Source: a phage | Direction: 5' to 3' (one strand) | Sequence record: PV730300.1 | Length of the DNA stretch: 64,000 bases | Shown here: piece after piece, positions 1-64,000 of the stretch | Layout of the letters: the number at the start of each line of letters is the position of its first letter | How positions within the stretch are numbered: position 1 is the stretch's first letter | Made by a program: the position numbers and the translations under genes | Notes under the pieces: generated by a model | Seen by the model: the letters and a program-made list of their open reading frames with translations, nothing else | What the model was told of the DNA's origin: nothing | Database searches by the model: none

Positions 1-831
1 TGGGTTTACGTTATTGATGCTGACTTCGATGCGAACGTTGCAATTTTCTGTTCAGATAACGGTATGTTCTCTGTTGGCTTTAAAGTTGACGGACTGAATG
101 TTGAAGTTGAAGAGGTTGCTAAACCTGTTGTTCGTGTTACTGATTATCAAGTTGTTGATGGTGATGTAATGATCTCCATTGATTTCTTTGAGGACGTTTT
201 AGACGATGCTTTGAGTAATCTCGTTAAGAGTTCCTTGAAACAAAGTCAAGTTAAAGATTATTTAGTGAAAGCTCACGCTAAAGCTAATACAAACTCTGTG
301 GATGCAGAGGCTAACCCCGCAGGTGATAAATCTGCAAACACAACTGGAATCAATAAAGGAGAAACCCCTTTGGAAAATATCAACAAAGAAGAATTCCTGA
401 AATCTGCTGAATTCCAAGAACTGATGAAAGCACAGATCGCTGAAGCTGTAGAAAAAGCAGCCGCAGATGCACGTGCAGCCGCAGAACTTGAAGCACAGGA
501 AAAAATCGCTAAGGCAGAACAGGAAGCAGAAGAACTTCGTAAAGCTGAACAAGCTCGTATCGAAGAAGAATATACAACTGTTGTTAAATCCTATTCTTTC
601 GTAGAAGAAGACAAAGTTGAAGCTCTCGTTAAATATCTGGTAGACAATAAAGATATCGCTGAAACTATCGTCAAAGCATTCGAAAAAGCACGTGCAGAAG
701 TGGACGCAGTTAAGAAAGAATTTGGAACAGAACGTGGTGTTGACGTGATCAATACTCAACCTGTAGCTAAATCTTCTTCTGAACTGATTAGTCAGAAAGC
801 TGCTGAACTTAAAAAAGCCCAGAAACAATAA
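1..831 (+). CDS. Head scaffolding / prohead maturation protein, C-terminal part (5' end lies outside the window)
   Basis: Reading frame is open from nt 1 into the listed ORF 64..831; Ala/Glu/Lys-rich predicted coiled coil (AEAVEKAAADARAAAELEAQEKIAKAEQEAEELRKAEQ); sits directly upstream of decoration and major capsid genes as in lambda-like head modules. Confidence 0.4.
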   Translation, partial: WVYVIDADFDANVAIFCSDNGMFSVGFKVDGLNVEVEEVAKPVVRVTDYQVVDGDVMISIDFFEDVLDDALSNLVKSSLKQSQVKDYLVKAHAKANTNSVDAEANPAGDKSANTTGINKGETPLENINKEEFLKSAEFQELMKAQIAEAVEKAAADARAAAELEAQEKIAKAEQEAEELRKAEQARIEEEYTTVVKSYSFVEEDKVEALVKYLVDNKDIAETIVKAFEKARAEVDAVKKEFGTERGVDVINTQPVAKSSSELISQKAAELKKAQKQ

Positions 832-850
832 TCTTAGGAGATTAAATTAA

Positions 851-1249
851 ATGGCTAAAGGAATTACTTTATCTAACTCTCGCCAGGAATTCGGACACCT
901 GGTTCTGGGTGGAGTGTTTAGCTCTGACCTTGGACACTGTGTACGTGAAGTTAACCTGGTTAAAACAGCAACCATGAAAATTGGTTCTATCTTGAAAGCT
1001 GACAACACTGAAGCTGCTAAAGCTGAAGCTGCCGATGCTGCTAAAGTTCTGATTTGGACTGATGCTCTGTTCGGTATTGACGATGTAGCAGTAGGTGACA
1101 CTTTCACCGCAGTTGTTGGCGTACGTGATCTTACTCTGAACCGCTTTGCAGTATACTACAAAGATGGCTCCCTGGTAGATGACGCTGGCGTAGCAGCACT
1201 GGAAACACATGATCTGAAACTGACCGAAAAAGTCGTTTTCACTTCTTAA
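851..1249 (+). CDS. Head decoration protein (lambda gpD-like)
   Basis: 132 aa ORF with SD, between scaffold and major capsid gene; Gly/Ala/Val-rich beta-type sequence with gpD-like pattern (LIWTDALFGIDDVAVG). Confidence 0.4.
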   Translation: MAKGITLSNSRQEFGHLVLGGVFSSDLGHCVREVNLVKTATMKIGSILKADNTEAAKAEAADAAKVLIWTDALFGIDDVAVGDTFTAVVGVRDLTLNRFAVYYKDGSLVDDAGVAALETHDLKLTEKVVFTS

Positions 1250-1270
1250 TTTTAATAGGAGATTAATATA

Positions 1271-2272
1271 ATGCCAGCAGTAATTTTAGATCAGGTTGTA
1301 GATTTCAGCCCTATGATCGAACTTCAGGATTCCCCTGATACACTGATTGCCAGCCTGAATCTGTTCAGTGTTGACTATCATTCAACTACCGCTATTGAAA
1401 TCGGTAAAGAAAAAGCTGAAGATGCTCTGATCTCCGCTCGTGAGCGTGGTGGTGAGCGTAACTTCCTGAGCATGAAAAATCCAGAACTGAAAGCGTTCCG
1501 CATTCCGTTCTTCCCTCTGGATAAAAACATCAAAGCTCAAGATATTCAATCTTTCCGTAGCTTTGCAATGGCAGGAATCAATGACTCTCTGCGCACAGAC
1601 GCTGAAGTTGTTAACCGCTATATGTCCCAGATTCTGCGTGACGTAGCAAAAACCAAAGAGAAAATCTTTGCAGAAGCAGTTATGGGTCGTGCCTATAACG
1701 GCGTAGGTGGTGCAGCTAACTCTGCATACAACTGGTATACCGAATGGGGTGCTACCCAGAAATCTGTTGCTGTAGACTTTGCTTCTACCACTGTTTCTCC
1801 AGCAGCCACTATCGAGAAAGAAGCTCGTGCTTACATCATCGATACTAAACAAGATGGCTCTACCGCTACTCGTATCGTAGCTCTGTGTTCTCGTGAATTT
1901 TTCGCATCTCTGGTTAACTCTCCATTTGTTCGCCAGGCATATCAGTATTTCCAGGGAACTCCTAACCTTCTGCGTGACCGCCTTAGCGGTAACATGGATG
2001 TTCAGGTGTTCGAATGGAACGGTGTAACTTACATTGAAGATATCCACGGTAACATCCCTGCTGGTGAAGCATATGTTCTGCCTATGGGTATCGAAGGTAT
2101 GTTCCAGGCGCACTACGCTCCTGCGGATACCCCAGAACTGGCTAACACCCAGGCTCGTGAACTGTATACCTTCATGATCAGCCAGCACCGCACTATTCAG
2201 CTTCAGTCTGAATTCTCGCTGCTCGCAGTTAACACCCGTCCAGAACTGGTAGTTAAACTGACTACGGCTTAA
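1271..2272 (+). CDS. Major capsid protein (lambda gpE-like family)
   Basis: 333 aa; C-terminal block LANTQARELYTFMISQ...RPELVVKLTTA resembles lambda gpE C-terminus (LGNTQARGLRTYG...DEFVSVQLA) as I recall it; high-expression codon usage; strong terminator immediately downstream. Confidence 0.75.
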   Translation: MPAVILDQVVDFSPMIELQDSPDTLIASLNLFSVDYHSTTAIEIGKEKAEDALISARERGGERNFLSMKNPELKAFRIPFFPLDKNIKAQDIQSFRSFAMAGINDSLRTDAEVVNRYMSQILRDVAKTKEKIFAEAVMGRAYNGVGGAANSAYNWYTEWGATQKSVAVDFASTTVSPAATIEKEARAYIIDTKQDGSTATRIVALCSREFFASLVNSPFVRQAYQYFQGTPNLLRDRLSGNMDVQVFEWNGVTYIEDIHGNIPAGEAYVLPMGIEGMFQAHYAPADTPELANTQARELYTFMISQHRTIQLQSEFSLLAVNTRPELVVKLTTA

Positions 2273-2293
2273 TAGAACTCTGTTAATATTAGA

Positions 2294-2326
2294 GGCTCGT
2301 CCGTGATGGGCGAGCCTTTTCTGTTT
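2294..2326 (+). terminator. Rho-independent terminator after major capsid gene
   Basis: 9-bp GC-rich stem ggctcgtcc/gggcgagcc with gtgat loop followed by ttttctgttt. Confidence 0.7.
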
Positions 2327-2356
2327 ACAATAAGAGTTTACAACGAGGAGATTGAT

Positions 2357-2701
2357 ATGTCAAACCCAGAATTGAAACGTTACTTTAGTTATCACGAAAT
2401 GATTCGTGATTTCGAATCGCTTTCACCACTGATCGATGCTGATAAAACATTAGTATCTGCGCCACCAATGTCTTTCTATCTGAAAGATGGTCGTATTGCA
2501 TTAGGTGGAAACTTCATTCACTTCCTCACGCGTTTGAGAGAAGAAACAGGTATTCTTGTGCATCCTTTTGCAAGCGAAGAACACATGGGTTACTATCTTG
2601 TAAGTTACGAAGACTATGCACCTGTAAAAATCAAAGAAGAAGTTTTAAAAGTAGAAGCGGTAGACACTCCAGCTAAAAAACGTTCCCTTCGTAAAAAATA
2701 A
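2357..2701 (+). CDS. Hypothetical head/neck protein
   Basis: ATG at 2357 preceded by GAGGAG SD; the longer listed ORF start (2303) lies inside the upstream terminator hairpin and is rejected. Confidence 0.45.
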   Translation: MSNPELKRYFSYHEMIRDFESLSPLIDADKTLVSAPPMSFYLKDGRIALGGNFIHFLTRLREETGILVHPFASEEHMGYYLVSYEDYAPVKIKEEVLKVEAVDTPAKKRSLRKK

Positions 2702-2710
2702 GGTGGGCTT

Positions 2711-3259
2711 ATGCTGAATGCGGTAGAGTTGGCACCACTGATCCGAATTCTTGTTTATAACCCTTCTCAAGAAGTATTGCCAGATGCAATGCTGATTCAG
2801 ATCATCCAAACTTGGATTGATATCATAGGGAATGAAGATAAGGATAAGTGTGCAGTATTGTGGAACAGCTTGATTTCTGTTTTAGAGTATTTATGGAACA
2901 ACGATGTTCTTAACAACAGTACTCAAACAGGAGGAGCTATGTCCCGCAGAGAAAAGATGGGTGAAGTCGAAGTTGAAGTTAAATTTAACAACGGTCAAGT
3001 CACTTATAAATCTCCGTGGGAAGATATCTATCATAACTATTTAAATGGTCTTATGGTGATCCCTGGGTGCACGGCAGGACGAGGAGCAACTAGCAAAGTT
3101 CTTATTGGCGGTGTGGATGCTCGTGAGATTGATCGAGTAAACAGCGATCCTAACTCTGTAAATGGTCTTGGTAATGTTGCAAGTGTTGATCGTAATACAC
3201 GCAACGTTAATTATTTGCGAAATTACGGACCTGTTTCTTTTTATCGTAGGGACAAATAA
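2711..3259 (+). CDS. Hypothetical virion protein (head-tail joining region)
   Basis: 182 aa ORF, tightly packed in late operon between capsid and tail sheath genes. Confidence 0.45.
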   Translation: MLNAVELAPLIRILVYNPSQEVLPDAMLIQIIQTWIDIIGNEDKDKCAVLWNSLISVLEYLWNNDVLNNSTQTGGAMSRREKMGEVEVEVKFNNGQVTYKSPWEDIYHNYLNGLMVIPGCTAGRGATSKVLIGGVDAREIDRVNSDPNSVNGLGNVASVDRNTRNVNYLRNYGPVSFYRRDK

Positions 3260-3747
3260 TGGAAAGTGAGATCTTACCAGGTGACGATACAGATTGGGGA
3301 ACCATTATCAAAAAGATGATGGACCTTGAACAAGTTCAAATCGAAGCTGGTTTTTTAACAAACAAAAGGCATCCTGAATCAGATCTCACTATTCCTGCAA
3401 TAGCAGCTATTCAACAATATGGTAATGAAACAAACAACATACCTGCTCGCCCTTTTATAACAGATGGTGCTGTTATCTCACAGAACAATATCGCTAAAAA
3501 GATGAAGCAGGTGTTTGCAAATTACTTACTGAATAATGTCGGGTTAGCTGTTTTTGAGCCTATAGCGAGAGCCTCTAGAGAAGGAATAGCTCAAGCGATT
3601 GCAATGCAACGTTATCGTCCTTTATCTCCTGTGACAATTAAGATACGACAAGATAAAGGCAACTATTCTAATCATATCTTAATAGATACGGCACACATGA
3701 TAAATGCAATCGAAACAAAAATCACAAAAAGCAAGTCTAAAAAATAA
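3259..3747 (+). CDS. Hypothetical neck / head completion protein
   Basis: 162 aa ORF, start overlaps upstream stop (translational coupling). Confidence 0.45.
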   Translation: MESEILPGDDTDWGTIIKKMMDLEQVQIEAGFLTNKRHPESDLTIPAIAAIQQYGNETNNIPARPFITDGAVISQNNIAKKMKQVFANYLLNNVGLAVFEPIARASREGIAQAIAMQRYRPLSPVTIKIRQDKGNYSNHILIDTAHMINAIETKITKSKSKK

Positions 3748-3748
3748 C

Positions 3749-3777
3749 TTGCATAAACTTTGTTTTTGATGTATACT
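3749..3777 (+). promoter_or_regulatory. Sigma70-like promoter candidate (TTGCAT-N17-TATACT)
   Basis: -35 TTGCAT 3749-3754, 17-nt spacer, -10 TATACT 3772-3777; followed by AAGGAG SD and GTG 3793. Confidence 0.3.
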
Positions 3778-3792
3778 AAAAAGGAGATACAA

Positions 3793-4209
3793 GTGTTACT
3801 AGATCAATTTACTCTCCTTGATCTAACTGAATACCAAGGTCGTAGACGAGTCTACAAAGAGGCCGTTGGTTCAGTTATTGCTAACTTAGAAAGTAGTGTA
3901 GAATATGAACCATTTACTATTGAAGCTGCAAGCTTACAACCGATATCTGGTAAAACACTGAATGCACTACCTGAAGGTTACAGATCTAAGGCTCAATATA
4001 GTTTCTGGACTAAAACAGAAATGAAGGGGTTACAACAAGGAACAGAACAGTTATCAGATCAGATATTGATAGATGGTAAATGGTATTCTGTTTATTCCCT
4101 TAAAGATTGGACCAGAACATCTTTCTTAGTCCATCATCACTGTGTTGCAATATTAGACGATCAAAACAACTCCTGGTCTTATGGAACAGAAGGAGGAAAC
4201 TTTGGCTAA
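3793..4209 (+). CDS. Hypothetical tail completion / neck protein
   Basis: GTG start with AAGGAG SD at 3782-3787; listed ORF start 3760 (TTG) is less likely. Confidence 0.45.
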   Translation: MLLDQFTLLDLTEYQGRRRVYKEAVGSVIANLESSVEYEPFTIEAASLQPISGKTLNALPEGYRSKAQYSFWTKTEMKGLQQGTEQLSDQILIDGKWYSVYSLKDWTRTSFLVHHHCVAILDDQNNSWSYGTEGGNFG

Positions 4210-4840
4210 TATTTACCAACAAATAGAAGCATACGAAAATGCCATCTACTTAAATATAGGTGGCTTCCTTCAAGAATTAGTGGGGTTGCCAGTCTATGTT
4301 ATGGATAAGCCATTCATTAAACCGGATACTCCTTACCTAGCACTACGTATTATCACTTCCAGCGATTCTGGAGGTTGGTCTTACCGAAGCTCTATTCAAA
4401 ATGATATGTATTCCTACGAGATGGATAATACCTACGAGATTGAACTTGTAGCCTATCGTGGAAGACCTACCACTTTGATGAGCTATGTTCTGGCTGCTCT
4501 CCGTGGTGCAGAGGAATTAAAATACAAACATCTCTATTCTAAAGGTCTTGGTTTTTTAGGAGCCTCCAATATAGCTCAAGCCAATACAATTGTAGACGGA
4601 GATAAGACTGAATTAAGAGCGCGTATGGTTATGACGTTCAACACTCGTATGAGTATTGAAGATATTGCTACTACACCAATAGAAGCAATCAACATGCACA
4701 TCCGTTCATTCAGAGATAGTTACAATGATCCTATCCCTTTAGATTTAATTCTAAACAGGGTTTATGCAATTACTTTGGTTCCAGGCGAATACTCGTCAGT
4801 CAATCAAAATGGATCATTATTTAACAACCCTACCGAATAA
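4202..4840 (+). CDS. Hypothetical tail terminator / sheath-associated protein
   Basis: TTG start at 4202 with AGGAGG SD (4191-4196) overlapping upstream stop; alternative ATG 4181. Confidence 0.45.
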   Translation: MANIYQQIEAYENAIYLNIGGFLQELVGLPVYVMDKPFIKPDTPYLALRIITSSDSGGWSYRSSIQNDMYSYEMDNTYEIELVAYRGRPTTLMSYVLAALRGAEELKYKHLYSKGLGFLGASNIAQANTIVDGDKTELRARMVMTFNTRMSIEDIATTPIEAINMHIRSFRDSYNDPIPLDLILNRVYAITLVPGEYSSVNQNGSLFNNPTE

Positions 4841-4874
4841 ACTCATTGGAATTAAGTTTCTAACAGGAGCATAA

Positions 4875-6248
4875 ATGGCAACTTTTCGTGAAAAGGTAGC
4901 AACCGTAACTTTACTGTATGGTGCTACATCAATTCGTGAAACCCAGTTCGATATTCCCCTGATCCTTACAGGTCAGAACGTAACTGGCGAAGCGATTCAA
5001 TATTACTCTTCTTCCGATGCACTTTTGGAAGCAGGTTATGGATTAAATGATCCAGCGTATATTATGGCAGTCAAACTGTTTAACGGTTTGTTCCCACCAG
5101 ATCAAGTCATGGTTGGTAAGCGTGAAGTTACAAACTTTACTCTAACTCCAATCGTAGAAGATAGTGCAACTTACACAATTACCATCAAAAATGGTACCAA
5201 GAAAAAAGAATTTAAATTCATTGCTGATGACACTGCAACTGCACAAGAGATTGTAGTTGGTCTGACTGAAATGATCAATGCAGATCTTGTTTATGGCCCA
5301 CTGTTTACAGTAGCTAACAACGGCGCTGCAATGACTTTCACTCCAGTAGAAGGTAAGTTTGGTTCTATTGACAGCACAGGTTTCACTCAAGAAACTGTCT
5401 ATGCTAATGCTATTACGGAAGATATCGCTGCTCTGCATGATATTGATAGTAGCTGGTTCTGGACCCTTTCAGATTCCCATGAAACAGAAGATGTTCTAGC
5501 TTTGGCTGCATGGGTAGAAGAGAATGATAAAGTTTACTTCTTCTCTAGCTCTGAACCTGGAATTAAAACGAAAGCAGAAGATAACGTTCTGGAACGACTG
5601 AATGACCTCGGTTATAATAACACTTGCTTTGCTTTGTGGATGACCGATGCAGATTCTGTATTCCCAGAAGCGGCAGTTGTTGGTGCAATCTGTTCTCGTC
5701 AACCTGGTTTAACTACTCTTCACGGTAAAACACTGGTAGGTGTAGAGATCGAGAAACTGGATCAGACTTCGGAAAACAATATTGTTCAACAGAACGGTAA
5801 CATCTATCGTAAAGAGCATGGAACTCTGTTCTATCGTGATGGATTGATGGTTAGCGGTTTCTTTGTTGACTATGTTGTTCATGCTTTGTGGTTTAAAGCT
5901 CGCACAGAAGAATCACTGTTTACACTGTTTAAACAACAGTCTATGCTGGGTGGTGGTGTTCGTGCTACTTCAAACGGTCTGGCTTTGATTCGACAAGCTG
6001 TTCTGGCTAACCCGATCCAAGTAGGTATCCTCAACGGTTCCATCGCTAATGAAGTTGTTACTTCTGAAGAGACTGGTTTGCGTGTCGATCTGAAACCTAT
6101 TGTTTATATTCCTTCTCGTGCCGATATGACTGATGCGCAAATCAATGCTCGTCTGGTCGATGGGATGAAGATTGAATATGTTTACGCTGGCTTCTTCCAT
6201 TACGTTAAAGTTCAGGTCAACGTCCTGACTAACCGTACTGCAAACTAA
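4875..6248 (+). CDS. Contractile tail sheath protein
   Basis: 457 aa ORF immediately upstream of a small tube-size ORF, the chaperone frameshift pair and the tape measure gene: canonical myovirus order; identity is by position and size, not by a motif. Confidence 0.6.
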   Translation: MATFREKVATVTLLYGATSIRETQFDIPLILTGQNVTGEAIQYYSSSDALLEAGYGLNDPAYIMAVKLFNGLFPPDQVMVGKREVTNFTLTPIVEDSATYTITIKNGTKKKEFKFIADDTATAQEIVVGLTEMINADLVYGPLFTVANNGAAMTFTPVEGKFGSIDSTGFTQETVYANAITEDIAALHDIDSSWFWTLSDSHETEDVLALAAWVEENDKVYFFSSSEPGIKTKAEDNVLERLNDLGYNNTCFALWMTDADSVFPEAAVVGAICSRQPGLTTLHGKTLVGVEIEKLDQTSENNIVQQNGNIYRKEHGTLFYRDGLMVSGFFVDYVVHALWFKARTEESLFTLFKQQSMLGGGVRATSNGLALIRQAVLANPIQVGILNGSIANEVVTSEETGLRVDLKPIVYIPSRADMTDAQINARLVDGMKIEYVYAGFFHYVKVQVNVLTNRTAN

Positions 6249-6253
6249 TACGG

Positions 6254-6280
6254 CGGGGGTTAAGCCCCCGTTATCAAAAT
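6254..6280 (+). terminator. Weak terminator / RNA-stabilising hairpin after sheath gene
   Basis: cggggg-ttaag-cccccg hairpin followed by a poor U tract (ttatcaaaat). Confidence 0.35.
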
Positions 6281-6294
6281 AAAGAGGATCTATA

Positions 6295-6774
6295 ATGGAT
6301 AAAATGCTTACTGGCGTAATGGCCTACGACCCATCTCAAGTTATCCTTTCATTAGGTGGTTGGGAACCGTGGGGTTTTGCGGCTGATACTAAAATCGTTA
6401 TTGCTAAATCTAACGATATTATCAACCCTTATGCAGGGACTGATGGCGACGTTTCACTAGCTTTGAGTCGTAACCGTTTGGGAACACTCACAATGTCTTT
6501 GCAACGCACATCTCCAGCTAACGAAGTACTTGCAACATATGCACAAACAATGTATTCTACTCGTCAAGTAGCATTCAGCGTTTACTTGGAAGACCCACGT
6601 GGCTATTACATTAGCACGATTGGATGGATTCAAAGTCAGCCTGAAGATACTATTGGCGAAATGATTACAGAGAACCAATGGGTTATTGGTCTTAAAGATG
6701 CAAGCCTTCTGCGTAATGAAGTTGGTGTAGGTTTGAGCACCCTTAACTCAATCTCTGCTCTGACAATTCAATAA
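6295..6774 (+). CDS. Tail tube protein
   Basis: 159 aa ORF directly after the sheath gene and before the chaperone; size and position typical. Confidence 0.55.
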   Translation: MDKMLTGVMAYDPSQVILSLGGWEPWGFAADTKIVIAKSNDIINPYAGTDGDVSLALSRNRLGTLTMSLQRTSPANEVLATYAQTMYSTRQVAFSVYLEDPRGYYISTIGWIQSQPEDTIGEMITENQWVIGLKDASLLRNEVGVGLSTLNSISALTIQ

Positions 6775-6781
6775 TAAATAA

Positions 6782-6803
6782 AGGGCAGAAATGCCCTTTT
6801 TAT
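6782..6803 (+). terminator. Rho-independent terminator after tail tube gene
   Basis: agggca-gaaa-tgccct hairpin (GNRA loop) followed by ttttt. Confidence 0.7.
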
Positions 6804-6819
6804 CATTAGAGAGGAAAAT

Positions 6820-7302
6820 ATGTCACAAGAACAAGATAACACAATTCAAAAATATGCTCGACCAGAAGAAGTAGTTGAGATTCCGTTAGATGGAAACAGA
6901 TCTGTTACTTTCCGTATTATGAAGTGGAGTCCATCTAAAGTGTTTGACAGGATTCCAGAATTGGGTAGTGTTCTGGTTGTTCCTATGACTATGTATAGCA
7001 CAGCAACAATGTCCGCAGACGAAGACCTTGAGTCACGTATTGCTATGGCACTGATCCAACTTTTTGCGGGTTTGGAAGAAAAGAATTTAACTGTCTTTTT
7101 GCGTAAAATTTTAGATGAGGTTTATACTCAAGACGGTTATAACGTTGCAGAAAATTTTGATGAATTATTTATGGCTCACCCAGAACTAGTGTTAGATCTT
7201 ACTGCTAAAGTTCTGGAGGTAAACTACGGCCCTTTTTTCAAACGAGGTTTCGGAAAACTGTTCACACAGCTTCAGGCGATGACGAGTTTAGCAGCAAATT
7301 AA
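6820..7302 (+). CDS. Tail assembly chaperone (gpG-like)
   Basis: 160 aa acidic ORF upstream of the tape measure region; contains slippery heptamer near its 3' end with an open -1 frame continuing to 7568. Confidence 0.55.
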   Translation: MSQEQDNTIQKYARPEEVVEIPLDGNRSVTFRIMKWSPSKVFDRIPELGSVLVVPMTMYSTATMSADEDLESRIAMALIQLFAGLEEKNLTVFLRKILDEVYTQDGYNVAENFDELFMAHPELVLDLTAKVLEVNYGPFFKRGFGKLFTQLQAMTSLAAN

Positions 7303-7568
7303 CACCTGCGATTGAACATGCTATCGACACAGCAACGAAAACCCTTACTTTGAAGTGGTATGAGGTTATTCTTTGCAAAGTCGTTAAAGATACCTCGGAA
7401 ACACTGAAAACATTGGATAACTACGGTGTAGATTATCTTTTAAAACTATATGAGTATTTAACATACGAAGAGTATGTTGAAGCCATGTATGTTAAAGACA
7501 CTTCAATAAAGAGAAAACATCAAAACCAAACAAATAAAATGTCAGATTTGTTTAAGAAACTTGTTTGA
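6820..7568 (+). CDS. Tail assembly chaperone G-T fusion product via -1 frameshift at 7233-7239
   Basis: Predicted fusion of about 250 aa (G frame to 7239, then -1 frame to 7568); conserved position immediately upstream of tape measure gene. Confidence 0.45.
7233..7239 (+). other. Programmed -1 ribosomal frameshift slippery site (T TTT TTC)
   Basis: Zero-frame codons CCT TTT TTC (7231-7239) give heptamer U UUU UUC; the -1 frame is open from 7209 to a stop at 7566-7568. Confidence 0.5.
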
Positions 7569-7593
7569 CTTTAAAACGTCACGGTGGTATACT
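7565..7593 (+). promoter_or_regulatory. Sigma70-like promoter candidate (TTGACT-N17-TATACT) upstream of endonuclease-like ORF
   Basis: -35 TTGACT 7565-7570, 17-nt spacer, -10 TATACT 7588-7593; followed by GGAGG SD (7610-7614) and ATG 7621. Confidence 0.45.
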
Positions 7594-7620
7594 TCTTTTA
7601 TTGAATAGAGGAGGAACATC

Positions 7621-8937
7621 ATGCGTGGCGTTTTAAATATTATAGGTCAAGACCCAAACAATCCAGACAAAATTCTGGTTACATGCTCTATCTGTTCAGA
7701 AGATAAAGAACTTTATCCTCAACCTTTCAGCATGTTCAAAAGTAACTTTGGTAGGCAAACACCTTGTGGTTGCTCAAAATGTCCAAAACTAAGTGAAGAT
7801 CAAGCCTACATTGTAGCAAAGAGAGCTACAGAAGCTTTAGGATACACTTTTTTAGGTTGGAGTAAAGAATACACAGGCTCAAGTTCTACAAAAATCCGTT
7901 GTGTTTGTCCTGAACATGGGGAATGGAACACTGGTATAATTTCAACGATTCGGAAGGGTGTGGGTTGTCCAAAGTGTGTAGATCCTAGGAAAAGAAAAGA
8001 TTTAGTAAAAGCTGAAGATTTCTTGGCAACAGGCTTCTTTGAAGATGGGACTACTTTTACCAAATCTGAAAGAAAAGATAAAAATGGTTGGAGTCCTTAT
8101 TGGTTTGTTACCTGCCCTACATGTTCAAATGATAAGTTTGTAAAAGCTGGACTTTGCTCTGGTATCTTTGAAGGCATGAAGTCTAATCTTTTGAAGGGTG
8201 CTAAACCTTGTCGTTGTTCTTCAAGGTATGTATACACTGAAGAGCAATATATTTTACGAATTAACACTGAAACACCTTATAGCTTTATTCGTTGGATTGG
8301 GAAGTTTAAAGGTAATCGCTCAAAAGTTGTAGTTTTTTGCGAAGAACATGGCGGTGAGATAGAGATGACTGTTTTTGGTTTGTTATCGGGAAACCGTTGT
8401 ATTACTTGTCACGGACACAAACCGAAACCAGAGACTGACATGAAAGAACAATTGAAAAAGGTTTGTGAGGAACGTGGATACACTTTTGTAAAGCTTATTG
8501 ATTACAAATCAAATAAGAGTTCTTTTCAATACTCTTGCAAAACCCACGGCATCCAACAAATATCAATCACAAACTTTATACACGGTGAACAAGGTTGTCC
8601 AGAATGTAGAGGTAAAAATCAGACCTATGCTTATATTCACCTGGTGGAAGATGAGGGTCTTGGTATTATTGGTCTTAAATTTGGAATAACAAAAAATCCA
8701 AGAATAAGAATAAGGCAACAGAATCGACTTGCTAAATATAAACTACGCAAGTTTAAGTTATATAGATTTGAAACTGTGGCAGCTTGTCGCACCGCAGAGA
8801 AAGAAGTGAAAGACGTTTTACCTTGCGGAGTTTTCTCCCAACAAGACATTCCAGACGGGTGGACAGAGACAACTTATATCTACAACCTGGAAAACATTAT
8901 GAAAATCTTTGAAGATAATGGAGGAATACTTTGTTAG
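7621..8937 (+). CDS. Homing-endonuclease-like protein: five tandem zinc-ribbon modules plus C-terminal T5orf172 (GIY-YIG-like) domain
   Basis: Repeated Cys-pair modules (TCSICS...TPCGCSKCPK; IRCVCPEHG...GVGCPKCV; FVTCPTCS...PCRCS; VVFCEEHG...RCITCHG; YSCKTHG...GCPECRG); C-terminal YAYIHLVEDEGLGIIGLKFGITKNPRIRIRQQN matches the T5orf172 pattern as I recall it; strong SD; lies just upstream of a group I intron core. Confidence 0.6.
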   Translation: MRGVLNIIGQDPNNPDKILVTCSICSEDKELYPQPFSMFKSNFGRQTPCGCSKCPKLSEDQAYIVAKRATEALGYTFLGWSKEYTGSSSTKIRCVCPEHGEWNTGIISTIRKGVGCPKCVDPRKRKDLVKAEDFLATGFFEDGTTFTKSERKDKNGWSPYWFVTCPTCSNDKFVKAGLCSGIFEGMKSNLLKGAKPCRCSSRYVYTEEQYILRINTETPYSFIRWIGKFKGNRSKVVVFCEEHGGEIEMTVFGLLSGNRCITCHGHKPKPETDMKEQLKKVCEERGYTFVKLIDYKSNKSSFQYSCKTHGIQQISITNFIHGEQGCPECRGKNQTYAYIHLVEDEGLGIIGLKFGITKNPRIRIRQQNRLAKYKLRKFKLYRFETVAACRTAEKEVKDVLPCGVFSQQDIPDGWTETTYIYNLENIMKIFEDNGGILC

Positions 8938-8989
8938 AAATTAACGCCTTAACTTAGGGGCTAATGTGTAGTGATACACATTATCAACT

Positions 8990-9250
8990 TTGTGAATTGC
9001 TGGGACACCCTTAGAGCCACACTACCACTGCGAATCGAAAGATGAAGCCACGGTTTGAAAAGTGTGTGGATTGGGTAATCAGCAGCCAAGCTCCGTTTAG
9101 GAGAAGGTTCAACGACTATCCCGTAAGGGAGTAGGATCAAGTGGTCCGAAGCGCAAAGCGTCTCATGTAGATGAAGATATAGTCTAATCTGTAGGGAAAC
9201 TTACAGCAGCGAAAGCGGGGAAGAATTAACGAATCTTCCCGAATACAATG
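8990..9250 (+). ncRNA. Group I intron catalytic core (P3-P9)
   Basis: Recognisable conserved elements: P-like aattgctgggaca (8996-9008), Q-like aatcagcagcc (9077-9087), R-like gttcaacgactatc (9107-9120), S-like aagatatagtct (9174-9185); gactat/atagtc give 6-bp P7; GNRA-loop hairpins at 8964-8981 (GTGA) and 9189-9206 (GAAA); no long ORF. Confidence 0.7.
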
Positions 9251-9264
9251 CAAAAATTAGTAAC

Positions 9265-11220
9265 GTGGTTACGTTTAAGGTGGACAAGAACAGTCTCAAG
9301 GAAGCAAAAGATGCCGTGTTGAGTGTTCAGAAGTTTGCAAATAAAATGCAACCCACTATGAACATGACCAAGTTTAGACAACAAATGAAAGAGATTGAGC
9401 GTGAACTTAAGAAAGCTCAAACTCAAAGTCAAAAACCTATGCGAGCACCTACTCCCGCTGGAGCGGGTGCTCCTGTAGGTGGATCTGGCAGACCTAGAAC
9501 TCCTAAAACCCCGCAAGGAAGAGAAGAAGAAAAAGCTCGTAAAGCGGCTGAACGCGAAGCTAAAGCAGCAGCACGTAGGGAAGATTTAGGTAATCTTCGT
9601 TTGCAGAACTTTAACTACCGAGCAAAAGCATTTAGTAAAGCCAGTCCTGGCGCTATGCAAGAAGCTAGAGACGTTATGGGTAAAGCTGTAGAGCAATATA
9701 AGAAGGGTGAAATAACTCTTCAACGTATGAACCAAGCTCTTGCTCACCAGTTAGATGCTTTACGCAGATCTCATCGTGAAAAGAATGCTGAAATAGAAGA
9801 CGAGGTTCGCGGTCGTCGCCGTATTCGTAGAGAGCTAGAAGCAGAAGCTAAAATGCGTATACGTATGCGAAACCGTGAACTTAGAGATATAGAACGCAAC
9901 CGTAAGCGTGAATTAGCTCAGCAAAAACGTGATCGTGATCGTCGATATGGACAATTAAAAGAAGGTGCAGCAGGTCTTAATCCACGCATGATTGCATCCT
10001 CTTTGATAGGTGCTGGACTGTTTGCAGGTGGTTCTGTAGTTGGTAACACTTTGATGAATACTAACGAAAGAATTAAAATGGTTAGTCGCGGTGCTGAAAA
10101 CGTCCAAACGAATGCTAACTCTATTTTAACAATGACCGCATGGGGTGAACAAAACGGTGTAGACTCGGCAAATATCATTAAAGCAATAGATAACATTAAA
10201 GACGTTCGTGAACGTCTAGGTAATACCATGATGAACACCAAATGGAACGCAAAAGAAGGGAAATGGAAAGGTGGTGATAACGGTATTACTGATATTATGA
10301 ATGCTTTTGGTTGGAACCCCGATCAAATAAAACATTTGCAAAATGACCCGTTAGCTTTTATCCAAGCCACTGTTAATGAAGGCGAACGTCGAGGCATGAA
10401 CTCTGCTCAAATCGGGCGACTTCTTGAAAACCTTGGTGATGACCTTATGCACTACCAACGTATGTTTAGTAAAAACGGCGAAGGGTATAACGAAGTATTG
10501 AAAATGCTTCAAAGAACAGGTGCAACATTAACTCAAGAACAAATAGATGCTTCTAAAGAGTTTACTCGTTTTGCTGCAACAGTTCAGCTTGTAGGTCAAG
10601 GTATGCAGAACCATTTCCTGGAAGGTTTTGTAAAAGCTTTACCTAAAGATGATTCTTGGTTGGATAATGTTAAAGTGCTAGATCAGTTCGCCAAAGATTT
10701 AGGTGAAGAACTTGGTAAAACAACAGTTCAACTTGGTGGTTTTGCTAAAGAATTGGGAGATGGTTTCGGATCTTTTACCAATTGGCTTAAAGAAACATTC
10801 CCCGATACCTTCGGAGACAACACAGATCCTAATAAATCTATGGCACAAAAAGCATATGAGGCAACGCAAAGTGGAGACAGTAACCCTGTAGCAGATTGGT
10901 TGTACAATTTAACAGGTATTGATACACAAGATATTGGTCGTATGTGGAGAGGAGAGCAAACAAGGACACGTGCTTTTGGATTTGGTAATCCTCTTGAGGA
11001 TTTACGTGAATCAGCCTATACACCTAACGTAAGTTTGGCTCGTAATCAACCTGTTGTTGAGAATACGGTAGCAATACCAAGTGATCTTATCAAAGTTACG
11101 ATCAGCCCTTCTTCCGAGTTTGGAAATATTCTTGATGCAAGAATTCAAAACAGCGGAAATAGCATTTTCCAACGTTTGTCTCTTTCAACTCTAAGTGGAC
11201 AATCTAACACTGGTGGTTAA
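9265..11220 (+). CDS. Tail tape measure protein (probable 3' exon; true 5' end unresolved)
   Basis: 651 aa, charged helical N-terminal region, follows the chaperone frameshift pair; listed GTG start has no SD and the frame opens only at 9175 inside the intron core. Confidence 0.6.
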   Translation: MVTFKVDKNSLKEAKDAVLSVQKFANKMQPTMNMTKFRQQMKEIERELKKAQTQSQKPMRAPTPAGAGAPVGGSGRPRTPKTPQGREEEKARKAAEREAKAAARREDLGNLRLQNFNYRAKAFSKASPGAMQEARDVMGKAVEQYKKGEITLQRMNQALAHQLDALRRSHREKNAEIEDEVRGRRRIRRELEAEAKMRIRMRNRELRDIERNRKRELAQQKRDRDRRYGQLKEGAAGLNPRMIASSLIGAGLFAGGSVVGNTLMNTNERIKMVSRGAENVQTNANSILTMTAWGEQNGVDSANIIKAIDNIKDVRERLGNTMMNTKWNAKEGKWKGGDNGITDIMNAFGWNPDQIKHLQNDPLAFIQATVNEGERRGMNSAQIGRLLENLGDDLMHYQRMFSKNGEGYNEVLKMLQRTGATLTQEQIDASKEFTRFAATVQLVGQGMQNHFLEGFVKALPKDDSWLDNVKVLDQFAKDLGEELGKTTVQLGGFAKELGDGFGSFTNWLKETFPDTFGDNTDPNKSMAQKAYEATQSGDSNPVADWLYNLTGIDTQDIGRMWRGEQTRTRAFGFGNPLEDLRESAYTPNVSLARNQPVVENTVAIPSDLIKVTISPSSEFGNILDARIQNSGNSIFQRLSLSTLSGQSNTGG

Positions 11221-11227
11221 TAAAATA

Positions 11228-11254
11228 CCTCGCTTCGGCGGGGTTTTTTCGTTT
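11228..11254 (+). terminator. Rho-independent terminator after tape measure gene
   Basis: cctcgc-ttcg-gcgggg hairpin (UUCG loop) followed by ttttttcgttt. Confidence 0.65.
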
Positions 11255-11257
11255 CCC

Positions 11258-11287
11258 TTGACACGAAGTTTCTATATGTGTTACAAT
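11258..11287 (+). promoter_or_regulatory. Sigma70-like promoter candidate (TTGACA-N18-TACAAT) followed by leader hairpin
   Basis: Perfect -35 TTGACA 11258-11263, -10 TACAAT 11282-11287; 7-bp hairpin ggaagat/atcttcc plus tttt at 11298-11320 in the leader. Confidence 0.4.
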
Positions 11288-11346
11288 AATCAATATGGGA
11301 AGATCTTGCATCTTCCTTTTGGCATTATCATTACTACGAGGTTATC

Positions 11347-12054
11347 ATGGCAGCAATGACTCCACAACAGTCGGTGAGAGCCGTCTATAAGGCAGAACAG
11401 GAAATCAACTCTACCGAGAATAAAAATACCTCGGCATCTACCGTAAAGGGTGATAATGGTTTCTGTATTTTAGCAAGTGTTTATAATAGTTCAAGCGATC
11501 AATACATTCAAAACTTTAAAGCAATTACTTTCGATTCAGTCCCTGAAATAGGTGTAACTCGTGAAGCAGATGTTACAAGTTTTCCTGTGGAATCAGGATC
11601 GGATGTAAGTGACCACGTTCAAATAAAAAACAACAGATTTAAACTTTCAGGTATAATTACCGAAACACCAATTCGGCTTATGCGAGATCAATTATACAGT
11701 GCAGGTGTAAATGGGGCAAGGATTTCTCAAGCAATAGAATATCTAGATCAAATATTTGAGTCAAGACAACCAATAGTTCTTTTGACAGAACACAGAACTT
11801 TTGAAAATGTTATTCTCAAAGGCTACTCTTATGATTATAAATCTGAATTTGCTATGCAATTTGATTTAGAGTTCGAACAAATCCGTCTAGTCTCTAAGGC
11901 CACCACTAACGCTATCGCTGTAAAAACAGCACCAAATAAGTCAACTGGTGGTGATGTGAAAGGACAAGTTCCATCTGGCGGTCCTAAAGTGGATAACCCA
12001 ATTACAAGAAACACTGCGTCATCTACTGGAACACCAACTAATACGGGGAATTAA
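11347..12054 (+). CDS. Tail / baseplate structural protein
   Basis: 235 aa ORF immediately after tape measure gene with AGG-rich SD. Confidence 0.4.
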   Translation: MAAMTPQQSVRAVYKAEQEINSTENKNTSASTVKGDNGFCILASVYNSSSDQYIQNFKAITFDSVPEIGVTREADVTSFPVESGSDVSDHVQIKNNRFKLSGIITETPIRLMRDQLYSAGVNGARISQAIEYLDQIFESRQPIVLLTEHRTFENVILKGYSYDYKSEFAMQFDLEFEQIRLVSKATTNAIAVKTAPNKSTGGDVKGQVPSGGPKVDNPITRNTASSTGTPTNTGN

Positions 12055-12056
12055 TA

Positions 12057-12470
12057 ATGGCAACATATTCTAAGACAACCCGATCTACAAGCAACTCTGG
12101 TTATAGTGCAGTATATTTAGAAGATCATTCAACATACTTTGCGTGGTATTTGAAAACAGAGGAATATCCAGATCAAACTTATACGGTAACTTTAGATGGG
12201 GTTGATTACGACATTCGTTTAAGGTGGAACACTAGGGACGAGTCTTGGCAATGTCAAATAGGGCTGTCTGGAGACGATCCAAGTATTACTTTTAAAGTTA
12301 CAAATGGTTTAGATCTTCTTAAACCTTATAAATATCTTGAAAGTGTGCCAGATGGTCAATTATATATAGTAGATACAGTCAAGATTAATGGTCGTCCTGG
12401 GTATACAACTACAGGTCGAGATAAACGTTTTGTATTGGTTTATATTGATAACAAACCTAATCAGGCGTAA
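12057..12470 (+). CDS. Tail / baseplate structural protein
   Basis: 137 aa ORF, tightly coupled to neighbours. Confidence 0.4.
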   Translation: MATYSKTTRSTSNSGYSAVYLEDHSTYFAWYLKTEEYPDQTYTVTLDGVDYDIRLRWNTRDESWQCQIGLSGDDPSITFKVTNGLDLLKPYKYLESVPDGQLYIVDTVKINGRPGYTTTGRDKRFVLVYIDNKPNQA

Positions 12471-12479
12471 GGAGATAAT

Positions 12480-13490
12480 ATGGCAGAAAGAGAGTATACA
12501 AAAGCTCCTGCCCCTAATTTAAACAGGGCATACAAATTATTAATTGGTTCTGCCACAAACACAATACAGAAGAGAACTAAGAACTCGGCATTTAAATCTA
12601 CAGTAGATTTGGATACCAAGTTAGGGACAACAGAAAAATCCTCTTCTAATTTGTATTTGTTGCAAGACCATCAAATAACCTTCAGTATTAAGAAAGATAA
12701 TAACAAAGATCCTAACCAAGCAGAGATTGTAGTTTATAACCTTTCGGATGATACTGTTAACTATATAAACCGTGGTATCCGAAATAACTTGGCTGTTGCT
12801 TTAGCGGTAGGATACGAAGGTGAAGAGTTGGTTATGATCTTCAAAGGAACTATCCAGTGGGTTAGTGATACTTTTGACTCGGTAGACAGGAAAACCACTT
12901 TACACTGTTTAGATGGCGGTATTAACATTGCAGAAGCAAGAACAAGCCGCAGTTATCCAAAAGGAACTAAAATAAAACGTGTTGTGACAGATTTAGTAAA
13001 GGATTTAGGAACTACAGAAGGTAATATACACGTAGATAATGATCAAACCTTATCCTCAGCAACAGCTATGTGTGGAAACACTTCACATTACCTAGAACAT
13101 ATTTGTAAAAGTATTGATCACAATGTGTCAATACAAGATGGATCTGTTTATGTCACTCCTCGTTCACAAATGTCTAGTGCACGTAGCGCCTATATTAGCC
13201 CTGAAACTGGTCTGATAGGAAGTCCAGAACCATTCCACAACGATATAAAACCTACTAAAAAAGTTACCAAGTCCTCTAAGAAGGCAAAGAAACCTACAGA
13301 TGGTGTTAAATTCAAATGCCAAATGAATGGTGCAATATTACCAGAAAAAACAATCTGGTTAAAAAGCCGAGATTATGATGGTCCATTTAAAGTTGTTTCT
13401 GTTTCTCACAATGGTGATAAAGAGGGTAAAGAGTGGGTTACTGAAGTGGAGTGTGTATCCGTGTCTGAAATAATGACTAAGGAGAAATAA
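12480..13490 (+). CDS. Baseplate hub-like protein
   Basis: 336 aa ORF directly upstream of the spike gene; position-based call. Confidence 0.4.
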   Translation: MAEREYTKAPAPNLNRAYKLLIGSATNTIQKRTKNSAFKSTVDLDTKLGTTEKSSSNLYLLQDHQITFSIKKDNNKDPNQAEIVVYNLSDDTVNYINRGIRNNLAVALAVGYEGEELVMIFKGTIQWVSDTFDSVDRKTTLHCLDGGINIAEARTSRSYPKGTKIKRVVTDLVKDLGTTEGNIHVDNDQTLSSATAMCGNTSHYLEHICKSIDHNVSIQDGSVYVTPRSQMSSARSAYISPETGLIGSPEPFHNDIKPTKKVTKSSKKAKKPTDGVKFKCQMNGAILPEKTIWLKSRDYDGPFKVVSVSHNGDKEGKEWVTEVECVSVSEIMTKEK

Positions 13491-14224
13491 TGGATGCATT
13501 GAATTTTGTCACAGCAATGCGTGGCTTAATGACAGAACAATTAGCAGAAGTCCATACAGCCCTGCCAGTCCGTGTGACTGGTGTTAATTATGGTGCTAAG
13601 ACTGTCACCTTAGAATCTATTGTTAAAAACACACGATCTAGCGAAGATGAAATAGATTACCCTACTTTTGAAGATGTTCCTTTTATGGTTAATGGTGGTG
13701 GGACAGGAAGAATCTCATTCCCTATTAAAGCTGGCGATTTAGGAACTGTTATATTTTCTGAAAGAGATCCTTCTAATGCACTGCAAACTAATGGGGAAAC
13801 CTCTTCATCATCCACTTTTATGCAACCTTGTGGATTATACCCTATTTGTTTTATTCCCAAAATAGCTACAGGAACAGATTCAACAGAAGCTGTAGATTCT
13901 GAAAAGGTAGTTATTTCTAATAACAAAAACACGTACGCTTCTTTCGACCCTACAGGTAATATCTCAATATGGAATAGTCAAGGGATGAAAATAGATATTA
14001 CTACCTCCGGTATTACTATTACAGATGGCACAGGGACTTTGGATCTAAAAGGTGGTAATTTAACTTTCAAAGGCGGCGTGGCAGATATCAATGGTCTTAA
14101 AATAGATCAGAACGGTTTGATGACAGATGGCAATGGCATCGGATTCCATACTCACACGCACACGGTTCGTAACATTCAGAGCGGTAACTCAAGTGCCGAG
14201 TCCTTAAAACCAACAGGAGCCTAA
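13490..14224 (+). CDS. Baseplate central spike protein (P2 gpV / Mu gp45-like)
   Basis: 244 aa; Gly/Thr-rich beta-helical C-terminus ending in His cluster GIGFHTHTHTV, resembling the metal-binding spike apex of gpV-type proteins. Confidence 0.55.
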   Translation: MDALNFVTAMRGLMTEQLAEVHTALPVRVTGVNYGAKTVTLESIVKNTRSSEDEIDYPTFEDVPFMVNGGGTGRISFPIKAGDLGTVIFSERDPSNALQTNGETSSSSTFMQPCGLYPICFIPKIATGTDSTEAVDSEKVVISNNKNTYASFDPTGNISIWNSQGMKIDITTSGITITDGTGTLDLKGGNLTFKGGVADINGLKIDQNGLMTDGNGIGFHTHTHTVRNIQSGNSSAESLKPTGA

Positions 14225-14225
14225 C

Positions 14226-14852
14226 ATGGGAATCCCTTTTGACTTAAAACTTGGGCCAAACAACGACCTCATCATGGATGATGGGGATTTGGTCCTCACT
14301 ACAACCAGAACAGAAATTGCAGCACAAACTCTTGGGATAACTCTGAACACGTATCGTGGAGAGTGGTTTTTAAATACTAACTTCGGTGTTCCTTACTTAC
14401 AAGAGATTATTGGTGTTGCTAGAAAGAAAGATATTGTAGACAGAATATTTTTAGCAGAGATTGCCAAAAACGTTTACATAGATACAATAAACAGTTATAA
14501 ATCTGCTTATGATATGGACCAACGTTATTATTCAATGACAGTTATGGTCACAGTTGGAGCAGATACAGTAACATCTATATTCAATACTCAACCTTCTGAA
14601 GAGTTTATTTACCCTGAAGCTGGCGAAGACAATGCAGCGATCATTTGTGAAGCTTACAGTATTGTTGAGAATTCGAATAGACTTTATCGCTTTATCAACT
14701 TTGTTGGTTTGCCACGTGATACCTACTCTACTTGGTGGAATGAATGGTCTACAGAGTCAGCAGTGGAAAGAATCATGGTTAACGAAAAAGGTGATGCATT
14801 AGCTACAAACAATGATTTCGGTATAACAGCTATGACAGGAGTAGAAGAGTAA
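14226..14852 (+). CDS. Baseplate wedge protein (gp25 / gpW-like N-terminal domain)
   Basis: N-terminal RTEIAAQTLGITLNTYRGEWFLNTNFGVPYLQEIIG fits the gp25/gpW-family pattern as I recall it; follows spike gene. Confidence 0.45.
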   Translation: MGIPFDLKLGPNNDLIMDDGDLVLTTTRTEIAAQTLGITLNTYRGEWFLNTNFGVPYLQEIIGVARKKDIVDRIFLAEIAKNVYIDTINSYKSAYDMDQRYYSMTVMVTVGADTVTSIFNTQPSEEFIYPEAGEDNAAIICEAYSIVENSNRLYRFINFVGLPRDTYSTWWNEWSTESAVERIMVNEKGDALATNNDFGITAMTGVEE

Positions 14853-15325
14853 TGGCAGATTTAACTACGATCAAAATTTCTGATCTTACACAAACAACCT
14901 CTGTGTCTGATACAGATTTCTTTGTAACAGATCAGGCTGGAATAACAAAGAAAACTTCTTTGAAAGTGCTGTTGAGTGGTGCAGGGGTAACTAGAAACCG
15001 TCTGAATGCACGGGGAACAGTAACTAGCACCTTGGTATTAGATATTAGTTCGGCAGAATATTTTTCAGCAACTTTATCTTCTGCAACGTGCACAATTAGT
15101 TTTACTAATATTCCAGTAGCAACAAATGCAGTTTTAAACTTTACTTTAGCTTTGCGTCAAGGAAGTGGTGCAAATAAAGTCGTATGGCCTTCTTCTGTAA
15201 AATGGAGTTTTGGTCGTTCCCCAGTTTTGAGTTATCGTCAAGGTGCAACAGACACTTTTGAGTTTATCAGTTATGATAATGGAGCAACTTGGACAGGTAG
15301 CTTAGTTTTAGCAGGAGTTATTTAA
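14852..15325 (+). CDS. Baseplate / tail structural protein
   Basis: 157 aa ORF with overlapping stop-start to both neighbours. Confidence 0.4.
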   Translation: MADLTTIKISDLTQTTSVSDTDFFVTDQAGITKKTSLKVLLSGAGVTRNRLNARGTVTSTLVLDISSAEYFSATLSSATCTISFTNIPVATNAVLNFTLALRQGSGANKVVWPSSVKWSFGRSPVLSYRQGATDTFEFISYDNGATWTGSLVLAGVI

Positions 15326-18201
15326 TGTCAAGAGTTAAGCACAATATTGACAACACGTTTCAGTTGATTGAAGGGTTGGTTCAGTTTTTGGAAAGAAATA
15401 CTGGGCTTACCATAGATCCTACGGTTCAGCATTACATTATCAACCCACAAAACGTATTGGCGAACAACAGACACTTTATTAACTGGACAGCGCAGGAAGG
15501 GCAACCAAACGGTGACGCTACTACCGAAGGTCAATCTGTGCTTATCACTGGTTTTGCTTATGCATATTTGGCTACAGGGGATAAAAAATATCTTGAATCT
15601 GCCGAGAAGTATTGGCAAGCCTATATAGATCACTTCTTCGGGGGCCAACCTATTCCTGATCCTCCGGCTAAGTATCGTCCCAACTGGATCATCAATGGTA
15701 AAGAACCACGTTTAGCACATTACCCTCTCACAGATGATGGGTATCCTACGCACGGCGGGTTCAAAGGTAGCATGATGACTTGGATTAACGGAAGGACTGT
15801 TATTCCTAAAGGTGCACCGCATTGGGGGGAATACTTAGATAAAGCTTGGTTTGCTTTCAATGGCAATCTTGGTTGGAACTCCGTTAACGCAACAGTGTAT
15901 GCAACTAACCCAGATGGTTCAACCAACTGGAAAGAATATGGAGATCAGTGGGACGTTGAATGGATTATAGATCGTCTAGGACGTAAAGTTGACTGGGATG
16001 GTAACATTTTATCCACTGGGCATAGCTTTGCAGAATATGGAACAGTGCAACTTAAAAACGCTTCTGTGAACGGTGACTATAAATTCAACTACGCTACATG
16101 CAACCCTGTAGAACACGGTGGATATCTGCTTAAGCGTAATGAGATGTGGCATAACCGTCCTGTAAACGTTCCGGTAGAGTTAGGTTATCAAGACAATGCT
16201 TCCGATGCTGAAACGTGGTGGTGTGATGCAAACTACTTGATGTATCAGATCACAGGAGAGAGAAAATACTGGCTTTGCTGGCAATCTTCTTTATTGTTGT
16301 GTCAAGACTACTCAAACATTGATATGTTTGATAAATTCTTCCGTAGATCTACGACAGCAATAATTCCTTTTACAGATGGTATCTCGTATGATTACTCATA
16401 CCCATCTACAGCAATACCTAAATATTCTCGTGACGAATTAGGATACACAGTAATTCGCCAAGATGTTTCAGCACAAACAACTCTAGAACAACAGGCAGTT
16501 TGGTTCAGAGTAGATCAGAATTCAAAACTGCGTATTGAGTTTCAAGGTGTAGATGATGCAGGGGAAGGTGTTCTTTTCCGTCCAGAGCTAGAATTAAGCA
16601 AAACTAAGAGTGAAACAGACACAGTGACATATCGTTGTGGCTTACCTCTTGGTGCAGCTAATATGACTAAGATGGATATACCTTTATCTAGTTTTATGCG
16701 CACTGAACCTCCTGGAGGTGGTGTATATATTATTGCTGAACCTAGAATCATTGTTGACTGGGGAAGCAATACTGTGATACAATATAAATATGCAACTGGT
16801 ATTGCTGGGACAAATAGTGATCAGATAGTTTCTGCTAATATGGATTCAGATGGTGGTTTTACTATTGGGTTTTGGTTAACACCAACTAAAACAACCAATT
16901 TAAAATCTATTACGTATCGTTCATACGCAGATGATTTTAACATCACTATTACGGATTCCGCAGGTTGGAGATGGTGGGCCATGTTAGAAAAAACAAATTC
17001 TGCATGGGTTACTAAAGCTTTAAGTCCTGCTGATTTCAAATTAAGTACTTGGCAACCTAATCACAATGACACAGAGACAAAACCTTCGTCAATAAACCTG
17101 ACTGCTGTTGATCAGATGAACATTGCATTGGATTCTGAACCTGCAAATGGCTTGACAGGGGCAATCGACTTTTATTGCGTTAACGATATCCCATCTTTGT
17201 ATTCTTCAGCCGCTGGTGATGATTACACAATGTATTTCAGGGTTACAGTTTCATCTGAAAATCCTTATACAGCAAAACTTGGAGATTGTACAATACTGGA
17301 CTACAAACTTGACAGTTTGAATTATACTCCAGGAATCATTCCATTTTCCAATATTAGTGATCCTAACACAGCATTATATGATGGTTGGCGTGGTATTCCT
17401 TACCCAGGTTATCAGTATCCATCCTTATATTGTTTTAAAGGGAGAGATATTGACTGGGTTCGTATGAACAACAGTATAGACTTTTTATATGATTCACAAA
17501 TGTGGTTTTATAATAAGTTTGCCCCTGTAATGCCTGGGCCAATGGCACAAGCTTATGTTTGGGATCGTTGGGATGCTCATAAATATGGAAACAAAAATGA
17601 GTTCACAATGTATCATTGGAACGATAAAGCTTGGGATGGTTATGAAGCAAGAGCATTCTTCTGTGCGTGTCATACGGTATACGAACTAAAGCGACGAGGA
17701 GCCGAAGTTCCTGAAAAACTTTTAACAGTTTGTAAAAACTGGATCAACTATCTGAAATGGTTCCAAGATAACAACGAAGGAAGAACACCAACAATATTTT
17801 ATCCCAATGGAGAAGTGGCTGCGCCTGTAGATGACTTTACAAGTCACATGTCTGCGCTCTTTATGGCGGGATGTGCTATAATGGGGATGGCTGGATATGA
17901 TTCAGAAATTCCTAACATTAAAATAGTAGCAGACCGCTGTTTTGAACTTATTCAGGAAAACTATATTGTTCTTGGTCCTAATCACGTCATGAATGGTTGT
18001 TGGAGTGCTGCTCCTAGACCAGACAGTGATAACGGAGTCTTCTTTGGCTTCCACGCTGGAGAGTTGTTACGTGGTTTTGGGTTGTATGCCTTATACAAAA
18101 AACTTAATCCCCAAAATGCATTACCTGTTTTGGATTCGAGCAATATTCCTGCACTTACTGTTTTGACAATGGCAAACATTAGTGTGGACGTTACCAAGTA
18201 A
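15325..18201 (+). CDS. Large baseplate or fibre-associated structural protein
   Basis: 958 aa, Trp/Tyr/Asn-rich, within baseplate cluster; no motif recognised. Confidence 0.45.
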   Translation: MSRVKHNIDNTFQLIEGLVQFLERNTGLTIDPTVQHYIINPQNVLANNRHFINWTAQEGQPNGDATTEGQSVLITGFAYAYLATGDKKYLESAEKYWQAYIDHFFGGQPIPDPPAKYRPNWIINGKEPRLAHYPLTDDGYPTHGGFKGSMMTWINGRTVIPKGAPHWGEYLDKAWFAFNGNLGWNSVNATVYATNPDGSTNWKEYGDQWDVEWIIDRLGRKVDWDGNILSTGHSFAEYGTVQLKNASVNGDYKFNYATCNPVEHGGYLLKRNEMWHNRPVNVPVELGYQDNASDAETWWCDANYLMYQITGERKYWLCWQSSLLLCQDYSNIDMFDKFFRRSTTAIIPFTDGISYDYSYPSTAIPKYSRDELGYTVIRQDVSAQTTLEQQAVWFRVDQNSKLRIEFQGVDDAGEGVLFRPELELSKTKSETDTVTYRCGLPLGAANMTKMDIPLSSFMRTEPPGGGVYIIAEPRIIVDWGSNTVIQYKYATGIAGTNSDQIVSANMDSDGGFTIGFWLTPTKTTNLKSITYRSYADDFNITITDSAGWRWWAMLEKTNSAWVTKALSPADFKLSTWQPNHNDTETKPSSINLTAVDQMNIALDSEPANGLTGAIDFYCVNDIPSLYSSAAGDDYTMYFRVTVSSENPYTAKLGDCTILDYKLDSLNYTPGIIPFSNISDPNTALYDGWRGIPYPGYQYPSLYCFKGRDIDWVRMNNSIDFLYDSQMWFYNKFAPVMPGPMAQAYVWDRWDAHKYGNKNEFTMYHWNDKAWDGYEARAFFCACHTVYELKRRGAEVPEKLLTVCKNWINYLKWFQDNNEGRTPTIFYPNGEVAAPVDDFTSHMSALFMAGCAIMGMAGYDSEIPNIKIVADRCFELIQENYIVLGPNHVMNGCWSAAPRPDSDNGVFFGFHAGELLRGFGLYALYKKLNPQNALPVLDSSNIPALTVLTMANISVDVTK

Positions 18202-18209
18202 GGGGTAAA

Positions 18210-20363
18210 ATGAAACAAGCTATATTTACTGTCACGCGAGACAAGAGAGTAAATGCGAGTTCATTTAACTACACGACTGTTGACGGAACAGCAGTCGCTG
18301 GTAGAGATTATATTGCAAAATCGGGAACACTTGTGTTCCCTGATGATGCTGATTCTGCTACTATTGTGGTTGAAGTATTTGAACGACCAAAGAACTCAAT
18401 AGATCTTAACTTCTCCCTCCAAGTTTCAGGGATTAGTCAAAATAACATGATGGTTGAAACAACCATCAATTGTATTATAACTACTATCCAAGAAAATACT
18501 ACTCCAATAACTTGGACTACAAAAGACGTTAAAATGTTCTCTCCTATGTATTGGACAATAGATTCTCAAGCAACGGAAAGTTGTTCTATTGTATCTCATG
18601 GAGACTCTTTTACTGCAAGATTTGTAAACAGAACAACAGCAGGTTTGGCAGGGGTTATCTGGAGCACAGTTGACAAATATGACCATAAAGGTGTTGGGTA
18701 TTTACCCCACACAGATTTAAGTTCAGAGAAACTTTGGTTTAAAATGGAAATTAGTCAAAACATGCCAGGTTTTAAAGAAGAACCTTTGGTGCCGACTTTG
18801 ACTGTAACCCTCCTGGATAAAAGTGTTCATTATGTCAGTTTAGGATTCTATGCTTCAGATATTTCAGAAGATGGTAAAACAGCCACAATCAAGCTAGATT
18901 TTGGTAATATCTTTTCTGGCCCTAATAATGATATTCCTTTGGATATGAGTGCCGTAGACAATATTTTCTTCTCTTTGATTACAGCAAGGTATGAAAAAAT
19001 AGAGGAGATTGTACCTATTGACAGTCAAGAGGCTTGGTTTACTTTCACTCTTCTTGAACCTACTTCTGGTTATAGTATGATGAAAGTCAGCAACCTTGTC
19101 CAGCCTGAACATGATATTCGCATGTGCACATCTTATGATGATATGTATAACCTGACTCCAGAGAGAGTTATTTATAATACATATGCACTAGGTTATCGTG
19201 GAATGATTAACCATTACAACGGAATGTCTCACTATTATGAGTTCTCATGGAACGGAACATCTTGGGCTTTAAATAGATCTGTTTTCCTGAATCCGGCTAC
19301 AGAAGCTTGGCTTAACAGTTTCCATTCTATAGCTAATGAAAATGGCTACACAATAATGAACTCTTTGAGTTTTGAGTTGATGAGCACAGTTTGTCCTGTT
19401 GAATGGGTCCAGCATGATTGGAACGATGCTCTTGCAGCAACAGGGTATAAGCCTCCTAGTTACGTGTTGTCTCCAACTATTGACGAAGGCATGGAATATT
19501 TGCAAAATGTTATTAACAAAATAGCATCTATTTCTCAAGCTAATAACATTCCAGTCGTCATTCAAATTGGTGAACCTTGGTGGTGGTATAATACAGCAAG
19601 TAAAATGCCTTGCATATACGATTACACTACCAAACTGGCATTCAACACAGAAACTGGCTTATTTGCACAAGATGCAGGAACAATAGATAATTATAAAACA
19701 GGAACGCCGTTTGACGAATACTATGCGTTTTTGTCTCGTAAACTAGGATTAAGAGTTACAAAGTTTGCAACAGACACTAGAGCAACTTATCCAGGAGCTA
19801 AAGTAACATTGCTGCCATTCTTACCATCAATTATCGGCAATGGTTTAATGGAGAAAGTTAACTTTCCGTCTGATTACTACATTCCTGAAGCTTTTGATTT
19901 TTATTGTTCAGAGTGTTACGACTGGCTTCTGGAAGGTAAAATGATGAAAGCATTTGATGCAATTACCATACCACATGAAAAATTAGGTTTTGAATATTCT
20001 GATATTCACTATCTTGCAGGTTTTGTTCCAGATGCTACTCTTGCCCCTTTGTATGGCTTTGATCCTGAATCAAACTACCGCACGTATCTTTGGAAAATGA
20101 TTATAGGTAACATAGTGTTGAACGCCAATAAGTTTGACGGACTTACACAATATATATGGGCCTATCCTCAAATAATGCACGATTCTATCACGGTAGTTAA
20201 TTCTCAATCCCAAGTTTTCTATATGGGTAACGTGCCTTTGAACGCTTATTTACAGGATATCACTCTTAAGCAGGTAAATGTTGAGATTGCCACCCTAAGT
20301 GGAATTACATTAGCCACTAAATCTGGAGAAGATTTAGTAACAACACAAAAATTTTATATATAG
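18210..20363 (+). CDS. Large tail structural protein
   Basis: 717 aa ORF with SD in baseplate/fibre cluster. Confidence 0.45.
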   Translation: MKQAIFTVTRDKRVNASSFNYTTVDGTAVAGRDYIAKSGTLVFPDDADSATIVVEVFERPKNSIDLNFSLQVSGISQNNMMVETTINCIITTIQENTTPITWTTKDVKMFSPMYWTIDSQATESCSIVSHGDSFTARFVNRTTAGLAGVIWSTVDKYDHKGVGYLPHTDLSSEKLWFKMEISQNMPGFKEEPLVPTLTVTLLDKSVHYVSLGFYASDISEDGKTATIKLDFGNIFSGPNNDIPLDMSAVDNIFFSLITARYEKIEEIVPIDSQEAWFTFTLLEPTSGYSMMKVSNLVQPEHDIRMCTSYDDMYNLTPERVIYNTYALGYRGMINHYNGMSHYYEFSWNGTSWALNRSVFLNPATEAWLNSFHSIANENGYTIMNSLSFELMSTVCPVEWVQHDWNDALAATGYKPPSYVLSPTIDEGMEYLQNVINKIASISQANNIPVVIQIGEPWWWYNTASKMPCIYDYTTKLAFNTETGLFAQDAGTIDNYKTGTPFDEYYAFLSRKLGLRVTKFATDTRATYPGAKVTLLPFLPSIIGNGLMEKVNFPSDYYIPEAFDFYCSECYDWLLEGKMMKAFDAITIPHEKLGFEYSDIHYLAGFVPDATLAPLYGFDPESNYRTYLWKMIIGNIVLNANKFDGLTQYIWAYPQIMHDSITVVNSQSQVFYMGNVPLNAYLQDITLKQVNVEIATLSGITLATKSGEDLVTTQKFYI

Positions 20364-20371
20364 GAGTAAAA

Positions 20372-22012
20372 ATGTCAACTACAATTACTAATTTACCTGA
20401 AACATCAAAAGTTAATGGTTCTGATTACCTGGTTTTAGACCAACCTGATAAGACTGTTAAAAGCACAGTTTCCAACTTTCTTACTGACACTGGGGTGGTT
20501 TTAGCCACCCAGTTGAAAGATACAGATGGAGCAGGTTTAGTTAACACATCTAGCGGAGATTCAGTCCAAACCGTTATTGATTATCTGATAGATACTGACC
20601 TGGCTCATCTTAGTAATCTGGCTACTGCCAAAGCGTCTACCATTAAAGCCAACAACATTAATATTGCTTATAAATATGGTAATGTTTCTTATCTCTCTAC
20701 CGGCACTACTGGTACGCCTTCAACTGGTAACGCACATACTTTTTATGATGCAACTGGTAAGGGGTTTAAGATAAATGCACCGCAACGGCAGAAAAACACT
20801 TCTGGTGTAATAGCATTCTCGGAAGTATGGACTAAGTTAGATTTAGACCCTACTCTATTCGAAAAAGCAATATCGCTAGGAATTGGTACATTCATGTTCT
20901 ATACCTGGACAGCGCCAGTACAGACATATAAAGATTTCCTCGACCTTGCGAGTATTTACGGATTTGATGTTATTTTACAGGCAGTACCAAATAGTACGTA
21001 TTCATCCGACCTGGACGCGGATTTCGCTAAACTGTCTCCTTTATTCGACCATGACGCTGTAGTAGGGTTATACCTATTCGACGAGCCGAACTTGTCTACA
21101 TACCCTCTTACCCGCCAGGGTGAGATTATTGCTAAAGCGAAAACACTTAGTAACCTACCGCTGTACGCCGCTAGTAATGCAGAAGTTAACGGGGAATCTC
21201 TACCACTCCATATGGATATTGATTACGTATTTACATCCCAGTACGCGCATTTCATAGGTGCAGTTGGTATCCGTCGATACGCTGCCTCTATGTGGTCGGC
21301 TATGGAGGAGGAGGGGATGAGGGCAGGACGTATCATCCCGTTACTAACAGCGTATTGGTATGAGAACGAGGCCCCAACTTTAAAATCCGCACAGATTACA
21401 GCGGTTAATAACTTCATCTGTAAAAACTTTTCTAAGATTGGCATGTGGGCTTTCTATGCTAATAAAAATGGGCACTTTCTGGAAAACGATGACCAGATAT
21501 ATAATCTCGTGAAACAAAGTCTTGCCATCCGCAAGAGTAAAATAAAAGACTGTAAGTTGATACGTACACTATTCCGAAAGGCTAACGCCCTGCCCGCTAA
21601 CTGCTATAAATACCAGACAAAACCAACTGTCGTAGGGGATGTGTTCTGGCTAGATCCTGCATCAACCGCTACATGGAACGACCCCGCAGGAGTTATTCGA
21701 ATTAAGACAGGGGAGCAATTCGCCATAAACTTTGGGCGACCAGTACGTCTGGAGGCGATTATAGCAGCTTTCACCGACAACAACGGTTCAAGTAACAGCG
21801 CCACCCTGTCCCTCACTTTCAACCCAACTATCGCATCTGGTAGGGTGTATGATACTACTGTCACAAAAGTAGGCGGCGGCGATTTTGAGTGGTTTTTTAC
21901 GGATTTATCGAACCCACCACATTTAGTTACTACAGTGGCTATAAAGGTTGTATCGTCTACTGGCTCTGACTATCTGATATTGGAGCGTATTGGTTTTGTA
22001 GTAACTGAGTAA
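20372..22012 (+). CDS. Tail fibre / tailspike-like protein
   Basis: 546 aa; N-terminus (TNLPETSKVNGSDYLVLDQ) resembles fibre/spike attachment domains; followed by strong terminator. Confidence 0.45.
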   Translation: MSTTITNLPETSKVNGSDYLVLDQPDKTVKSTVSNFLTDTGVVLATQLKDTDGAGLVNTSSGDSVQTVIDYLIDTDLAHLSNLATAKASTIKANNINIAYKYGNVSYLSTGTTGTPSTGNAHTFYDATGKGFKINAPQRQKNTSGVIAFSEVWTKLDLDPTLFEKAISLGIGTFMFYTWTAPVQTYKDFLDLASIYGFDVILQAVPNSTYSSDLDADFAKLSPLFDHDAVVGLYLFDEPNLSTYPLTRQGEIIAKAKTLSNLPLYAASNAEVNGESLPLHMDIDYVFTSQYAHFIGAVGIRRYAASMWSAMEEEGMRAGRIIPLLTAYWYENEAPTLKSAQITAVNNFICKNFSKIGMWAFYANKNGHFLENDDQIYNLVKQSLAIRKSKIKDCKLIRTLFRKANALPANCYKYQTKPTVVGDVFWLDPASTATWNDPAGVIRIKTGEQFAINFGRPVRLEAIIAAFTDNNGSSNSATLSLTFNPTIASGRVYDTTVTKVGGGDFEWFFTDLSNPPHLVTTVAIKVVSSTGSDYLILERIGFVVTE

Positions 22013-22022
22013 TAATACATTC

Positions 22023-22048
22023 CCCTCTTAGGAGGGGTCTTTTTCTTA
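22023..22048 (+). terminator. Rho-independent terminator
   Basis: cccctc-ttag-gagggg hairpin followed by tctttttctt. Confidence 0.6.
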
Positions 22049-22067
22049 GAAAAACAAAGAGGTACTT

Positions 22068-22220
22068 ATGAACGAATTATTCTCCCAAGGCGGTATTGCC
22101 CCAGGTATTACTGCCATTGGTCTTAGTGCTGCCGGAGTATTAGTTCACTCTGCTGGTAATGTGGACCTTGGGGAATTAGCTGCATATCGTGATTTAAAAA
22201 GTAATGAGAACGCACTATGA
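22068..22220 (+). CDS. Small membrane protein (1 predicted TM helix), 50 aa
   Basis: ATG with AAGAGG SD; hydrophobic stretch IAPGITAIGLSAAGVLV; stop overlaps next start (ATGA); below the 60-aa ORF track cutoff. Confidence 0.35.
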   Translation: MNELFSQGGIAPGITAIGLSAAGVLVHSAGNVDLGELAAYRDLKSNENAL

Positions 22221-22459
22221 GAAAATTTTTAATAGGTATGTTCTGTACATATCCTGATAATAAAGTCAGTTCTACGAAAGTCTGGAACGCTGTAGGCATG
22301 TCGGTTATGACAGGCATGTTTATCTTTTTAGGAATAGAAAAAGAAATTCCTGAATGGATGGGTTGGGCTTTTGTTTTCATGATAACTCCTTCTCGCCTCA
22401 TGAAAAATCTTATTGATTTACGCTGGGGCAGATCACAATCTACCAAAGAGGATGACTAA
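22217..22459 (+). CDS. Small membrane protein with two predicted TM helices and charged C-terminus (holin-like topology)
   Basis: 80 aa; hydrophobic segments VWNAVGMSVMTGMFIFLGI and WMGWAFVFMITP; C-terminal RWGRSQSTKEDD. Confidence 0.4.
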   Translation: MRKFLIGMFCTYPDNKVSSTKVWNAVGMSVMTGMFIFLGIEKEIPEWMGWAFVFMITPSRLMKNLIDLRWGRSQSTKEDD

Positions 22460-23946
22460 TGGACGAATATGGTTTGACAGATGCGGGATTTGTAATCCCG
22501 ACTTTTGACGATGTTTTAAACAACTACATGACAGCAGTAAAAAACACATTTGGTGCAGATGCAGCCACTTCGGAAGATACTGTGATCGGACAACTGTTTA
22601 GAATAATTGCATACACAGATTACACATTGTGGGAAGGTATGCAAGGTGTTTATAATACTCAAACACTGGATGGTGCAGAAGGTATTTATCTTGATGAAAT
22701 CTTTTCTAAACGCGGTTTCTATCGAGCAGGTGCAGCAGCAAGTACAGGTTATGCATATGTTAAGAGTAATAACAAAGCAGCTTGGACTTATGAGCTAGGC
22801 ACGGATATTTACTTCAACTCTGATAGTGATATGAACTACTATGTTAGCACACCAACCATGTTGAATGCTAAGATTGCAGCTTATCAAATCTCTCGTGCTA
22901 ATGCAACTGCTACAGGTGTTCCAAATATTACTTTTTATGCACAAAGTGCGGTCGATGGAGGACTAAACAGCAAAACACTTGCACCTGGTTCTTCTACATT
23001 TATAACCGATCTTGAAACTTTTATCAAGGCAAATTTAACAGAAGCTGATCGTAGTCTTGTATTTTCTGATTCAGGTAACTTATCAATTGGTTTTACTTCT
23101 TTAACCAGTGATACTCCAGTGGGGCTGGTAACTCCTATTAAATTTTATGCTAGTGTTCCGGTTGGAACCAAGTGGAGTGAGATTCCGGTAGTTGCAGCAG
23201 AGAAAGGATACAATCCTGTTGGTGTGGAGTCTATTACAGGGATATCTTCTACCTTTACAGGTTATCTTGACAGTGGTAACTTCTATTCATTTTCTCCTGG
23301 TCGAGATGTTGAGACAGACGCAGAATTCCGCTCTCGTTTCAATGACAACGTTGATGAAGCTAACGCAGGGACACGAGCAGCTATTGTGAAAGCTCTGTTG
23401 CTTACAGATGGTGTTACTAAGGTGAAGATTTATGATAACCCTACGTTACATGATCAAGAACACGCTCCAGCTATGACTTTCCAGACTATAGTTTATGGTG
23501 GCAGTGCAGAAGAAATTGCAAATGTTATCTATAAAACCAAACCAATCAACACTTTGACACACGGAACAACTAACATAACAGTTACAACAGAAGATGGAGG
23601 ACAAGAAATTATTCGCTTCTCCCCTGGTGCTTCTGCTACGTATTCTGTAAAACTTGTTTATCAAACTGTCAACGGAACAACTTTAAGTGGAACAGAAAAA
23701 CAAAACATCGTAGAAGCTTTACAAAACCTGCAAGCTTACTTTGAGTTAGGTTCTTCAGTAACGAACGATCAAATCAAAGGTGTTATTTATGCAGCACTTG
23801 CTTTTGGACGCTTGACTTCTCTTCGTGTTTATGTTAAACTTAATACTGAGGATGACAGTAAATATACAGAGAATAATATAGTTCCTGCTTATAATGTTGT
23901 CCCTTCTTTTGACCTTGATAACATTTCTTACGAGTATGGAGTGTAA
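22459..23946 (+). CDS. Baseplate J-like protein (gp6 / gpJ family)
   Basis: 495 aa; position between baseplate genes and tail fibre; Gly/Asp-rich N-terminal region suggested as Baseplate_J-like; not motif-confirmed. Confidence 0.5.
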   Translation: MDEYGLTDAGFVIPTFDDVLNNYMTAVKNTFGADAATSEDTVIGQLFRIIAYTDYTLWEGMQGVYNTQTLDGAEGIYLDEIFSKRGFYRAGAAASTGYAYVKSNNKAAWTYELGTDIYFNSDSDMNYYVSTPTMLNAKIAAYQISRANATATGVPNITFYAQSAVDGGLNSKTLAPGSSTFITDLETFIKANLTEADRSLVFSDSGNLSIGFTSLTSDTPVGLVTPIKFYASVPVGTKWSEIPVVAAEKGYNPVGVESITGISSTFTGYLDSGNFYSFSPGRDVETDAEFRSRFNDNVDEANAGTRAAIVKALLLTDGVTKVKIYDNPTLHDQEHAPAMTFQTIVYGGSAEEIANVIYKTKPINTLTHGTTNITVTTEDGGQEIIRFSPGASATYSVKLVYQTVNGTTLSGTEKQNIVEALQNLQAYFELGSSVTNDQIKGVIYAALAFGRLTSLRVYVKLNTEDDSKYTENNIVPAYNVVPSFDLDNISYEYGV

Positions 23947-23948
23947 AA

Positions 23949-24578
23949 ATGGCAGTGAGTGTTGACCATGTAACAACTTGGGCCAGTATCAACGAAGATG
24001 TTAAAAACCTTCTGATTGAAGATTTTAAATCTTCTCCTAACATTGTCAAGCTCCTCTACATCGTATCCAGTGAAAAGCAAAAGATAGATCAGGCAATGAT
24101 CTATCTTGCTAAACACCGCTTGATCTCTACAGCCACAGGCAAATACCTAGATATTCTAGGGGAAGAAATGGGGATCGAACGTAATGGCTCTGATGATGAA
24201 GAGTATAGAACAATATTAAAAATCAGGGCTTACCGCGTAGCCTCATCGGGGACTCGTGGTGACATAATTGATATCTTCGCCCGTTTCACAGGAACAGAGC
24301 GTGAAACGCTTAATACTTACGTAGGTTTGAATAAAACCTTTGATGTGTTTTTCTACAACCTGTGTCTTCAATCTGATCAAGCTTTAGAGCAGTTGCTAAG
24401 TGTTTTCCCTATTATTAGTAGCTACCGTCTTGGAGCAAAAGCAGGATCAGCTTTTGGTTTTAGTTCTTATTATGCTACCAAACCGCCTCATGGTATTGGT
24501 GGTTTAGGTTCCCTGTACATGGAATCTACTGGGGATGAAACAGGACGCATGTGTACGCTTCTCAAGCAAATAGATTAA
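23949..24578 (+). CDS. Baseplate protein (gpI-like)
   Basis: 209 aa ORF immediately downstream of J-like gene, as in P2/Mu-type baseplate operons. Confidence 0.4.
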   Translation: MAVSVDHVTTWASINEDVKNLLIEDFKSSPNIVKLLYIVSSEKQKIDQAMIYLAKHRLISTATGKYLDILGEEMGIERNGSDDEEYRTILKIRAYRVASSGTRGDIIDIFARFTGTERETLNTYVGLNKTFDVFFYNLCLQSDQALEQLLSVFPIISSYRLGAKAGSAFGFSSYYATKPPHGIGGLGSLYMESTGDETGRMCTLLKQID

Positions 24579-24587
24579 GGAGTTTAA

Positions 24588-25649
24588 ATGGCGAAGCCAA
24601 TATATTATCCTGACTGGGCTACACAAACTGTAACGCTCCCAGGAACTTTAAACACAAACAAAATTAGACCTAAAGAAACCATCCGCACAGTTGGTATGGA
24701 TTATGGTCAAATCATGACTTGCGAAGAAATGAACTGGATTCTTAATAATATCGGTTTATGGATTCGCTATTTGGTGGATGACTTTCTTCCAACTTTACCT
24801 AATACCTACTTGCCTTTAGTGGGAACTAAGATTACAATGGCAGGTGATGCTACTGGTGAGGCTACTTGGAACGGTAACAAAGAAGTTACTTTATCTATCC
24901 AAGTTCAAGATAACAGTCATAATCACTTGTCGGCAAACATTACAGATGCCACTAGTTCAACAGTAACACCAAACGTGTTGGTAAAACGTGATGCGGGTGG
25001 TGCTATTTATGGTGGCGATGTTTATGTTAACGGTACTTCCACAACAGATCCTGCAACACTGTTCTTCAAAAACTTCGCAGGACAAACAAATGGTGAGATT
25101 TCTGCCGAGTATCAAAGCGGAGGTCAGCTTTACATCTATCGTAGAAATCCTAGCACAGGTAATGTATCGGCAGGTGTTCGTTTATATGATGCAGGTTATG
25201 TTCTAATAGACAGTCCAAGATCAAACAGTGGGCAAGATACTTCTAACGGAAACGCTTTAGTTCGCTTAGATTATCTGAATTCTCGTTTGACTTCTCTTCA
25301 GAACACATTGCAGACGAATATTAACACTGTTCAAAACAACCTGAATAGTGTTAACAACAACCTCTCTTCTCGTATAAACAATGTAGAAAGTAATCATCAA
25401 AGTCAGATTACAAATAACTACAACTATGCTAACGGAACCTTTGTAAGAGATATTCGTTATACTAGCCAAGGTGTGTATTATCCCCCAGGGAACGAGGTTT
25501 CTTGGACTTATATCTGTTCTTCTGGTTATGTTCTTTCTGGTATTATCGTACAGGAAACAGGACGTAGCTCTGCGGATAACATCGGTGGGGTTTACTTCAA
25601 ACGCCTCCAGCGCAACGTTAACGGAAACTGGTACGATATTGGAGGCTAA
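24588..25649 (+). CDS. Tail fibre protein
   Basis: 353 aa; Asn/Ser/Thr/Gly-rich with heptad-like NNLNSVNNNLSSRINNVESN segment; followed by putative assembly chaperone. Confidence 0.45.
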   Translation: MAKPIYYPDWATQTVTLPGTLNTNKIRPKETIRTVGMDYGQIMTCEEMNWILNNIGLWIRYLVDDFLPTLPNTYLPLVGTKITMAGDATGEATWNGNKEVTLSIQVQDNSHNHLSANITDATSSTVTPNVLVKRDAGGAIYGGDVYVNGTSTTDPATLFFKNFAGQTNGEISAEYQSGGQLYIYRRNPSTGNVSAGVRLYDAGYVLIDSPRSNSGQDTSNGNALVRLDYLNSRLTSLQNTLQTNINTVQNNLNSVNNNLSSRINNVESNHQSQITNNYNYANGTFVRDIRYTSQGVYYPPGNEVSWTYICSSGYVLSGIIVQETGRSSADNIGGVYFKRLQRNVNGNWYDIGG

Positions 25650-26195
25650 ATGATATTTACAAACTTTAAAAAATATATTCCTGAAGACCCTGAACTAAAA
25701 GAATTGGTAGAAGCAGAGAACATTCTTTTTCTTCGTTGCGATCAAGGTTACGATTGGTATGATTTACGTAGCACAGAGTTCAATAACGATAAAATGAAAG
25801 TCGTTTTTGATGATCAAAATCGTATTGTGTTTTGGAATACTGATCCTACACTACTTTGCCCTGAAGATCTTTCTATAGCACAAGTAGACTTTAATATAGA
25901 TACTTTTGAGGATATTAGGAACAAGGTTCTGGATTTAGAAACCTTAACTCTTAAGGATAAAGAGTATTCCCGTGAAGAGTTGATGACACAAGCTAGTGCA
26001 AAAATTCGCTCTTTACAAGAAACAGCGGTAGCACTTATAACACCTTTACAGTATGCTAAAGATTTAGAAATGGCTACTGAAGACGAATTAGCTTATCTTA
26101 AAAATCTTCAAGTTTATGTAGTTAAACTAAATCGTGTTCCGCTTCAAAAAGACTATCCTTACGCTATAGATTGGCCTACATTACCGACAGAATAA
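25650..26195 (+). CDS. Tail fibre assembly protein / chaperone
   Basis: 181 aa acidic ORF translationally coupled to the preceding fibre gene. Confidence 0.4.
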   Translation: MIFTNFKKYIPEDPELKELVEAENILFLRCDQGYDWYDLRSTEFNNDKMKVVFDDQNRIVFWNTDPTLLCPEDLSIAQVDFNIDTFEDIRNKVLDLETLTLKDKEYSREELMTQASAKIRSLQETAVALITPLQYAKDLEMATEDELAYLKNLQVYVVKLNRVPLQKDYPYAIDWPTLPTE

Positions 26196-26204
26196 GGGAT
26201 CACT

Positions 26205-26540
26205 ATGGAATTTCAAGAAGCATGGGGACTTGCAAAGGATGCAATAATCCCTTTAATCGGAGTCATCTGGTTCTTTTTCAAACAAAAAATGGATAAATTC
26301 GGCTCTGATCTTGAGGAAATGGAGGAGAAAAGTCGAGAGCTAGAGAAGAAGTTGGTCTTTGTTGAATCAACTTATGCAACTAAAGCCGAACTTACCCAGA
26401 TGCTAAATCAAATTAACTCTACATTAATGGCAAATAATAACACCCTTGAGCAAAAAATTGAAAAGATTATGGACCTCAAGAATGCGACTATCCAAATGAT
26501 GCTAGATGACATAGTTAAACGTACACAGAATAAGGGGTAA
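26205..26540 (+). CDS. Membrane-anchored coiled-coil protein
   Basis: 111 aa; N-terminal hydrophobic helix AIIPLIGVIWFFF then Glu/Lys-rich predicted coiled coil. Confidence 0.4.
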   Translation: MEFQEAWGLAKDAIIPLIGVIWFFFKQKMDKFGSDLEEMEEKSRELEKKLVFVESTYATKAELTQMLNQINSTLMANNNTLEQKIEKIMDLKNATIQMMLDDIVKRTQNKG

Positions 26541-26543
26541 TTA

Positions 26544-29500
26544 ATGGCAACATTCCCAACATATCCAGCAACGTCTCTCGAACAGGGCGTAGACCTGGTT
26601 ATTTTCTCATCTAACCAACTCCATGATGTTATTAATGGAAGTGCTACAGAGAGTATTGAAACAGAATCAGGGTTGATACCAACCCTGAGAAAAGCCCTTG
26701 TTGACAACTTTTTCTTTAAAAGCCCATTGGATTGGGCGCAAGGCACAAACGAAACAGTTTTTAACCAACTTCGTTATTTCCAGAATGGAGTATTGAGCGG
26801 TTATTACTATGCCCCTAACGCTACATTGGTTAACCCAATCCCTATGCAAGGGACTCCAGTAGGAGATAACAACTGGGTATTGTGGGGACTGAAAACAGAA
26901 CAACTAGCAACAGAAGTCACCCCGTGGGTATACTCTGGTGCAACGGGTTATGAAACAGTAATTAGTCCTCCTTACATCTTTGATAGTGCTATTGTTACGA
27001 TCAATGGTGTTATTCAGGTTCTGGGGGAAGCTTTCCGTATAGAAGATAGTAAGATCATCTTATCTGAACCTTTGGGACACGATCCTGCAACAGGACTGCC
27101 AAACAAGCTTTTTGCTTATATTGGTAAAATCGTAGCTTCAGCAGATACAGATCCTAACCTAGAGAATCGTCTTGTTAGTTTAGAAACAAAAACGGAAGAA
27201 CTAACAGAAAGCATGGATAAAGTCCCTCTGCAAACTATTGCTCGTAAATATGGTTTGTTAGATGATGAGGTGGCTTACGCAACAGCAGGTCAATCGTTAA
27301 CAGGGATTAAAGCTCTGTATGATCCAGTAGCACAGTCTTCCTACACATTACCTCCTAACATCACAGGAACTTTAACATCCTTATCTGTTTCTGGAGTAAT
27401 GACTTATTCTGGTGGGTCTGTAGATCTTTCTGCACTAGCTGTTGAACGTGGACAGTTTGTTCATTTGCCTACAAGCTTTGGTAATAACGTAACTCTGACA
27501 GCTAAAAATCAGACGATTGGACGTGGTGCTGGTCGTTATCGTTGGGCTGGAAGTTTACCAAAAAGTATTTTGGCCTCCGATACATTGGAGACAAGCGGTG
27601 GATTAGGTCCAAATGCATGGGTTCTGACCAATACAGAAGGACTGTTAACCCCTCGTGGTGGAACATACAACGACTTATTCGATGTTGTCTACTTGTCAGA
27701 ATTTGCTAACAACACAACAGCATATACCACACCAGAAGCAGCTTTCCAAGCAGCACTGTTAGCAGCAAAAGCTTCTAAAAGCAAGATTCTCGATGCTTAC
27801 GGTTGTGATATGACTTTCACGACAAGCTCTTTTGATATTCAAGGTATCACTTTGCGTGGGGGTGTGTTCCGTGGTCAACGCGACTATCGTGTGCAAAATG
27901 CTACAGTAGAAGGCACAACTTTCCGTAACTCTCGTGTTATGTATTGGGGTGGTGCTGTGCGCATGTTCGATTGTTTGTGGGACGGTGCTCCTCGCGCAGG
28001 TCAAGTTGGTAGCTTGGTATTCCAAGGCAACCCAATATCAGGTACTTTTGAAATTGATAACTGTACTTTTAAAAACGGGTTGTATGGCATCCTTCAACAA
28101 GGAACAGGGGAACCAGTAACACGTGGTGTCTTCCGTAACCTTACCTTCATGGACATGCAAGGTGATGCAATAGAACTGAACGTCATCAATAAACATTATG
28201 ACGATGGTTGTGTGATTGAGAATATTTACCTGTCTAATATCGATGGGACTAACGCTCCTATTCCTCTGTCCAACTGGGGTATCGGTATCGGTGTAGCTGG
28301 TAAAGGACCATATGGTTACGGAATCCCTGATGATCAATATTGCAAGAATATTACAATTCGTAACGTTTTTGCAAAACGTTGTCGTCAGATTGTCCACGTA
28401 GAAGTTGGTCGTAATATCTCTATCGAAAACATTCATGGCGATCCAGACCAGACCGTATCTGTTGGGACAGGTTTGGCAACTGGCGCAGTTGTAATGTATG
28501 GAAGTAAAGATTTTACGATTGACGGTGTTTACGGAGAGCCTAAAACAGACGGTAGCACACTTGCAAGTAATATCCGTATGATTTATTTGGAGTGGGGAAC
28601 TAACGCAGTTCTGGATGAAGAGGGTAATCCGGTAGTTCCGGCACAGGGCAGACCTTCAAATCCATGCTTTAACTATTCTGTTCGTAACATTCACACCAAA
28701 ACTGGGCGTGTTTTTGCGGGAGTTTCCGCTGGACCAGGTTATGAAAACAGAGTTAGCTTTGAAAATATTCGTTGCGCTGCATTGCAGTTGTTCGGTATAG
28801 CTTCTTGGCTTTCAATGTCTAACATCACCTGTAATATCTTCGATTGTGTTGGTCAACCTGAATCTGGTCCAGGGACATTTTATGATGGATTCTTCCGTAG
28901 AGAAAAATCTGTTCTTGAAATGGTTAACGTAAACTGTTACCCAGATGGCAAGACGATGGTTACTGGTCGTCCACAGTGGAGCCGTTGCCGTTACTCTGAT
29001 ATTCATCGTGTCAACTGTAATGTTGAAGCTAATATGTATACCAATATCGCAGGTGGTATTGGAGCTATTGTAGGGACAACGGGCAAAGTTTATTACTTAG
29101 AGCCTAATCCTAGTCGAAACATTGATGGAATGCATTTCCCAACAGGGAAAGAGTTTGACAAAGGTGATATGATAGTCAAGGCGGATAATACGTTCTTCCT
29201 TGTAACAACAAGTGGGGCATATATTCCAGATATCCCAGCTTTCGGTATTCGAGCTACACAGGCAGGAGATACCTTCCTAACACAGAACTTGACTCCTAAC
29301 GGGACAGCAACAAATGCTTCTTGGTTGTATCATTACCCTCTGTCAGCAGGGACACGTATCCGTATTCCTGGTGCTGGCGTAGGTGGAGCAGATTTGGACA
29401 CAGTTATTACTCGTGCACCTTATCAAGATAATGATACGTGGACTAACCCAGTTAAAATAGACATTGCAGATCCAATTGTAACGCCTACAAGTGCTGGAGT

Positions 29501-29597
29501 TAGAATTAAAACCATACCTAATGATTCCAGCAATGTTTCTGTAGGTAATACTGCGGTTATTCGCCCAACGCCAGTAGTAGATGTGCCAACAACCTAA
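26544..29597 (+). CDS. Tailspike protein with right-handed beta-helix (pectate-lyase-like) repeats
   Basis: 1017 aa; repeated N-x-T-I-x-N-h segments (NITIRNVFAKRC, NISIENIHGDP, VRNIHTKTGRVFAGVSAG) suggestive of a parallel beta-helix. Confidence 0.5.
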   Translation: MATFPTYPATSLEQGVDLVIFSSNQLHDVINGSATESIETESGLIPTLRKALVDNFFFKSPLDWAQGTNETVFNQLRYFQNGVLSGYYYAPNATLVNPIPMQGTPVGDNNWVLWGLKTEQLATEVTPWVYSGATGYETVISPPYIFDSAIVTINGVIQVLGEAFRIEDSKIILSEPLGHDPATGLPNKLFAYIGKIVASADTDPNLENRLVSLETKTEELTESMDKVPLQTIARKYGLLDDEVAYATAGQSLTGIKALYDPVAQSSYTLPPNITGTLTSLSVSGVMTYSGGSVDLSALAVERGQFVHLPTSFGNNVTLTAKNQTIGRGAGRYRWAGSLPKSILASDTLETSGGLGPNAWVLTNTEGLLTPRGGTYNDLFDVVYLSEFANNTTAYTTPEAAFQAALLAAKASKSKILDAYGCDMTFTTSSFDIQGITLRGGVFRGQRDYRVQNATVEGTTFRNSRVMYWGGAVRMFDCLWDGAPRAGQVGSLVFQGNPISGTFEIDNCTFKNGLYGILQQGTGEPVTRGVFRNLTFMDMQGDAIELNVINKHYDDGCVIENIYLSNIDGTNAPIPLSNWGIGIGVAGKGPYGYGIPDDQYCKNITIRNVFAKRCRQIVHVEVGRNISIENIHGDPDQTVSVGTGLATGAVVMYGSKDFTIDGVYGEPKTDGSTLASNIRMIYLEWGTNAVLDEEGNPVVPAQGRPSNPCFNYSVRNIHTKTGRVFAGVSAGPGYENRVSFENIRCAALQLFGIASWLSMSNITCNIFDCVGQPESGPGTFYDGFFRREKSVLEMVNVNCYPDGKTMVTGRPQWSRCRYSDIHRVNCNVEANMYTNIAGGIGAIVGTTGKVYYLEPNPSRNIDGMHFPTGKEFDKGDMIVKADNTFFLVTTSGAYIPDIPAFGIRATQAGDTFLTQNLTPNGTATNASWLYHYPLSAGTRIRIPGAGVGGADLDTVITRAPYQDNDTWTNPVKIDIADPIVTPTSAGVRIKTIPNDSSNVSVGNTAVIRPTPVVDVPTT

Positions 29598-29603
29598 TGG
29601 AAC

Positions 29604-29630
29604 AGAGGGGGATTCCCCCTCTTCTTCCAA
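29604..29630 (+). terminator. Terminator-like hairpin after tailspike gene
   Basis: 8-bp stem agaggggg/ccccctct with 3-nt loop, followed by tcttcc. Confidence 0.45.
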
Positions 29631-29658
29631 TAGAATGGTCTAATGATAGGAGAGATAA

Positions 29659-31683
29659 ATGAATTTAACAAGACCTAATAGTGCGATAGCCGATCTGGTA
29701 GAAGCTACTTATCGAAAACGTCGCAGCTTTGAGGCAGGTTTTACATTACGTAATTCCCGTGAAGTTTTGCTGTTAGCAGCAGAAGGGAATTATTACCAAT
29801 GGAAAGGAACTTTTCCTAAAGTAGTTCCAGCAAACTCTACGCCAGCCACCACAGGTGGTATTTCTTCCCTTGCATGGCAAAGTGTTGGGACCGCTGATGA
29901 TATAGCAATTATCAATGCCAAGTTTACGGCAATGCAGCAACAGATTGATGATCTGTCGGAAACAATACCTGAAGCTGGTAAATCGGCTTATCAGATCGCA
30001 CTTGATAATGGTTTTGTTGGAACAGAAGCACAATGGCTTGCTTCTTTGAAAGGGGATACTGGTGCTCAACTTAATATTAAAGGATCATTAGCAAGCACTA
30101 GTGAGCTACCATCTACAGGTAACGTTGCAGGGGACGGTTATATCGTAGGCGATGTAATCTATGCTTGGGATGGTTCTGTTTGGAAGCTTATTTCTTCTCT
30201 TGGACCAGAAGGGAAATCAGCTTATGAGGTATGGTTGGCAGATGGTAATACAGGATCTGTTTATGATTTTCTTACCTCTATAAAAGGTGATAAAGGTGAT
30301 GTTGGTCCTACAGGGCCACAGGGAGCACCTGGTGTTAACGCCAACGGTTTTGATTATCGTGGAGATTTGCCTTCTACAAGTAACTTACCACAACCTAACT
30401 CTGAAAACGTAAGCCAAGCTTATTCTATCAATGGTAATCTTTATGTCTCTAATGGGACAGCTTGGGTCAACATGGGTAATATTGTTGGTCCTCAAGGTCC
30501 ACAAGGTGAGGCAGGTAAAGACGGTCTTGATGGAACAGATGGAGATGAAGGGAAATCTGCATATCAAAGTTGGCTGGATGCTGGTAATGAAGGGACAGAA
30601 GTAGATTTTATTGCCTCACTTAAAGGTCCAAAAGGAGACAAGGGTGATCAAGGAGAGCGAGGTCCACAAGGTGAACTAGGTCCACAAGGACCAGTGGGTG
30701 CAACAGGATCAGGCTTAGAGATTATCGGGGTTCTGAACAGTGAAGCTGAACTTCCTCCTACTGGAGAAGTAGGTGATGCATATAAAATTAATAATGATTT
30801 GTATGTTTGGATTCAAGATGCTACGGAATGGATGAATGTTGGCAGTCTTGGAGGAACATCAATTACAGCTAAAGGTCATGTTCCGAACAGTGAAGCTCTC
30901 CCTGTTTATAATAACTATGGTGATGCCTATTTAACTGAAGACACTAGTAATCTTTACATCTATACCTACGATCAAGACACCAATTCCGCATCTTTTGTTG
31001 ACATGGGAAGTATTAAAGGCGACAAAGGTGAAAAAGGGGATAAAGGAGATAAGGGTGATCCTGGAACAAACGGAACCAACGGTACTAATGGGACCAACGG
31101 TAAAGACGGCGCACAGTGGTTTGTAGCAACAACTAATCCAGTCGCAGGTGATGGTGTTATCAATGATTACGCTTTCAACACTACCACTGGAGCAGTGTTT
31201 AAGAAAACAGATTCTTCTACGTGGACACTTATAGGAACTCTTCCTAGTATACCAGAAGCACCTCAAGACGGCTTGACGTATGGTCGTTCTGATGGGAACT
31301 GGATCGAAATATCAGGATCAGATCCTACAGAAGCTATAACACCAACTAAAGTTACAGCAGGTTTCATGGAACTTGAAACAACTACTGCCAACTCTGGAGC
31401 ATCTTGGACTCCTTCTGGAACTTCCAATATGTATGTTGTTACAGTAACTGACGCTCTGACAGTTGGAGCATGGCCTGGTGTCACTGGCTCTACAAAGCCT
31501 AAAGCGTTTTCAGCAATGATTTATTTGATTCAAGATACAACGGGACACACGGTTACACTAGATGCGTCTTATGGAGCACTGAATGATACAGAAATAGCAA
31601 CTACTGCTAACGCAGTAACAATTTTGCAATTAACGTATCCTGGTGTGGGTAATGTCGTGGACATGGTTGTTGTAACACGATAA
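29659..31683 (+). CDS. Tail fibre protein with collagen-like Gly-X-Y repeats
   Basis: 674 aa; GDKGDVGPTGPQGAPG, GPQGPQGEAGKDGLDGTDGDEG, GPKGDKGDQGERGPQGELGPQGPVGATG, GDKGEKGDKGDKGDPGTNGTNGTNGTNGKDG; three copies of KSAYQxxLxxGxxGTxxxFxxSLKG module. Confidence 0.55.
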   Translation: MNLTRPNSAIADLVEATYRKRRSFEAGFTLRNSREVLLLAAEGNYYQWKGTFPKVVPANSTPATTGGISSLAWQSVGTADDIAIINAKFTAMQQQIDDLSETIPEAGKSAYQIALDNGFVGTEAQWLASLKGDTGAQLNIKGSLASTSELPSTGNVAGDGYIVGDVIYAWDGSVWKLISSLGPEGKSAYEVWLADGNTGSVYDFLTSIKGDKGDVGPTGPQGAPGVNANGFDYRGDLPSTSNLPQPNSENVSQAYSINGNLYVSNGTAWVNMGNIVGPQGPQGEAGKDGLDGTDGDEGKSAYQSWLDAGNEGTEVDFIASLKGPKGDKGDQGERGPQGELGPQGPVGATGSGLEIIGVLNSEAELPPTGEVGDAYKINNDLYVWIQDATEWMNVGSLGGTSITAKGHVPNSEALPVYNNYGDAYLTEDTSNLYIYTYDQDTNSASFVDMGSIKGDKGEKGDKGDKGDPGTNGTNGTNGTNGKDGAQWFVATTNPVAGDGVINDYAFNTTTGAVFKKTDSSTWTLIGTLPSIPEAPQDGLTYGRSDGNWIEISGSDPTEAITPTKVTAGFMELETTTANSGASWTPSGTSNMYVVTVTDALTVGAWPGVTGSTKPKAFSAMIYLIQDTTGHTVTLDASYGALNDTEIATTANAVTILQLTYPGVGNVVDMVVVTR

Positions 31684-31687
31684 CAGA

Positions 31688-31713
31688 AGCCCCGAAAGGG
31701 GCTTTCTTTTTAT
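31688..31713 (+). terminator. Rho-independent terminator
   Basis: agcccc-gaaa-ggggct hairpin followed by ttctttttat. Confidence 0.7.
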
Positions 31714-31724
31714 GGAGGGTTTAA

Positions 31725-33485
31725 ATGTTTCCAATTCCAATATTTACTATTATGACTAGCACTGGTGTCGTTCCTCTGCCAGCAGGTATTGTTAAAAAAG
31801 TGATTACTTTAGATTACCCAGATAACGCTGGTAATTCTAACAACAGTTTAGCAATTTTGCTTAATGATGGTAGATTGTTTACTCAAGGCGCAAACCTCTT
31901 TGGTGAGATTGCAGATGGAACTCGTAGTGCACGATTCAATAATTTCCACTTAGCTTCTACTGTAGTAGCGGACGTGTTTACCGCAGATCGTTGTTTTGTT
32001 ATTAAAACTAACAGTGGTGGATGGCAATATTCAGGATTGACAGCAGGGTTGGTAGGATCTATAGCAGCAGGTGGTACGGATGCATGTGTAACTACTTGGA
32101 CCAGCTTTCCATCTGTAATAACAGGGACTATTTCTTTAGCCAATCTTAAAGAGGTTAAAGGAGGGTATAACAATACTCTCTGGTTAATGAATAGTGGTGT
32201 TCTTTATGGATCGGGTCAAAACACAGTAGGTAGTTTAGGTGCAAGCACTACTAACGAAGTTTCTACTCCTCGTCAGATAACAAGCGCAGCAGTTGCTTTT
32301 GATGCAGGTTACAACCAATGCTCTTATGTCAACAATGTGGGAACCTTGCGTGTTTGTGGAGCTAGTAAAGGTTTAGCAGGTAATAATAACACAACAACAG
32401 CTTTTGTCAATGCCAAGATATCCACTACTGAAACAGTGTATGTCAAAGATTACATCAATACAGTTTCCCAGACAATAGTTGTAGGAGATACCTCCGGTGG
32501 CACGGGTACAGTAAACTACTTATATGTTAGATCTAATACAGAAACAACCTACACTAAACTGGACACCTTTGCAGCAGGTTTTTCAACATGGAAATTTCCA
32601 CCAAGCCGCCACTCTTTTTTCGTTGGGATCAATAATTCCTTGTGGGCTATTGGTAAGAACTATACGGCAAACTTAGGTTTGGGATATGATTCTGCGAGCG
32701 GAGATCCACTCCAAGTGGGAAAACCAGTTAAACCTGAAGGAGTGGGTTCCTGGGATATAAACAAGCTCACAAGCGTTCATACGCTGAATATGGATATTAC
32801 TAACCAATTAGGTTATCAAGGAACCTTTTTCGTTTATAACGGGAATATGTATTATTCCGGTATTTGGAAAGATGGGAAAGCCTCGTATCTGTTCAATAGT
32901 GGTCTAAACTATAATAAATTCACACCAATAGCAAGCTCTGTGATTACAGGGGATGTGCTGGCGACTAGCTTAACTACAGATTCTTTAGGAATTTGTATTG
33001 TAGGTGGAACTAAACAGTTGACACATTCTGTTAGCCCAGAAGGAGGTAAACTTTTCAATATTAAATACACTTCTTCTGCCCCTGCAAACATGACAATATC
33101 ATCTACTGGTTTAATGACTTTCCATGCAGAAGGTGGTTTTGATGCAGGTATGACAGCCTTAAACGCTGAAGGAACAATTTTATCAGATACCTCTGGAGGA
33201 TATGCTTCAACATTGAGTGTTTACACCCCTAGCTTATCTGCGATGGATGTAGGAACAACACAAACAATGGTAGCAGAAATAACGCCAACAGGGGCAGCAA
33301 GCTTACCTGGTATGGTTGTTGAGTATACCACTACAGATCCTAGTGTTGCTACAGTAGATCCTACAACTGGTGTAATAACTGGTGTTGGTGACGGTGGTTG
33401 TAGGATTGGTTGCACAGCTACGTATCAAGGTGTTGTTACCGCTTCTGATAGTTCTTATTTAACGGTGAATGCTGTTGCGGGATAA
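31725..33485 (+). CDS. Tail fibre / adhesin-like protein with C-terminal Ig-like (Big_2-type) domain
   Basis: 586 aa, Gly/Thr/Ser/Asn-rich; C-terminal TQTMVAEITPTGAASLPGMVVEYTTTDPSVATVDPTTGVITGVGDGG suggestive of a bacterial Ig-like domain. Confidence 0.45.
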   Translation: MFPIPIFTIMTSTGVVPLPAGIVKKVITLDYPDNAGNSNNSLAILLNDGRLFTQGANLFGEIADGTRSARFNNFHLASTVVADVFTADRCFVIKTNSGGWQYSGLTAGLVGSIAAGGTDACVTTWTSFPSVITGTISLANLKEVKGGYNNTLWLMNSGVLYGSGQNTVGSLGASTTNEVSTPRQITSAAVAFDAGYNQCSYVNNVGTLRVCGASKGLAGNNNTTTAFVNAKISTTETVYVKDYINTVSQTIVVGDTSGGTGTVNYLYVRSNTETTYTKLDTFAAGFSTWKFPPSRHSFFVGINNSLWAIGKNYTANLGLGYDSASGDPLQVGKPVKPEGVGSWDINKLTSVHTLNMDITNQLGYQGTFFVYNGNMYYSGIWKDGKASYLFNSGLNYNKFTPIASSVITGDVLATSLTTDSLGICIVGGTKQLTHSVSPEGGKLFNIKYTSSAPANMTISSTGLMTFHAEGGFDAGMTALNAEGTILSDTSGGYASTLSVYTPSLSAMDVGTTQTMVAEITPTGAASLPGMVVEYTTTDPSVATVDPTTGVITGVGDGGCRIGCTATYQGVVTASDSSYLTVNAVAG

Positions 33486-33490
33486 GAAAA

Positions 33491-33518
33491 GGAGCCAAAT
33501 GGCTCCTTTCTTTTATTC
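33491..33518. terminator. Bidirectional intrinsic terminator between convergent plus and minus transcription units
   Basis: 7-bp stem aggagcc/ggctcct with aaat loop flanked by A-rich upstream and T-rich downstream tracts. Confidence 0.65.
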
Positions 33519-34007
33519 AGCGTTCAACCCTTCCCCATGTTCTTGATGCCAAGCTTCATGGTGCAGAGGACACAGCCATAGAACATCTAACGGTTTATCA
33601 TAATCACAATGATGAGCATGAACATCAACAGACCCACACACTTGGCAAGGTTGTTTTATTAACTTTCCATCTCGGAGTGCGTTACCTACAGCTATATGAG
33701 CAGAACGTTTTTTCGGATTCTTTTCGATGTAACGTTTCTTAGCTTCATTAGCCTTATCTTTACCTTTCCCTTTTGCGTAAGCCTCTTTTAAAGCTTTGCG
33801 CTCTGGGGTCTGATCTCTGTTTTTATCATACTCTTTGTAATATTCAGATTTATCTTTACGATTCTGTTTAACATCTTTCTTATTACATTCTTTGCATTTA
33901 TTGACGTGACCGTCAGCCATAGCTTTATGTTTGTAAAATTCAGTGAGGGGCTTTAACACCCCACACTTGAAACAAACCTTAGAAGCAATGCAGGAAGTTT
34001 CGACCAT
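33513..34007 (-). CDS. HNH homing endonuclease
   Basis: C-terminal CQVCGSVDVHAHHCDYDKPLDVLWLCPLHHEAWH (HNH with Cys pairs); likely ATG at 34007 (listed ORF start 34205 overlaps the upstream gene). Confidence 0.7.
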   Translation of the reverse strand: MVETSCIASKVCFKCGVLKPLTEFYKHKAMADGHVNKCKECNKKDVKQNRKDKSEYYKEYDKNRDQTPERKALKEAYAKGKGKDKANEAKKRYIEKNPKKRSAHIAVGNALRDGKLIKQPCQVCGSVDVHAHHCDYDKPLDVLWLCPLHHEAWHQEHGEGLNAE

Positions 34008-34908
34008 ATTGCAGTCCAATAGGGGCAAAAGGAATATCTTCATCGAAGTCCATTGGAGGTTCTTCTTGATTACTTGGAGTTGGTTCTGGTTGTGGTTCAG
34101 GTTTCTTAACTTCTTTCTTCTCTTCTTTCTTAGGTTGTTCTGCGGAACCACGGATGGCAGCAGCAACTTTATCAGACAGAGCCAGAACTTTACGAGCAGA
34201 GTCAATCAGATCTTCTACAGATACAGTCTTAATGGTATGGTCTTTACAAGCATTGAGGATAGCGTGACCAACAGATGCCCCAAGATCATAATCATTAATA
34301 TCAACGCCACGAGATTCAGCAATTTCCGATTTCAGTGTGACAGTTGCAGATTGAACAACCCCAGCGATATCGAAAGCATCGCCTTTAACACCATTACGAA
34401 TCAGTTCCAGTGCACCATTTACTGCGTGACCAGTTTCCAGACCTACAGTATCACGTTTTTTATAGGATTGCTTAGGAGCATCGTTGGAACCTTTATTGCC
34501 AGAAGATTTGTTAGACTTCTGAACACCATCGGTAGACAATACTGTAATACGAGATTTTTTAGTATTGTAGTAAGTCTTACCGCCTTTATTATCAACGCGA
34601 TCAATATCAATACTTACTTCTACACCTTTTTCAATAGTGATCCAATTATCACCTTCTTTGACTTGCAGGTTTTCATAACCTTCTTTCAGTTCAATGTCAC
34701 CAAGAGAAATCCAAACACCTTTCTCATCTGGTTTAGCACCTTTCTCTTTCAGAACAAGAGAAGCTCGGTGAGTTGAAACAATCGTTTTTCCTTCCCAATG
34801 AAAAGTTTTAGGTTCAGCGAATTTATCCAGTTTAACGTAGTCTACGATACCAGTTGCATAAGTTACGGTTTTGCCTTTACGATCAGTTTCAGTATTAATT
34901 ACGGACAT
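33979..34908 (-). CDS. Single-stranded DNA-binding protein-like, with E. coli SSB-type acidic tail motif
   Basis: 309 aa; C-terminal PSNQEEPPMDFDEDIPF closely resembles E. coli SSB tail (PSNEPPMDFDDDIPF) but is followed by 15 further residues that overlap the HNH gene start. Confidence 0.5.
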   Translation of the reverse strand: MSVINTETDRKGKTVTYATGIVDYVKLDKFAEPKTFHWEGKTIVSTHRASLVLKEKGAKPDEKGVWISLGDIELKEGYENLQVKEGDNWITIEKGVEVSIDIDRVDNKGGKTYYNTKKSRITVLSTDGVQKSNKSSGNKGSNDAPKQSYKKRDTVGLETGHAVNGALELIRNGVKGDAFDIAGVVQSATVTLKSEIAESRGVDINDYDLGASVGHAILNACKDHTIKTVSVEDLIDSARKVLALSDKVAAAIRGSAEQPKKEEKKEVKKPEPQPEPTPSNQEEPPMDFDEDIPFAPIGLQYGRNFLHCF

Positions 34909-34924
34909 TATTATCTCCTCTATA

Positions 34925-35317
34925 TTACATTAATTTTGCACAGAAAGAGCGGAGTCTTTCCATATCATCTTGCTCTAACAGGTATTTACCTTTACCTATT
35001 CCAACTCCAATTTCACCATTAGGAAAATGAACTATTTGCACTGGGAAACCTCCGAGTTTAATTGTGGCAGCTTTGCCTTCTTCGTCTATAACGTTTCGGA
35101 TTGTATCTTGCAGTGAAATGAATTCTTTGTTTGTAACAGTGGTTTCAATTATTTCAGATGTTTCAACACGAGCAGTTAGCTTCTTGTTTCCACCTTGAAT
35201 AACCAAAATTTGAAAATAAAAAGAGTTGTCAAGACCTACAACATTTTTCTCAACTAGTGTCAAACTGGTATAGTTTCCATAAACAGTTTCAACAGCTATC
35301 TTAGAACGTTCAGTCAT
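34925..35317 (-). CDS. Hypothetical protein
   Basis: 130 aa ORF in replication module. Confidence 0.4.
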   Translation of the reverse strand: MTERSKIAVETVYGNYTSLTLVEKNVVGLDNSFYFQILVIQGGNKKLTARVETSEIIETTVTNKEFISLQDTIRNVIDEEGKAATIKLGGFPVQIVHFPNGEIGVGIGKGKYLLEQDDMERLRSFCAKLM

Positions 35318-35362
35318 TGAATGCTATCCTATCATAAAATGTTTAATATTGTCAAGCTTTAA

Positions 35363-35956
35363 TTACCAAGGAATATCATCTTCTTCCAATCTGGCATCTA
35401 CTTGAGGTGGACGTGGAACCTTAACCTCTTTCACAAAACGAAGATATGGGAAACGTGTAGCAATTTTAATAACATGTTTGGCATCTTCTCTAACATCTTT
35501 GTGCAAGAAGCAGATCCCTGTTTCCAAGGTTGTTTCAAAATCTTTAGAATAATAACAGTCCTTCCCATCAAATGCAGCCTGGCAGATGGACAGATCGAAC
35601 TCATTTAGAAAGGTTGTCATTACGCTTGGTTCCATAATCATAAGGTTGCAAAGCTGACCATCACGTTCAAACTCAAAAACGTGTTTAAGACCAGTAACAC
35701 CTTCATAATTGTCAGAAGCCTCTTTGTTTCCTAGTTTACGAATATTGGTTCCCATTAAAGCAGATGCAATTAATCCTTGTATTTGTTCTTCAGTCTGATG
35801 TGCAGGAAGGGATGTATAGAAATCCAGATCACGTCCAGCAATATCAAGAATACGCCAATCACGAACAGCACCGCCAGCCAAGACAGAATTAGGATCAGCG
35901 ATCTTTAATACGGTAAGAATCTCTTTGGCAATATTGATTTGTTTTGATTTAGTCAT
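35363..35956 (-). CDS. Pol-beta-superfamily nucleotidyltransferase-like protein (tRNA nucleotidyltransferase head-like) with SSB-tail-like C-terminus
   Basis: LAGGAVRDWRILDIAGRDLDF fits the GG-x-VRD...DxD head motif; C-terminus ends EEDDIPW. Confidence 0.45.
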   Translation of the reverse strand: MTKSKQINIAKEILTVLKIADPNSVLAGGAVRDWRILDIAGRDLDFYTSLPAHQTEEQIQGLIASALMGTNIRKLGNKEASDNYEGVTGLKHVFEFERDGQLCNLMIMEPSVMTTFLNEFDLSICQAAFDGKDCYYSKDFETTLETGICFLHKDVREDAKHVIKIATRFPYLRFVKEVKVPRPPQVDARLEEDDIPW

Positions 35957-36167
35957 TGATACGCTCCACAGTTACTTTTACAACATCGTCCATATTAATC
36001 TCATCCCCCAAGACCTCAATAACACCTTCCTCATAAAGTCGAGCACATTCTTCCCACACTTCAGCTTCCGTCATTCCACCTGCAATCTTATTTGCAAGAC
36101 CTTTAATAACATCTTCATTTTGTTCATCAACAAGAATTGAAACATTAAAGCTCACTAATTTACGCAT
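35949..36167 (-). CDS. Hypothetical small acidic protein
   Basis: 72 aa ORF with AAGGAG SD. Confidence 0.35.
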   Translation of the reverse strand: MRKLVSFNVSILVDEQNEDVIKGLANKIAGGMTEAEVWEECARLYEEGVIEVLGDEINMDDVVKVTVERIND

Positions 36168-36178
36168 TGTTTTCTCCT

Positions 36179-36345
36179 TATACTTCTAAACGGAAAGTTT
36201 CTTTAGATACAAAATCGTATCCACCTTTTTCAAGCCAGTTATTGTAAACCTCATCGGCTTGAGACTCTATCATAAAATACCGAGTGGTAACTTCGTCTCC
36301 GACAATACGCACAATTTTATAGCAAATCATGATACCATTTCCCAT
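36179..36345 (-). CDS. Hypothetical small protein (55 aa)
   Basis: ATG overlaps stop of upstream gene (TAATG); below ORF-track size cutoff. Confidence 0.25.
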
Positions 36346-36536
36346 TAATCTTCCTCCAGATCAATTTCATTGTAACAATGTATGCAGAAACCATCATTGT
36401 GCATATGTTGTTCATAAGACATATCTTTACCACAAGACCAACAACGGATATCCCCATCGTCCCATTCACGTTCTTCTTCACCTTCAAATTCATCTGGTAG
36501 GTAAGGCATACCAAGACAATCTAAATCGTAATGCAT
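36345..36536 (-). CDS. Small zinc-ribbon protein
   Basis: 63 aa with CWSCG...CIHCY Cys pairs and acidic tails. Confidence 0.4.
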   Translation of the reverse strand: MHYDLDCLGMPYLPDEFEGEEEREWDDGDIRCWSCGKDMSYEQHMHNDGFCIHCYNEIDLEED

Positions 36537-36584
36537 ATCTCCTCCTATAAAGGGGCAGAAGCCCCTTATAAAACAATGAGTTAA

Positions 36585-39182
36585 CTAGTGACAGGACGCC
36601 CAGGAATTACCCACATCATACCCAGCAGTAAGCTGAACATTAAGATTGTAAAATTCTCCAGCCTTAGTAACAGCTAAAGCAGCAAGTTCACCTGCCCGAC
36701 TATAAGCTGTAAACCATCCACCTTTGGGAGATTCATGAATGTTAGCCCAAATTTGCCCTGTCTCTTTTTCCTTATTATGCTTCCATTCTTCGACTTTAGC
36801 AAGGCATTCTTTATCAATTTTCTTTTGTTCTTCAGGATCGTCTACTTTCTTCCAACCTAATGATTCAGGTGAAAACCATTTAAATTCTACAAGGTTACGA
36901 GAAACTTCAAGCTGGGCTTCATCGTGATATGCAATCATTTGTTGCACGAAATCTTTATTCTTCCAGTCATCTTTAAAGAAGTCAACACTTAATCCTTCTT
37001 CTTCGATCATGTCGTCATAAATAACCATTGCACGTTTAGCACAGATAACCCCACCACTTTGGAACAGAGAGTTAAGAATCGCGTGAGCAGAACGAGTAGG
37101 AACCTTACGACCGTCAATACCCAAAACATATTGTTTACCAGTCTTAACCCAGAAATCGTTTAAACGTTCTTTAAGACGCGCCAATGGGAATGCAGCTTCC
37201 CAGAAAGCATCGAACACCAATTGACCTGTAAACTTATCGCTACCAATTGTTTTAGCAACCTTGTCGGCTTGTGCACCATAGGTAATACCATACTTAACAG
37301 ATTTAGCAGGACTACGTTCAAATTTACGTCCAATAGTTTCAGTGATACGTTTTGCCATCATTGTGTGAACATCGTTAGGTTTCTCTAACAACAGAGCGTT
37401 ACAATATTCGTGTGGCTCCGGCTCGTACCGCCAACAGTAGTGTGATTCAATTTTTGCTTCCAAAGAGTCGAAGTCGTAGCCGATCTGGAAGTATTTAGGA
37501 ACCTCCACACCAAACAAGTTACGCATCTCCCATCCAAACAAAGATGTGACACGAGGAATATTAGCTACAGATCTATGCTTCATACGAGAGGTTGCAGCAT
37601 CACATGTAGCGGCTGGGGTAGGAATACGACCATCCGCCCTTACTGCGGCTAAGAAACCTTTATCGTATTCTTGATCTTCCTCATCTTCTTCCCAATCAGC
37701 ACCACCACCTAAAATAGAATTCCTACGATGCTTATACGTTAAGTATTCTACAATCTGTGTAGCATAAGGGAATTTCTCACCCAAAGCTTGCAGGTTAGGA
37801 CAGATTTCTTTTTCCTGACCTTTGGTAAAGCATGGGTTAGTCAATACTTTAAGACCGCGACCTTTACCTTTTGCTATACGCTCTTGAATCTTCCTCTCCA
37901 AGGTTTCCGGTGTGCACTCCAGATGATCACAACGATCCTGACAAAAATTAGAAGATAGAGTTTGCTCAACGTAAGCTCGAATACCTTTCTGAAGTTCTTC
38001 CTCGCTCTTTTTAATCTTGGTGCCAGATTTAAGAGTCAAGTCTTTATCTTTATATTCAGACGGTACCCAACCTAATCCTACAAGCCAGTTTTTAATATGG
38101 GTAGTATCGTTCAATGTTGCAGGTATGTTAGGATCACACAAAGGCTCATCTGCTGCAACTGGCAGTTTCCACTCTTTCCCCAACATCACTAACCACCAAT
38201 CTCCATCCCTCTCTTCCAAATGACCATCATGTTTCTTAGCAAAATTGATCATATGGTTAGTTGGCTCTAAGTTCTTTTTAATTTGCAACTTAGGTGGAAT
38301 AAAAGCCTTAAGATAACCTTTTGTTGCTGGTTTAGGTGGCAAAATAGGCTCAACGAGTAAACGAAGACGCTCCATTTCTGCATCCAAAAAAGCAAGGTTC
38401 TCTTCTGCTTGCTTCATGTTAAAAGCAAACCCACGGTGTTCCTGGCGTGTAATAATGTCTGCTACACGTTGTTCAAGTTCAAATGGACCTTCCCATTTAT
38501 CATAATCGCCCCATTCTTCCATAAGGTAATTATATACGCTCGTATTGGCTTTGTTGTCATAGATACAGTAATAAAGCATATCCGCAGCAAAAGTCTTAAA
38601 TCGATCTTCTTCTGGAATCTCTTTACGGAAATCTATTTTTACATCACCACCTGCCTTTCGAGAAAGTGCTGCCAAACTATGTCCTGATTTGCCCTCAATC
38701 TTTCGATCTGGGTTTAACACTTTACTCAAAATCAAGGAGTCAATAAGTTTTACCTTATTTTTGCCCCACGTGTTATATTTAACACTGTAATCTAAGCCAT
38801 AAAACAGTTTTGTAGCCAACCAGTCGTAGTTGATACCGTTGTGAGCCACAGCCATTTCAACCAGATATTCAGGCTTATCTTTAAAATAACCTTCATGATT
38901 AATAAAGTCTGGGAAATCTTTTAGTTGAAAATGTGTGTAATCTTGCGCCACATATTCTTTAAGAACATATGTGTATTTACCATCTGACTCTTCATAAGGA
39001 CGCCCATCAAAGATGTATTTAGGGCCATCGTGGAAAGCTACTATTTCTCCTGTTTCATGGTTCTCTAAGACAATACAGTGCATTTGAAATGTGTCTTTGA
39101 GACGATAAGGACTAGCTAAATAATCGATAGTGTCATTATTCAACAATCCGTTTGCTTCAATATCCCATGTAAACTTACTCAC
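36585..39182 (-). CDS. DNA polymerase, family A, with 3'-5' exonuclease domain
   Basis: Exo motif DIEANGL; Pol A motifs A (DFDSLEAK), B (RSPAKSVKYGITYGA) and C (YHDE). Confidence 0.85.
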   Translation of the reverse strand: MSKFTWDIEANGLLNNDTIDYLASPYRLKDTFQMHCIVLENHETGEIVAFHDGPKYIFDGRPYEESDGKYTYVLKEYVAQDYTHFQLKDFPDFINHEGYFKDKPEYLVEMAVAHNGINYDWLATKLFYGLDYSVKYNTWGKNKVKLIDSLILSKVLNPDRKIEGKSGHSLAALSRKAGGDVKIDFRKEIPEEDRFKTFAADMLYYCIYDNKANTSVYNYLMEEWGDYDKWEGPFELEQRVADIITRQEHRGFAFNMKQAEENLAFLDAEMERLRLLVEPILPPKPATKGYLKAFIPPKLQIKKNLEPTNHMINFAKKHDGHLEERDGDWWLVMLGKEWKLPVAADEPLCDPNIPATLNDTTHIKNWLVGLGWVPSEYKDKDLTLKSGTKIKKSEEELQKGIRAYVEQTLSSNFCQDRCDHLECTPETLERKIQERIAKGKGRGLKVLTNPCFTKGQEKEICPNLQALGEKFPYATQIVEYLTYKHRRNSILGGGADWEEDEEDQEYDKGFLAAVRADGRIPTPAATCDAATSRMKHRSVANIPRVTSLFGWEMRNLFGVEVPKYFQIGYDFDSLEAKIESHYCWRYEPEPHEYCNALLLEKPNDVHTMMAKRITETIGRKFERSPAKSVKYGITYGAQADKVAKTIGSDKFTGQLVFDAFWEAAFPLARLKERLNDFWVKTGKQYVLGIDGRKVPTRSAHAILNSLFQSGGVICAKRAMVIYDDMIEEEGLSVDFFKDDWKNKDFVQQMIAYHDEAQLEVSRNLVEFKWFSPESLGWKKVDDPEEQKKIDKECLAKVEEWKHNKEKETGQIWANIHESPKGGWFTAYSRAGELAALAVTKAGEFYNLNVQLTAGYDVGNSWASCH

Positions 39183-39976
39183 TATTCCTCCTTTCTAATG
39201 TTCTCCAGAACCCACTGAAGTTCTTTTAAACTTAAACTTCTTACTCCCGCAGTTTTACTAGCTTCAGCTTTAAGTAACGGGTAAGCCTCAATGATACGCG
39301 TTTTAAGATCAGAAGTCAAGGCTTTTAAAAAATAGGTAGATGCTTCAGATAAAGAATCTTCTTCTGATAACACTTTACCTGCACTTGCTCCCGCTCTCCT
39401 AACAGCTATATCGTAGTCTTTACTGTTACCTAATACGAATAATCGATTCTCTCCTAAAACAACGGGAGAACGCTTCTCGTTGCGTTTAATCCATACCTGG
39501 AATACACAAGGAACATCCCAAGGTTCTCCATGAAGAATAAAAGATCCTTTTGGACATTCTTCTTCGTAAAGAAGATGCATATGGGGATTTAGTTTGTGTG
39601 CAAAAAAGATTTTTTGAAATGTGCGAGGCAAGATAAAACAAATACCACCTTCGTTATCCAGCATTTCAGCACAATGGTTAAAGAATTTAATGGCAAGACT
39701 AGCATTTTTTCCAAAAGGAGGATTACCGACAAAAGCAGTTACACTACCAACAGACTCAACAGATTGAGCTAAAAAATCTGCCTCAATACAATCTTCAAAC
39801 TTAGGGTCAATATCAAAAGAAGTTATGTTTTTAAAACAAGAAGAGAAAGCTCCTTCTCCCGCAGATGGTTCTACGTAGTTAGCTTCCTCTCCAAAAATTT
39901 CTTTGATCTTATCACATAAGAACCCCGCATAAGCGGGGTTAGTGTAATATTGATCAAGTGTGTTCAACTTGCTCAA
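39182..39976 (-). CDS. DNA methyltransferase (amino-methyltransferase, NPPF catalytic motif)
   Basis: SAM-binding motif VEPSAGEGAF followed by NPPFG; no adjacent restriction endonuclease gene seen. Confidence 0.65.
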   Translation of the reverse strand: MSKLNTLDQYYTNPAYAGFLCDKIKEIFGEEANYVEPSAGEGAFSSCFKNITSFDIDPKFEDCIEADFLAQSVESVGSVTAFVGNPPFGKNASLAIKFFNHCAEMLDNEGGICFILPRTFQKIFFAHKLNPHMHLLYEEECPKGSFILHGEPWDVPCVFQVWIKRNEKRSPVVLGENRLFVLGNSKDYDIAVRRAGASAGKVLSEEDSLSEASTYFLKALTSDLKTRIIEAYPLLKAEASKTAGVRSLSLKELQWVLENIRKEE

Positions 39977-39985
39977 TAGTCCTCC

Positions 39986-40417
39986 TTAGTTGTTAGCGAA
40001 CTCAATAGTGAGGTCAACTTTACCATCATCAGAAATAACCATGTTTTTAGTATTTTTAAAGATGATATCTACTTTACCTTCACTTACACGACAGAAGGCA
40101 ACACCATCTGCAACTTTATCGATATAATATTTGTAAGAAAGAATACCCACTTTACTACGACCAGCACCTTTTGTGAAAGAAGGGCTTACATCGAAACGGA
40201 AACCTTTGGAAGAAACAACACGGTAAGAACGTCCAGTTGGGATATGTTCAATAACAGAAACATTGTTCTCAACAACTTTTACAGCAAACTCTTCAGGATG
40301 ATCCTCAACAATCATATGTGGGATGGCAAATGCCAACGCTTGTTTGTGTTTAATAACACCAGCACCCAGAGCACCAGCAGCTTTAACTTTTGCATTCAGA
40401 TCGATTGTCATACGCAT
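39986..40417 (-). CDS. Hypothetical protein
   Basis: 143 aa ORF between primase-helicase and methyltransferase. Confidence 0.4.
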   Translation of the reverse strand: MRMTIDLNAKVKAAGALGAGVIKHKQALAFAIPHMIVEDHPEEFAVKVVENNVSVIEHIPTGRSYRVVSSKGFRFDVSPSFTKGAGRSKVGILSYKYYIDKVADGVAFCRVSEGKVDIIFKNTKNMVISDDGKVDLTIEFANN

Positions 40418-40509
40418 TTTTACTTCTCCTCTTGTTTGGTTGATGAGACAAGTATAAGTCCCTTCCGCAAAGTTGTCAACAGGTATTTTTAATAAAAGGG
40501 CCGAAGCCC

Positions 40510-42288
40510 TTAATAGTTGCTATCCGTAGGCAAATTAGCAGGATTGTTGAAATACTGCTCTTTGTCATGCAGAGTTGCAGTTCTAATGTCATAGTAAAAC
40601 TGCCCTGCCGGACCAGTTTCCGAGAACTCACGGTTTTTTAGGATAAAGCAATGAGTCGTATTTCGTTCTACAGGGTCTTCAGCGGCTTTATCTCGTTCCA
40701 AAGCCAAGGTAATACCAGCGCCTTTAGCCAAGAAACTACTACCCATTGCATCGTCCTCTGTTAAGTGTTCATTGCCACCATTAGCCGATTTCTTAACGTG
40801 TGAGATGACGATAATAGTTATAGCATACTCTTTCATGATGCGCTTCAACCATGTTGCTAACTCTTCCTGGGCTTGAACATCCATACCAGAAAGCAAATCA
40901 GAATAAGGGTCGATAACAAGAATTGTTACTCCAAAATAGATGATCATCTCCAAAACTTTTTCTTTGATAGACTCCACATCTGCTCCACGATCATCACACA
41001 CATAAAAACGTGGTGATCCATCTTCTCTTTCGTAAAAATCTAGGATTTTTTCTTTATTCTCTTCCAGGATTTGAAATTTCTCTTCCGGTGTTTTCCTATG
41101 TAGAGGAATATGCAGGAACGAGGACAACAGGTTACGAGAATATTTCTTATAAGTTGCTTCCAATGACAGAATACCAAGAGTATGTTCTGGGTGTGCAACG
41201 ATAATATGTTTGGTGATCTCATTCACCATCAAAGTTTTACCGATACTGGTCTTTGCCAGAATGACTGTAATCTCTTCCTCTACTAAACCACCACCCAGCA
41301 TATTTGCAGCAACACGCATAAAAGGAGGCAAGGTAATCATCTTGGATTCCAAGCATTCTAATGCAGCTTCATACAAGACATTAGAAGCATAAACACCTGC
41401 TGGGGTGTATAGACGAGCACTCCAAAAAGCTTTTACGAAATCCTTTGCACGACCTTCTTCCAGATACTGATTGGCATCCTTAAGATCCATCTGCATACGG
41501 TAGACTTTGTTACGAGGCAACACCTTAACAATATTTTCAAATGCCTCATTACCCGCTTTGTCATTATCCATGCAAACAATAATCTTCTTAAATTTTTCAA
41601 AGAAAGGATATTGTGCCTGAACTTGTTTATACATACTGGTTTCACCAGTTGTGCCACTAACTACTGCTGGAAGTTCATATTTGTTGTCCAAGTTTTCAGA
41701 CAGCATTTGATAAGCTGCCAGAGCATCGTGTTCACCACCTGTAATTACCACAGTATGAGAACGGTCTGCAAAACGAATTTGTCCAAAAAGATCTACATCT
41801 TTACCTACTTGACCAATAGGTTTACTGAAATCTTTAGGATGGATACGACGCTTAAAACCAACCAATTCTTTACCGATGGTAGTTGGATATAAACAACTTT
41901 CTACTACCATCTGATCCCCTTCCTGACGGTATTCATAACGAACACCATAGAAAGATGAAACTTTTTCTTTAATGCCTCGATAACCACGTGGGTTGGTTGA
42001 TGTTTCTTGAACAATTTTACGATGAATCTGTTTATTAAATTCCGAACCCACAATCTCCTCCTCTTCTTCTAAAACTTCACCATTTTCTCGTAACCATTCT
42101 ACGCTAGGAATAGTGTATTCACACGCAAAGCACTTAGCACCTTTATGCTCTCCATTAGAATCTAATCCATAAACCATCAAGTTATTACGAGAGCGATCCT
42201 TGCCATTTTTCATGCAGCGCGGACAACCTGTATGCCCTTCCTTGCTAAGATCAACATCAAATCCATATTTAGTTATAATGTGCGACAC
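40510..42288 (-). CDS. DNA primase-helicase (T7 gp4-like bifunctional)
   Basis: N-terminal zinc-binding CPRCMKNG...KCFACE; C-terminal Walker A AKTSIGKT. Confidence 0.8.
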   Translation of the reverse strand: MSHIITKYGFDVDLSKEGHTGCPRCMKNGKDRSRNNLMVYGLDSNGEHKGAKCFACEYTIPSVEWLRENGEVLEEEEEIVGSEFNKQIHRKIVQETSTNPRGYRGIKEKVSSFYGVRYEYRQEGDQMVVESCLYPTTIGKELVGFKRRIHPKDFSKPIGQVGKDVDLFGQIRFADRSHTVVITGGEHDALAAYQMLSENLDNKYELPAVVSGTTGETSMYKQVQAQYPFFEKFKKIIVCMDNDKAGNEAFENIVKVLPRNKVYRMQMDLKDANQYLEEGRAKDFVKAFWSARLYTPAGVYASNVLYEAALECLESKMITLPPFMRVAANMLGGGLVEEEITVILAKTSIGKTLMVNEITKHIIVAHPEHTLGILSLEATYKKYSRNLLSSFLHIPLHRKTPEEKFQILEENKEKILDFYEREDGSPRFYVCDDRGADVESIKEKVLEMIIYFGVTILVIDPYSDLLSGMDVQAQEELATWLKRIMKEYAITIIVISHVKKSANGGNEHLTEDDAMGSSFLAKGAGITLALERDKAAEDPVERNTTHCFILKNREFSETGPAGQFYYDIRTATLHDKEQYFNNPANLPTDSNY

Positions 42289-42300
42289 TTTGTTCTCCTG

Positions 42301-42579
42301 TTAAAATGGTTCGTTAGTCTCCATCATATATTCTGCTTCTAGTTCTTCCATGTGCTTTCTAAATTGGAAAGCAATTTCTGCTACAGTTACATTTAAATCT
42401 TTTTCAAAAACTTCTGTAGAGCCTTCGTAAAAACGAATACCGTCAATTAAAAGCCCTCCGTGGTAATCCCAATCACTTTCACGAGAAAGCGGGTTAGGCT
42501 CTTCATAATAGTAATCCACCTCCACGACTAAAGCTTTCCCGTTACGAGTGGTGTATTCAAAATCAAAAGTGTTAATCAT
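42301..42579 (-). CDS. Hypothetical protein
   Basis: 92 aa acidic ORF. Confidence 0.4.
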   Translation of the reverse strand: MINTFDFEYTTRNGKALVVEVDYYYEEPNPLSRESDWDYHGGLLIDGIRFYEGSTEVFEKDLNVTVAEIAFQFRKHMEELEAEYMMETNEPF

Positions 42580-43523
42580 TATAGCTCCTCAAATAAAAGT
42601 CTACGACGCTCATTCAACACATCAATGTGATAATGAGTCCTGACATACTTAGCTAATGCTAATCCTTTCTCCATGCAAACATCGGGAGCACTTAATAAGT
42701 ATTCCGTAATATCTTTCCACTCGGAAGGTGTTTCAGCAAAGAATAACAGATCTTTAAACTCTTGTGTATGATAATTCTCACGAGGAGAACAGATCAAAGG
42801 TAAACCCTTAGCACCTGCCTCAAGAATTTTAAGATTGCTTTTTGCATTATTAAACACGTTATCAATCAATGGCGCAAGACTGATTTGATGACCATCGTAA
42901 GATTCCATGTAGTTGGCATATGGTCTTACACCTTCATAAACACAAGTTGGTGCTACATTTTCCCTGATTACAGACCATTCACGACTACTTAAAACTTCAG
43001 AATCCCTACGAAAACCACATATTGTAAGATCTTTACCAAAATCGGGCAAGATAGCCAAATCTTGTTTATGTGTTTCACTTCCAGCCCAGACTAATGGAGT
43101 TTTGGAGTAGCGATCACGGGTCAACACAAATTGACCTTCATCGTAAGGAAGTCCATTAGGGATTATGTGCACATTATCATTGTATTGTGAAAGTTCAACT
43201 TGCAAGGCAGGTGTCGTAGTTGTAACAAGGTCACTGTGCTCTAAAAACCATTTTAAATGTTCACGAATACCTGATTCAAAAATACCTTCTAACATGTGTC
43301 CTTTTGGAATAACTAAAGAGTCATCCAAATCCATAACCATTTTAAAGCCTAGGTTTTTAAGGGCTAAAAAGCCCTCTTTACCTTTTGTTGGCACTCCGTT
43401 AAAAACGAAAACGTTGTGTTTAGGTTGTGAAGAGAACTGCCTTGAGTAAGGCAGCACTACCCTATGGAAATCGCAGACACTATAATTGATTCCGTTACGA
43501 TTGTCAAGAATTATTTGTCCCAT
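42579..43523 (-). CDS. Glycosyltransferase, GT-B fold (paralog 1)
   Basis: 314 aa; KSNLKILEAGAKGLPLICS resembles the GT-B E-x7-E/ILEA motif region; paralogous to adjacent gene. Confidence 0.55.
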   Translation of the reverse strand: MGQIILDNRNGINYSVCDFHRVVLPYSRQFSSQPKHNVFVFNGVPTKGKEGFLALKNLGFKMVMDLDDSLVIPKGHMLEGIFESGIREHLKWFLEHSDLVTTTTPALQVELSQYNDNVHIIPNGLPYDEGQFVLTRDRYSKTPLVWAGSETHKQDLAILPDFGKDLTICGFRRDSEVLSSREWSVIRENVAPTCVYEGVRPYANYMESYDGHQISLAPLIDNVFNNAKSNLKILEAGAKGLPLICSPRENYHTQEFKDLLFFAETPSEWKDITEYLLSAPDVCMEKGLALAKYVRTHYHIDVLNERRRLLFEEL

Positions 43524-43530
43524 ACTTCAC

Positions 43531-44478
43531 CTACAAACTTTCAATAACCTGGCGTCGCAATTCGTTTGCATCTGCCAGATTGTAGTGTGTTCGAACATGT
43601 TCCGCTAAGAACAAGCCACGATCTTCCCGATAGTTTGGATTGCGAAGAAGCTTAACAATTTCGTAATGCCATTCTGCTTTATTCTCTGCGTAAGCAACAG
43701 CACGAGCATCTACAGGGTTAAAATAAGGTAACACCTTAGAACAAACAATCGGAATACCTTTTGCCCCAGCTTCCAGGATTTTGAGATTACTTTTGCAATT
43801 ATTAAAATCATTATCTACCAAAGGAGCTATAGCAATAGCATGACTTTCGTAAACACTCATGTAATTATCTAAATCTTTTACAGCAGCTTTATATTTGGCA
43901 TTTGGTAAATTTCTGCGAATCTTAATCCACTCTTGTCCCGTGATGCTCTGCGATGCTTCATATCCCGCAATAGTAAGAAGTTCATCATCGAAAGTATTAG
44001 AGACTAGTCGTAAATCGGGTTCGTGACTAGCACCGCCAGCCCATACAACAGGGGTACCGGATGAACGATCATTTGACAAAGTGAATTGTCCACTATCAAA
44101 AGGAAGTGCATTTCGGATCACAACAACATTCCTATTTAAGTGACGGATCTTATATGCCAAGTATTCCGTAGTCACAATAACCACATCAGCAAGTTTAACC
44201 ATAGCCACAATAGCATGAGTGTTTGACTCGTATAGACTTGCTAAATAATGTTCTGGATTAAGTTGGTAGAAATCATCTAAATCTACAACAATCTTAACAC
44301 CTTGACGTTTCAAAGATAAAACGTATTCTGCACCTTTAGAGTGGATACGGTTAAACACAACAACATCTTTCTTAGGTTGAAGATTATGGTTGTTAAATGG
44401 CATAACAATACGATGATAGTCACAACCGCTGTGAGGTTTTGCATCAATTTTTAGTTTAGACCATTTTTTATTTGACAT
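43531..44478 (-). CDS. Glycosyltransferase, GT-B fold (paralog 2)
   Basis: 315 aa; shares blocks with paralog 1 (CDYHRIVMPF / CDFHRVVLPY; NNCKSNLKILEAGAKGIPIVCS). Confidence 0.55.
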   Translation of the reverse strand: MSNKKWSKLKIDAKPHSGCDYHRIVMPFNNHNLQPKKDVVVFNRIHSKGAEYVLSLKRQGVKIVVDLDDFYQLNPEHYLASLYESNTHAIVAMVKLADVVIVTTEYLAYKIRHLNRNVVVIRNALPFDSGQFTLSNDRSSGTPVVWAGGASHEPDLRLVSNTFDDELLTIAGYEASQSITGQEWIKIRRNLPNAKYKAAVKDLDNYMSVYESHAIAIAPLVDNDFNNCKSNLKILEAGAKGIPIVCSKVLPYFNPVDARAVAYAENKAEWHYEIVKLLRNPNYREDRGLFLAEHVRTHYNLADANELRRQVIESL

Positions 44479-45151
44479 GTGCTAGTGCCTCCTCATAGGA
44501 AATTCGGATTTTCCCATTTTTAATATCCTCTAAAGATGCTTTATATTCTTCCCAGTTAATCCCGATAGCAGCTTCTTTCTCTTCTTTTGTCAGATTAGCA
44601 AAAGGCATAGGATTGTTTCCAAAAACATCGTCTGGGTGGATATAAGCCATGATACGAAGTGGACAAGGTGTTGCCTGAATACCATGATTCAAACCAGCAG
44701 CTTTCAAACGGTGTCCCCATTCGGCATCTTCAAAACCATAACCGTGAGTGTAAGGGCGGAAATAACCCATCTTCTCAACAACGGCACGAGAATACATTGC
44801 AAATTGACACATTGCAAGTTCCCAGAGAATAACTTCTCCTTTGCTTCCAACAACTTTATCTTTGAAGTACTCCGGCATACCAAAGAAATCCCATCCTCCA
44901 GAAACAGCCTGATCTACAAAATATGTTTCCCATCCTTCCATGACTGGGTAGCAATCATCGTCAAAAATAAACCAATAATCATAACCTTCTTCATAGAACT
45001 GGTGCATAAGTTCATTCCTGGCATAAGCTACACCTTTACGATCTGGATCGTTGAATACTCGAAAATCTGCACGTGGATCTGTTACAAGGTAGTCTTTAAG
45101 TGGACGGACACCTACAGTGATAACACCCACTCCGATTTTAATATTTTCCAT
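44468..45151 (-). CDS. Glycosyltransferase, GT-A fold (galactosyltransferase-like)
   Basis: FIFDDDCYP (DxD-type) and GYGFEDAEWGHRL resembling the W-G-x-G-x-E-D motif of GT-A galactosyltransferases. Confidence 0.5.
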   Translation of the reverse strand: MENIKIGVGVITVGVRPLKDYLVTDPRADFRVFNDPDRKGVAYARNELMHQFYEEGYDYWFIFDDDCYPVMEGWETYFVDQAVSGGWDFFGMPEYFKDKVVGSKGEVILWELAMCQFAMYSRAVVEKMGYFRPYTHGYGFEDAEWGHRLKAAGLNHGIQATPCPLRIMAYIHPDDVFGNNPMPFANLTKEEKEAAIGINWEEYKASLEDIKNGKIRISYEEALAHVK

Positions 45152-45159
45152 TTTCTCTC

Positions 45160-45723
45160 CTAAATAGTTTTACTGTGATCATGACAGTGTAATAAATGAT
45201 GTATAGACCGTTGAGGATTTGTTTGACCTAATCTGTAAATGTGAAACAGATACATTCCCCGCATCAATCCTAACCTCTTTCCTTTTTCATGTAAAGTGCG
45301 AGAGAAAATTAAGTCAAATTGGATAGATTTTTCTTCGAAAGGAATTTCATTCCACAGTGATTTCCTAAAAAGCAAAAAGAAACCAGCTAAAGGTGTTCCA
45401 AAAGGAACTTCTTCAACGTTTGTTTTATGATATTCCCGTGCAATTTTAGCATATTCTATGTGATTTAGAATGTCTGGGTCATCATTAATTTGGTTAGAGA
45501 AAAGCTGATAACCACTACCCAGCCTATTACAAGTTGCACCTATTACATCAAAAGGTGGGTTTGACATAATAAGCTCTTCAAGCATAGATGGTTGATCAGG
45601 TAGGAGGAACATTGTATCGGTATCTCTTAAACACACCCAACTATCATCTGGAAGAACGGCAATAGCTTCATTAATAGCCTTGCCGATATTTCCTGTCAGA
45701 TAGGGAGTAATATAATAAATCAT
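45160..45723 (-). CDS. Putative glycosyltransferase-like protein (GT-A-like, weak)
   Basis: 187 aa; LRDTDTMFL acidic motif; adjacent to three glycosyltransferase genes. Confidence 0.35.
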   Translation of the reverse strand: MIYYITPYLTGNIGKAINEAIAVLPDDSWVCLRDTDTMFLLPDQPSMLEELIMSNPPFDVIGATCNRLGSGYQLFSNQINDDPDILNHIEYAKIAREYHKTNVEEVPFGTPLAGFFLLFRKSLWNEIPFEEKSIQFDLIFSRTLHEKGKRLGLMRGMYLFHIYRLGQTNPQRSIHHLLHCHDHSKTI

Positions 45724-45739
45724 TCTCCCCTCCGTTATA

Positions 45740-45931
45740 TTAACTGTCAGCTACAATCCCACGTTTAATCATTTCTTGTTGGATTTGGATCACACGATCT
45801 CGTGCTTCCATATATTCTTTAAAAGATTCTTGAAGATGGTCACGAGCTACGTCTCGTAGCTTAATCAGTTTGTCGTTTGTCACTTCTTGAAGAGAGATTT
45901 CGCCAGTTTCATTGGTCCCAAGCGTTTTCAT
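45740..45931 (-). CDS. Hypothetical small protein
   Basis: 63 aa ORF. Confidence 0.3.
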   Translation of the reverse strand: MKTLGTNETGEISLQEVTNDKLIKLRDVARDHLQESFKEYMEARDRVIQIQQEMIKRGIVADS

Positions 45932-46187
45932 TTACAACCTCCTTAATAGCTACTGCACAGTTCTTACAAATACATTGACCTTTGTTCTTAGAAATTTCAA
46001 TGTAAGGTTCATTTTCGTTTTCTCCGCGTCGTGAGTCGTATATTACTGTATTGAAGCAGACAACGCAAATGTTTTTAATAACGACATATTTTTGCACTTT
46101 CTGTTTAGTGCGAAAATTGACTTCAATGACTTCTCCCATCAGTGAATCTCCCCTAAAATGTTGTTTTGAGACATTACTGCGGAGCAT
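45909..46187 (-). CDS. Small zinc-binding protein
   Basis: Cys pairs CVVCF...CICKNC; start uncertain. Confidence 0.35.
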   Translation of the reverse strand: MLRSNVSKQHFRGDSLMGEVIEVNFRTKQKVQKYVVIKNICVVCFNTVIYDSRRGENENEPYIEISKNKGQCICKNCAVAIKEVVNENAWDQ

Positions 46188-46423
46188 TCTACAGCATCAT
46201 GAGTCCTTGCAAAACGCTCCCACAACACAGCATCTACTTTAAGAACCATACAAGGATAAATACTGTCGTTGATCATATCAATGCTATATTTATCTACATC
46301 CTTTTCATCTTCCATAAACAAAGTAGCGTATGCTTCTAAATGCTTACGGGTGTAGTATACATCCTCTTCGGTAAGACCGACAACCAGGTAACTTGCTACA
46401 ACAACAGTATTATCTTCTTGCAT
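46139..46423 (-). CDS. Hypothetical protein
   Basis: Likely starts at internal ATG (MQEDNT...) just after upstream stop. Confidence 0.35.
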   Translation of the reverse strand: MQEDNTVVVASYLVVGLTEEDVYYTRKHLEAYATLFMEDEKDVDKYSIDMINDSIYPCMVLKVDAVLWERFARTHDAVECSAVMSQNNILGEIH

Positions 46424-46424
46424 T

Positions 46425-46946
46425 TTAACTCCCCTTTGGTAGATAGAAACCATGCACTTTATCTCGATAAACAAGACGCATATCACGTTCCCAGTGTGTC
46501 CTTATATTCCGTTTCTTGAAGTATAGAGCACCTTTAGTAACATCTAAAACAGACCGCAATTCAGGAAAATGTTTCTCTAAATAAAGTAAACGCTCCGCTA
46601 TTGCTTTTGCTTCCTGCCACTTATCTTTCTCTGTTACGTTAAAAGTTTTCGCATATGAGAATTGTCCTTTCTGGAACAAGACTCCTCTGACTGTGTTAGG
46701 GAAGTAGGTATCATTTCTTCTGTTGATTACCACATTCCCAACGGCATTCATTCCTTTTTTACCCAGACCGCGACCTTCTGCGTAAATTGCACAAGCTAAT
46801 AGAATTTTATCATTATATTGCTTTGTACATTTGTGAACTACTTTAGCGGTTTTTACGTTTGCAGCTTCGGCTTTCGCCACAACAGGTGTAAATGTAAAAG
46901 CAGTTAAGGATAGTAACGCAACTGTTACAAAGTTTTTTATCAGCAA
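46425..46946 (-). CDS. Secreted cell-wall hydrolase (SleB/CwlJ-type), candidate endolysin
   Basis: N-terminal signal-like sequence ending AKA-EA; LLACAIYAEGRG...VGNVVINR resembles the SleB/CwlJ hydrolase signature; TTG start with AAGGAGG SD. Confidence 0.55.
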   Translation of the reverse strand: MLIKNFVTVALLSLTAFTFTPVVAKAEAANVKTAKVVHKCTKQYNDKILLACAIYAEGRGLGKKGMNAVGNVVINRRNDTYFPNTVRGVLFQKGQFSYAKTFNVTEKDKWQEAKAIAERLLYLEKHFPELRSVLDVTKGALYFKKRNIRTHWERDMRLVYRDKVHGFYLPKGS

Positions 46947-46978
46947 ATTTTGCCTCCTTTTTAAGTTAACGAATTTCT

Positions 46979-47007
46979 AGTATAACACGATAGAGGCTTT
47001 ATTGCAA
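46979..47007 (-). promoter_or_regulatory. Sigma70-like promoter candidate (TTGCAA-N17-TATACT) for the hydrolase gene
   Basis: On minus strand: -35 TTGCAA (47002-47007), 17-nt spacer, -10 TATACT (46979-46984); GC hairpin at about 47008-47028 upstream. Confidence 0.4.
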
Positions 47008-47046
47008 GAGGGGGGATTTCTCCCCCTCAAAATCATTTGTTAATTA

Positions 47047-47649
47047 TTATGGACATTCATACCATTCTTTTTTACCACCGAAGGCCATCACCACATCACA
47101 AATATCCAGACCAGCTTTACCTACACCATATGCTTTCAGCTTCCATTCCCCATCTTCACGAACCAAGGAAGCCACGTGGCAGATTGTGTTGCCAGCTACT
47201 TCAGGAGCCAGGAAGTCAAAATCCAGAATTTCCACATTGCGCTCGGAGTCGAAGATTTTAAGCATACCTTCAGAAGCATGACCAAAACGTTTCAGACCTG
47301 TATCATCATCAATGGTCAGGACAAAGGCAATCTCTTGTGCATCAGGAGAGATTTTAGCCAGAGTAATATCAATCTGCTCCATGCTGCCAGTTCCATCACG
47401 AACATCGTCACCAGCGAAGGTAGAACGTTCAGGATCAAACTTGTTAGCATAGCAAACCAGGTGACGTGCAGACAGCATTTCAGGATTGCCAGCGGCATTG
47501 TGACGACAAACCAGTGCACTTACATCCAGATCCAGTTTAGAATCAGATTTCCAAGAGAATTCCAGGCGCAGTTCTTTCAGAGCCGGAGCAACTTTCTTCA
47601 GGGAAATTTTTTCGCTAGAGCCTTTTTTCAGGGAAATTTTATCAGTCAT
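47047..47649 (-). CDS. TerD-family protein (tellurite resistance / stress response domain)
   Basis: ISLKKGSSEKISLKK N-terminus, AGDDVRDGTGSMEQ, EIAFVLTIDDDT and REDGEWKLKAYGVGKAGL align block by block with the Klebsiella TerD sequence as I recall it. Confidence 0.8.
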   Translation of the reverse strand: MTDKISLKKGSSEKISLKKVAPALKELRLEFSWKSDSKLDLDVSALVCRHNAAGNPEMLSARHLVCYANKFDPERSTFAGDDVRDGTGSMEQIDITLAKISPDAQEIAFVLTIDDDTGLKRFGHASEGMLKIFDSERNVEILDFDFLAPEVAGNTICHVASLVREDGEWKLKAYGVGKAGLDICDVVMAFGGKKEWYECP

Positions 47650-47664
47650 CTTTTGTCTCCTCTA

Positions 47665-47934
47665 TTATTTAAGTGTAATACCAGTTACAGTCAATTCTAC
47701 TTCCAAAAGCTTAGATGTGTTTTGGATTGATACTAATTGTGCATGATGGTTTAGTTCTACAGCAGAACAATCATTTTCCCCATCATCTACTTTTAAATAA
47801 ACAATGATTTCACTAAGGTCTAAACCATTTTCGTCAAATGCATTTTCATAGACGAAAGTATCTCCTACATCCAAATCTTTAATGGTAAGGCATCGTTTAT
47901 TTACTTTTTGCTCATCAATTTCGAAGTTTAACAC
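47665..47934 (-). CDS. Small protein, paralog of 48956..49300
   Basis: Shared blocks DLDVGDTFVY...GLD...VELTVTGITLK versus DLDVGATFMY...GLD...VDLEVTNITLKK. Confidence 0.4.
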   Translation of the reverse strand: MLNFEIDEQKVNKRCLTIKDLDVGDTFVYENAFDENGLDLSEIIVYLKVDDGENDCSAVELNHHAQLVSIQNTSKLLEVELTVTGITLK

Positions 47935-48163
47935 TTCTTCCTCCTAATGTTATCTCCGGTTTGTATATACGAAGAATTATAGCATTTTCATTTTCTTTGT
48001 CAACCCATTCTTCATAATCGGGCCATACATGAATCTCTACTCTACTTACAATATCTTCCATTCGCACAGTCCCAATGAAATACTCTTTGAGACTGCGTAT
48101 AATGAAAGCTTCTCTCTCGCGCCAATAATTTTCTATGACTTGAGAGGCAAGCTCGTCGATCAT
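47915..48163 (-). CDS. Hypothetical protein
   Basis: 82 aa ORF overlapping stop/start with neighbours. Confidence 0.35.
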   Translation of the reverse strand: MIDELASQVIENYWREREAFIIRSLKEYFIGTVRMEDIVSRVEIHVWPDYEEWVDKENENAIILRIYKPEITLGGRSVKLRN

Positions 48164-48954
48164 TTTTTAGCACCTACTTTAACAACCCACTCTCCGAACT
48201 CTTCAGATAAGAGTTTGTCATAAAGCTCTGAATCTGTCAAGTCTAAATCTTTAATGCCAATAAAACCAACATTATCATAAGCATTTGCCAGTTCTTTCAG
48301 GAAGCCAAACTTCTCATTACCAACGCCAACCATGAACCAATAGATAGGCTTATTCTTATTTTCTTCAATAAGACGACGAACAGCACTAGGATCACCATTC
48401 TCACCATCCGTCTGGAAGAATACAACACCAGGGGTAACGTCAGCACCTGGTTCAGATACAGCTACAACTTTTTCACGCTCTACAGACACTGTTTCAGTTT
48501 TACCAAGCAGACGATTAAAGAAGCCTTTCTTTGGAGCCTCCTCTTGTACCACTTGTTTAGTGGTAATATATTTAGTAACAGTGCCAAAATACTCATCGTA
48601 GATATCCGCCATTACAGGGGCGTAATTTGTTCCACCTCCGATACGAACATTACGCATACATTTACCAACATAGTCATCGTAAACATCTGCTGTTGCTGGA
48701 GTAAGCTCTTGGGAACTCGTATTGAAGGCCCACATATCAATTTGTTGATTATCGTCGAACAGCATACCAAAAGGAAGCAGTTTACCTACAAAATCACTCA
48801 CTACCCCACTAGAATATAGACCATGCATACTACCAGAAATATCTAGAGCACATGCTACACGAAGAACAATCTTACCTTCATTCAGGTTCTTATTCTTTTT
48901 CAGAGAGAAAGCAAGGTTTTCTTGACGTTTTTTCAGGCTGATTTTCTCGGACAT
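48160..48954 (-). CDS. von Willebrand factor A domain protein (TerF/TerY-like)
   Basis: MIDAS motif DISGSM plus GGGTNY; N-terminus KISLKK...FSLKK echoes the TerD N-terminal strand. Confidence 0.65.
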   Translation of the reverse strand: MSEKISLKKRQENLAFSLKKNKNLNEGKIVLRVACALDISGSMHGLYSSGVVSDFVGKLLPFGMLFDDNQQIDMWAFNTSSQELTPATADVYDDYVGKCMRNVRIGGGTNYAPVMADIYDEYFGTVTKYITTKQVVQEEAPKKGFFNRLLGKTETVSVEREKVVAVSEPGADVTPGVVFFQTDGENGDPSAVRRLIEENKNKPIYWFMVGVGNEKFGFLKELANAYDNVGFIGIKDLDLTDSELYDKLLSEEFGEWVVKVGAKK

Positions 48955-48955
48955 A

Positions 48956-49300
48956 TTATTTCTCCTTCTTAAGTGTAATATTGGTAACTTCTAAATCTAC
49001 TTCCACCATATTTGTATCTGGTGGGATGCAATGAGTATAGCCTCGTTGTGCTAGTGATCCATTAATACAAATCGCACTGTTTGTGGAATTTTTAATGAAC
49101 ACCAAGTTACGGTAGGTATCCAACCCTGCGTCTTCATAGGCATCATAATACATGAATGTGGCCCCTACGTCAAGATCTTCGAAAGCAATAGGTAAATCCT
49201 GACACTTTTCTTCTTGAATATTGAATCTAAACACGCATACCTCCTCTACCAATTTTGAAGCCCAAATCGTAAGCTTCCTTAGTGATCTTTTGTAACTCAC
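48956..49300 (-). CDS. Small protein, paralog of 47665..47934 (start uncertain)
   Basis: See paralog; listed start overlaps upstream gene, true start may be near 49234. Confidence 0.4.
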   Translation of the reverse strand: MSYKRSLRKLTIWASKLVEEVCVFRFNIQEEKCQDLPIAFEDLDVGATFMYYDAYEDAGLDTYRNLVFIKNSTNSAICINGSLAQRGYTHCIPPDTNMVEVDLEVTNITLKKEK

Positions 49301-49790
49301 TTATAGGAAGTGTTACAAGAGGATCATCTTCTTCAATTTCCATCTTGTCATCTTCTGTTTCAATGAGAGTATTATGCACTTTGTGATAAGGGTTGTCAAC
49401 ACGTTTAAACTTATTCTTTTCTGTGCTGAAAAAACAATCTGGATCTTCTTCACCATCACCCCAACCTTGATTAGGATCTCCGTCAGATTGTTCTGTAGGG
49501 ATTTCACCTGTAAAGTACTCTTCCAGCACCATAGCGATACCGTCCCTTGGATTTGAGGAATGCATTAAATCACAAACCTTACCCCAATCCATAGCCCATT
49601 CGAACCGTTCACGAACGCCATTTTCATCCTCCTTTCCAGAGAAAACACAACCATAACTATCATAGTTGCCATACATCTCTTCAATAACAGCACCGTCCTT
49701 CAAAAGAAAGAGATAACAAGGTGATCCGTCGAAAGAAGTAGAAAGGGCAGCTTTGCCCGATTCCTTACACAAAAAACTAAAACAACCCAT
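49227..49790 (-). CDS. Hypothetical acidic protein
   Basis: 187 aa ORF, Asp/Glu-rich C-terminal half. Confidence 0.4.
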   Translation of the reverse strand: MGCFSFLCKESGKAALSTSFDGSPCYLFLLKDGAVIEEMYGNYDSYGCVFSGKEDENGVRERFEWAMDWGKVCDLMHSSNPRDGIAMVLEEYFTGEIPTEQSDGDPNQGWGDGEEDPDCFFSTEKNKFKRVDNPYHKVHNTLIETEDDKMEIEEDDPLVTLPISELQKITKEAYDLGFKIGRGGMRV

Positions 49791-49993
49791 TACAAACCCT
49801 CCTTCAGATTATCAAGAGCTACAGTGGTTTCACAAAAGTCTCCATACGTTTTATGATGTTCCAGAAAAGCTTCGGGTCCACCCCAATCATTGTCTTGTGT
49901 ATTCCAGCCATCAATAAAAGCATCTTCAATGATTGTGATCAGTTCTTGTCGGGTTAACTGGATAATATTAGGGTCGTTATCGTAGTTAAACAT
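49790..49993 (-). CDS. Hypothetical small protein
   Basis: 67 aa ORF, start overlaps upstream stop. Confidence 0.3.
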   Translation of the reverse strand: MFNYDNDPNIIQLTRQELITIIEDAFIDGWNTQDNDWGGPEAFLEHHKTYGDFCETTVALDNLKEGL

Positions 49994-50158
49994 CCTCTTC
50001 CTCCTCTAAAATATGGAACCCGTAATTACAATAGTCCTGAAAGGTTTCGTGCGCAAGATCTTCTATATCCTCTTGAGACATATCATCTTCAATTTCGATA
50101 TCCACAACCTCATTGCATCCACACCAAGCAGTTTCAATACTCACTCGTAATATTTTCA

Positions 50159-50353
50159 TTACTCCTCCTCATTGAAGTCAATATCTGCAAGGAGTTGGAA
50201 TTTACGGAAGTTACGACAACCTTCATAAATATAACAATCACGACAAACTGCTAGAACACTTGGGGGATATATGCCTCCCATCGGTGCGAATCGTTTTTCG
50301 TCATCATAACGGACACCAATGTCTTCATCAATTATATAGATACGGATTCTCAT
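50159..50353 (-). CDS. Hypothetical small Cys-containing protein
   Basis: 64 aa ORF (CRDCYIYEGC). Confidence 0.3.
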   Translation of the reverse strand: MRIRIYIIDEDIGVRYDDEKRFAPMGGIYPPSVLAVCRDCYIYEGCRNFRKFQLLADIDFNEEE

Positions 50354-51462
50354 TTACCAAGCCCTCGTTTCACAGCAGCTACCATCCCGTCTTCCAGAGA
50401 TTGAACTTCATTAATATAATCAACACGAGCAGCACGGGCTTCCGTATTGATGCGGTTAGTTTCTTCCAACATCTTAACCAAGTTTTCCTGATCGTGACGC
50501 AGAGTTTCAATATCCAACACTTGACGGTTAGCCAGTGCTGCTGCTTCGATTTGATTCTGTGTGGCAAGATCGCTACCCAGTTTAATTGCCAGGTTAAATT
50601 CATCAAGAACGTTATTCTGCGTCTCTGCTGCTTTCATTTGACGTAAGCTTTCGATATACATTGAGAAGTTAGCAGAGTAAGCAGGAATAACATTATTTAC
50701 TATGTTACGCGCAGATCGCATTAAGCTTGCAGAAACTTTTTGCATACCTTGTACACGCGGTCCCATTTGGACACACAGTAGGCGCAATGCTTTTAAATCT
50801 GCAATACGAATCTCCAGAAGATCCAAAGTATCTCGGATCACTTGTCGCTGTTCTACTGCATCTTCTGGAAGAGCAGCCAAAACTTGTTCTTCTTTTTCAT
50901 AGGTTGCTGTTAGAAGCTGCATATCTCGGTTCAAACTTGCAGCATATTGTCCAATAGCTTGATGTAGCTTTTCAAGATATACCAAGGAATCTTCTTCTTT
51001 GCGAATATCCATTTGAAGGTTCTTTACCAACTCTTCAATACGGTTATTAACATTATCAAACTCCCCGAACAGGTCTTCTTTCATACCCATAACTTTTTTA
51101 ATGAGTTTAGTAATACCTTTGCTTTGTTTAATAGAGTTTGGATCAAGTTGTTTTGCCTGTTTAATCAAAGCTGTGAGTCGTTCACTCATCTGATCGCCTT
51201 GATTACTACGTTGATGTTTTAATACCTCGGCATTCAAGGAACGCAAGGTTGTTCCTGCCTCTGCCCCAATCTCTTCGATCTCTTGTCGGGTCATAGAAGG
51301 CAAAACTGGAACTTCTTGCGGTGCTGCTGGTGCGTAAACAGGACTGGCATCTAACACGCTTGGAGCGAATACAGATTTACTTGCATCTGTTGTTGCAGCG
51401 AATACACTCATTTCAGACTTCTTCTGACCACCAGTAGCTGCTTTTAAAAATGGACTTGTCAT
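50350..51462 (-). CDS. TelA-like toxic-anion-resistance family protein
   Basis: 370 aa, predominantly helical with long heptad-like segments; size and composition fit the TelA/KlaA/YceH family; clustered with TerD, vWA and TerC genes. Confidence 0.45.
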   Translation of the reverse strand: MTSPFLKAATGGQKKSEMSVFAATTDASKSVFAPSVLDASPVYAPAAPQEVPVLPSMTRQEIEEIGAEAGTTLRSLNAEVLKHQRSNQGDQMSERLTALIKQAKQLDPNSIKQSKGITKLIKKVMGMKEDLFGEFDNVNNRIEELVKNLQMDIRKEEDSLVYLEKLHQAIGQYAASLNRDMQLLTATYEKEEQVLAALPEDAVEQRQVIRDTLDLLEIRIADLKALRLLCVQMGPRVQGMQKVSASLMRSARNIVNNVIPAYSANFSMYIESLRQMKAAETQNNVLDEFNLAIKLGSDLATQNQIEAAALANRQVLDIETLRHDQENLVKMLEETNRINTEARAARVDYINEVQSLEDGMVAAVKRGLGK

Positions 51463-52049
51463 TCTTCATTCTCCTCTTCTGCATCTCTTATATATGGTGA
51501 AACACCGTACTCTTTAGCTACTTTAACCCAATCATCCCATTTATACAACCATAATTTTCCTTCAGTTCCTTCTTTATCTGATTTCAACCACATATTAGGT
51601 TGCTTGCCTGGATACATGCGATTAGGTTTACGATTATAACCTCTGACACATCTTGTCGCAAACCTATCTACCAGAACAAGAACATACTTATATTCGTGGT
51701 TCAACGGTTCTTTGGAAGTGGCTTTAGGATTAGCCCCTAATTCTGCTGCCAGTTTTTGCCAATGAGCACCGTGTCTACTAAATTTACCCATACAACCATC
51801 AATAGCATGAGCAATTTCGTGCTTCATTGTATCCACGATCATATCTCTTGTAGAGTTCTTATGCAAGTGCCAATTTACAACAACAATTTTATCTCGGTAG
51901 TTGCACCAACCGAAAGAGTTATTCACTTTGTTTCTAACACAAGCTTTATATCCTGCTTCACGTAACATGTTGTAGTAAACAGGAAAATCTTCTTTTATTT
52001 CCTGCATCACTTCCCACCACAAGAGTTGCAAGTCTCTCTCGGTATGCAT
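51459..52049 (-). CDS. SprT-like zinc metalloprotease domain protein
   Basis: HEIAHAIDG (HExxH) followed by His/Cys-rich segment GCMGKFSRHGAHW; stop overlaps TelA-like start. Confidence 0.5.
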   Translation of the reverse strand: MHTERDLQLLWWEVMQEIKEDFPVYYNMLREAGYKACVRNKVNNSFGWCNYRDKIVVVNWHLHKNSTRDMIVDTMKHEIAHAIDGCMGKFSRHGAHWQKLAAELGANPKATSKEPLNHEYKYVLVLVDRFATRCVRGYNRKPNRMYPGKQPNMWLKSDKEGTEGKLWLYKWDDWVKVAKEYGVSPYIRDAEEENEE

Positions 52050-52052
52050 AAC

Positions 52053-52646
52053 TTACACCTTAAAAGCGAAATACGTGGTCGTGGCTTCAAAATCAGGGCC
52101 AGATAAACTTGCACTGAAATCTGAAATATTTGTAATTAAAAAGCTTTTATGCATACCTAACACAGCCACGCTTTCAATATCTTCTACTAACATTTCAATC
52201 ATGTTAGAAACATGGCTGAACGTAGAGTTTTGTTTTTTGATGGTGTAGAAAGAAAGATTCCCACCTGCTGTATAAGATACCTCTTCAAAATCTTTAATCG
52301 TATATTGTGTGCCATCAGTAAAGAAAATGGTAGCTTTATTAGTAGCACGTTTCTTGTTTTTTGGTCCTTTTTTACGTTTACTGCGAGTAGGCAAACCGTT
52401 TGGAAATACCGTAGCTACAAATTCTTCAGGAGAAACCTCCTTACCGAAATCATAACCGTAAGAAACAGCGTCTATAAACTCGTCGTCTTCATTTTTAAAA
52501 TAATGAAAATAGGGCCAATTTGAGAGATTATCGAGCATCTTATGCTCATCCACAGCAGAGAACGTATCCCTCAAAGCACGTGTGATTTGTAAAGCATTAG
52601 GCAAACTTTTAACACCTGTAATGGAAGTACGAATAGAAATTGTCAT
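52053..52646 (-). CDS. Hypothetical protein
   Basis: 197 aa ORF with SD. Confidence 0.4.
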   Translation of the reverse strand: MTISIRTSITGVKSLPNALQITRALRDTFSAVDEHKMLDNLSNWPYFHYFKNEDDEFIDAVSYGYDFGKEVSPEEFVATVFPNGLPTRSKRKKGPKNKKRATNKATIFFTDGTQYTIKDFEEVSYTAGGNLSFYTIKKQNSTFSHVSNMIEMLVEDIESVAVLGMHKSFLITNISDFSASLSGPDFEATTTYFAFKV

Positions 52647-52660
52647 TGTTTTTCTCCTTA

Positions 52661-53098
52661 TTAACGTCGCTTGCTACGAGATGAACTCTTTTTACTTAAA
52701 GGGCTATTGTAAGATTTACGAGTTGTATAGCTACTATTTGTTTTAAAAGTTTGTCTCGGCTTTTCATAAGTTTTTATCTCTTGCTTAGGCTTACCATAAA
52801 AATTAGTTTTCGGTTTAGGTGTATTATAATGCTTATTAATAATCGTTCTGTTATCGTTATAATCCCCACTGTTACGATTACCACCACCACTCATCATATG
52901 CCCTAACAACATACCTGTAGCAAACTCACCAACACCGCTACTACTAGAACCGCCACCATTGTTGATAATAGTTGTATCTCCGTCAGATCCTTGTTGAGCG
53001 TATTGTTGAGGAGGTTGTTGGTATTGTGCAGGATTTGTTTCATCCTCGCAAGCTGTTAAAAAGATACAACCAATTAAAATCAGTGCTAGTTTTTTCAT
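52661..53098 (-). CDS. Lipoprotein (signal peptidase II lipobox), Gly/Ser-rich with basic C-terminus
   Basis: MKKLALILIGCIFLTAC with lipobox L-T-A-C; ATG at 53098 with AGGAAA SD; Gly-rich segment and Lys/Arg-rich tail. Confidence 0.5.
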   Translation of the reverse strand: MKKLALILIGCIFLTACEDETNPAQYQQPPQQYAQQGSDGDTTIINNGGGSSSSGVGEFATGMLLGHMMSGGGNRNSGDYNDNRTIINKHYNTPKPKTNFYGKPKQEIKTYEKPRQTFKTNSSYTTRKSYNSPLSKKSSSRSKRR

Positions 53099-53285
53099 AT
53101 TTGCTTTCCTCATTTTGACTATTAATACACCTGTGTTTGAAATCTCCAGAGAAGCAATAAAGTTGCTCTCCATCTCGGTATAAACTCACTTTACTGCCGT
53201 TGATTACGCTTGTCAATACAAAAATTACAACAAACAACCCTATTGCAAAACAAATATTTTCAAACACAACCAACAAGTATTTCAT
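53040..53285 (-). CDS. Small membrane protein (N-terminal TM helix)
   Basis: 81 aa; LLVVFENICFAIGLFVVIFVLTSVI; 3' end overlaps lipoprotein gene start in another frame. Confidence 0.35.
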   Translation of the reverse strand: MKYLLVVFENICFAIGLFVVIFVLTSVINGSKVSLYRDGEQLYCFSGDFKHRCINSQNEESKYEKTSTDFNWLYLFNSLRG

Positions 53286-53632
53286 TTTAAAAATACCTCA
53301 TCATCAGTTTCATTATCCCAGAAGAACAAATCCCAACCATTCGGATCATTCCATTTGGCTGCTGGAGAAGTCCATATTTGTTCGATATCAATATTCAAAA
53401 CTTCACCGTTTCGTTTTGAAACAGCTTTAGTTAATTCCCAACGAGATACAGGCTCTACTTCTCCTGAACCACTTCCACAACAAGCTACAACATTAGGAGG
53501 CAAATTAATTGGATCTTTGGTCACAATCATAACGCTTACCCCAGGGTAAACTTTTGAAAGATAATCTAAAACGTAATCCACATCACCAGATAAATCCCAA
53601 ATAAGTTCTTGAATTTCATCAAAATTATTCAT
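53282..53632 (-). CDS. Hypothetical acidic protein
   Basis: 116 aa ORF. Confidence 0.4.
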   Translation of the reverse strand: MNNFDEIQELIWDLSGDVDYVLDYLSKVYPGVSVMIVTKDPINLPPNVVACCGSGSGEVEPVSRWELTKAVSKRNGEVLNIDIEQIWTSPAAKWNDPNGWDLFFWDNETDDEVFLK

Positions 53633-53674
53633 AAGTCTCTCCTATAAAATAGCCTCCCGAAGGAGGCTCATCTA

Positions 53675-54649
53675 TTAAACAGCAGCTTCTTCTTTTTCAG
53701 GGAAGATAAAGCTTGCAATAACACCCAGAGCTAATGTGCCTAGAACAATCATCAGACTTACGTTAGGGGAAATATCATGCGGGAGGAATGACCACTTGGC
53801 ATGAAGTGTTTCACCGAACGGGTGATACATAAGTTTAGCACCAACAAACACCAGAACCACAGCAACAGCTTTCTCTAAGTGAACCAGATATTTCACAGCT
53901 ACACTCAACACAAAGAAAAGTGCACGTAAACCAAGAACAGCCATCAGCATTGCAGAATAAACTAGCAGAGGTTCTTGTGTCACACCGATCACAGCCGGAA
54001 CTGAATCAAAAGAGAAGACAATATCTGTAAGCTCAATAACAAACACACAAAGAAGAGCAGGAGTTGCATATTTAATACCATTCTTAATGGTGATGAACTT
54101 TTCACCATCCAGCGCATTGTGCACAGGCAGAACTTTACCTACTAAACGAACAGCCCAATGCTTAGAGTAATCAATATCCTCTTCTTCGTCACCACCTTTG
54201 ATGATAGCCACGGCAGACCAAGCTACAATCAAACCGAACAACACTTGGACCGACCAATGAAGGTTAAACAAAGCGGTCCCTGCTGCAACAAAAATACCTC
54301 GGAAGACAATGGCTCCTGCAATCCCCCAAAGTAAAATCTTATGTTGGAGATGTGTACTCTTAATTCCAAAGCTTGCAAAAATTGCCATGAACACCATCAG
54401 GTTATCTACAGAAAGACTCTTTTCCAACACATAGCCACTTAAGAAAAGCGCGGCAAACTCTTTACCATGTTCTACCCAAATGAATGCGTAATATCCTAAA
54501 GCTAAAGCAATCCAAAAAACAGACCAAAGCAAAGCAGATTTAATTCCAATTTCTTTATTCTCTTTATGACCAAAGAAATCGATACCAATAGACAATGCCA
54601 AAATACCAACTAAAACAACTACATCAATAATTGGGAAACCGAGTTGCAT
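53675..54649 (-). CDS. TerC-family integral membrane protein
   Basis: Multiple predicted TM helices and the TerC signature EKSLSVDNLMVF. Confidence 0.8.
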   Translation of the reverse strand: MQLGFPIIDVVVLVGILALSIGIDFFGHKENKEIGIKSALLWSVFWIALALGYYAFIWVEHGKEFAALFLSGYVLEKSLSVDNLMVFMAIFASFGIKSTHLQHKILLWGIAGAIVFRGIFVAAGTALFNLHWSVQVLFGLIVAWSAVAIIKGGDEEEDIDYSKHWAVRLVGKVLPVHNALDGEKFITIKNGIKYATPALLCVFVIELTDIVFSFDSVPAVIGVTQEPLLVYSAMLMAVLGLRALFFVLSVAVKYLVHLEKAVAVVLVFVGAKLMYHPFGETLHAKWSFLPHDISPNVSLMIVLGTLALGVIASFIFPEKEEAAV

Positions 54650-54728
54650 TCTTTTCTCCTCTCTTTGCGGGGAACTATTCCCCGCTTCATGTGATATATC
54701 TTACTCTTTTTAAGAACTGTGTCAACAC

Positions 54729-54950
54729 TTATTTTGTTGAATGAGAGGAAAAGATTCCTCGTAATACCGCCAGAATAAACGAAACACAAACCACGGTCCA
54801 GAAGGTTACTGGGACAGTGATATCTGCATGACCCATAACTTCAGCAACATAGTTGTAAGCCAGCAACAGTAACCAAGCTGGAATCAAACTAAGCATAAAA
54901 GCAATAACAAAAAAGCTTACCACTGCAACAATACCTGCAAAAACACCCAT
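54729..54950 (-). CDS. Small membrane protein (two predicted TM helices)
   Basis: 73 aa, almost entirely hydrophobic. Confidence 0.4.
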   Translation of the reverse strand: MGVFAGIVAVVSFFVIAFMLSLIPAWLLLLAYNYVAEVMGHADITVPVTFWTVVCVSFILAVLRGIFSSHSTK

Positions 54951-54962
54951 ACTAATCTCCTC

Positions 54963-55436
54963 TTAAAGTTTATAAATAGTTACATCGTGACCTGTTTTTA
55001 CTAAAGTTTCTTCAATCATCACTTGGATGATAGCCCAATTACCTCCAGCATATCCAGCGCCAATCATAGGTAAGCCGATCTTACATTTTTGGTCACGGAG
55101 AAGCAAATCATTAGCCATAGCTATTAGTGCATCGTAAAGTGCATCATAGTCCAACTGACGACCTTTAGCATTGTATCCGTAACGGTATTGCCCGTATAGA
55201 TTATATACCAAAGGGTCTGATTGTTCGTCTGGCACCCCTAAACTAAAAGAACCTAACTTACTTTGATCACCAGCCATTGTGTCTAAATCTGCCGCATATG
55301 CATAAGGGAATGCTCGTTTAATTTGCGGAGCAATTCCTGCTCCCATGTTACACATACAATTGCAACAATGAGCAATAACAGTTACTTCACCTGCTTTAGC
55401 GGCATCAATAAGATTACCTGTTTTCGTTTTAAGCAT
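54963..55436 (-). CDS. Macro domain protein (ADP-ribose binding / processing)
   Basis: VIAHCCNCMCNMGAGIAPQIKRAFP and IGLPMIGAGYAGGNW resemble the macro-domain Gly-rich ligand-binding loops. Confidence 0.5.
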   Translation of the reverse strand: MLKTKTGNLIDAAKAGEVTVIAHCCNCMCNMGAGIAPQIKRAFPYAYAADLDTMAGDQSKLGSFSLGVPDEQSDPLVYNLYGQYRYGYNAKGRQLDYDALYDALIAMANDLLLRDQKCKIGLPMIGAGYAGGNWAIIQVMIEETLVKTGHDVTIYKL

Positions 55437-55448
55437 TTTAGCTCCTTA

Positions 55449-56276
55449 TTACAGAATGTGTTGTTTTGTGTAACGATCCAAGAATTCAAAGTTTTCAGCA
55501 TACTTTGAAATTCGGTTGTAACCTTCTCCCAAGCATCCAAAGAAAAGTTGCTCTACATAGTAGTGTGGCAATTGACTAAGAATGATTTTGAAGTCTTCAT
55601 GATTTTGGCCCATAAGATATTTAATAGGACGAACAAGACACTGTGCATCACGTTCTTCATTAATCATTTTAACAAATGCTTCTGGTGTATTAATGTAGTT
55701 AAAATTCAGTTTAGCTTCGGTATCTGCTTGATTACCTTCATATTTTGCAAAATACAGGAAGTAAACATCATTTTTAACTTGATTTTCATCAAGAATCTCA
55801 ATCAGTTTGTCTTCATGCGTTCCAGTGATATTTACATCATCAATGAATACAAGCTTCTTATCACCCCAGAATTCTTTGTTGCAGTAGAATGTATCCCCAT
55901 CAATAAGTTTCTTACGACTAGCTTTATCCAAGAAACCATAATCGTTGATATAGCTAACTTTACGATGAATAATGTCCAGTTCTGCTGAACGACCTTGATC
56001 ATATTGTGATTGCAACATGTTAAAGTAATTAATAAAATGATCTGTCATCATTGTTGCAGCATTATGCACATGGTTGTAAGGAGAAGGAATGATAACAAAT
56101 TGTTCCCCAATATGTTTCATTGCCACTTGAGCAAAAAACTGAAGTGCCAATTCTTTACCCATACGACGCGCGGCTTGGTTACTACCAAATTTCAATTTTG
56201 AATAATCTTGGATATCAAAAGTAGCAGTTTCCAGGTCATCAAATTTATTTGCAAAAATTTGAGTTTGATTACGCAT
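55449..56276 (-). CDS. Type I phosphoribosyltransferase-like protein
   Basis: PRPP-binding-type motif KKLVFIDDVNITGTHE (hydrophobic run, DD, then TGxT); not similar by eye to Prs N-terminus. Confidence 0.5.
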   Translation of the reverse strand: MRNQTQIFANKFDDLETATFDIQDYSKLKFGSNQAARRMGKELALQFFAQVAMKHIGEQFVIIPSPYNHVHNAATMMTDHFINYFNMLQSQYDQGRSAELDIIHRKVSYINDYGFLDKASRKKLIDGDTFYCNKEFWGDKKLVFIDDVNITGTHEDKLIEILDENQVKNDVYFLYFAKYEGNQADTEAKLNFNYINTPEAFVKMINEERDAQCLVRPIKYLMGQNHEDFKIILSQLPHYYVEQLFFGCLGEGYNRISKYAENFEFLDRYTKQHIL

Positions 56277-56925
56277 TTACAATTTCTCCTCTTTTAAGTT
56301 TCTCTAGTAAGTCGTTAGGGTTCTTAATATGACAGAAGTTAAATCCTAAGTCAACACATTTTCCATCATATTCTTCACTATCGCCTACGTGCAATACTTC
56401 GTGCCCTAACAGAGGGATCGGAGAATACGTGAGCGTGCGAGCAAAGAATCGCGGATCTGGTTTACAAAGTAAAGCTTCATCCGAGAAATGGGTGAACTCA
56501 AAACAATTCCAACTATCAAACTTACAAGCACGACGCAGGATATCCCCTGATATAAAGTTGGTATTGCTCTTAATACTCAAATCATAACGTCCCGAAAGAT
56601 ACAGCAAGTACATCGGCAGATCCACGGCTACGTGTGGTGGAAACTTAAGGAACCACTGTTCACACTCAAAACGAAGCTTTGCAGACTTCCAAGGCGTTAT
56701 CCCAAGTTCAGAACCAAGTCTTTCCCAGGCGTATGCTGCACACTCGGCTTTGCCTTGAAGTGCTGCATTATCCAGTTCCTTTTTGATCTTCTTATAAGCT
56801 GCTCTTGCTTCCACTTCTGTAATATCTCCATATTTTGCGATAGTCCAGGCTCGCATATCTGCGTAATTGGAGTTTGCTGTGATCAGTGTGTTCCATACAT
56901 CAAAAGAGATATGTTTAATAGTCAT
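56269..56925 (-). CDS. HAD-superfamily hydrolase with non-canonical motif I
   Basis: Motif I FDVWNTL (Asp nucleophile but Trp at D+2, as in DxYGT dehalogenase-type), motif II SIKSNT, motif III CKPDP, motif IV VGDSEEYD. Confidence 0.5.
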   Translation of the reverse strand: MTIKHISFDVWNTLITANSNYADMRAWTIAKYGDITEVEARAAYKKIKKELDNAALQGKAECAAYAWERLGSELGITPWKSAKLRFECEQWFLKFPPHVAVDLPMYLLYLSGRYDLSIKSNTNFISGDILRRACKFDSWNCFEFTHFSDEALLCKPDPRFFARTLTYSPIPLLGHEVLHVGDSEEYDGKCVDLGFNFCHIKNPNDLLEKLKRGEIVNA

Positions 56926-56926
56926 A

Positions 56927-57532
56927 TTAAGCCCACCATGCGTCTAAGTTAAGATTACTGTCCACTACCACTTGTTCTATGTGGTAGCCTTTTATCTGTA
57001 TCCCACTGTTCAAGAGCATATCATACGCTTCATTGAAACGCAACTTATCTTCTGCGGAATATAAGCGAGCATTATAAAATCGGTAATCAATTTCTTCAGC
57101 ATTAGAAGAAATACGGAAGAAGTTTGTTTCTACTTCGGGGTCACTTGCTGAAGTCTTAATGTGAACTTCTCCGTAATTTTCTTTACTTAGATCCATGAAA
57201 AGAACACAGGCAACATGTTTAAACATTCGTTCCAGTTTGTAACGAACAACATTGAAACCTGCATTCTCAAGTTTTTCTACACACTGCAACATTAAAGTAG
57301 TGTCGAGATCGCTTTGATACTTTGTTAACATACGATCACGTTGAGACTTTGTATCCCGATGTAAATCAATTGTTGTGCATTTGGCACCAATAATCTTAGC
57401 TGCTTTCATCAACTCTTCAGAACTAACGTTAGATAAAGTAAGATGAAAATGGGCTTTCCACACTTTTTTAGCAGGGACACCAAAAGATTTATCCCCACTA
57501 TTCGGCATGTTGACTACTACACTATGTTGCAT
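56927..57532 (-). CDS. Hypothetical protein (possible degenerate 2H-phosphoesterase-like, weak)
   Basis: 201 aa; one H-x-T-x motif (HFHLTL) and a second imperfect one (VHIKTSAS). Confidence 0.35.
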   Translation of the reverse strand: MQHSVVVNMPNSGDKSFGVPAKKVWKAHFHLTLSNVSSEELMKAAKIIGAKCTTIDLHRDTKSQRDRMLTKYQSDLDTTLMLQCVEKLENAGFNVVRYKLERMFKHVACVLFMDLSKENYGEVHIKTSASDPEVETNFFRISSNAEEIDYRFYNARLYSAEDKLRFNEAYDMLLNSGIQIKGYHIEQVVVDSNLNLDAWWA

Positions 57533-57547
57533 TACTTATCTCCTCAC

Positions 57548-57739
57548 TTAAAATGGAAGTCTTTGAAGTTCATCTCCTCCGATATCAAGTAATTTAGCAA
57601 CATCTTGATCAGAAAGCAACTCTTTTCTTTGTAAAATATCTACAAGGGTTGCAAGAATGTCCTTAACGTCCCGATCACTGTTCTTCAAAAGTTCTCCTGC
57701 CGTCCCTACTCTATCTCCTACAGCAAAATATGTAACCAT
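57548..57739 (-). CDS. Hypothetical small protein
   Basis: Likely starts at internal ATG (MVTYFAV...) to avoid overlap with nrdG. Confidence 0.3.
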   Translation of the reverse strand: MVTYFAVGDRVGTAGELLKNSDRDVKDILATLVDILQRKELLSDQDVAKLLDIGGDELQRLPF

Positions 57740-57752
57740 GAAACCTCCTAAG

Positions 57753-58223
57753 TTAATCTGATTGCCAACCACTTGCCGTTTTGGTCCATAATCTTTGATT
57801 ATCTGACCCTCTGAAAGGTTTTGTAGTTGGATTGTTTATTTCATACTTTCCGTCTACAATAATGTCAACAAGATTTTTAATATACAAAGGCACTTCCTCA
57901 AAAGTATATCCTGTATACACCATTATATCTTTGCTTGACCCATAAACATCTCTAACCTTTTCTATAAGGTTTTTAACATTGTAAATATTCTGCGGATCTA
58001 ATGGCTCTCCTCCTAAAATTGTTAAACCTTTTACAAACGGTCTTGACAAATCTTTTAAAACTTGCTCTACATTTTCGTGAGTAAACGGTTTCCCATAAGA
58101 ATAAGACCAGGCTTTTTGGTTAAAACAGCCACGACAACCGTGGCTACAACCACTAACCCAGAGGGAGCACCTAACTCCCTCACCATTAATAAGATCTACA
58201 GGTTCGTATCCTGCAAAATTCAA
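57753..58223 (-). CDS. nrdG: Anaerobic ribonucleoside-triphosphate reductase activating protein
   Basis: Radical-SAM cluster motif CSHGCRGC; overlaps stop of nrdD. Confidence 0.8.
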   Translation of the reverse strand: MNFAGYEPVDLINGEGVRCSLWVSGCSHGCRGCFNQKAWSYSYGKPFTHENVEQVLKDLSRPFVKGLTILGGEPLDPQNIYNVKNLIEKVRDVYGSSKDIMVYTGYTFEEVPLYIKNLVDIIVDGKYEINNPTTKPFRGSDNQRLWTKTASGWQSD

Positions 58224-60046
58224 AAATGTTTCTCCCTTTGCAAAACTTCCTGCATTTTACCTTTGTTATAAGGCCGTGAATTAGGGGCAGAAAGATACCC
58301 TGATACACGTCTAACTACAGAAATAGTTTCTTCTTCATGGTTGCCACAATCAGGACACTCAAACCCTTTAGCCGTTGCCTTAAATTCCCCATGAAAACCA
58401 CACTTAAAGCATTGATCCACGGGCTGATTAATACCAAAATAGTGAATATGTTCATAAGCGTAGTCTACTAAAGTCTCCAAAGCTTCTAAGTTATTCTTTA
58501 AGTTTGGTGTTTCGACATAACTTATGTTACCACCATTACTAATCTGTGCAAAACCTGCTTCATAATCCCATTTTTCAAAAGGATTTGTTACCAACCATAC
58601 AGGTTGATGAAAAGAGTTAGTAAGATAGTCTCTTTCTACCAAACCTGGGTATTTTTCATTTAAAGCTGTTGCAAACTTATAGCACAAAGATTCTGCTGGA
58701 GTTCCATAGAGACTAAACGCCAAATTAGATCGTTCTTTAAACACAGCACACACATCTTTCATATGTTGCAGAATGTTTTTACCAAGTTCCTTTTTATCTT
58801 TTTCTTCTGGATAAAGGATTTCCAAAGCTTCGGCAAGACCTACATAACCAATACTAATAGAAGCATAACCACCTTCAAACAAAACACCAATTTCATCGTT
58901 GGCATTTAAACGCGCTAAAGCCCCTTCCATGAAAAGAATAGGGTTTTCAGATGCTTTGGTATGTCTGATACGGTTTACACGTAGCATGTGAGCATCGTAG
59001 GCTATCTCCATATGTTTATTAAGAAGATCGGTGAAAGATTCTCCTTTACTTCTCGCTTCCGCAGCGATCAGAGGTAAGTTGATAGAAACTACTCCAAGGT
59101 TGAATCGTCCATCGTATTTTTCTCCTTGTTCGGTGGCATAGTGAGAAAGGAAGCTTCTGCAACCCATGCTTGTAACCTTGCCATCTGAAGATCCTGTGAC
59201 TTCCATGTTCAGTGGAACAGAGATGAAATCAGGGTAAATCCTTTCTGCACAACATTCCATTGCCAGTTGCTTGAGATCGTAATTCGGGTCACCCGGTTTC
59301 ATATTCACCCCGTCTTTCAGGAAGAACACGACTTTCGGGAATACTGGGGTCACGCGATCCTTCCCAAGACCTCCTGTATGAACCTTTAAATAGTTCTTAG
59401 TGATCATTCGTCCAAAAACAGAGGTGTCCAAGCCGAGGCTGATAGTGATGAATGGTGATTGACCATTCACACTCATCAAGGTATTAACTTGATACAGAAG
59501 TGTTTGCATTGCGTCATAAACAAGACTGTCCACCACTTCCATCGCCCTTTTCTCTAAGTCCTCTGTATTAGGACCACGATAATTTTTGCTGAGATTATTA
59601 AAGATTTTGTTGTAGCTTTTTTCTACGTATTGTTTTAATCCCTCGTCAATATGCGCACAAGTCTGTCCACCATACTGGCTCGATGCTACAGCTTGGATGA
59701 TTTGAGTTAGCACTGTGGTAGCTACTCCAATAGATTTTGGTTTTTCTATCTGTGCAGCACCGATCTTAAAACCATTTTCTAACATATCTTGGTAATTAAC
59801 AAGACAACAGTTTGTAAGAGGAGAGAGCAGATAATCCAAGTCGTGAATATGTCCAAAACCTTCTGTATGCCATTCTGACAAGTTTTTTGGCAGTATCTGT
59901 GTCATTGCCATATGTTTGCTTAAAATCCCCGCCAAGAGATCCCTGTGTGTGTTAACGAGGTGGGAAGGTTTGTTTGCATTCTCTCTAGTGTATGTTTCTG
60001 AAGTGCGATCTAAAAAAGAAAAAACATCTTGGTACAAATCTTTCAT
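58220..60046 (-). CDS. nrdD: Anaerobic ribonucleoside-triphosphate reductase
   Basis: 608 aa; C-terminal zinc ribbon (CFKCG...CPDCG) and glycyl-radical motif RRVSGYL. Confidence 0.85.
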   Translation of the reverse strand: MKDLYQDVFSFLDRTSETYTRENANKPSHLVNTHRDLLAGILSKHMAMTQILPKNLSEWHTEGFGHIHDLDYLLSPLTNCCLVNYQDMLENGFKIGAAQIEKPKSIGVATTVLTQIIQAVASSQYGGQTCAHIDEGLKQYVEKSYNKIFNNLSKNYRGPNTEDLEKRAMEVVDSLVYDAMQTLLYQVNTLMSVNGQSPFITISLGLDTSVFGRMITKNYLKVHTGGLGKDRVTPVFPKVVFFLKDGVNMKPGDPNYDLKQLAMECCAERIYPDFISVPLNMEVTGSSDGKVTSMGCRSFLSHYATEQGEKYDGRFNLGVVSINLPLIAAEARSKGESFTDLLNKHMEIAYDAHMLRVNRIRHTKASENPILFMEGALARLNANDEIGVLFEGGYASISIGYVGLAEALEILYPEEKDKKELGKNILQHMKDVCAVFKERSNLAFSLYGTPAESLCYKFATALNEKYPGLVERDYLTNSFHQPVWLVTNPFEKWDYEAGFAQISNGGNISYVETPNLKNNLEALETLVDYAYEHIHYFGINQPVDQCFKCGFHGEFKATAKGFECPDCGNHEEETISVVRRVSGYLSAPNSRPYNKGKMQEVLQREKHF

Positions 60047-60114
60047 TATTAATCCTTATTTTGTGAGTAGAACTATTATTCTACCTCTTCCAACCGAAAA
60101 AAGCTTTGAGGAAA

Positions 60115-60140
60115 ATCAAAAAAGGCGCAAAGTGCGCCTT
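60115..60140 (-). terminator. Rho-independent terminator (minus strand), likely bidirectional
   Basis: ggcgca/tgcgcc hairpin flanked by A6 upstream and tttaagtttt downstream on plus strand (T6 on minus). Confidence 0.55.
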
Positions 60141-60146
60141 TAAGTT

Positions 60147-61496
60147 TTATCGTTTGGAGAGGAATTGTCTTCCCATGATCTTACCGTTCTTTACAGCGGT
60201 CCCATCGTGTCCATTATAATCCCAAGTTCCATCAATGTTACGCAAGAAGCTATCACGAACAGTGTAGGCTTTACCGTTCTCTACTTTACTTTCTTCAACA
60301 ATGATTGCCATAACAAGCTTATTTTCAATTTCGGTAGTAACCGATTCTTTAATACCCTCTGTAACTTCACGATCATATTGGATATAAACTCGCTCCTCGG
60401 TCACTTGCACGTCTACCACATTTTTAAATGTGTATGTCTGCTGTGTAGTGTAAAGGACACGAACAACACTCTTCTTACCTACTGGCGGCTTCTTACGAGG
60501 CTTACGGTAACGTGGAGACGGGTTAAGTTTAATATAGCCTACAATGTCTGATCCATCTCCAGAGTGGCTCCAATAAAGTGTCTCTGCCAACAAACCTTTT
60601 CCTTGGTCCCCATTTCGAAAAAGAACATCAACAGGACCATCACAAGGGCGTTTACCTCCGATGTGGGCTTGGTATTTTGCTGTTCTTGGGAGAACAAAAT
60701 ATTCTTCAATCTGCCATTCACTATCGTATTTCTCCCATTCAAAGTGGTTGGCTTTGCATACTTCTAAAACACCATTTTTGTAACGGACTTGAACAAAGTC
60801 CTCACAAGGTTGAATACCTGTATTAGGAATATAGGTAGGCTCTGTGTCTTCTGGTTCAAAAGTCTTTTTTTGTTGTTCCACATCTTCCACTTTTCTTACA
60901 TGCTTAGTATAAAACATATCTTTAAACTCCTGTGCTTCAACCTCAACTGCAAATTCATGTTCTCTGACCGCCGGAGGCACAAGACTTCCACACTCAAGAT
61001 GTAGAGCATCCAGACCTGCCATTTTATCGTAAAAGATAACTTTTCGATACTTCTTACCGTCTTCTGGAATAGCAGGGTCTACTCGTTTAAGACGGGAAGC
61101 ATCGCTTTTAGTCCAAAAACTCTTCCCTGTTGTATTATTGAAAGTAGTAATCATTTCTCCAATTTCTTCTTCAGAAAGGTTACTAGTGTCTGTGTAAACA
61201 TCTTCAATTTTTAGCATTTTAGTTTTCTTAAAAATTAAATCTAGCATTGCATCTCCTGTAAAACGTAGTTCATTATCTCCTACTGTCGGCTCTCCATTAA
61301 ATTCATCGGTCCCGACTGTGTGACAGATGTATGGAAAATTTGTGCAACCGTGTAAAAGAGCATATTGTCCTGTAAGTTTAGGATCTGTCTCTTTAGTCCA
61401 ACCATATGCAATCTCAATAGCTTTGCAAAGCCTATCGAACAAGCCCCGATTGTTTGCCGCTGTTACCAAATCTTGCTTATGTGCATATACATTCAT
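60147..61496 (-). CDS. Hypothetical protein
   Basis: 449 aa ORF, no motif recognised. Confidence 0.45.
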   Translation of the reverse strand: MNVYAHKQDLVTAANNRGLFDRLCKAIEIAYGWTKETDPKLTGQYALLHGCTNFPYICHTVGTDEFNGEPTVGDNELRFTGDAMLDLIFKKTKMLKIEDVYTDTSNLSEEEIGEMITTFNNTTGKSFWTKSDASRLKRVDPAIPEDGKKYRKVIFYDKMAGLDALHLECGSLVPPAVREHEFAVEVEAQEFKDMFYTKHVRKVEDVEQQKKTFEPEDTEPTYIPNTGIQPCEDFVQVRYKNGVLEVCKANHFEWEKYDSEWQIEEYFVLPRTAKYQAHIGGKRPCDGPVDVLFRNGDQGKGLLAETLYWSHSGDGSDIVGYIKLNPSPRYRKPRKKPPVGKKSVVRVLYTTQQTYTFKNVVDVQVTEERVYIQYDREVTEGIKESVTTEIENKLVMAIIVEESKVENGKAYTVRDSFLRNIDGTWDYNGHDGTAVKNGKIMGRQFLSKR

Positions 61497-62047
61497 AATA
61501 ACCCTCCTCGTTTTATTGCAATAGATGCCCTAGGCTCTGCGATACCAGTGGCGTATAAATATGGATGACCTTGTGGAGAAGTTCTCATCCCAAACGAACC
61601 TAATTCTAACCCATACATATCTTCCACGTCAAGACCAATATCTGTCTCTATGATTTGAGTTTGAACTTTGTAATACGTCCAAAAGAAATAGCGCATAGTT
61701 TCGGCATATTCTTTGACGGACGCTCCTGGATAAAACTCAATAATTTCCAACTTTAAGAAAATGTTAAAATGAGCATCATCCAATTCTTCTTCTGTTCGGT
61801 AGCAAGGTGTTAGAGCCATATAAGGATGATCTGTTGAAAATTCAAACCCATCTTTCTCCATCTGGAGGAAAGACTGCTCTGCACTGGCTACGTAGAACTT
61901 ACCATTAGGATGCCCCAAGGGGCGATCCTCTTTACCTTCTGGTAATGTATATGCAAGGATATCCGCATCTACAAGATAAGGGACTTCCAACATCTCCGCA
62001 AATCGCCCGTAGTAATCAATAGCTTGAGCAATAACAGCTACGTTCAT
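61493..62047 (-). CDS. Hypothetical protein
   Basis: 184 aa ORF overlapping stop/start with both neighbours. Confidence 0.4.
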   Translation of the reverse strand: MNVAVIAQAIDYYGRFAEMLEVPYLVDADILAYTLPEGKEDRPLGHPNGKFYVASAEQSFLQMEKDGFEFSTDHPYMALTPCYRTEEELDDAHFNIFLKLEIIEFYPGASVKEYAETMRYFFWTYYKVQTQIIETDIGLDVEDMYGLELGSFGMRTSPQGHPYLYATGIAEPRASIAIKRGGLL

Positions 62048-62295
62048 GATCTTCCTCCTGTGCGGAAAGCGCGTTTAGTAATGTTGGACATAATGATTAA
62101 ATCTTGTAAAGTCATATCTGGGAACTGTTGTTCTAAAACTCCCTCAACAGCACCTATAATATCTGACAATTCAACAAGTTGCATTATTTTGCAATCCTGC
62201 GCAACAGCATCAAAAAGTTCTTCTACTTCCTCTTTAATCTTTTCTATGCTGCCGTAAGGTTGTTTCTTAATGTCTGTTATGTGATACCCTGCCAT
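62044..62295 (-). CDS. MazG-like nucleotide pyrophosphohydrolase (small all-helical type)
   Basis: 83 aa; acidic helix pattern IEKIKEEVEELFDAV...LVELSDIIGAV resembles the MazG/HisE-type EExxE...ExxD signature. Confidence 0.4.
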   Translation of the reverse strand: MAGYHITDIKKQPYGSIEKIKEEVEELFDAVAQDCKIMQLVELSDIIGAVEGVLEQQFPDMTLQDLIIMSNITKRAFRTGGRS

Positions 62296-63888
62296 TTAAC
62301 GATCCTCTCTGATTTGATTAATCTTACGAGCAAGGGCAGCTATAAGCTTATCTTCTTCAGATACAGGAGCCGTGCTCTTACCTAAACGATGCATGTCTAA
62401 AATCTCTTGAACAGTCCGGTTCCATTGCAGACATTTAATACAACGTGTATGTGCAACATACAGAAGATTTCGTTCTGATTCTTCAAGACCTACCCACTCA
62501 CCCTTCTTATCATAATTAGAAGGGAAGTCATTTGCAACAATAACCTGATCCCATTCCAAACCTTTTGATTTGTGGGCTGTAGTTAAAGTAACTTTAGCCG
62601 TTGGAGAGTTACGGTGCATACGTAAAGTGTATGCAATATTATTAGCTTTACCAGAAACAACAATGTTTAAAAGTCGTTTTGCATCAGGATCTGATTCTGC
62701 ACACTCTACAAATTCTTCCCAAGAAGTGTAAGGGAGAACTGTCTCATGCTTAACTTTGTCCAAATCACCTCTACGTAAAGCATTAACACTATCAACCATA
62801 GAAATGAAATCTTTGGTATCTACGTTAATAATAATCTCTTCTCCGTTAGCGATTCGGTCCATAGCTTCGAGCAACAGAGTCAAATTCTTACGGAAAATAA
62901 TGGTGTAAGGTTTACTATAATCTACCACATCAGAATGAAAACTTCCAGTGACAGTATCATAACCTTTGCCTACCAGCGGATGCTTCAGAGGTGAGCGATC
63001 AGAAAGGATCGCATTAGCAATGTCCGCAACTTTAGGACCAAAGCGAAAACAAGCTGTCAGAGGCAACTCAACCCCATATGTAGCCGTTTGCTTCATCATG
63101 TTCTGGCTTCCACGGAACTGATAAATACTCTGAAACTCATCACCCACAACAACAATACGTTTAGCCGATTTAGCATTGCGAAGGATAGACAGGAATGCAG
63201 GGTTAACATCCTGGAATTCATCTCCAAAAATAATATCGTATCCTAAATCTTCTTTACTCAATTCAAAGAGTTTCACATAGGTGTCATGAGTCATAATGGT
63301 TTCTGATTTAGGATCAATACGCTCCCGCCAAAGTTGCTTCGCATATTTAACAACTTCGTTAATAAGTTTTTGTTCGTTGATGTTCTTACGTTTAAGATCT
63401 GACATATGCACTTTAGGAAAATGTTTATGTCCAATATGTTCATCGTCAGAAAACTCGTATTTAGCTAAAGTTTGTTTTACCATTAACCCGATCATTGCAC
63501 GAGTCAGTAGCACTTTACCATTCTTATCGATCAAGTTCTGAATCTTGAATTTTTTAGCAATCTCACTACCAGTTCCAGCTACGTTAACATATTGACCTTC
63601 TGGACGAGACAATTTGTGTCGAAGGTTTTGTGGAAGACGCTGGTAGCAGATAGAATGTAGCGTTCGGCACATAACATTAGGCGGCATTTTACGTCGAGCT
63701 TCCTCTGCCATACTTTTGTTAAACGCCAAGTATAGAATACTATCATTTGTGCCATTAGCCAACATATACAGTGTTGACGTTTTACCTGATCCAGATTTAG
63801 CTTGAATTGTAACGAAACGATTTTCTTTATACCCGCTTTCAATAGCGTATTGTTCCTCGGTAGGTGTAAAACTCAATTGTGTAGACAC
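62296..63888 (-). CDS. ATP-dependent DNA helicase, UvrD/Rep-like (SF1)
   Basis: Walker A AKSGSGKTSTL and motif II IIFGDEFQD. Confidence 0.75.
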   Translation of the reverse strand: MSTQLSFTPTEEQYAIESGYKENRFVTIQAKSGSGKTSTLYMLANGTNDSILYLAFNKSMAEEARRKMPPNVMCRTLHSICYQRLPQNLRHKLSRPEGQYVNVAGTGSEIAKKFKIQNLIDKNGKVLLTRAMIGLMVKQTLAKYEFSDDEHIGHKHFPKVHMSDLKRKNINEQKLINEVVKYAKQLWRERIDPKSETIMTHDTYVKLFELSKEDLGYDIIFGDEFQDVNPAFLSILRNAKSAKRIVVVGDEFQSIYQFRGSQNMMKQTATYGVELPLTACFRFGPKVADIANAILSDRSPLKHPLVGKGYDTVTGSFHSDVVDYSKPYTIIFRKNLTLLLEAMDRIANGEEIIINVDTKDFISMVDSVNALRRGDLDKVKHETVLPYTSWEEFVECAESDPDAKRLLNIVVSGKANNIAYTLRMHRNSPTAKVTLTTAHKSKGLEWDQVIVANDFPSNYDKKGEWVGLEESERNLLYVAHTRCIKCLQWNRTVQEILDMHRLGKSTAPVSEEDKLIAALARKINQIREDR

Positions 63889-64000
63889 GTATTTCTCCTC
63901 TCTTAATAAAAACTCTTGACAATCCTCATCATTTCCTTAGCTCTGTTGGCATAAGGTTCTTTTAGATTAGGTGGCAAATGTGCATTAATGTACCCCATTT

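Follow-up and report, generated by a model that had tools for sequence, protein, structure and literature searches.

At which codon, and on which RNA, does translation of the tape-measure gene of this phage, a phAPEC8-like myovirus, start? In the stretch of DNA analyzed (64,000 nt of PV730300.1; below, the window), the contiguous tape-measure ORF (frame 1 mod 3) is open from 9175, after a TGA at 9172–9174 in the core of a group I ribozyme (the P8/P7-3′, or "S", part), and the open frame has its first start-type codon at GTG 9265. Pairing with the anti-Shine–Dalgarno (anti-SD) tail of 16S rRNA amounts to +1.0 kcal/mol for GTG 9265, −2.2 kcal/mol for GTG 9280, and −0.5 kcal/mol for the in-frame ATG 9346; none of these candidates has an SD. 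The first-pass annotation had correctly noticed the stop in the core and the lack of an SD at 9265 and 9346, as well as an ATG at 7621 in the same absolute frame and with a strong SD (−12.0 kcal/mol). Its conclusion, that there is no credible start or ribosome binding site, holds for the contiguous ORF but not for the gene, since TTG 8931 and the GGAGG at 8920–8924 had been missed.

We favor, with a probability of about 90%, the following reading (coordinates in Table 1). Translation would initiate at TTG 8931, served by this GGAGG; a 19-nt exon 1 would be joined to exon 2 by removal of a 301-nt group I intron; and the ORF upstream would be a free-standing endonuclease gene, from which arrangement we infer a homing step. 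The paradox of an essential tail gene seemingly without a start would be resolved in this way.

Table 1. Features of the locus with their positions in the window
Feature	Position	Strand	Remarks
Promoter-like site, TTGACT-17-TATACT (with TG)	7565–7593	+	consensus match only, 10/12
Endonuclease cassette, ~1.35 kb	7567–8920	+	alignments with phAPEC8, ZCKP1, and anhysbys
Endonuclease SD, GAGGAGG	7608–7614	+	−12.0 kcal/mol to anti-SD
Endonuclease ORF, 438 aa	7621–8937	+	stop TAG 8935–8937 overlaps tape-measure start
Tape-measure SD, GGAGG	8920–8924	+	within last codons of endonuclease ORF
Tape-measure exon 1 (predicted)	8931–8949	+	TTG start, 5 codons, and 1 base (M-L-E-I-N-A-S...)
Group I intron without ORF (IA-like; P7.1 and P7.2 present), 301 nt	8950–9250	+	Rfam RF00028; intron-less alleles
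TAG stop in exon-1 frame, in P1 loop	8955–8957	+	read TTG TTA GAA ATT AAC GCC TTA ACT TAG
P1	8946–8950/8957–8961		MFE fold
P2	8962–8970/8975–8983		
P3	8988–8994/9152–9158		
P4	8997–9003/9079–9085		
P5	9007–9010/9073–9076		
P7	9114–9118/9180–9184		GACUA/UAGUC; by eye from sequence and Rfam alignment
P7.1	9119–9122/9127–9130		by eye from sequence and Rfam alignment
P7.2	9134–9138/9143–9147		
P8	9159–9163/9169–9173		
P9	9189–9195/9200–9206		
P9.2	9218–9224/9234–9240		
Tape-measure exon 2 (predicted)	9251–11220	+	stop 11218–11220

Exon 1 and its counterparts in intron-less relatives

The comparison set consists of 63 records of intron-less Phapecoctavirus, phAPEC8 and ZCKP1 among them, that carry the uninterrupted junction from the start to the intron site. 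Intron-less tape-measure genes begin with TTGTTAGAAATTAACGCCT and continue, past the intron site, with CCAAAATTAGT. In phAPEC8 and ZCKP1, the locus reads ...GAGGAACATACT TTGTTAGAAATTAACGCCT CCAAAATTAGTAACGTGG, with that TTG as the annotated tape-measure start, and the annotated gene opens with 19 nt identical to 8931–8949. Downstream of the intron, from 9251, the window reads CAAAAATTAGTAACGTGG (also given as CAAAAATTAGT). That a group I intron interrupts the tape-measure gene and that an upstream exon is needed had been proposed in the first pass; the intron-less alleles agree and place this exon at 8931–8949. Of the two models put forward there, the one with a 5′ splice site near 8930–8960 is borne out, the site being U8949/U8950.

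The candidate start codon (TTG 8931–8933) is in frame 0 mod 3, unlike the contiguous ORF, and an intron of 301 nt corresponds to a shift of +1 in the reading frame. Removal of the 301 nt would restore TTG TTA GAA ATT AAC GCC TCA AAA ATT..., collinear with the intron-less homologs, with a Ser codon split between the exons (T8949 with C9251 and A9252). The predicted spliced product has 662 aa; its first 60 residues are those of phAPEC8, and 646 positions are identical, without gaps, to the 662-aa protein of that phage. The GGAGG is located 6 nt 5′ of the TTG, pairs with the anti-SD at −9.3 kcal/mol, and belongs to the top 0.8% among the positions sampled in 5000–16000. The start TTG TTA GAx ATx AAC is kept in three more distant lineages (phi92, PsgM04F, and phi1_175008), which have the N-terminus MLE/DIN in common, and a homologous GAGG or GGAGG SD is found in these three and in phAPEC8. 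Together with the RNA model below, these alignments point to splicing, to an exon junction at this site, and to use of the TTG.

The gene could also be translated from the unspliced RNA, with GTG 9265, GTG 9280, or ATG 9346 as the start and the intron-like RNA as a relic or a leader. The RefSeq tape-measure gene of nepoznato is indeed annotated from the equivalent of 9280, and the frame is open throughout from 9175. We consider this quite unlikely, given the lack of an SD at the three codons and the reading GTT, in nepoznato, in place of GTG 9265. In addition, an N-terminus conserved across four lineages would be shortened by 11 to 38 residues, according to which start were chosen. Exon 1 is preserved without a change, SD and TTG included, and the ribozyme is intact, shows covariation, and varies less than synonymous sites.

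The 301-nt group I intron

A search with cmscan gives a match to Rfam RF00028 at 8938–9206 (full model, 1–253) with 92.9 bits, for a gathering score of 50, and E = 1.4e-22. The catalytic core P3–P8, including P4/P6 and the P3/P7 pseudoknot, is recovered by cmscan and the MFE fold, and the R and S sequence elements GUUCAACGACUA and AAGAUAUAGUC are present in it. All helices in Table 1 come from the MFE fold, except P7 (a pseudoknot) and P7.1. In a seven-sequence alignment of related phage introns, compensatory changes occur in 31 of the 55 predicted pairs, and changes on both sides with pairing kept are seen in P3, P5, P5a, P6, P7.1, P7.2, P8, and P9. The intron is predicted to self-splice.

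The borders of the intron are set independently, by the intron-less alleles: the 5′ splice site falls between U8949 and U8950, and the terminal G is G9250. The internal guide GGGGC (8957–8961) would pair with the exon-1 end GCCU and the intron residue U8950, with a wobble between U8949 and G8958. The ribozyme would then cleave after U8949 and ligate U8949 to C9251, past G9250, yielding the predicted junction AACGCCU followed by CAAAAAUUAG (GCCU joined to CAAAAA). Read by eye, P10 has at best 2 bp (A9252–U8955 and A9253–U8954), one of which would be created by a C-to-A change at 9252; this is the only exon change specific to the occupied alleles, and it is located at the intron insertion site. 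Two alternatives were considered and rejected. A 5′ site after GCC would need an intron ending in A and would give Cys for the conserved Ser, and the P1 of the Rfam alignment contains two non-canonical pairs; it was replaced by the register with U8949 opposite G8958.

Between the window and nepoznato, the intron differs at 1 of 301 nt, and this change, GUAA to GAAA, leaves a GNRA loop in place; for comparison, the synonymous divergence of the neighboring ORF is 3.7%. On its coding strand, the intron contains no ORF of at least 40 aa. A second group I intron was not found in the window, nor a further RF00028 match in the rest of nepoznato. In the nepoznato record, terL and nrdD are split, and BLAST listed "2 places" in that genome.

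Translated from TTG 8931, the unspliced RNA would give a peptide of 8 residues only, ending at the TAG of the P1 loop. The SD and the start codon are less than a ribosome footprint away from P1 in this model, and therefore initiation on the unspliced RNA could compete with splicing.

The endonuclease cassette and its relation to the intron

The ORF at 7621–8937 is a predicted free-standing homing-endonuclease gene of the T5orf172/CapR type, outside the intron. Five CapR-type zinc-finger repeats are recognized (Pfam PF21817, 156 bits in five stretches, with a cut-off of 24.2), and the ORF matches PHROG 681, "endonuclease" (1e-89). The C-terminal T5orf172 (GIY-YIG-like) domain scores 17.0 bits, under the Pfam cut-off of 20 bits; in the aligned region, two paralogs that are 36%–39% identical over the full length reach 20.2 and 23.7 bits. 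Residues Y338, I339, K353, G355, I356, R363, E393, G413, and E416 are invariant in five homologs. A search in NCBIfam returned nothing useful for this protein, and no second endonuclease copy was found in the window. Compared with nepoznato, there are 10 synonymous and 2 non-synonymous changes (dN/dS ~0.05, p = 6.5e-6), and on these counts the ORF is under purifying selection. Site-specific DNA cleavage by the endonuclease and its super-Mendelian inheritance, both putative, have indirect support from the intact ORF, the dN/dS value, and its presence or absence as a discrete cassette.

The cassette sits in the spacer between chaperone and tape measure, where it replaces ~10 nt; its right border is fuzzy, within GAGGAA 8921–8926. 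The inserted gene follows the tail-chaperone frameshift ORF and ends inside the tape-measure start. Its stop (8937) and the 5′ splice site are separated by 12 nt. A promoter-like site, with a −35 hexamer that straddles the left insertion junction, is missing from the intron-less relatives; the region has no more sites of this type than expected by chance. With respect to the intron-less relatives, the total insertion is 1643 nt (cassette and 301-nt intron), made of separate insertions on either side of the retained 19-nt exon.

These borders bear on the other model of the first-pass annotation, with exon 1 starting at ATG 7621, a 5′ splice site at ~7632, and the endonuclease fused in frame within a mitochondrial-like intron of ~1.6 kb. 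That ATG has the strongest SD of the region and shares the frame of exon 2, and the related RNA polymerase (RNAP) introns of jumbo phages do carry, between exons, an endonuclease ORF whose end abuts the core on its 5′ side. We nevertheless consider this model refuted: the intron-less genes open with TTGTTAGAAATTAACGCCT and lack ATGCGTGGCGTT, the frame is broken by TAG 8935 and TGA 9172, and the block from 7567 to ~8920 is a separate insertion in an intergenic spacer. Moreover, the 19 nt are intact at 8931–8949, directly 5′ of the ribozyme, where they form a P1 with its U•G pair. The 6-bp complement between ggcgtt (7627–7632) and aacgcc (8943–8948) exists and lacks a U•G, as had been remarked; it fails as a guide pairing, since aacgcc is the end of exon 1 and exon sequence would be made the guide.

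Endonuclease and intron are both present in the window and in nepoznato (two records), and both are missing from the four intron-less relatives aligned. Among the matches listed, 38 of 38 other records match over a span of 2857–2859 nt, which fits neither insert. No allele with only the endonuclease or only the intron occurs among the 63 uninterrupted-site records, the two nepoznato records, and the window. The window and nepoznato are close relatives by sequence, and their co-occurrence is effectively one evolutionary observation. An exact-pattern scan for the exon-1/intron junction gave no match in IMG/VR, and no further carriers of endonuclease and intron were found in IMG/VR or in metagenomes; a single metagenome match to the junction pattern was discarded as chance (only an 18-mer in common, in an unrelated coding region). 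The empty-site pattern matched one intron-less IMG/VR contig. Outside position 9252 (C to A) and spacer positions 7567–7570, the flanks are so well conserved among the relatives (~99%) that a co-conversion tract would not be visible.

An ORF-less intron with a free-standing endonuclease gene nearby is the arrangement of collaborative homing and, by analogy, the occurrence of the two elements only here and in nepoznato fits such a process. Intron-less relatives would be cut by the endonuclease in their conserved, uninterrupted start region or where the intron inserts; with this genome as the template for repair, both elements would be copied together; and the intron would keep its carrier from being cleaved in turn (collaborative or trans homing).

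With the same gene structure, endonuclease and intron may also be independent passengers. The endonuclease would then target some other nearby sequence, for example its own disrupted spacer, and the intron would be a co-conversion passenger or the remnant of endonuclease turnover (an intronic one lost, a free-standing one gained), an alternative put forward by Barth et al. (PMC10448857). We see this as a real possibility, if a minority one. The nearest relatives of the intron have unrelated HNH/NUMOD endonucleases or none, paralogs of the endonuclease occur in intron-free contexts (in phi92 and nepoznato, for example, beside a gene for an ATPase), and free-standing T4 endonucleases cut away from their own genes (PMC2988022). 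On the other side, the two elements are 12 nt apart, separated alleles are lacking in the records surveyed, and the sole exon change specific to occupied alleles is at the intron insertion site itself.

A more elaborate version of homing, which we hold as doubtful, would have the T5orf172/CapR endonuclease recognize the conserved ~40-bp stretch of empty Phapecoctavirus alleles that comprises the ribosome binding site, the TTG, and the intron site, with the intron as immunity element and co-mobile partner. In this version, as P1 is within one ribosome footprint of the TTG and of the endonuclease stop, there could also be a mechanical coupling of splicing with initiation on the tape measure and termination on the endonuclease, and the ribozyme would gate tape-measure synthesis rather than be a neutral passenger.

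Comparison with known systems

The locus does not represent a new type of element. The intron and exon 1 are unannotated in public records (the RefSeq tape-measure protein of nepoznato is annotated 21 residues short, with the intron unannotated, and can now be corrected), and the arrangement is already known from other phages. We found no mention of a Phapecoctavirus intron in the literature searched, and no description of the cleavage specificity of T5orf172 in the literature examined. As a clean example, the locus comes from a coliphage genus with therapeutic use, has a rare occupied allele to set against many empty alleles, and shows an extreme geometry. Phages of E. coli K-12 with empty alleles exist, which would make a convenient system for collaborative homing by T5orf172 enzymes.

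The closest ribozymes are the introns in RNAP genes of Litunavirus (YH6, LP14, and phPLST) and of jumbo phages (HPP-Temi, PhiPA3, and 2050HW), which are 70%–78% identical over the P3–P9 core and have compensatory changes in common with the window intron. They differ in the host gene and in the endonucleases, located within or between exons. That these endonucleases belong to the family found in the window was considered and rejected, as they are HNH/NUMOD or unclassified.

The T4 introns of td, nrdB, and sunY (group IA2, with I-TevI, I-TevII, and I-TevIII) are self-splicing group I introns in protein-coding genes. They are comparable to the window intron in the phage IA type, in P7.1 and P7.2, in an early in-frame intron stop, and in an associated endonuclease related to GIY-YIG (by prediction in the window). 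In T4, however, the endonuclease ORFs are in peripheral intron loops and exon 1 is long, whereas the window intron is ORF-less and its exon 1 measures 19 nt. In ICP1, the tape-measure gene is also split by self-splicing introns associated with homing endonucleases; there, three introns contain HNH-3 endonucleases (PMC10448857), in another phage lineage and at other positions.

Collaborative pairs are represented by the psbA intron of S-PM2 with F-CphI and by introns of T3/T7-like phages with a free-standing endonuclease, as outlined in passages of PMC3984707 and PMC2988022 that summarize Zeng et al. 2009 and Bonocora & Shub 2009. According to the same passages, the endonuclease is proposed to cut the empty intron-insertion site and the intron to confer immunity. 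F-CphI is Endo VII-like, in contrast to the T5orf172/CapR type predicted here, and the cleavage sites of these pairs were mapped experimentally, whereas the target here is hypothetical.

The system most alike is terL of ICP1, where a T5orf172 endonuclease neighbors an intron without an ORF and the short exon encoding the N-terminus, an arrangement read as collaborative homing (PMC10448857). Splicing was shown by RT-PCR in ICP1 (PMC10448857), while for the window intron it is predicted. In ICP1 and, by prediction, in the window, the endonuclease is of the T5orf172 family with CapR-type zinc-finger repeats. In both, it lies outside the intron, and annotation pipelines overlook the short exon with which an essential late gene begins. 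The host gene is the terminase in ICP1 and the tape measure here, with, in the window, an exon 1 of only 19 nt and an endonuclease stop overlapping the start codon of the host gene.

Structure and start of the tape-measure gene

In the intron-less Phapecoctavirus phages phAPEC8 and ZCKP1, the annotated tape-measure start reads ...GAGGAACATACT TTG TTA GAA ATT AAC GCC TCC AAA ATT AGT AAC GTG GTT... The identical start, TTGTTAGAAATTAACGCCT, is found in the window at 8931–8949. The next bases are TAACTTAGGGG..., at which the Rfam match to a group I intron sets in, and CAAAAATTAGTAACGTGGTT picks up again at 9251, directly after ...GAATACAATG. Exon 1 is thus 8931–8949, the intron 8950–9250 (301 nt), and exon 2 begins at 9251. 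These borders agree with one of the two models in the first-pass annotation (a 5′ splice site near 8930–8960) and refute the other, in which exon 1 started at ATG 7621 with the endonuclease ORF in frame within the intron. Other borders were rejected (the last intron base has to be G, and a one-base shift gives Cys). Joining U8949 to C9251 yields TCA (Ser), with TCC (Ser) in the intron-less phages. The predicted spliced product has 662 aa; residues 1–60 are identical to those of phAPEC8 and, in a gap-free comparison with the 662-aa phAPEC8 protein, 646 positions are identical. The TTG at 8931 is in frame 0 and the intron (3 × 100 + 1) moves reading to frame 1, which is why no upstream continuation had been seen in the tape-measure frame. 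Comparison thereby shows, as read from the DNA, the gene structure, its borders, the restored frame, and the intactness of intron and endonuclease.

Candidate starts were scored by pairing the 17 nt upstream of each to the 3′ tail of 16S rRNA; starts of neighboring genes reach about −6.5. The first reading of the tape-measure frame was accurate: a TGA at 9172–9174 lies inside the ribozyme (GAUGAAGAUAUAGUC 'S' region), neither GTG 9265 (no start-type codon precedes it in the open frame) nor the in-frame ATG 9346 has a Shine–Dalgarno sequence, and ATG 7621, with a strong ribosome-binding site, shares the absolute frame of the tape-measure ORF. The complementarity of ggcgtt 7627–7632 and aacgcc 8943–8948 is likewise present. 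Given the pairing energies, the contiguous ORF is without a credible start, as had been claimed. The claim does not extend to the gene, whose missing start is, on this evidence, TTG 8931, preceded by a strong ribosome-binding site (GGAGG, 6 nt 5′ of the TTG, among the best 0.8% of the positions sampled across 5000–16000). In nepoznato, a close Escherichia phage relative with the same intron and endonuclease, the equivalent of GTG 9265 is GTT, and so that GTG is not a conserved start. The start TTG TTA GA(A/T) AT(T/A) AAC is common to phi92 (Justusliebigvirus), Pseudomonas phage PsgM04F, and Klebsiella phage phi1_175008, with GGAGG or GAGG 7–8 nt upstream of the TTG and protein homology from residue 1; in phi92, the ribosome-binding site of this start is annotated in the record itself.

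Features of the tape-measure region (pairing energies in kcal/mol)
Feature	Position	Pairing energy	Remark
Promoter-like site TTGACT-17-TATACT	7565–7593		consensus match only
GAGGAGG of endonuclease ORF	7608–7614
Endonuclease ORF, 438 aa	7621–8937		outside intron
Candidate start ATG	7621	−12.0
GGAGG of tape-measure gene	8920–8924
Start TTG	8931	−9.3
P1	8946–8950 with 8957–8961		minimum-energy fold
P7, GACUA with UAGUC	9114–9118 with 9180–9184		pseudoknot, read by eye
P7.1	9119–9122 with 9127–9130		read by eye
Candidate start GTG	9265	+1.0
Candidate start GTG	9280	−2.2
Candidate start ATG	9346	−0.5

In RefSeq and GenBank, the nepoznato tape-measure gene is annotated from the internal GTG equivalent to window 9280, 21 residues short (2681–4621 of the nepoznato locus L002 corresponds to 9280–11220), and neither the intron nor exon 1 is annotated. 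A search of the available literature found no mention of the intron of this phage. The arrangement, of a kind already known, had not been annotated before. Also in nepoznato, the annotation splits the large terminase gene into two parts that flank an HNH endonuclease gene, and nrdD into three parts (L015 3553–6597 and L016 37473–41546, respectively); no Rfam group I match at these interruptions reached threshold.

The ribozyme

The intron matches Rfam RF00028 over the whole model with 92.9 bits (E = 1.4e-22; gathering score 50). In P1, from the minimum-energy fold of 8931–9270, the last exon base U8949 is opposite G8958, the canonical wobble, and U8950 is opposite G8957. The same fold yields P2, P3, P4, P5/P5a, P7.2, P8, P9, and a P9.2 hairpin; P6 was taken from the alignment's consensus fold. 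Introns of the IA subgroup, those of T4 included, typically have paired P7.1/P7.2 hairpins. P10 is weak, with two possible pairs. Compensatory double changes occur in 31 of the 55 predicted pairs (alignment with six related phage introns). Between window and nepoznato, a single difference in 301 positions replaces one GNRA tetraloop, GUAA, by another, GAAA; about 11 changes would be expected at the 3.7% synonymous divergence of the adjacent ORF, and the intron RNA is therefore constrained. As modeled, the intron is a sound ribozyme. On unspliced RNA, reading from TTG 8931 stops after eight codons at TAG 8955–8957, so that ribosomes would not enter the ribozyme core; such an in-frame stop ahead of the core is common in phage introns.

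Two observations concern the exons. The only exon substitution specific to the carriers is C to A at 9252, the second base of exon 2 (synonymous, TCC to TCA); it could add a P10 pair (A9252–U8955), blunt recognition by the endonuclease, or be a mark of co-conversion. In the minimum-energy fold, 8933–8942 (GUUA, AAUU) pairs with 9255–9264 (AAUU, UAAC), and the same imperfect inverted repeat is present in the intron-less start region; the predicted pairing may be due to chance or may help to bring the splice sites together.

The endonuclease cassette and its insertion

Across 6800–11300, nepoznato (Phapecoctavirus, a phAPEC8-like myovirus) is 97.3% identical over the full length. About 60 other Phapecoctavirus records are 96%–98% identical, covering only 63% in two pieces; these span 2858 nt in the intron-less genomes versus 4501 nt in the window, hence 1643 extra bases in window and nepoznato. 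The gene order is sheath, tube-like protein, tail assembly chaperone, [insert], tape measure, and baseplate. At 10001–10500 and 12001–12500, identity to nepoznato is only 86.6% and 87.2%, with 95%–98% for the intron-less ZCKP1 and anhysbys, which indicates mosaic recombination patches in the tape-measure gene and a downstream baseplate gene. The cassette is therefore present on two different backbones.

In the chaperone ORF (6820–7302), a slippery run C CCT TTT TTC occurs at 7230–7239 and the −1 frame is open over 7209–7568. The region looks like a G/GT-type programmed frameshift, and ORF 7350–7568 (a separate hypothetical protein, gp105, in the phAPEC8 annotation) is probably an extension of the chaperone by frameshifting. 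The phAPEC8 spacer from this ORF to the tape-measure ribosome-binding site (TAATCCAACAC...) is replaced in the window by ∼1.35 kb, from 7567 to ∼8920. The left border of the cassette coincides with the stop codon that ends the frameshift ORF (7565–7570), TAA in phAPEC8 and TGA in the window, and its −35-like hexamer TTGACT is assembled across the junction. At the other end, the last codons of the endonuclease ORF (GGA GGA ATA CTT TGT TAG) overlap the tape-measure ribosome-binding site and TTG.

In the encoded protein, five CapR-type zinc-finger repeats score 156 bits, DUF723 is matched as well, and the C-terminal match to T5orf172 reaches 17 bits, slightly short of the 20-bit cut-off. The protein also matches PHROG 681 "endonuclease" (1e-89). 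Paralogs in phi92 (gp222), Klebsiella phage KP2025, Pectobacterium phage DU_PP_I, and nepoznato (gp115) are 36%–39% identical over the full length; in two of these, the aligned region scores above the T5orf172 threshold, and the motif-like residues Y338, I339, K353, G355, I356, R363, E393, G413, and E416 are invariant in all. A family of T5orf172 homing endonucleases whose zinc-finger domains (CapR, DUF723, or DUF4397) are arranged as "beads-on-a-string" has been described (Barth, Dunham & Seed 2023, PMC10448857), and by its predicted domains the protein is a probable member. At about aa 212–275, it has one CapR-type repeat more than the four paralogs, which fits a gain by recombination as described for the T5orf172/CapR family. 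Window and nepoznato ORFs differ by 10 synonymous and two nonsynonymous changes (dN/dS ∼0.05, p = 6.5e-6), and the ORF is thus a maintained gene.

Possible mobility and comparison with known systems

A late transcript would carry endonuclease, exon 1, intron, and exon 2, possibly with a further transcript from the promoter-like site of the cassette. The ribozyme would excise itself, and ribosomes would initiate at TTG 8931 on the ligated RNA. We give a probability of roughly 0.5–0.6 to the reading that the endonuclease cleaves intron-less relatives in their uninterrupted start region, that repair copies endonuclease and intron together, and that the intron interrupts the target in the carrier. 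The empty site hardly varies: the uninterrupted 70-nt stretch is found in 63 records at at least 95% identity (48 of these at least 99%). Endonuclease ORF and intron are 12 nt apart, both are present in the only two carriers, and both are absent from the intron-less relatives examined; this co-occurrence amounts to one evolutionary event. The two may instead be independent passengers, or the product of endonuclease turnover. The introns most closely related to that of the window are located in RNA-polymerase genes, in Litunavirus and in jumbo phages, and are accompanied by unrelated HNH/NUMOD endonucleases or by none. The histories of ribozyme and endonuclease are therefore separate, as would be expected under collaborative homing or endonuclease turnover (PMC10448857, PMC3984707, PMC2988022). 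The collaborative-homing concept has been traced to S-PM2 psbA with F-CphI and to T3/T7-like phages (PMC3984707, PMC2988022).

In two jumbo phages, 2050HW and PhiPA3, the RNAP beta exons are separated by an HNH/NUMOD endonuclease ORF (L025 2463–3449 and L026 1562–2554, respectively), which ends ∼45 nt and ∼15 nt, respectively, before the start of the BLAST match with the window intron core. The order endonuclease then core is common to all three, but the jumbo phages have a nuclease of an unrelated family and a different arrangement of exons. The closest precedent is ICP1 terL: its T5orf172 endonuclease is next to a short N-terminal exon missed by annotation pipelines, its intron contains no ORF, and RT-PCR confirmed the splicing; the ICP1 tape-measure gene also contains introns (PMC10448857). 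Particular to the window are a first exon of 19 nt, an endonuclease stop that overlaps the start codon of the host gene, and a P1 within a ribosome footprint of both, in a genus of E. coli K-12 phages with many empty alleles.

Follow-up and report, generated by a model that had tools for sequence, protein, structure and literature searches.

Remnant of a tailspike gene next to a putative holin-class membrane protein in the baseplate operon of a Phapecoctavirus-like E. coli phage

Gene arrangement at the locus

The DNA stretch analyzed here, 64 kb in length and referred to as the window, originates from a Phapecoctavirus-like (phi92/rV5-related) E. coli myophage. A sequence-only reading had recognised two small overlapping genes within its baseplate cluster. 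Both frames were indeed found to be open on the plus strand, ORF-A encoding 50 and ORF-B 80 amino acids, and their ATGA overlap was verified in the sequence. [quoted passage not shown] ORF-B sits within an operon of structural genes, a position implying late expression. The features of the region and the only recognisable cell-wall hydrolase are:

20372-22012, plus strand: variable tailspike gene (546 aa) with tail PHROG matches at its N-terminus
22022-22037, plus strand: GC-rich hairpin CCCCUC-UUAG-GAGGGG followed by UCUUUUUCUU, a plausible intrinsic terminator
22056-22062, plus strand: Shine-Dalgarno motif AAAGAGG, 5 nt ahead of the ORF-A start, read from the sequence
22068-22220, plus strand: ORF-A, 50 aa, relic of a tailspike N-terminal anchor domain (matches to phrog_7992 and 4oj5)
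22191-22216, plus strand: conserved junction box GATTTAAAAAGTAATGAGAACGCACT, encoding ..DLKSNENAL
22217-22459, plus strand: ORF-B, 80 aa, putative holin-class protein (phrog_1322; orthologue of phi92 gp144; DUF2644 superfamily)
22280-22336, plus strand: transmembrane (TM) helix 1 of ORF-B, codons 22-40, VWNAVGMSVMTGMFIFLGI, free of charges family-wide (AF2 helix 19-41)
22352-22411, plus strand: helix 2 of ORF-B, codons 46-65, EWMGWAFVFMITPSRLMKNL, weakly hydrophobic and beginning with E46-W47 (AF2 helices 46-56 and 59-70)
22459-23946, plus strand: baseplate wedge gene, Baseplate_J / T4 gp6-like (Pfam PF04865, phrog_6)
46425-46946, minus strand: SleB-like cell-wall hydrolase (spore_SleB 1e-13; endolysin PHROGs; N-terminal Sec-type signal)

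The gene pair had been described as lying directly after a strong terminator. A hairpin does exist 30 nt upstream of ORF-A, but with a 6-bp stem, -11.6 kcal/mol and a region z-score of -0.69 it is of modest strength, and in the related locus L001 the identical stem carries another loop and no T-run. The structure is a plausible weak-to-moderate intrinsic terminator and forms the conserved 5' boundary of the tailspike-relic module. The Shine-Dalgarno motif of ORF-A, also found in L001, is an inheritance from the ancestral tailspike gene.

The distance of about 24 kb to the sole recognisable hydrolase was confirmed. This SleB-like protein is the equivalent of the phi92 'endolysin' gp170, an assignment for which the SKA64 paper gives support (PMC10282059). 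It is unlinked from ORF-B and likely serves as the enzymatic partner in lysis. A spanin gene adjoining ORF-B was not detected in the window.

Relationship of ORF-A to tailspike genes

Pfam and NCBIfam scans of ORF-A and ORF-B gave nothing, even at permissive E-values. ORF-A matched, however, tailspike PHROGs (phrog_7992, tail spike, 4.6e-11) and could be aligned to residues 62-95 of CBA120 TSP1 (4oj5; E 3.2e-8) as well as to G7C gp63.1 (4qnl). A 102-aa form of the protein encoded by relatives covers residues 1-94 of 4oj5 at an E-value of 3.6e-49 and matches 4qnl at 1.6e-43. At the DNA level, homology to Kuttervirus and Gamaleyavirus tailspike genes begins 5' of the ORF-A ATG, and the sequence, hairpin included, shares 85-87% identity with the 5' ends of these genes. 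ORF-A retains residues 1-9 and about 62-95 of the anchor domain, fused to a 9-residue junction peptide; approximately 52 codons have been deleted in frame at QGG/IAPG. UP17, alia, UAB_1 and J-01 share this deletion junction. Since ORF-A stops after 50 amino acids at the ORF-B start and contains no receptor-binding or catalytic body, it has to be regarded as a gene fragment and not as a tailspike. No further copy of the anchor domain was found elsewhere in the 64-kb window.

The relic occurs in relatives as forms of 102, 49-50, 32 and 9 aa, the shortest being that of 92CQ, where 9 codons only are left. In EC.P2 the junction box is kept while an ATG-initiated ORF upstream of it is missing, and other relatives have no cassette at all. 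Among near copies the dN/dS of ORF-A is about 0.5-1.3, a value indicating near-neutral evolution. Across genera its dS amounts to 0.04-0.07, as against ~1.06 for the adjoining ORF-B, and the step between the two values is located at the junction box. ORF-A moves together with a mobile tailspike cassette. Judged by these sequence comparisons, it is what remains, in decayed form, of a tailspike gene of the CBA120-TSP1/G7C-gp63.1 type that has been swapped out.

The tailspike gene at 20372-22012 is the present occupant of an exchangeable site between a non-contractile-tail-sheath-like gene and ORF-B. Only ~70% of the region 20000-25000 aligns with close relatives, which carry other tailspikes at this position; Schickermooser and Paula have nothing at this site, and in phi92 it is occupied by an endosialidase. 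The junction box was kept in 13 cassette-bearing loci, deviating by no more than 1-2 bases or a 1-nt deletion, while L011 and L013 differ. It constitutes the 3' boundary common to cassette-bearing relatives, whichever relic form they possess, and is missing where there is no cassette. ORF-A and the junction box mark the exact recombination boundaries of a hot spot of tailspike exchange, which is useful for host-range engineering.

ORF-A had also been taken for a single-TM protein and, together with ORF-B, for a holin/antiholin-like pair. The Gly/Ala-rich stretch that gave rise to the first assumption corresponds to residues 62-95 of the crystallised soluble tailspike domain. The second one fails on the nature of ORF-A, a piece of a tailspike gene which close relatives carry in differing forms or lack: where these keep ORF-B, ORF-A is either absent or 9, 32, 49-50 or 102 aa long, and is thus not co-conserved as expected for an antiholin. 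From their differing evolutionary histories, read from sequence, we concluded that ORF-A and ORF-B do not form a functional pair. ORF-A is probably still translated, as a leader ending in the ATGA at the ORF-B start. Preservation of the frame in three relic forms was considered as proof of selection for translational coupling, but this argument is weakened by the 9 codons of 92CQ and by EC.P2; in the latter no upstream ORF begins with ATG, so that coupling through ORF-A does not hold for all relatives.

Conservation and predicted topology of ORF-B

ORF-B matches phrog_1322 over its full length (1.8e-27; residues 1-80 against profile positions 3-82 of 87), a PHROG labelled 'membrane protein' in the category 'moron, auxiliary metabolic gene and host takeover'. 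The family comprises 372 phage records from Stephanstirmvirinae, Vequintavirinae and Aeromonas phages. This distribution and a dN/dS of 0.05-0.16 across subfamilies identify ORF-B as a core gene and not as a variable accessory gene. The residues S18, K21, E46-W47 and G71 are near-invariant.

The description of ORF-B as an 80-aa protein with two TM segments and a charged C-terminus was borne out by the helix at residues 22-40, a weaker one at ~46-65 and the tail RSQSTKEDD. TM helix 1 has a KD value of 1.65 and no charges, whereas helix 2, with a mean KD of 0.64-0.73, carries R60 and K63. Helix 2 is kinked at Pro58 and is followed by a conserved LRWG motif and the disordered charged tail, which is net acidic or mixed, not basic. 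Family-wide, the N-terminal region has a net charge of +2.2 and the loop one of -1.1. AF2 modelled a helical hairpin with moderate confidence (pLDDT 66). ORF-B is thus predicted to be an inner-membrane helical hairpin whose two termini lie on the cytoplasmic side, with a short acidic loop in the periplasm and a charged tail. The features by which holins are recognised, small size, at least one TM segment and a hydrophilic charged C-terminal tail, are all present in this predicted topology. For orthologues, one TM segment was called by the annotators of PVP-SE1 and none by the authors of rV5 (gp29). A dual-start motif (M1/M8) was ruled out for ORF-B, as M8 is variable outside close relatives and has no usable Shine-Dalgarno sequence.

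Homology searches with the single ORF-B sequence returned close relatives only and no informative names, while a profile search over 1.84 billion representatives yielded 21 clusters. Neither in the profile rerun nor in the DUF2644 search was any family member named 'holin', and ORF-B has no sequence similarity to the named holin families in Pfam, NCBIfam and PHROGs.

A relationship to the Pfam family DUF2644 (PF10841; gathering threshold 22 bits) became apparent through intermediates and profiles. ORF-B itself gave no match to this family even at E <= 10, and the relative P0056 reached 14.4 bits, which is under the threshold. The proteins of L033 and L034 scored 29.7 and 29.9 bits, respectively, and hence lie over the cut-off; against the HMM of alignment A1 they reached 18.5 and 16.5 bits. 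Comparison of alignments by HHalign linked A3 to the DUF2644 alignment A4 (98.5%, E 2.9e-15, 78 columns) and A1 to A4 (89.7%, E 1.9e-6). With an HMM built from close homologues only, proteins from lysis cassettes scored 41-55 bits, and all of these belong to phrog_1322 (4e-18 to 8e-23). These profile comparisons show homology of ORF-B to DUF2644 at the superfamily level. A literature search did not disclose any mention of DUF2644.

Lysis cassettes of distant relatives

In seven independent distant relatives (7-8 independent contexts in all), ORF-B family members are situated directly 3' of a signal-less endolysin gene. The adjoining endolysins belong to at least four sequence-confirmed enzyme families (Amidase_3, M15_4, GH108 and GH19; M15-like enzymes also occur), and in six of these endolysin-linked contexts a spanin-like gene comes next. 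The gene orders among L021-L042, in which X denotes the ORF-B family member, are:

L026: sheath initiator, Amidase_3, X, i-spanin, o-spanin, wedge
L023: Peptidase_M15_4, X, TM protein, u-spanin-like
L030: GH108, X, Rz-like, Rz1-like
L021: 2-TM protein, M15-like protein, X
L033 and L040-42 (Mu-like prophages): Mor, x, GH19, DUF2644, i-spanin-like
L034: M15-like peptidoglycan hydrolase, DUF2644, Rz, Rz1
L035: endolysin-like, X, Rz/Rz1
L039: T7-holin-like, X, Rz, Rz1

The contexts of P0071, P0054, P0050, P0058 and P0059 were left out as too short or uninformative. L026 stems from a related myophage of metagenomic origin, whose wedge protein (40% identity, E 3e-115) and sheath initiator (40% identical) resemble those of the window. 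There, the whole lysis cassette lies just 5' of the wedge gene, and in the window ORF-B lies directly 5' of the homologous gene. The wedge gene serves as the syntenic anchor common to both. In L026 and L034, X is the sole non-spanin membrane protein of the cassette and the endolysin has no signal sequence. An extra holin-like membrane protein is present in four cassettes, namely a 67-aa 2-TM protein in L021, a 116-aa protein in L023, a 126-aa multi-TM protein in L030 and a 75-aa T7-holin-like protein in L039.

The membrane proteins flanking the L030 endolysin were compared with PVP-SE1 gp43/gp44 and turned out not to be homologous to them. Such homology would have made the gp44-gp43-gp42 trio of Vequintavirinae a recognisable cassette.

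Discussion

One paper on rV5-like phages gives no positive identification of their holin (PMC6658697), and the proposals made in other papers are lineage-specific guesses (PMC3606486; PMC7344957; PMC12210895). Of the holin system suggested by the sequence-only reading, ORF-A had to be abandoned, while the part concerning ORF-B gained comparative support from relatives that follow endolysins, mostly together with spanin-like genes. With a probability of roughly 0.6, the region would consist of two unrelated elements joined by recombination, a tailspike fossil (ORF-A) and a holin-class protein or obligate holin partner (ORF-B). Most likely, ORF-B is a holin-class lysis protein stranded in a baseplate operon, and its family context makes it the likely best candidate so far for the missing holin-type protein of phi92/rV5-related E. 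coli phages. According to a study on Mu lysis, every experimentally confirmed holin is produced from a late transcript (PMC9239132), a rule into which the implied late expression of ORF-B from the structural-gene operon would fit.

The following course of events may be envisaged. A former tailspike gene would have lost its body, leaving its 5' end (hairpin, ribosome binding site and first codons) as ORF-A, from which 52 further codons were then lost in frame in this phage. ORF-A would be at most a translated leader, whose ATGA stop might pass ribosomes on to ORF-B. The latter, presumably a remnant of an ancestral lysis cassette once placed within the baseplate module, would be produced late alongside the baseplate proteins and build up in the inner membrane. 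It could then permeabilise or depolarise this membrane at a set time, as a holin or obligate holin partner, and the opening would let the unlinked secreted SleB-like hydrolase and spanins complete lysis. Since ORF-B is unlinked from endolysin and spanins here, its function could also have shifted. A 'lipoprotein' at 26205-26540 was discarded as a candidate; it has no Cys and no match to DUF2730.

It is possible, albeit rather unlikely, that ORF-B is a lysis accessory (an antiholin, a timing regulator or a factor for passage or activation of the endolysin like P2 LysA or Mu releasin) and that the true holin is another small membrane protein encoded elsewhere in the genome. The family might have such a role because four cassettes (L021, L023, L030 and L039) carry a second holin-like membrane protein, but L026 and L034 manage without any other non-spanin membrane protein though their endolysins are signal-less. 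The gene lysA of P2 is located after the endolysin and ahead of the spanins, and the ORF-B family occupies the same place. Mu likewise shows that a lysis cassette may contain a late membrane protein other than a holin (PMC9239132), but no sequence relation of ORF-B to DUF2730 was found. As to other holin candidates, a strongly hydrophobic 73-aa protein is encoded at 54729-54950 of the window, and rV5 has gp129. This published guess for the rV5 holin was rejected for the present phage: gp129 has no homologue in the window (and scores 1.6 bits against the ORF-B HMM), whereas ORF-B is kept in all subfamilies.

A further speculative and quite unlikely idea is that the phrog_1322/DUF2644 superfamily is an unrecognised, widespread class of lysis proteins with a mechanism of its own, neither classical holin nor pinholin: a 'post-endolysin' hairpin accompanying signal-less endolysins in Mu-like prophages, mid-sized phages and rV5/phi92-type myophages. 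If this were true, the location of ORF-B in a baseplate operon and its translational link to the wedge gene could tie the lysis clock to the expression of tail assembly genes.

We consider it improbable that ORF-B serves as a membrane anchor, helps to assemble the baseplate or tail fibres or is a minor virion protein, with ORF-A as a functional docking-site plug derived from the tailspike N-domain. ORF-B overlaps the wedge gene and in large myophages always belongs to the baseplate/fibre module, several GenBank records label its orthologue 'structural protein', and relatives encode, in the 102-aa form of ORF-A, an anchor domain that is complete. These labels, though, appear to be positional or transitive. 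The orthologue phi92 gp144 is absent from a 2026 cryo-EM paper that assigned nearly all baseplate components (PMC13450770), and rV5 gp29 has no flag for MS evidence in the annotation table, a negative finding of little weight. Family members of Mu-like prophages and small phages, moreover, occupy lysis cassettes distant from tail genes, and ORF-A evolves near-neutrally and is internally deleted, truncated or missing in close relatives. Inspection of phi92 gp144 and rV5 gp29 thus gave no evidence of the virion or assembly role contained in the earlier suggestion of tail-assembly anchors.

Least probable is a superinfection-exclusion or immunity protein blocking the entry of related phages in the manner of Imm, Cor or Llp, for although a small inner-membrane protein adjoins tail-fibre/tailspike genes in every large-myophage relative and the PHROGs category of the family points to morons, ORF-B is a core gene under strong purifying selection in 372 records, has distant relatives in endolysin-spanin cassettes including those of Mu-like prophages, overlaps late baseplate genes and is presumably co-transcribed with them, unlike an early or independent moron, and does not resemble known exclusion families in Pfam, NCBIfam or PHROGs; no support was found for the immunity pair proposed before.

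Taken as a holin-class protein, ORF-B would be a single holin candidate conserved over Stephanstirmvirinae, Vequintavirinae and Aeromonas relatives and tied to the orphan Pfam family DUF2644. Phages like rV5, phAPEC8 and phi92 are among the commonest E. coli phage isolates and are used in cocktails for therapy and biocontrol. The assignment would also suggest a possible holin for Mu-like prophages with cytoplasmic endolysins, a point not addressed in the Mu study (PMC9239132). ORF-B carries the database labels 'moron', 'structural protein' and 'membrane protein', all of which would need correction, as would the names 'tail spike protein' and 'tail protein' given to the relic ORF-A.

Comparison with known systems

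The lineage of ORF-A belongs to the anchor domains of branched tailspikes, represented by CBA120 TSP1 (4oj5), TSP3 (5w6f) and TSP4 (5w6h) and by G7C gp63.1 (4qnl), from which it differs by its internal deletion and by having no receptor-binding or catalytic body.

ORF-B recalls the Mu releasin gp25 (DUF2730) and proteins of the P2 LysA type, small late membrane proteins encoded just 3' of the endolysin which are not classical holins (PMC9239132). Mu releasin possesses one N-terminal TM domain and a cytoplasmic coiled-coil and acts on SAR endolysins, whereas relatives of ORF-B pair with signal-less endolysins, show hairpin topology and have no sequence relation to it.

With class II holins or pinholins such as S68 of phage 21 (two TM domains, N-in and C-in) the ORF-B family shares its size of ~70-110 aa. 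Two membrane helices with both ends predicted to be cytoplasmic, a hydrophilic charged C-terminal tail, a first TM helix rich in Gly, Ser, Thr and Met, the position in a structural operon with implied late expression and the vicinity of many family members to endolysin and spanin genes are further similarities. On the other hand, helix 2 of ORF-B, with Arg and Lys among its residues, is only weakly hydrophobic, the tail has an acidic or mixed character, the gene of the family comes after the endolysin and not before it, and there is no similarity to named holin families.

DUF2644 (PF10841) comprises small uncharacterised proteins of Mu-like prophages and other phages. In profile comparison, the homology of ORF-B to it extends over the whole length, and size and two-helix layout are the same. 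Relatives of ORF-B in Stephanstirmvirinae and Vequintavirinae stay below the threshold of this family, exhibit motifs of their own (SxTK, EW and LRWG) and are encoded in the baseplate/tail-fibre module of large myophages, apart from the endolysin, whereas bona fide DUF2644 genes lie directly 3' of GH19 or M15-like endolysins.

In T4, the holin gene t is expressed late, adjoins the tail-fibre genes 37/38 and is unlinked from the endolysin gene e and the spanins. Its product of 218 aa, with a single TM segment and a large periplasmic domain, is not homologous to ORF-B. Its arrangement, however, is much like that of the candidate holin ORF-B, located at the edge of a late tail-fibre/baseplate operon with the lysis genes scattered over the genome, and the authors of rV5 drew the same analogy to T4 for scattered lysis genes (PMC3606486).

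Gene organization around ORF-A and ORF-B

The 5 kb around ORF-A and ORF-B showed 97-99% identity over ~70% of their length to Phapecoctavirus (Stephanstirmvirinae) genomes including Ro121c4YLVW, dw-ec and anhysbys. The remaining unaligned 30% was the tailspike gene. The gene order is the same as in phi92:

15325-18201: gp141-like tail protein
18210-20363: gp142-like protein with 'non-contractile tail sheath' domains
20372-22012: tailspike, between the gp142-like gene and ORF-A
22022-22037: GC-rich hairpin (6-bp stem, U-rich tail) just upstream of ORF-A
22068-22220: ORF-A, 50 aa, open frame
22217-22459: ORF-B, 80 aa, open frame
22459-23946: Baseplate_J wedge gene, its start overlapping the ORF-B stop
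thereafter: baseplate protein, tail fibre and tail-fibre assembly gene, in phi92-like order

The two frames are open and share ATGA, as the sequence-only reading had stated. The strong terminator it placed ahead of ORF-A was not borne out, the hairpin being of modest stability (-11.6 kcal/mol; z-score -0.69 for the 58-nt region). An antisense ORF of 107 aa (22123-22446, minus strand) covers most of both genes; it is most likely spurious because of the strong purifying selection on the plus-strand frame of ORF-B.

ORF-A and the tailspike cassette

ORF-A is almost certainly a tailspike relic. It matches tailspike PHROGs (phrog_7992, 4.6e-11), and the ORF at its site in close relatives, 101-102 aa long, matches residues 1-94 of CBA120 TSP1 (4oj5; E 3.6e-49), G7C gp63.1 (4qnl; 1.6e-43) and also CBA120 TSP3 and TSP4. 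The N-terminal domain opening such tailspike chains is an attachment (anchor) module; no second copy of it was found in the window. ORF-A has kept MNELFSQGG, followed by an in-frame jump to IAPG..., a junction shared by UP17, alia, UAB_1 and J-01. Its hydrophobic-looking stretch, formerly read as a transmembrane (TM) segment, aligns to TSP1 residues 62-95 (E 3.2e-8), inside the crystallised soluble domain, and ORF-A can thus no longer be regarded as a membrane protein. Another relic form of 32 aa (MESQLSQPKQVINVKVNKQSIAH-DLKSNENAL) occurs in AV126 and JLBYU50, 92CQ has only a 9-aa stub, and EC.P2 contains no ATG-initiated ORF at this site. The relic DNA is 85-87% identical to tailspike 5' ends of Kuttervirus (CBA120 orf210) and Gamaleyavirus, including the hairpin and the ribosome-binding site upstream of the ATG. 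Between near-identical relic copies, dN/dS was ~0.5-1.3. Since the Shine-Dalgarno sequence of ORF-A is good (AAAGAGG) and that of ORF-B poor, ORF-A may survive as a leader that is translated, an idea weakened by EC.P2.

We compared window positions 20372-22216 with relatives' loci (L001, L002, L007-L018 and L019). In Schickermooser and Paula, which lack the cassette, ORF-B directly follows the gp142-like gene; the same site is occupied by the endosialidase gene in phi92 and by differing tailspikes in other relatives. All cassette-bearing genomes have in common a 26-nt box (GATTTAAAAAGTAATGAGAACGCACT) right before the ORF-B ATG. The interval is a tailspike-cassette hot spot, bounded on its 3' side by this conserved box. 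Between Phapecoctavirus and Justusliebigvirus, dS was 0.04-0.07 in the relic and ~1.06 in the adjoining ORF-B; therefore, the ORF-A/ORF-B junction is a recombination boundary. The contrast also shows recent exchange between genera. ORF-A travels with the exchangeable cassette and is an ordinary by-product of its exchange, while ORF-B is a backbone gene.

Conservation and predicted topology of ORF-B

ORF-B is a real, conserved gene, orthologous to phi92 gp144. Its entire length matches phrog_1322 (1.8e-27), and tblastn detected it in 372 phage records, among them Phapecoctavirus, Justusliebigvirus, Vequintavirinae (rV5 gp29, PVP-SE1 gp42, KB57_042, CR8) and Aeromonas Plateaulakevirus. In the inspected records it always lies in a baseplate or tail-fibre module, at varying positions. 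Its dN/dS was 0.05-0.16, with dS up to ~1. Searching 1.84 billion representative proteins with a profile yielded just 21 clusters, all of 74-212 aa. Hardly any variation occurs at S18 and K21 of the SxTK motif preceding helix 1, at E46-W47, where helix 2 starts, or at G71 within LRWG.

No family member has a charged residue in helix 1 (22-40). The N-region bears a net positive charge (K+R 3.7 vs D+E 1.5), the loop of 6 residues a net negative one. Helix 2 is less hydrophobic (KD ~0.7), and the tail is hydrophilic and variable in length. AlphaFold2 (pLDDT 66) placed helices at 2-9, 19-41, 46-56 and 59-70 and left the tail disordered. From the charge pattern and these helices, an N-in/C-in topology is predicted, the layout of class II holins. 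As a TM segment of the proposed two-TM protein, however, helix 2 is marginal. Earlier annotators assigned one TM or none to PVP-SE1 gp42 and rV5 gp29.

Relatives of ORF-B in lysis cassettes

The decisive evidence on ORF-B is the lysis-cassette context of its distant relatives. Family members with sufficient flanking DNA lie directly 3' of an endolysin gene.

Gene orders around ORF-B family members (X) and DUF2644 (PF10841) genes
L026/L027: sheath initiator, Amidase_3, X, i-spanin, o-spanin, wedge
L023: Peptidase_M15_4, X, TM protein, lipoprotein with C-terminal TM (u-spanin-like)
L030/L031: two membrane proteins, GH108 + PG-binding endolysin, X, Rz-like (phrog_89), Rz1/LysC-like
L021: 67-aa 2-TM protein, 131-aa protein (M15-like motif; no Pfam match), X
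L039: 75-aa T7-holin-like protein, X, Rz, Rz1
Klebsiella and E. coli Mu-like prophages: GemA, Mor, x, GH19, DUF2644, i-spanin-like, ..., Mu portal
Yersinia phage vB_YenM_281: M15-like hydrolase, DUF2644, Rz, Rz1

The X proteins of the L021, L023, L026/L027, L030/L031 and L039 cassettes are phrog_1322 members (4e-18 to 8e-23) and scored 41-55 bits against an HMM built solely from close ORF-B relatives. In L030/L031, X has an ATGA overlap. L026/L027 is a ~100-kb myophage contig whose wedge and sheath initiator are each 40% identical to those of the window (E 3e-115 and 5e-36). Its i-spanin has a TM and a coiled coil, and the overlapping o-spanin a lipobox (MMMGC). Together these genes make up a complete lysis cassette, placed just 5' of the wedge gene, and the homologous wedge gene of the window is immediately preceded by ORF-B. 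None of the adjoining endolysins had an N-terminal signal or SAR-like segment, and therefore a membrane lesion would be needed for them to reach the wall. Apart from the spanins, X is the sole membrane protein encoded in the cassettes of L026 and L034 (vB_YenM_281).

More distant relatives are bona fide DUF2644 proteins (29.7 and 29.9 bits). ORF-B itself scores below the Pfam threshold. Profile-profile comparison of its family with DUF2644 gave 98.5% probability (E 2.9e-15, 78 columns), and 89.7% with the narrow family alignment. A Ralstonia phage has a layout like that of vB_YenM_281, its match to the family being marginal (7.6 bits). Our literature search disclosed no paper naming DUF2644. 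In the late region of the Mu-like prophages (L033, L040-L042), which is under Mor control, a GH19 endolysin gene without a signal sequence is overlapped at its 3' end by the DUF2644 gene. After the latter come an i-spanin-like gene and one for an 81-aa protein. This protein, with a TM at its N-terminus and a coiled coil, resembles Mu gp25 releasin in layout but had no DUF2730 match. In Mu-like phages whose endolysins are cytoplasmic, the missing holin may be a DUF2644 protein.

Other possible lysis-related genes in the window

46425-46946 (-): SleB-like cell-wall hydrolase, equivalent of the phi92 gp170 'endolysin'
26205-26540 (+): 111-aa protein (phi92 gp149, phrog_15210), labelled 'lipoprotein' by relatives and PHROGs

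The SleB-like enzyme is indeed the sole recognisable cell-wall hydrolase, ~24 kb from the pair. At its N-terminus is a Sec signal of typical form (MLIKNFVTVALLSLTAFTFTPVVAKA/EA), so that the presumed endolysin would be exported without a holin, which would alter the type of holin required. Next to it, as in phi92 gp171-173, a stress-protein homologue of the TerD type ('KISLKK...') and a vWA-like protein were noted by eye (47047-47649 and 48160-48954, both minus strand). The 111-aa protein has no cysteine, hence no lipobox; a coiled coil follows its N-terminal TM helix. In Vequintavirinae its homologue (PVP-SE1 gp44, rV5 gp31) stands in a row with the 4-TM gp43 and with gp42, the homologue of ORF-B. 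These three membrane-protein genes, clustered inside the tail-fibre region, might form one more set related to lysis. A 73-aa ORF in the early/middle region (54729-54950, minus strand; phrog_16065), which has two or three strongly hydrophobic stretches, is a further holin-like candidate.

ORF-B as a probable holin-type protein

Judged from sequence and gene context, ORF-B likely has a role in lysis, as holin or accessory (probability roughly 0.8), and is probably a new member of a holin-type family; that it is the actual holin is somewhat less assured, though favoured. Of the holin system previously suggested, only the ORF-B half was retained, ORF-A being no membrane protein. In the simplest reading, an ancestral lysis cassette was embedded in the baseplate operon, and its endolysin and spanins were moved or replaced, which would have left ORF-B behind as a holin-class protein. 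Spanins adjoin the terminase gene in rV5, PVP-SE1 and CB7 (PMC7344957), and the Phapecoctavirus endolysin is the SleB-like enzyme, unlinked from ORF-B (PMC10282059; phi92 comparison). Because this enzyme carries a Sec-type signal, ORF-B may need only to depolarise the membrane.

A serious rival is an antiholin or lysis accessory protein: four of the cassettes also hold another holin-like protein, and Mu releasin is a late cassette membrane protein but not a holin (PMC9239132). Superinfection exclusion and a virion or tail-assembly function, both raised earlier, have little in their favour, as ORF-B is a strongly constrained core gene with relatives in lysis cassettes; moreover, gp144 is absent from the 2026 phi92 cryo-EM paper (PMC13450770) and rV5 gp29 is without MS flag.

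In the literature there is no consensus on the holin of these phages. In LL12 it "could not be positively identified" (PMC6658697), in rV5 gp129 was proposed from topology (PMC3606486), with no homologue in the window, CB7_82 was guessed in CB7 (PMC7344957), and two unnamed small proteins were suggested in BME3 (PMC12210895). The proposal of ORF-B as a probable holin-type protein is modest in scope, yet useful, and can be put directly to the test. Gene t of T4 provides a precedent for a holin located beside tail-fibre genes, far from its endolysin. The candidate described here lies in a baseplate or tail-fibre module with the endolysin distant, and the T4 analogy was also drawn by the authors of the rV5 study (PMC3606486).

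Follow-up and report, generated by a model that had tools for sequence, protein, structure and literature searches.

A 64,000-nucleotide phage sequence (record PV730300.1, here the window) encodes a protein that an initial annotation read as a tail fibre, in which four collagen-like Gly-X-Y runs alternate with three copies of a linker module of roughly 30 residues, and whose repeats could serve as length-variable spacers and recombination hot spots for host-range variation. The locus raises two questions, namely how such a fibre is built from its repeats, and by which routes the repeats change. The gene and the hairpin behind it are placed as follows:

29659..31683, + strand: tail-fibre gene, 674 aa with an ATG start, ortholog of phi92 gp151 and Wecvirus 'TfpM2'
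31686..31705, + strand: terminator-like hairpin with a T-run, directly 3' of the fibre stop codon

The reading frame is preceded by an AGGAG Shine-Dalgarno motif (29648-29652), and its product matches the PHROG 15437 'tail fiber protein' profile over its full length (E = 0, 1335.5 bits, aa 1-674 against profile positions 1-655 of 656). The protein is 60% identical to phi92 gp151, again over the full length and with syntenic gene order, and the gene is 97-99% identical among about 50 Phapecoctavirus records. Judged by its sequence, the gene is a conserved one that encodes a tail fibre in an E. coli phage of the phAPEC8 type (Phapecoctavirus, a myovirus). It sits at the end of a baseplate/fibre gene cluster, with a colanidase tailspike and another tail protein as neighbours. 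The profile match, the orthology with its synteny, the cluster and an N-terminal Tail_spike_N domain all agree with the term 'tail fibre' used at the outset.

An alternative is that the protein decorates the head (capsid) or forms a fibre there, which we regard as unlikely. The gene has a tail gene on either side, and the head genes are far away in the window; its N-terminal domain is of the type by which the tailspikes of CBA120 and G7C are anchored to the tail, and its C-terminal domain is shared with the long tail fibre of phiTE (PMC11972413). The phi92 record labels the N-terminal domain of gp151 a 'potential capsid binding domain', and in the published work on phi92, gp151 fits no fibre density and its AlphaFold3 model did not match the unassigned fibre II density (PMC13450770). 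The tail position of the present fibre is a prediction from sequence and gene context.

Within this predicted tail fibre we mapped the following elements, in this order from anchor to tip (the comparison of each repeat with shuffled sequences, profile HMMs and an AlphaFold2 model are abbreviated as shuffles, HMM and AF2):

29692..29889, + strand: N-terminal anchor domain, Pfam Tail_spike_N, aa 12-77 (70.5 bits against a cut-off of 25)
29899..29964, + strand: single long helix, aa 81-102 (AF2 secondary structure)
29974..30054, + strand: K1, 27 aa, helix-turn-helix, GKSAY...SLKG (shuffles, HMM, AF2)
30055..30210, + strand: B1, ~50 aa, four beta strands, LP..G..GDaY...lYvW.g..W..vG (shuffles, HMM, AF2)
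30208..30288, + strand: K2 module (shuffles, HMM, AF2)
30286..30333, + strand: Col1, aa 210-225, 5 Gly-X-Y triplets, of constant length in 15/15 aligned homologs
30334..30489, + strand: B2 module (shuffles, HMM, AF2)
30487..30552, + strand: Col2, aa 277-298, 7 triplets (homologs 4-10)
30547..30627, + strand: K3 module, missing from several longer relatives, in which Col2 and Col3 are fused
30625..30708, + strand: Col3, aa 323-350, 9 triplets (homologs 7-9)
30709..30852, + strand: B3 module (shuffles, HMM, AF2)
30853..31020, + strand: B4 module (shuffles, HMM, AF2)
31018..31110, + strand: Col4, aa 454-484, 10 triplets (homologs 2-12)
31111..31239, + strand: B5, divergent four-strand beta module (z = 6.7 to B1 only; pLDDT 80-93; under the B-HMM threshold)
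31240..31317, + strand: foldon-like element, aa 528-553, IPEAPQDGLTYGRSDGNWIEIS
31324..31680, + strand: C-terminal beta-sandwich domain, Pfam PF26209 Phage_phiTE_241_C, presumed receptor-binding tip

All four Gly-X-Y runs are present, the two strings quoted in the initial annotation being exact, and the GKSAY module occurs in three copies of 27 aa each (starting at aa 107, 185 and 298). The simple alternation of runs and modules did not hold up, as the order is more complex and includes a second repeated module, B, that had gone unseen, as had the tailspike-type anchor, the foldon-like element and the cassette-like C-terminal domain. A module profile search found no further K, B, foldon-like or collagen module elsewhere in the 64-kb window.

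The collagen-like character of the runs is well supported. In the longest run glycine occurs at every third position 11 times, compared with a mean of 3.0 and a maximum of 7 in 2,000 protein shuffles, and the Pfam Collagen family (PF01391) scores 46.5 bits, above its gathering cut-off of 27.2; in NCBIfam, only sub-threshold matches, to collagen-like adhesins, were found. The motifs KGD and KGE are enriched (7 KG[DE] motifs in 31 triplets), and proline occupies only 26% of X and 6% of Y positions. We infer that the runs form a trimeric, hydroxyproline-free triple helix, as has been demonstrated experimentally for related phage proteins; phage side-tail fibres are likewise trimeric and collagen-like, with collagen lengths that differ in multiples of three (PMC3368898).

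The same runs could in principle be flexible glycine-rich hinges between globular modules, with the fibre held together by its globular parts only. They are short (5-10 triplets) and proline-poor, their pLDDT lies below 50 in the AF2 monomer model, and the phi92 record assigns the central domain a coiled-coil rather than a collagen fold. However, a single-chain model of a triple helix is expected to give low pLDDT, and a hinge needs neither the glycine periodicity, which is unbroken in every run of all 15 homologs, nor the restriction of indels to multiples of three residues. Together with the above-threshold Collagen match, the enriched KGD/KGE motifs and the triple helices of related proteins, this leaves the hinge reading quite improbable, and we retain the triple helix.

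The modules between the collagen runs are repeats in their own right. The K copies are mutually similar (z = 10-17 against shuffles, a score reached by 0/500 of them) with HMM E-values of 1e-16 to 1e-18, while B1-B4 resemble each other at z = 5-13, giving four clear B copies and a divergent fifth (B5). The 27-aa module is more than a linker, since AF2 predicts a folded two-helix unit (pLDDT about 70-79 for K and 80-88 for B). No Pfam family covers the copies of either module in this protein. Against the PDB, the K profile gave only chance-level matches, to ankyrin repeats and HincII, and no solved relative; the B profile matched the phiKZ inner capsid protein gp184 (E = 6e-6) and a DUF2793 protein (E = 0.25), matches that would mark B as an autonomous beta unit but reveal no function. 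The possible Pfam counterpart of K, DUF2934 (PF11154), did not match the three copies here; among K instances of the wider family it gave weak matches in 8/50 (best E = 0.022), and the relative P0028 passes its threshold at 35.7 bits. A literature search for the K motif sequence string found none, and the RBPseg fibre atlas mentions neither collagen nor foldon.

The ends of the protein have recognizable counterparts. The Tail_spike_N domain (PF18668; pLDDT 82-90) matches CBA120 TSP1/3/4 and G7C gp63.1 in the PDB by sequence, with Foldseek matches as well, and the long helix that follows in the AF2 model (aa 81-102) is probably a trimeric coiled-coil neck. The foldon-like element shares 13/22 residues with the foldon of T4 fibritin, including PEAP.DG..Y.R.DG.W, PDB foldons are matched at E 0.01-0.03, and the AF2 model contains a beta hairpin (540-544/547-551). 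Pfam Fibritin_C (PF07921) scores 13.8 bits in this protein, under its cut-off of 21, a threshold passed by the relatives P0016 (36.6 bits) and P0028 (30.3 bits); relatives carry 2-6 tandem copies of the element. For the C-terminal domain (pLDDT 76-93), precomputed Pfam matches to PF26209 exist for P0001, which is 99% identical, and for EP57, and its sequence matches residues 598-790 of 9cuy_g. The domain is an exchangeable cassette, found also on fibres with unrelated shafts, and we presume that this beta-sandwich is the receptor-binding tip.

Taken together, the protein is likely, though by no means certain, to be a homotrimeric Phapecoctavirus tail fibre consisting of an anchor, collagen rods with K/B nodes, a foldon-like hairpin and a binding tip. 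The Tail_spike_N domain would dock the fibre onto a branched tailspike/baseplate complex, possibly via the neighbouring colanidase tailspike, which bears the same domain behind a 300-aa adaptor. The shaft would resemble beads on rods, with four short collagen triple helices each flanked by K (a two-helix hairpin) and/or B (a four-strand beta unit). Collagen triple helices rise 0.286 nm per residue, and the four rods, 97 residues in total, amount to about 28 nm. Since 5-10 triplets are too short and too proline-poor for a self-standing triple helix, we infer that each rod is nucleated and clamped at nodes, formed by K, B and the foldon-like hairpin on the C-terminal side, that bring the three chains together and set their register. 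Ion pairs of the KGD/KGE type would stabilise the rods further, and the tip beta-sandwich would bind the receptor.

This arrangement extends well beyond the present gene. In 121 relatives we counted 570 K modules, 669 B modules and >1,000 collagen runs, with a grammar in which K is followed by collagen in 63% of cases, B by collagen in 79%, and collagen by B or K in 82%; the B profile alone matches 8,934 cluster representatives. The protein is a member of a large 'Lego' fibre family, whose short collagen-like rods are held at their ends by small domains of two repeated types. This building plan is common among phage fibres and largely undescribed, and is not a new kind of system.

How, then, do such fibres change? 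In an alignment of 15 homologs, the collagen runs occupy 16% of the columns and contain 51/75 of those with indels, and all are whole triplets; between genera, Col2 ranges over 4-10 and Col4 over 2-12 triplets. Within the genus, length is nearly fixed, with about 55 of 60 records, from many hosts and countries, at exactly 2,025 nt. The only in-frame variants seen in these ~60 records, both small, are ASO2A, lacking one GTN triplet, and iGC_PHA_EC001, lacking two GDK triplets, both in Col4, whose DNA consists of two imperfect 9-nt tandem arrays (31014-31059 and 31063-31100; 75-78% matches). The runs therefore behave as length-variable spacers over long time scales, as first proposed, but hardly at all within the genus. 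We weighed a 486-nt in-frame deletion in EP57 as proof of a shaft that withstands large losses, and rejected it as unreliable: the junction lacks homology, the genome measures just 130.7 kb, and the genes on either side are shortened as well. A 76-nt K1 duplication in SKA64 causes a frameshift and may be an assembly error.

The original proposal can also be read as describing a contingency locus, in which the tandem repeats that encode the collagen runs slip frequently and so alter fibre length and, with it, host range. The two natural variants lie exactly in the Col4 arrays, Col2 and Col4 can differ by as many as 10 triplets from genus to genus, and collagen-repeat deletions in a virophage have been linked to host shifts (PMC7242381). 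Frequent slippage is nevertheless hard to reconcile with the near-constant 2,025-nt length and is disfavoured by the imperfection of the DNA repeats, and the gain or loss of one triplet alters the length by under 1 nm. Moreover, the Phapecoctavirus isolates AV125 and AV126 differ in host range while both carry 2,025-nt alleles, a difference that has been attributed to another receptor-binding protein (PMC10844046). We consider a contingency locus very unlikely. What the comparisons show is gain and loss of whole triplets within the 9-nt repeats that encode the collagen runs.

A second visible process is homologous exchange, in which entire modules are replaced at their borders, the tip among them. 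The clearest case is a 276-nt Col3-B3 cassette:

30601..30876, + strand: mosaic cassette comprising the end of K3, Col3, B3 and the start of B4

This segment is swapped in 11 phages (anhysbys and 10 others), with 62% nucleotide identity to the anhysbys-type allele compared with 97.7% in the rest of the gene. The left edge of the swapped cassette coincides with the K3/Col3 junction, and no donor of the alternative allele was found in the phage collection outside this gene family. All records isolated on E. coli K-12 MG1655 carry the alternative allele, and none of them the allele of the window. For the C-terminal domain, the exchange point lies directly behind the foldon. The suggestion of collagen recombination hot spots is supported in part, by the cassette edged at K3/Col3 and not by the tip exchange, which lies outside the collagen runs; on sequence comparison, recombination is modular. 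That collagen repeats act as recombination or host-range elements is an old idea in the field (PMC7242381, PMC5601072). A bolder extension, which we hold to be rather unlikely, is that K and B are general portable trimerisation/registration nodes for very short proline-poor collagen rods, that B may be analogous to the domain that trimerises multiplexin collagen, and that the swapped Col3-B3 cassette alters adsorption, the shaft as well as the tip contributing to host range.

Phapecoctaviruses are broad-host-range phage-therapy candidates whose receptor-binding proteins are largely uncharacterised, and a domain map with module borders and natural indel and exchange sites can guide fibre engineering, by tip swaps after the foldon and by replaceable shaft modules. 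Nature also offers, in the K/B/collagen/foldon grammar, short collagen segments that are hydroxyproline-free and self-registering, and these are of interest for protein design. The current understanding of how phage fibres work stays unchanged.

Of the closest known systems, phi92 gp151 (Justusliebigvirus) and Wecvirus 'TfpM2' share the module order K-B-K-c-B-c-K-c-B-B-c-F and a locus after the colanidase tailspike gene (PMC12695924), but have fewer triplets in Col2, Col3 and Col4. The collagen runs and K/B modules are undescribed in the phi92 record ('coiled-coil') and in the literature examined on these two proteins. The EHEC prophage proteins EPclA-D are trimeric fibres whose hydroxyproline-free collagen is flanked by trimerisation domains (PMC3368898, Ghosh et al. 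2012), a layout that the present fibre, with its putative trimer and candidate trimerisation modules, would share. In EPclA-D the collagen is gathered in one or two long domains (27-322 aa) together with PfN, PCoil, Pf2 and PfC, whereas the present fibre has four short runs broken by K and B; PfN (PF08400), PfC (PF06820) and Pf2 (PF03406) were not found in it at E <= 0.1, nor was PCoil.

The foldon-like element parallels the T4 fibritin foldon and collagen-foldon fusions (PDB 1NAY, 9GFR) as a ~27-residue beta-hairpin motif downstream of a collagen-like region, but unlike the T4 foldon it is not C-terminal, and B5 lies between it and Col4. The anchor domain PF18668 is shared with CBA120 TSP1-4 and G7C gp63.1/gp66, and the neighbouring long tailspike bears it behind an N-terminal extension; the CBA120 and G7C proteins continue as beta-helix enzymes, the present fibre as a collagen-based modular shaft with a presumed small binding tip. 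The C-terminal family PF26209 is named after gp241, the long tail fibre of Pectobacterium phage phiTE, of which only N-terminal residues were modelled (PMC11972413).

In Streptococcus thermophilus phage antireceptors, collagen-like repeats flank VR2, and these repeats have been suggested to be hot spots of recombination (Duplessis and Moineau 2001, as cited in PMC5601072 and PMC7242381). There too, a host-recognition protein has its domains set apart by collagen-like stretches, but the sequences are unrelated, and here the foldon-like element bounds the variable tip and the one clear intragenic swap involves shaft modules. Finally, CB7_10 of Pectobacterium phage CB7 has the same shaft grammar and the B5-plus-foldon unit, but differs in its size (1,099 aa), its 9 collagen runs, its C-terminus and its location in the head module.

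The fibre gene lies at the end of the baseplate/fibre cluster, and its DNA is 97-99% identical to the phAPEC8 'tail fiber protein' gene and to those in about 50 other Phapecoctavirus records. The cluster and the signals flanking the gene are as follows.

12480-13490, hub
15325-22012, large tail proteins
22459-24578, wedge
24588-26195, short fibre and chaperone
26544-29597, colanidase-type tailspike, before the fibre gene
6 nt 5' of the fibre gene start, + strand, ribosome-binding site AGGAG
29659..31683, + strand, fibre ORF, 674 aa
directly 3' of the fibre stop codon, + strand, terminator-like hairpin
31725-33485, RCC1/Big_2 tail protein, after the fibre gene

The neighbouring genes have features of their own. 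The upstream tailspike (1,017 aa, PHROG 6117) is far longer than phi92 gp150 (804 aa) and carries Tail_spike_N internally (aa 302-361), behind a 300-aa N-terminal extension matching tail-fibre PHROGs, an arrangement seen in the adaptor-bearing tailspikes of branched systems. Between its stop codon and the fibre gene, a GC-rich hairpin, AGAGGGGG-ATT-CCCCCTCT, occupies 29604-29622; it has no T-run and was thus not called in the terminator scan. The downstream 'tail protein' (586 aa) joins RCC1-like beta-propeller repeats to C-terminal Big_2 Ig-like domains; in phi92 its place is taken by another, shorter gene, gp152. Directly after the structural module, at the strand switch, lies a putative HNH/endonuclease VII-type gene (33513-34205, - strand), whose true start is probably further downstream, since the long ORF from a TTG overlaps the next gene (33979-34908).

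The initial annotation had described Gly-X-Y runs and three 'KSAY' linker modules in the fibre protein; both strings it quoted are exact, and the coordinates were confirmed. The four unbroken runs (Col1-Col4; aa 210-225, 277-298, 323-350 and 454-484) hold 5, 7, 9 and 10 full triplets; the longest has Gly at each third position 11 times, compared with 3.0 times on average and at most 7 in 2,000 shuffles, and the protein matches Pfam Collagen above threshold. The KSAY modules (K1-K3) start at aa 107, 185 and 298 and resemble one another significantly (z = 10-17). We additionally identified another repeat, ~50 aa long and here termed B (consensus LP..G..GDaY.v...lYvW.g..W..vG), which that annotation lacked, with four clear copies at aa 133-184, 226-277, 351-398 and 399-454 (z = 5-13) and a divergent fifth at aa 485-527. 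Also new are an N-terminal Tail_spike_N domain (aa 12-77; 70.5 bits against a cut-off of 25), a long helix (aa 81-102), and a foldon-like element (aa 528-553) that shares 13 of 22 residues with the foldon of T4 fibritin. This element matches isolated foldon peptides (E ~0.01-0.03); its score of 13.8 bits is under the Pfam threshold of 21 here, and relatives exceed the threshold. The C-terminal beta-sandwich domain is PF26209 Phage_phiTE_241_C, according to precomputed annotations of a 99%-identical protein, and shows a further match to the C-terminal end of phiTE fibre chain 9cuy_g. Since the resulting order is anchor - helix - K1 - B1 - K2 - Col1 - B2 - Col2 - K3 - Col3 - B3 - B4 - Col4 - B5 - foldon-like - tip, the earlier wording that runs and linkers alternate is only loosely right.

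The protein belongs to a modular family of very large size, in which it is one of the short members. We counted 570 K modules, 669 B modules and over 1,000 collagen runs (6 triplets in the median), together with foldon-like units in tandem, in a set of 121 sequences (the window protein and its 120 best matches); they are arranged in a clear grammar in which collagen follows K in 63% and B in 79% of cases, and B or K follows collagen in 82%. From 1.84 billion proteins, a B profile alone recovered 8,934 cluster representatives at E <= 1e-3, in which a single protein holds as many as 16 copies. Neither B nor the window's K copies match any Pfam family, and some K instances in the family weakly match DUF2934. 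By sequence, the one solved relative of B is the phiKZ inner-capsid protein gp184 (E = 6e-6), suggesting that B is an autonomously folding unit.

In T4 fibritin the foldon is a single C-terminal cap, whereas longer relatives of the fibre protein (P0016, P0020-P0027 and others) end in tandem arrays of 2-6 foldon-like units; in this family the unit thus acts as a repeat, and not only as a cap. A further member, CB7_10 of Pectobacterium phage CB7 (locus L005, 1505-4804), is a virion protein of 1,099 aa, verified by mass spectrometry, which follows the K/B/collagen/foldon grammar with 9 collagen runs. Its gene adjoins that of the major head protein, raising the possibility that some family members are head fibres.

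With 5-10 triplets, and Pro at 26% of X and 6% of Y positions, the collagen runs are short for an independent triple helix. Bacterial collagens depend on charge pairs (KGD/KGE) and on adjacent trimerisation domains. For phage collagen-like proteins, the role of such adjacent domains has been shown (PMC3368898). In the fibre protein, folded modules stand on both sides of every run, the shaft leads into a foldon-like unit, and the 31 triplets include 7 KG[DE] motifs. Given the short runs, their folded flanks, the terminal foldon-like unit and these motifs, we propose that K, B and the foldon-like unit would serve as trimerisation and registration nodes. The collagen runs would then form rigid spacers of ~28 nm in total, and the anchor domain may dock on the branched tailspike complex in the manner of CBA120 and G7C.

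An AF2 monomer model built from 24 sequences (mean pLDDT 66) predicts the anchor domain confidently (82-90), two short helices in each K module (~70-79), four strands and a short helical turn in each B module (80-88), and, within the foldon-like element, a hairpin spanning 540-551. For the collagen runs pLDDT is under 50, which a lone chain of a triple helix would be expected to give.

The proposal that the repeats are length-variable spacers holds between genera, where the runs vary by whole triplets, but within the genus variation is rare and small. Across genera, Col1 keeps 5 triplets, while Col2 ranges over 4-10, Col3 over 7-9 and Col4 over 2-12; 51 of 75 gap-containing alignment columns fall in the collagen runs (16% of all columns), and all collagen indels are multiples of three residues. 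Longer relatives also lose or gain entire modules; K3 or B4, for example, is absent from some. At the genus level, length is near-constant at 2,025 nt; two deletions, of 9 nt in ASO2A (one GTN triplet) and of 18 nt in iGC_PHA_EC001 (two GDK triplets), fall within the two imperfect 9-nt tandem arrays coding Col4. In SKA64 (L003), a 76-nt tandem duplication of the exact K1 coding unit, equivalent to window ~30052, causes a frameshift, and the sole product annotated in the record is truncated, at 549 aa; this doubtful variant reflects either a mistake in assembly or a genuine duplication that inactivates. EP57 (L004) carries an in-frame 486-nt deletion, equivalent to window 30612-31097, that removes Col3, B3, B4 and most of Col4. 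It is likewise doubtful as a length variant, as the deletion has no junction homology and the genome is just 130.7 kb, with the two flanking proteins shortened too, the tailspike to 482 aa and the RCC1 protein to 542 aa.

Recombination, which the initial annotation had suggested could centre on the repeats, is real, but the exchange is modular. Sliding-window comparison with phage anhysbys revealed a sharp mosaic patch at gene nt 943-1218 (window 30601-30876; end of K3, Col3, B3 and start of B4) with 62% identity, versus 97.7% in the rest of the gene, at equal lengths (Fisher p = 1e-64). The alternative Col3-B3 cassette occurs in 16 records representing 11 phages, and no donor was found in the phage collection outside the fibre gene family. 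Its left edge is the K3/Col3 junction, and its right edge coincides with the second copy of an 18-nt direct repeat (30730-30747 and 30880-30897, 94% identical) coding the starts of B3 and B4. Each of the 10 records that name E. coli K-12 MG1655 as host has the alternative cassette, and none carries the window's allele; they represent five phages from one Danish wastewater study. This is the sole hint linking shaft allele to host, and it is confounded because the phages share an origin and one isolation host. At the other end, relatives alike over the N-terminal ~540 residues have unrelated C-termini, and Vequintavirus and Mydovirus fibres lacking a K/B/collagen shaft finish in this same tip, with similarity starting at aa 541-570; these boundaries indicate that the tip is exchanged just downstream of the foldon-like element, outside the collagen runs.

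Among known systems, the ortholog is phi92 gp151, which is 60% identical from end to end and likewise comes after the colanidase, gp150. The phi92 record labels its centre 'coiled-coil', and a 2026 cryo-EM study placed it among putative fibres fitting no density and called its function uncharacterised (PMC13450770). The initial annotation's interpretation is thus supported in part, and no connection with host range emerged. Phapecoctavirus isolates AV125 and AV126 differ in host range and have equal-length fibre alleles, the difference being ascribed to another receptor-binding protein (PMC10844046). Near-identical Phapecoctavirus genomes are deposited under Campylobacter (B15), Acinetobacter (ABPW7) and Klebsiella (ZCKP1) hosts, and a 74%-identical relative, PsgM04F, as a Pseudomonas phage; some of these labels look doubtful, because the group otherwise infects E. 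coli. Collagen-like phage fibre proteins are well known, with collagen length varying in multiples of three (PMC3368898), and collagen-like repeats have already been proposed as recombination hot spots (PMC7242381, PMC5601072); the present case is ordinary in kind and adds some useful detail. As a Pfam domain search found no PfN, PfC or Pf2 domains, the fibre protein is not a member of the EHEC EPcl family, although it may work like those proteins. It belongs to PHROG 15437, which it matches across its full length, to the Tail_spike_N-anchored proteins and to PF26209.
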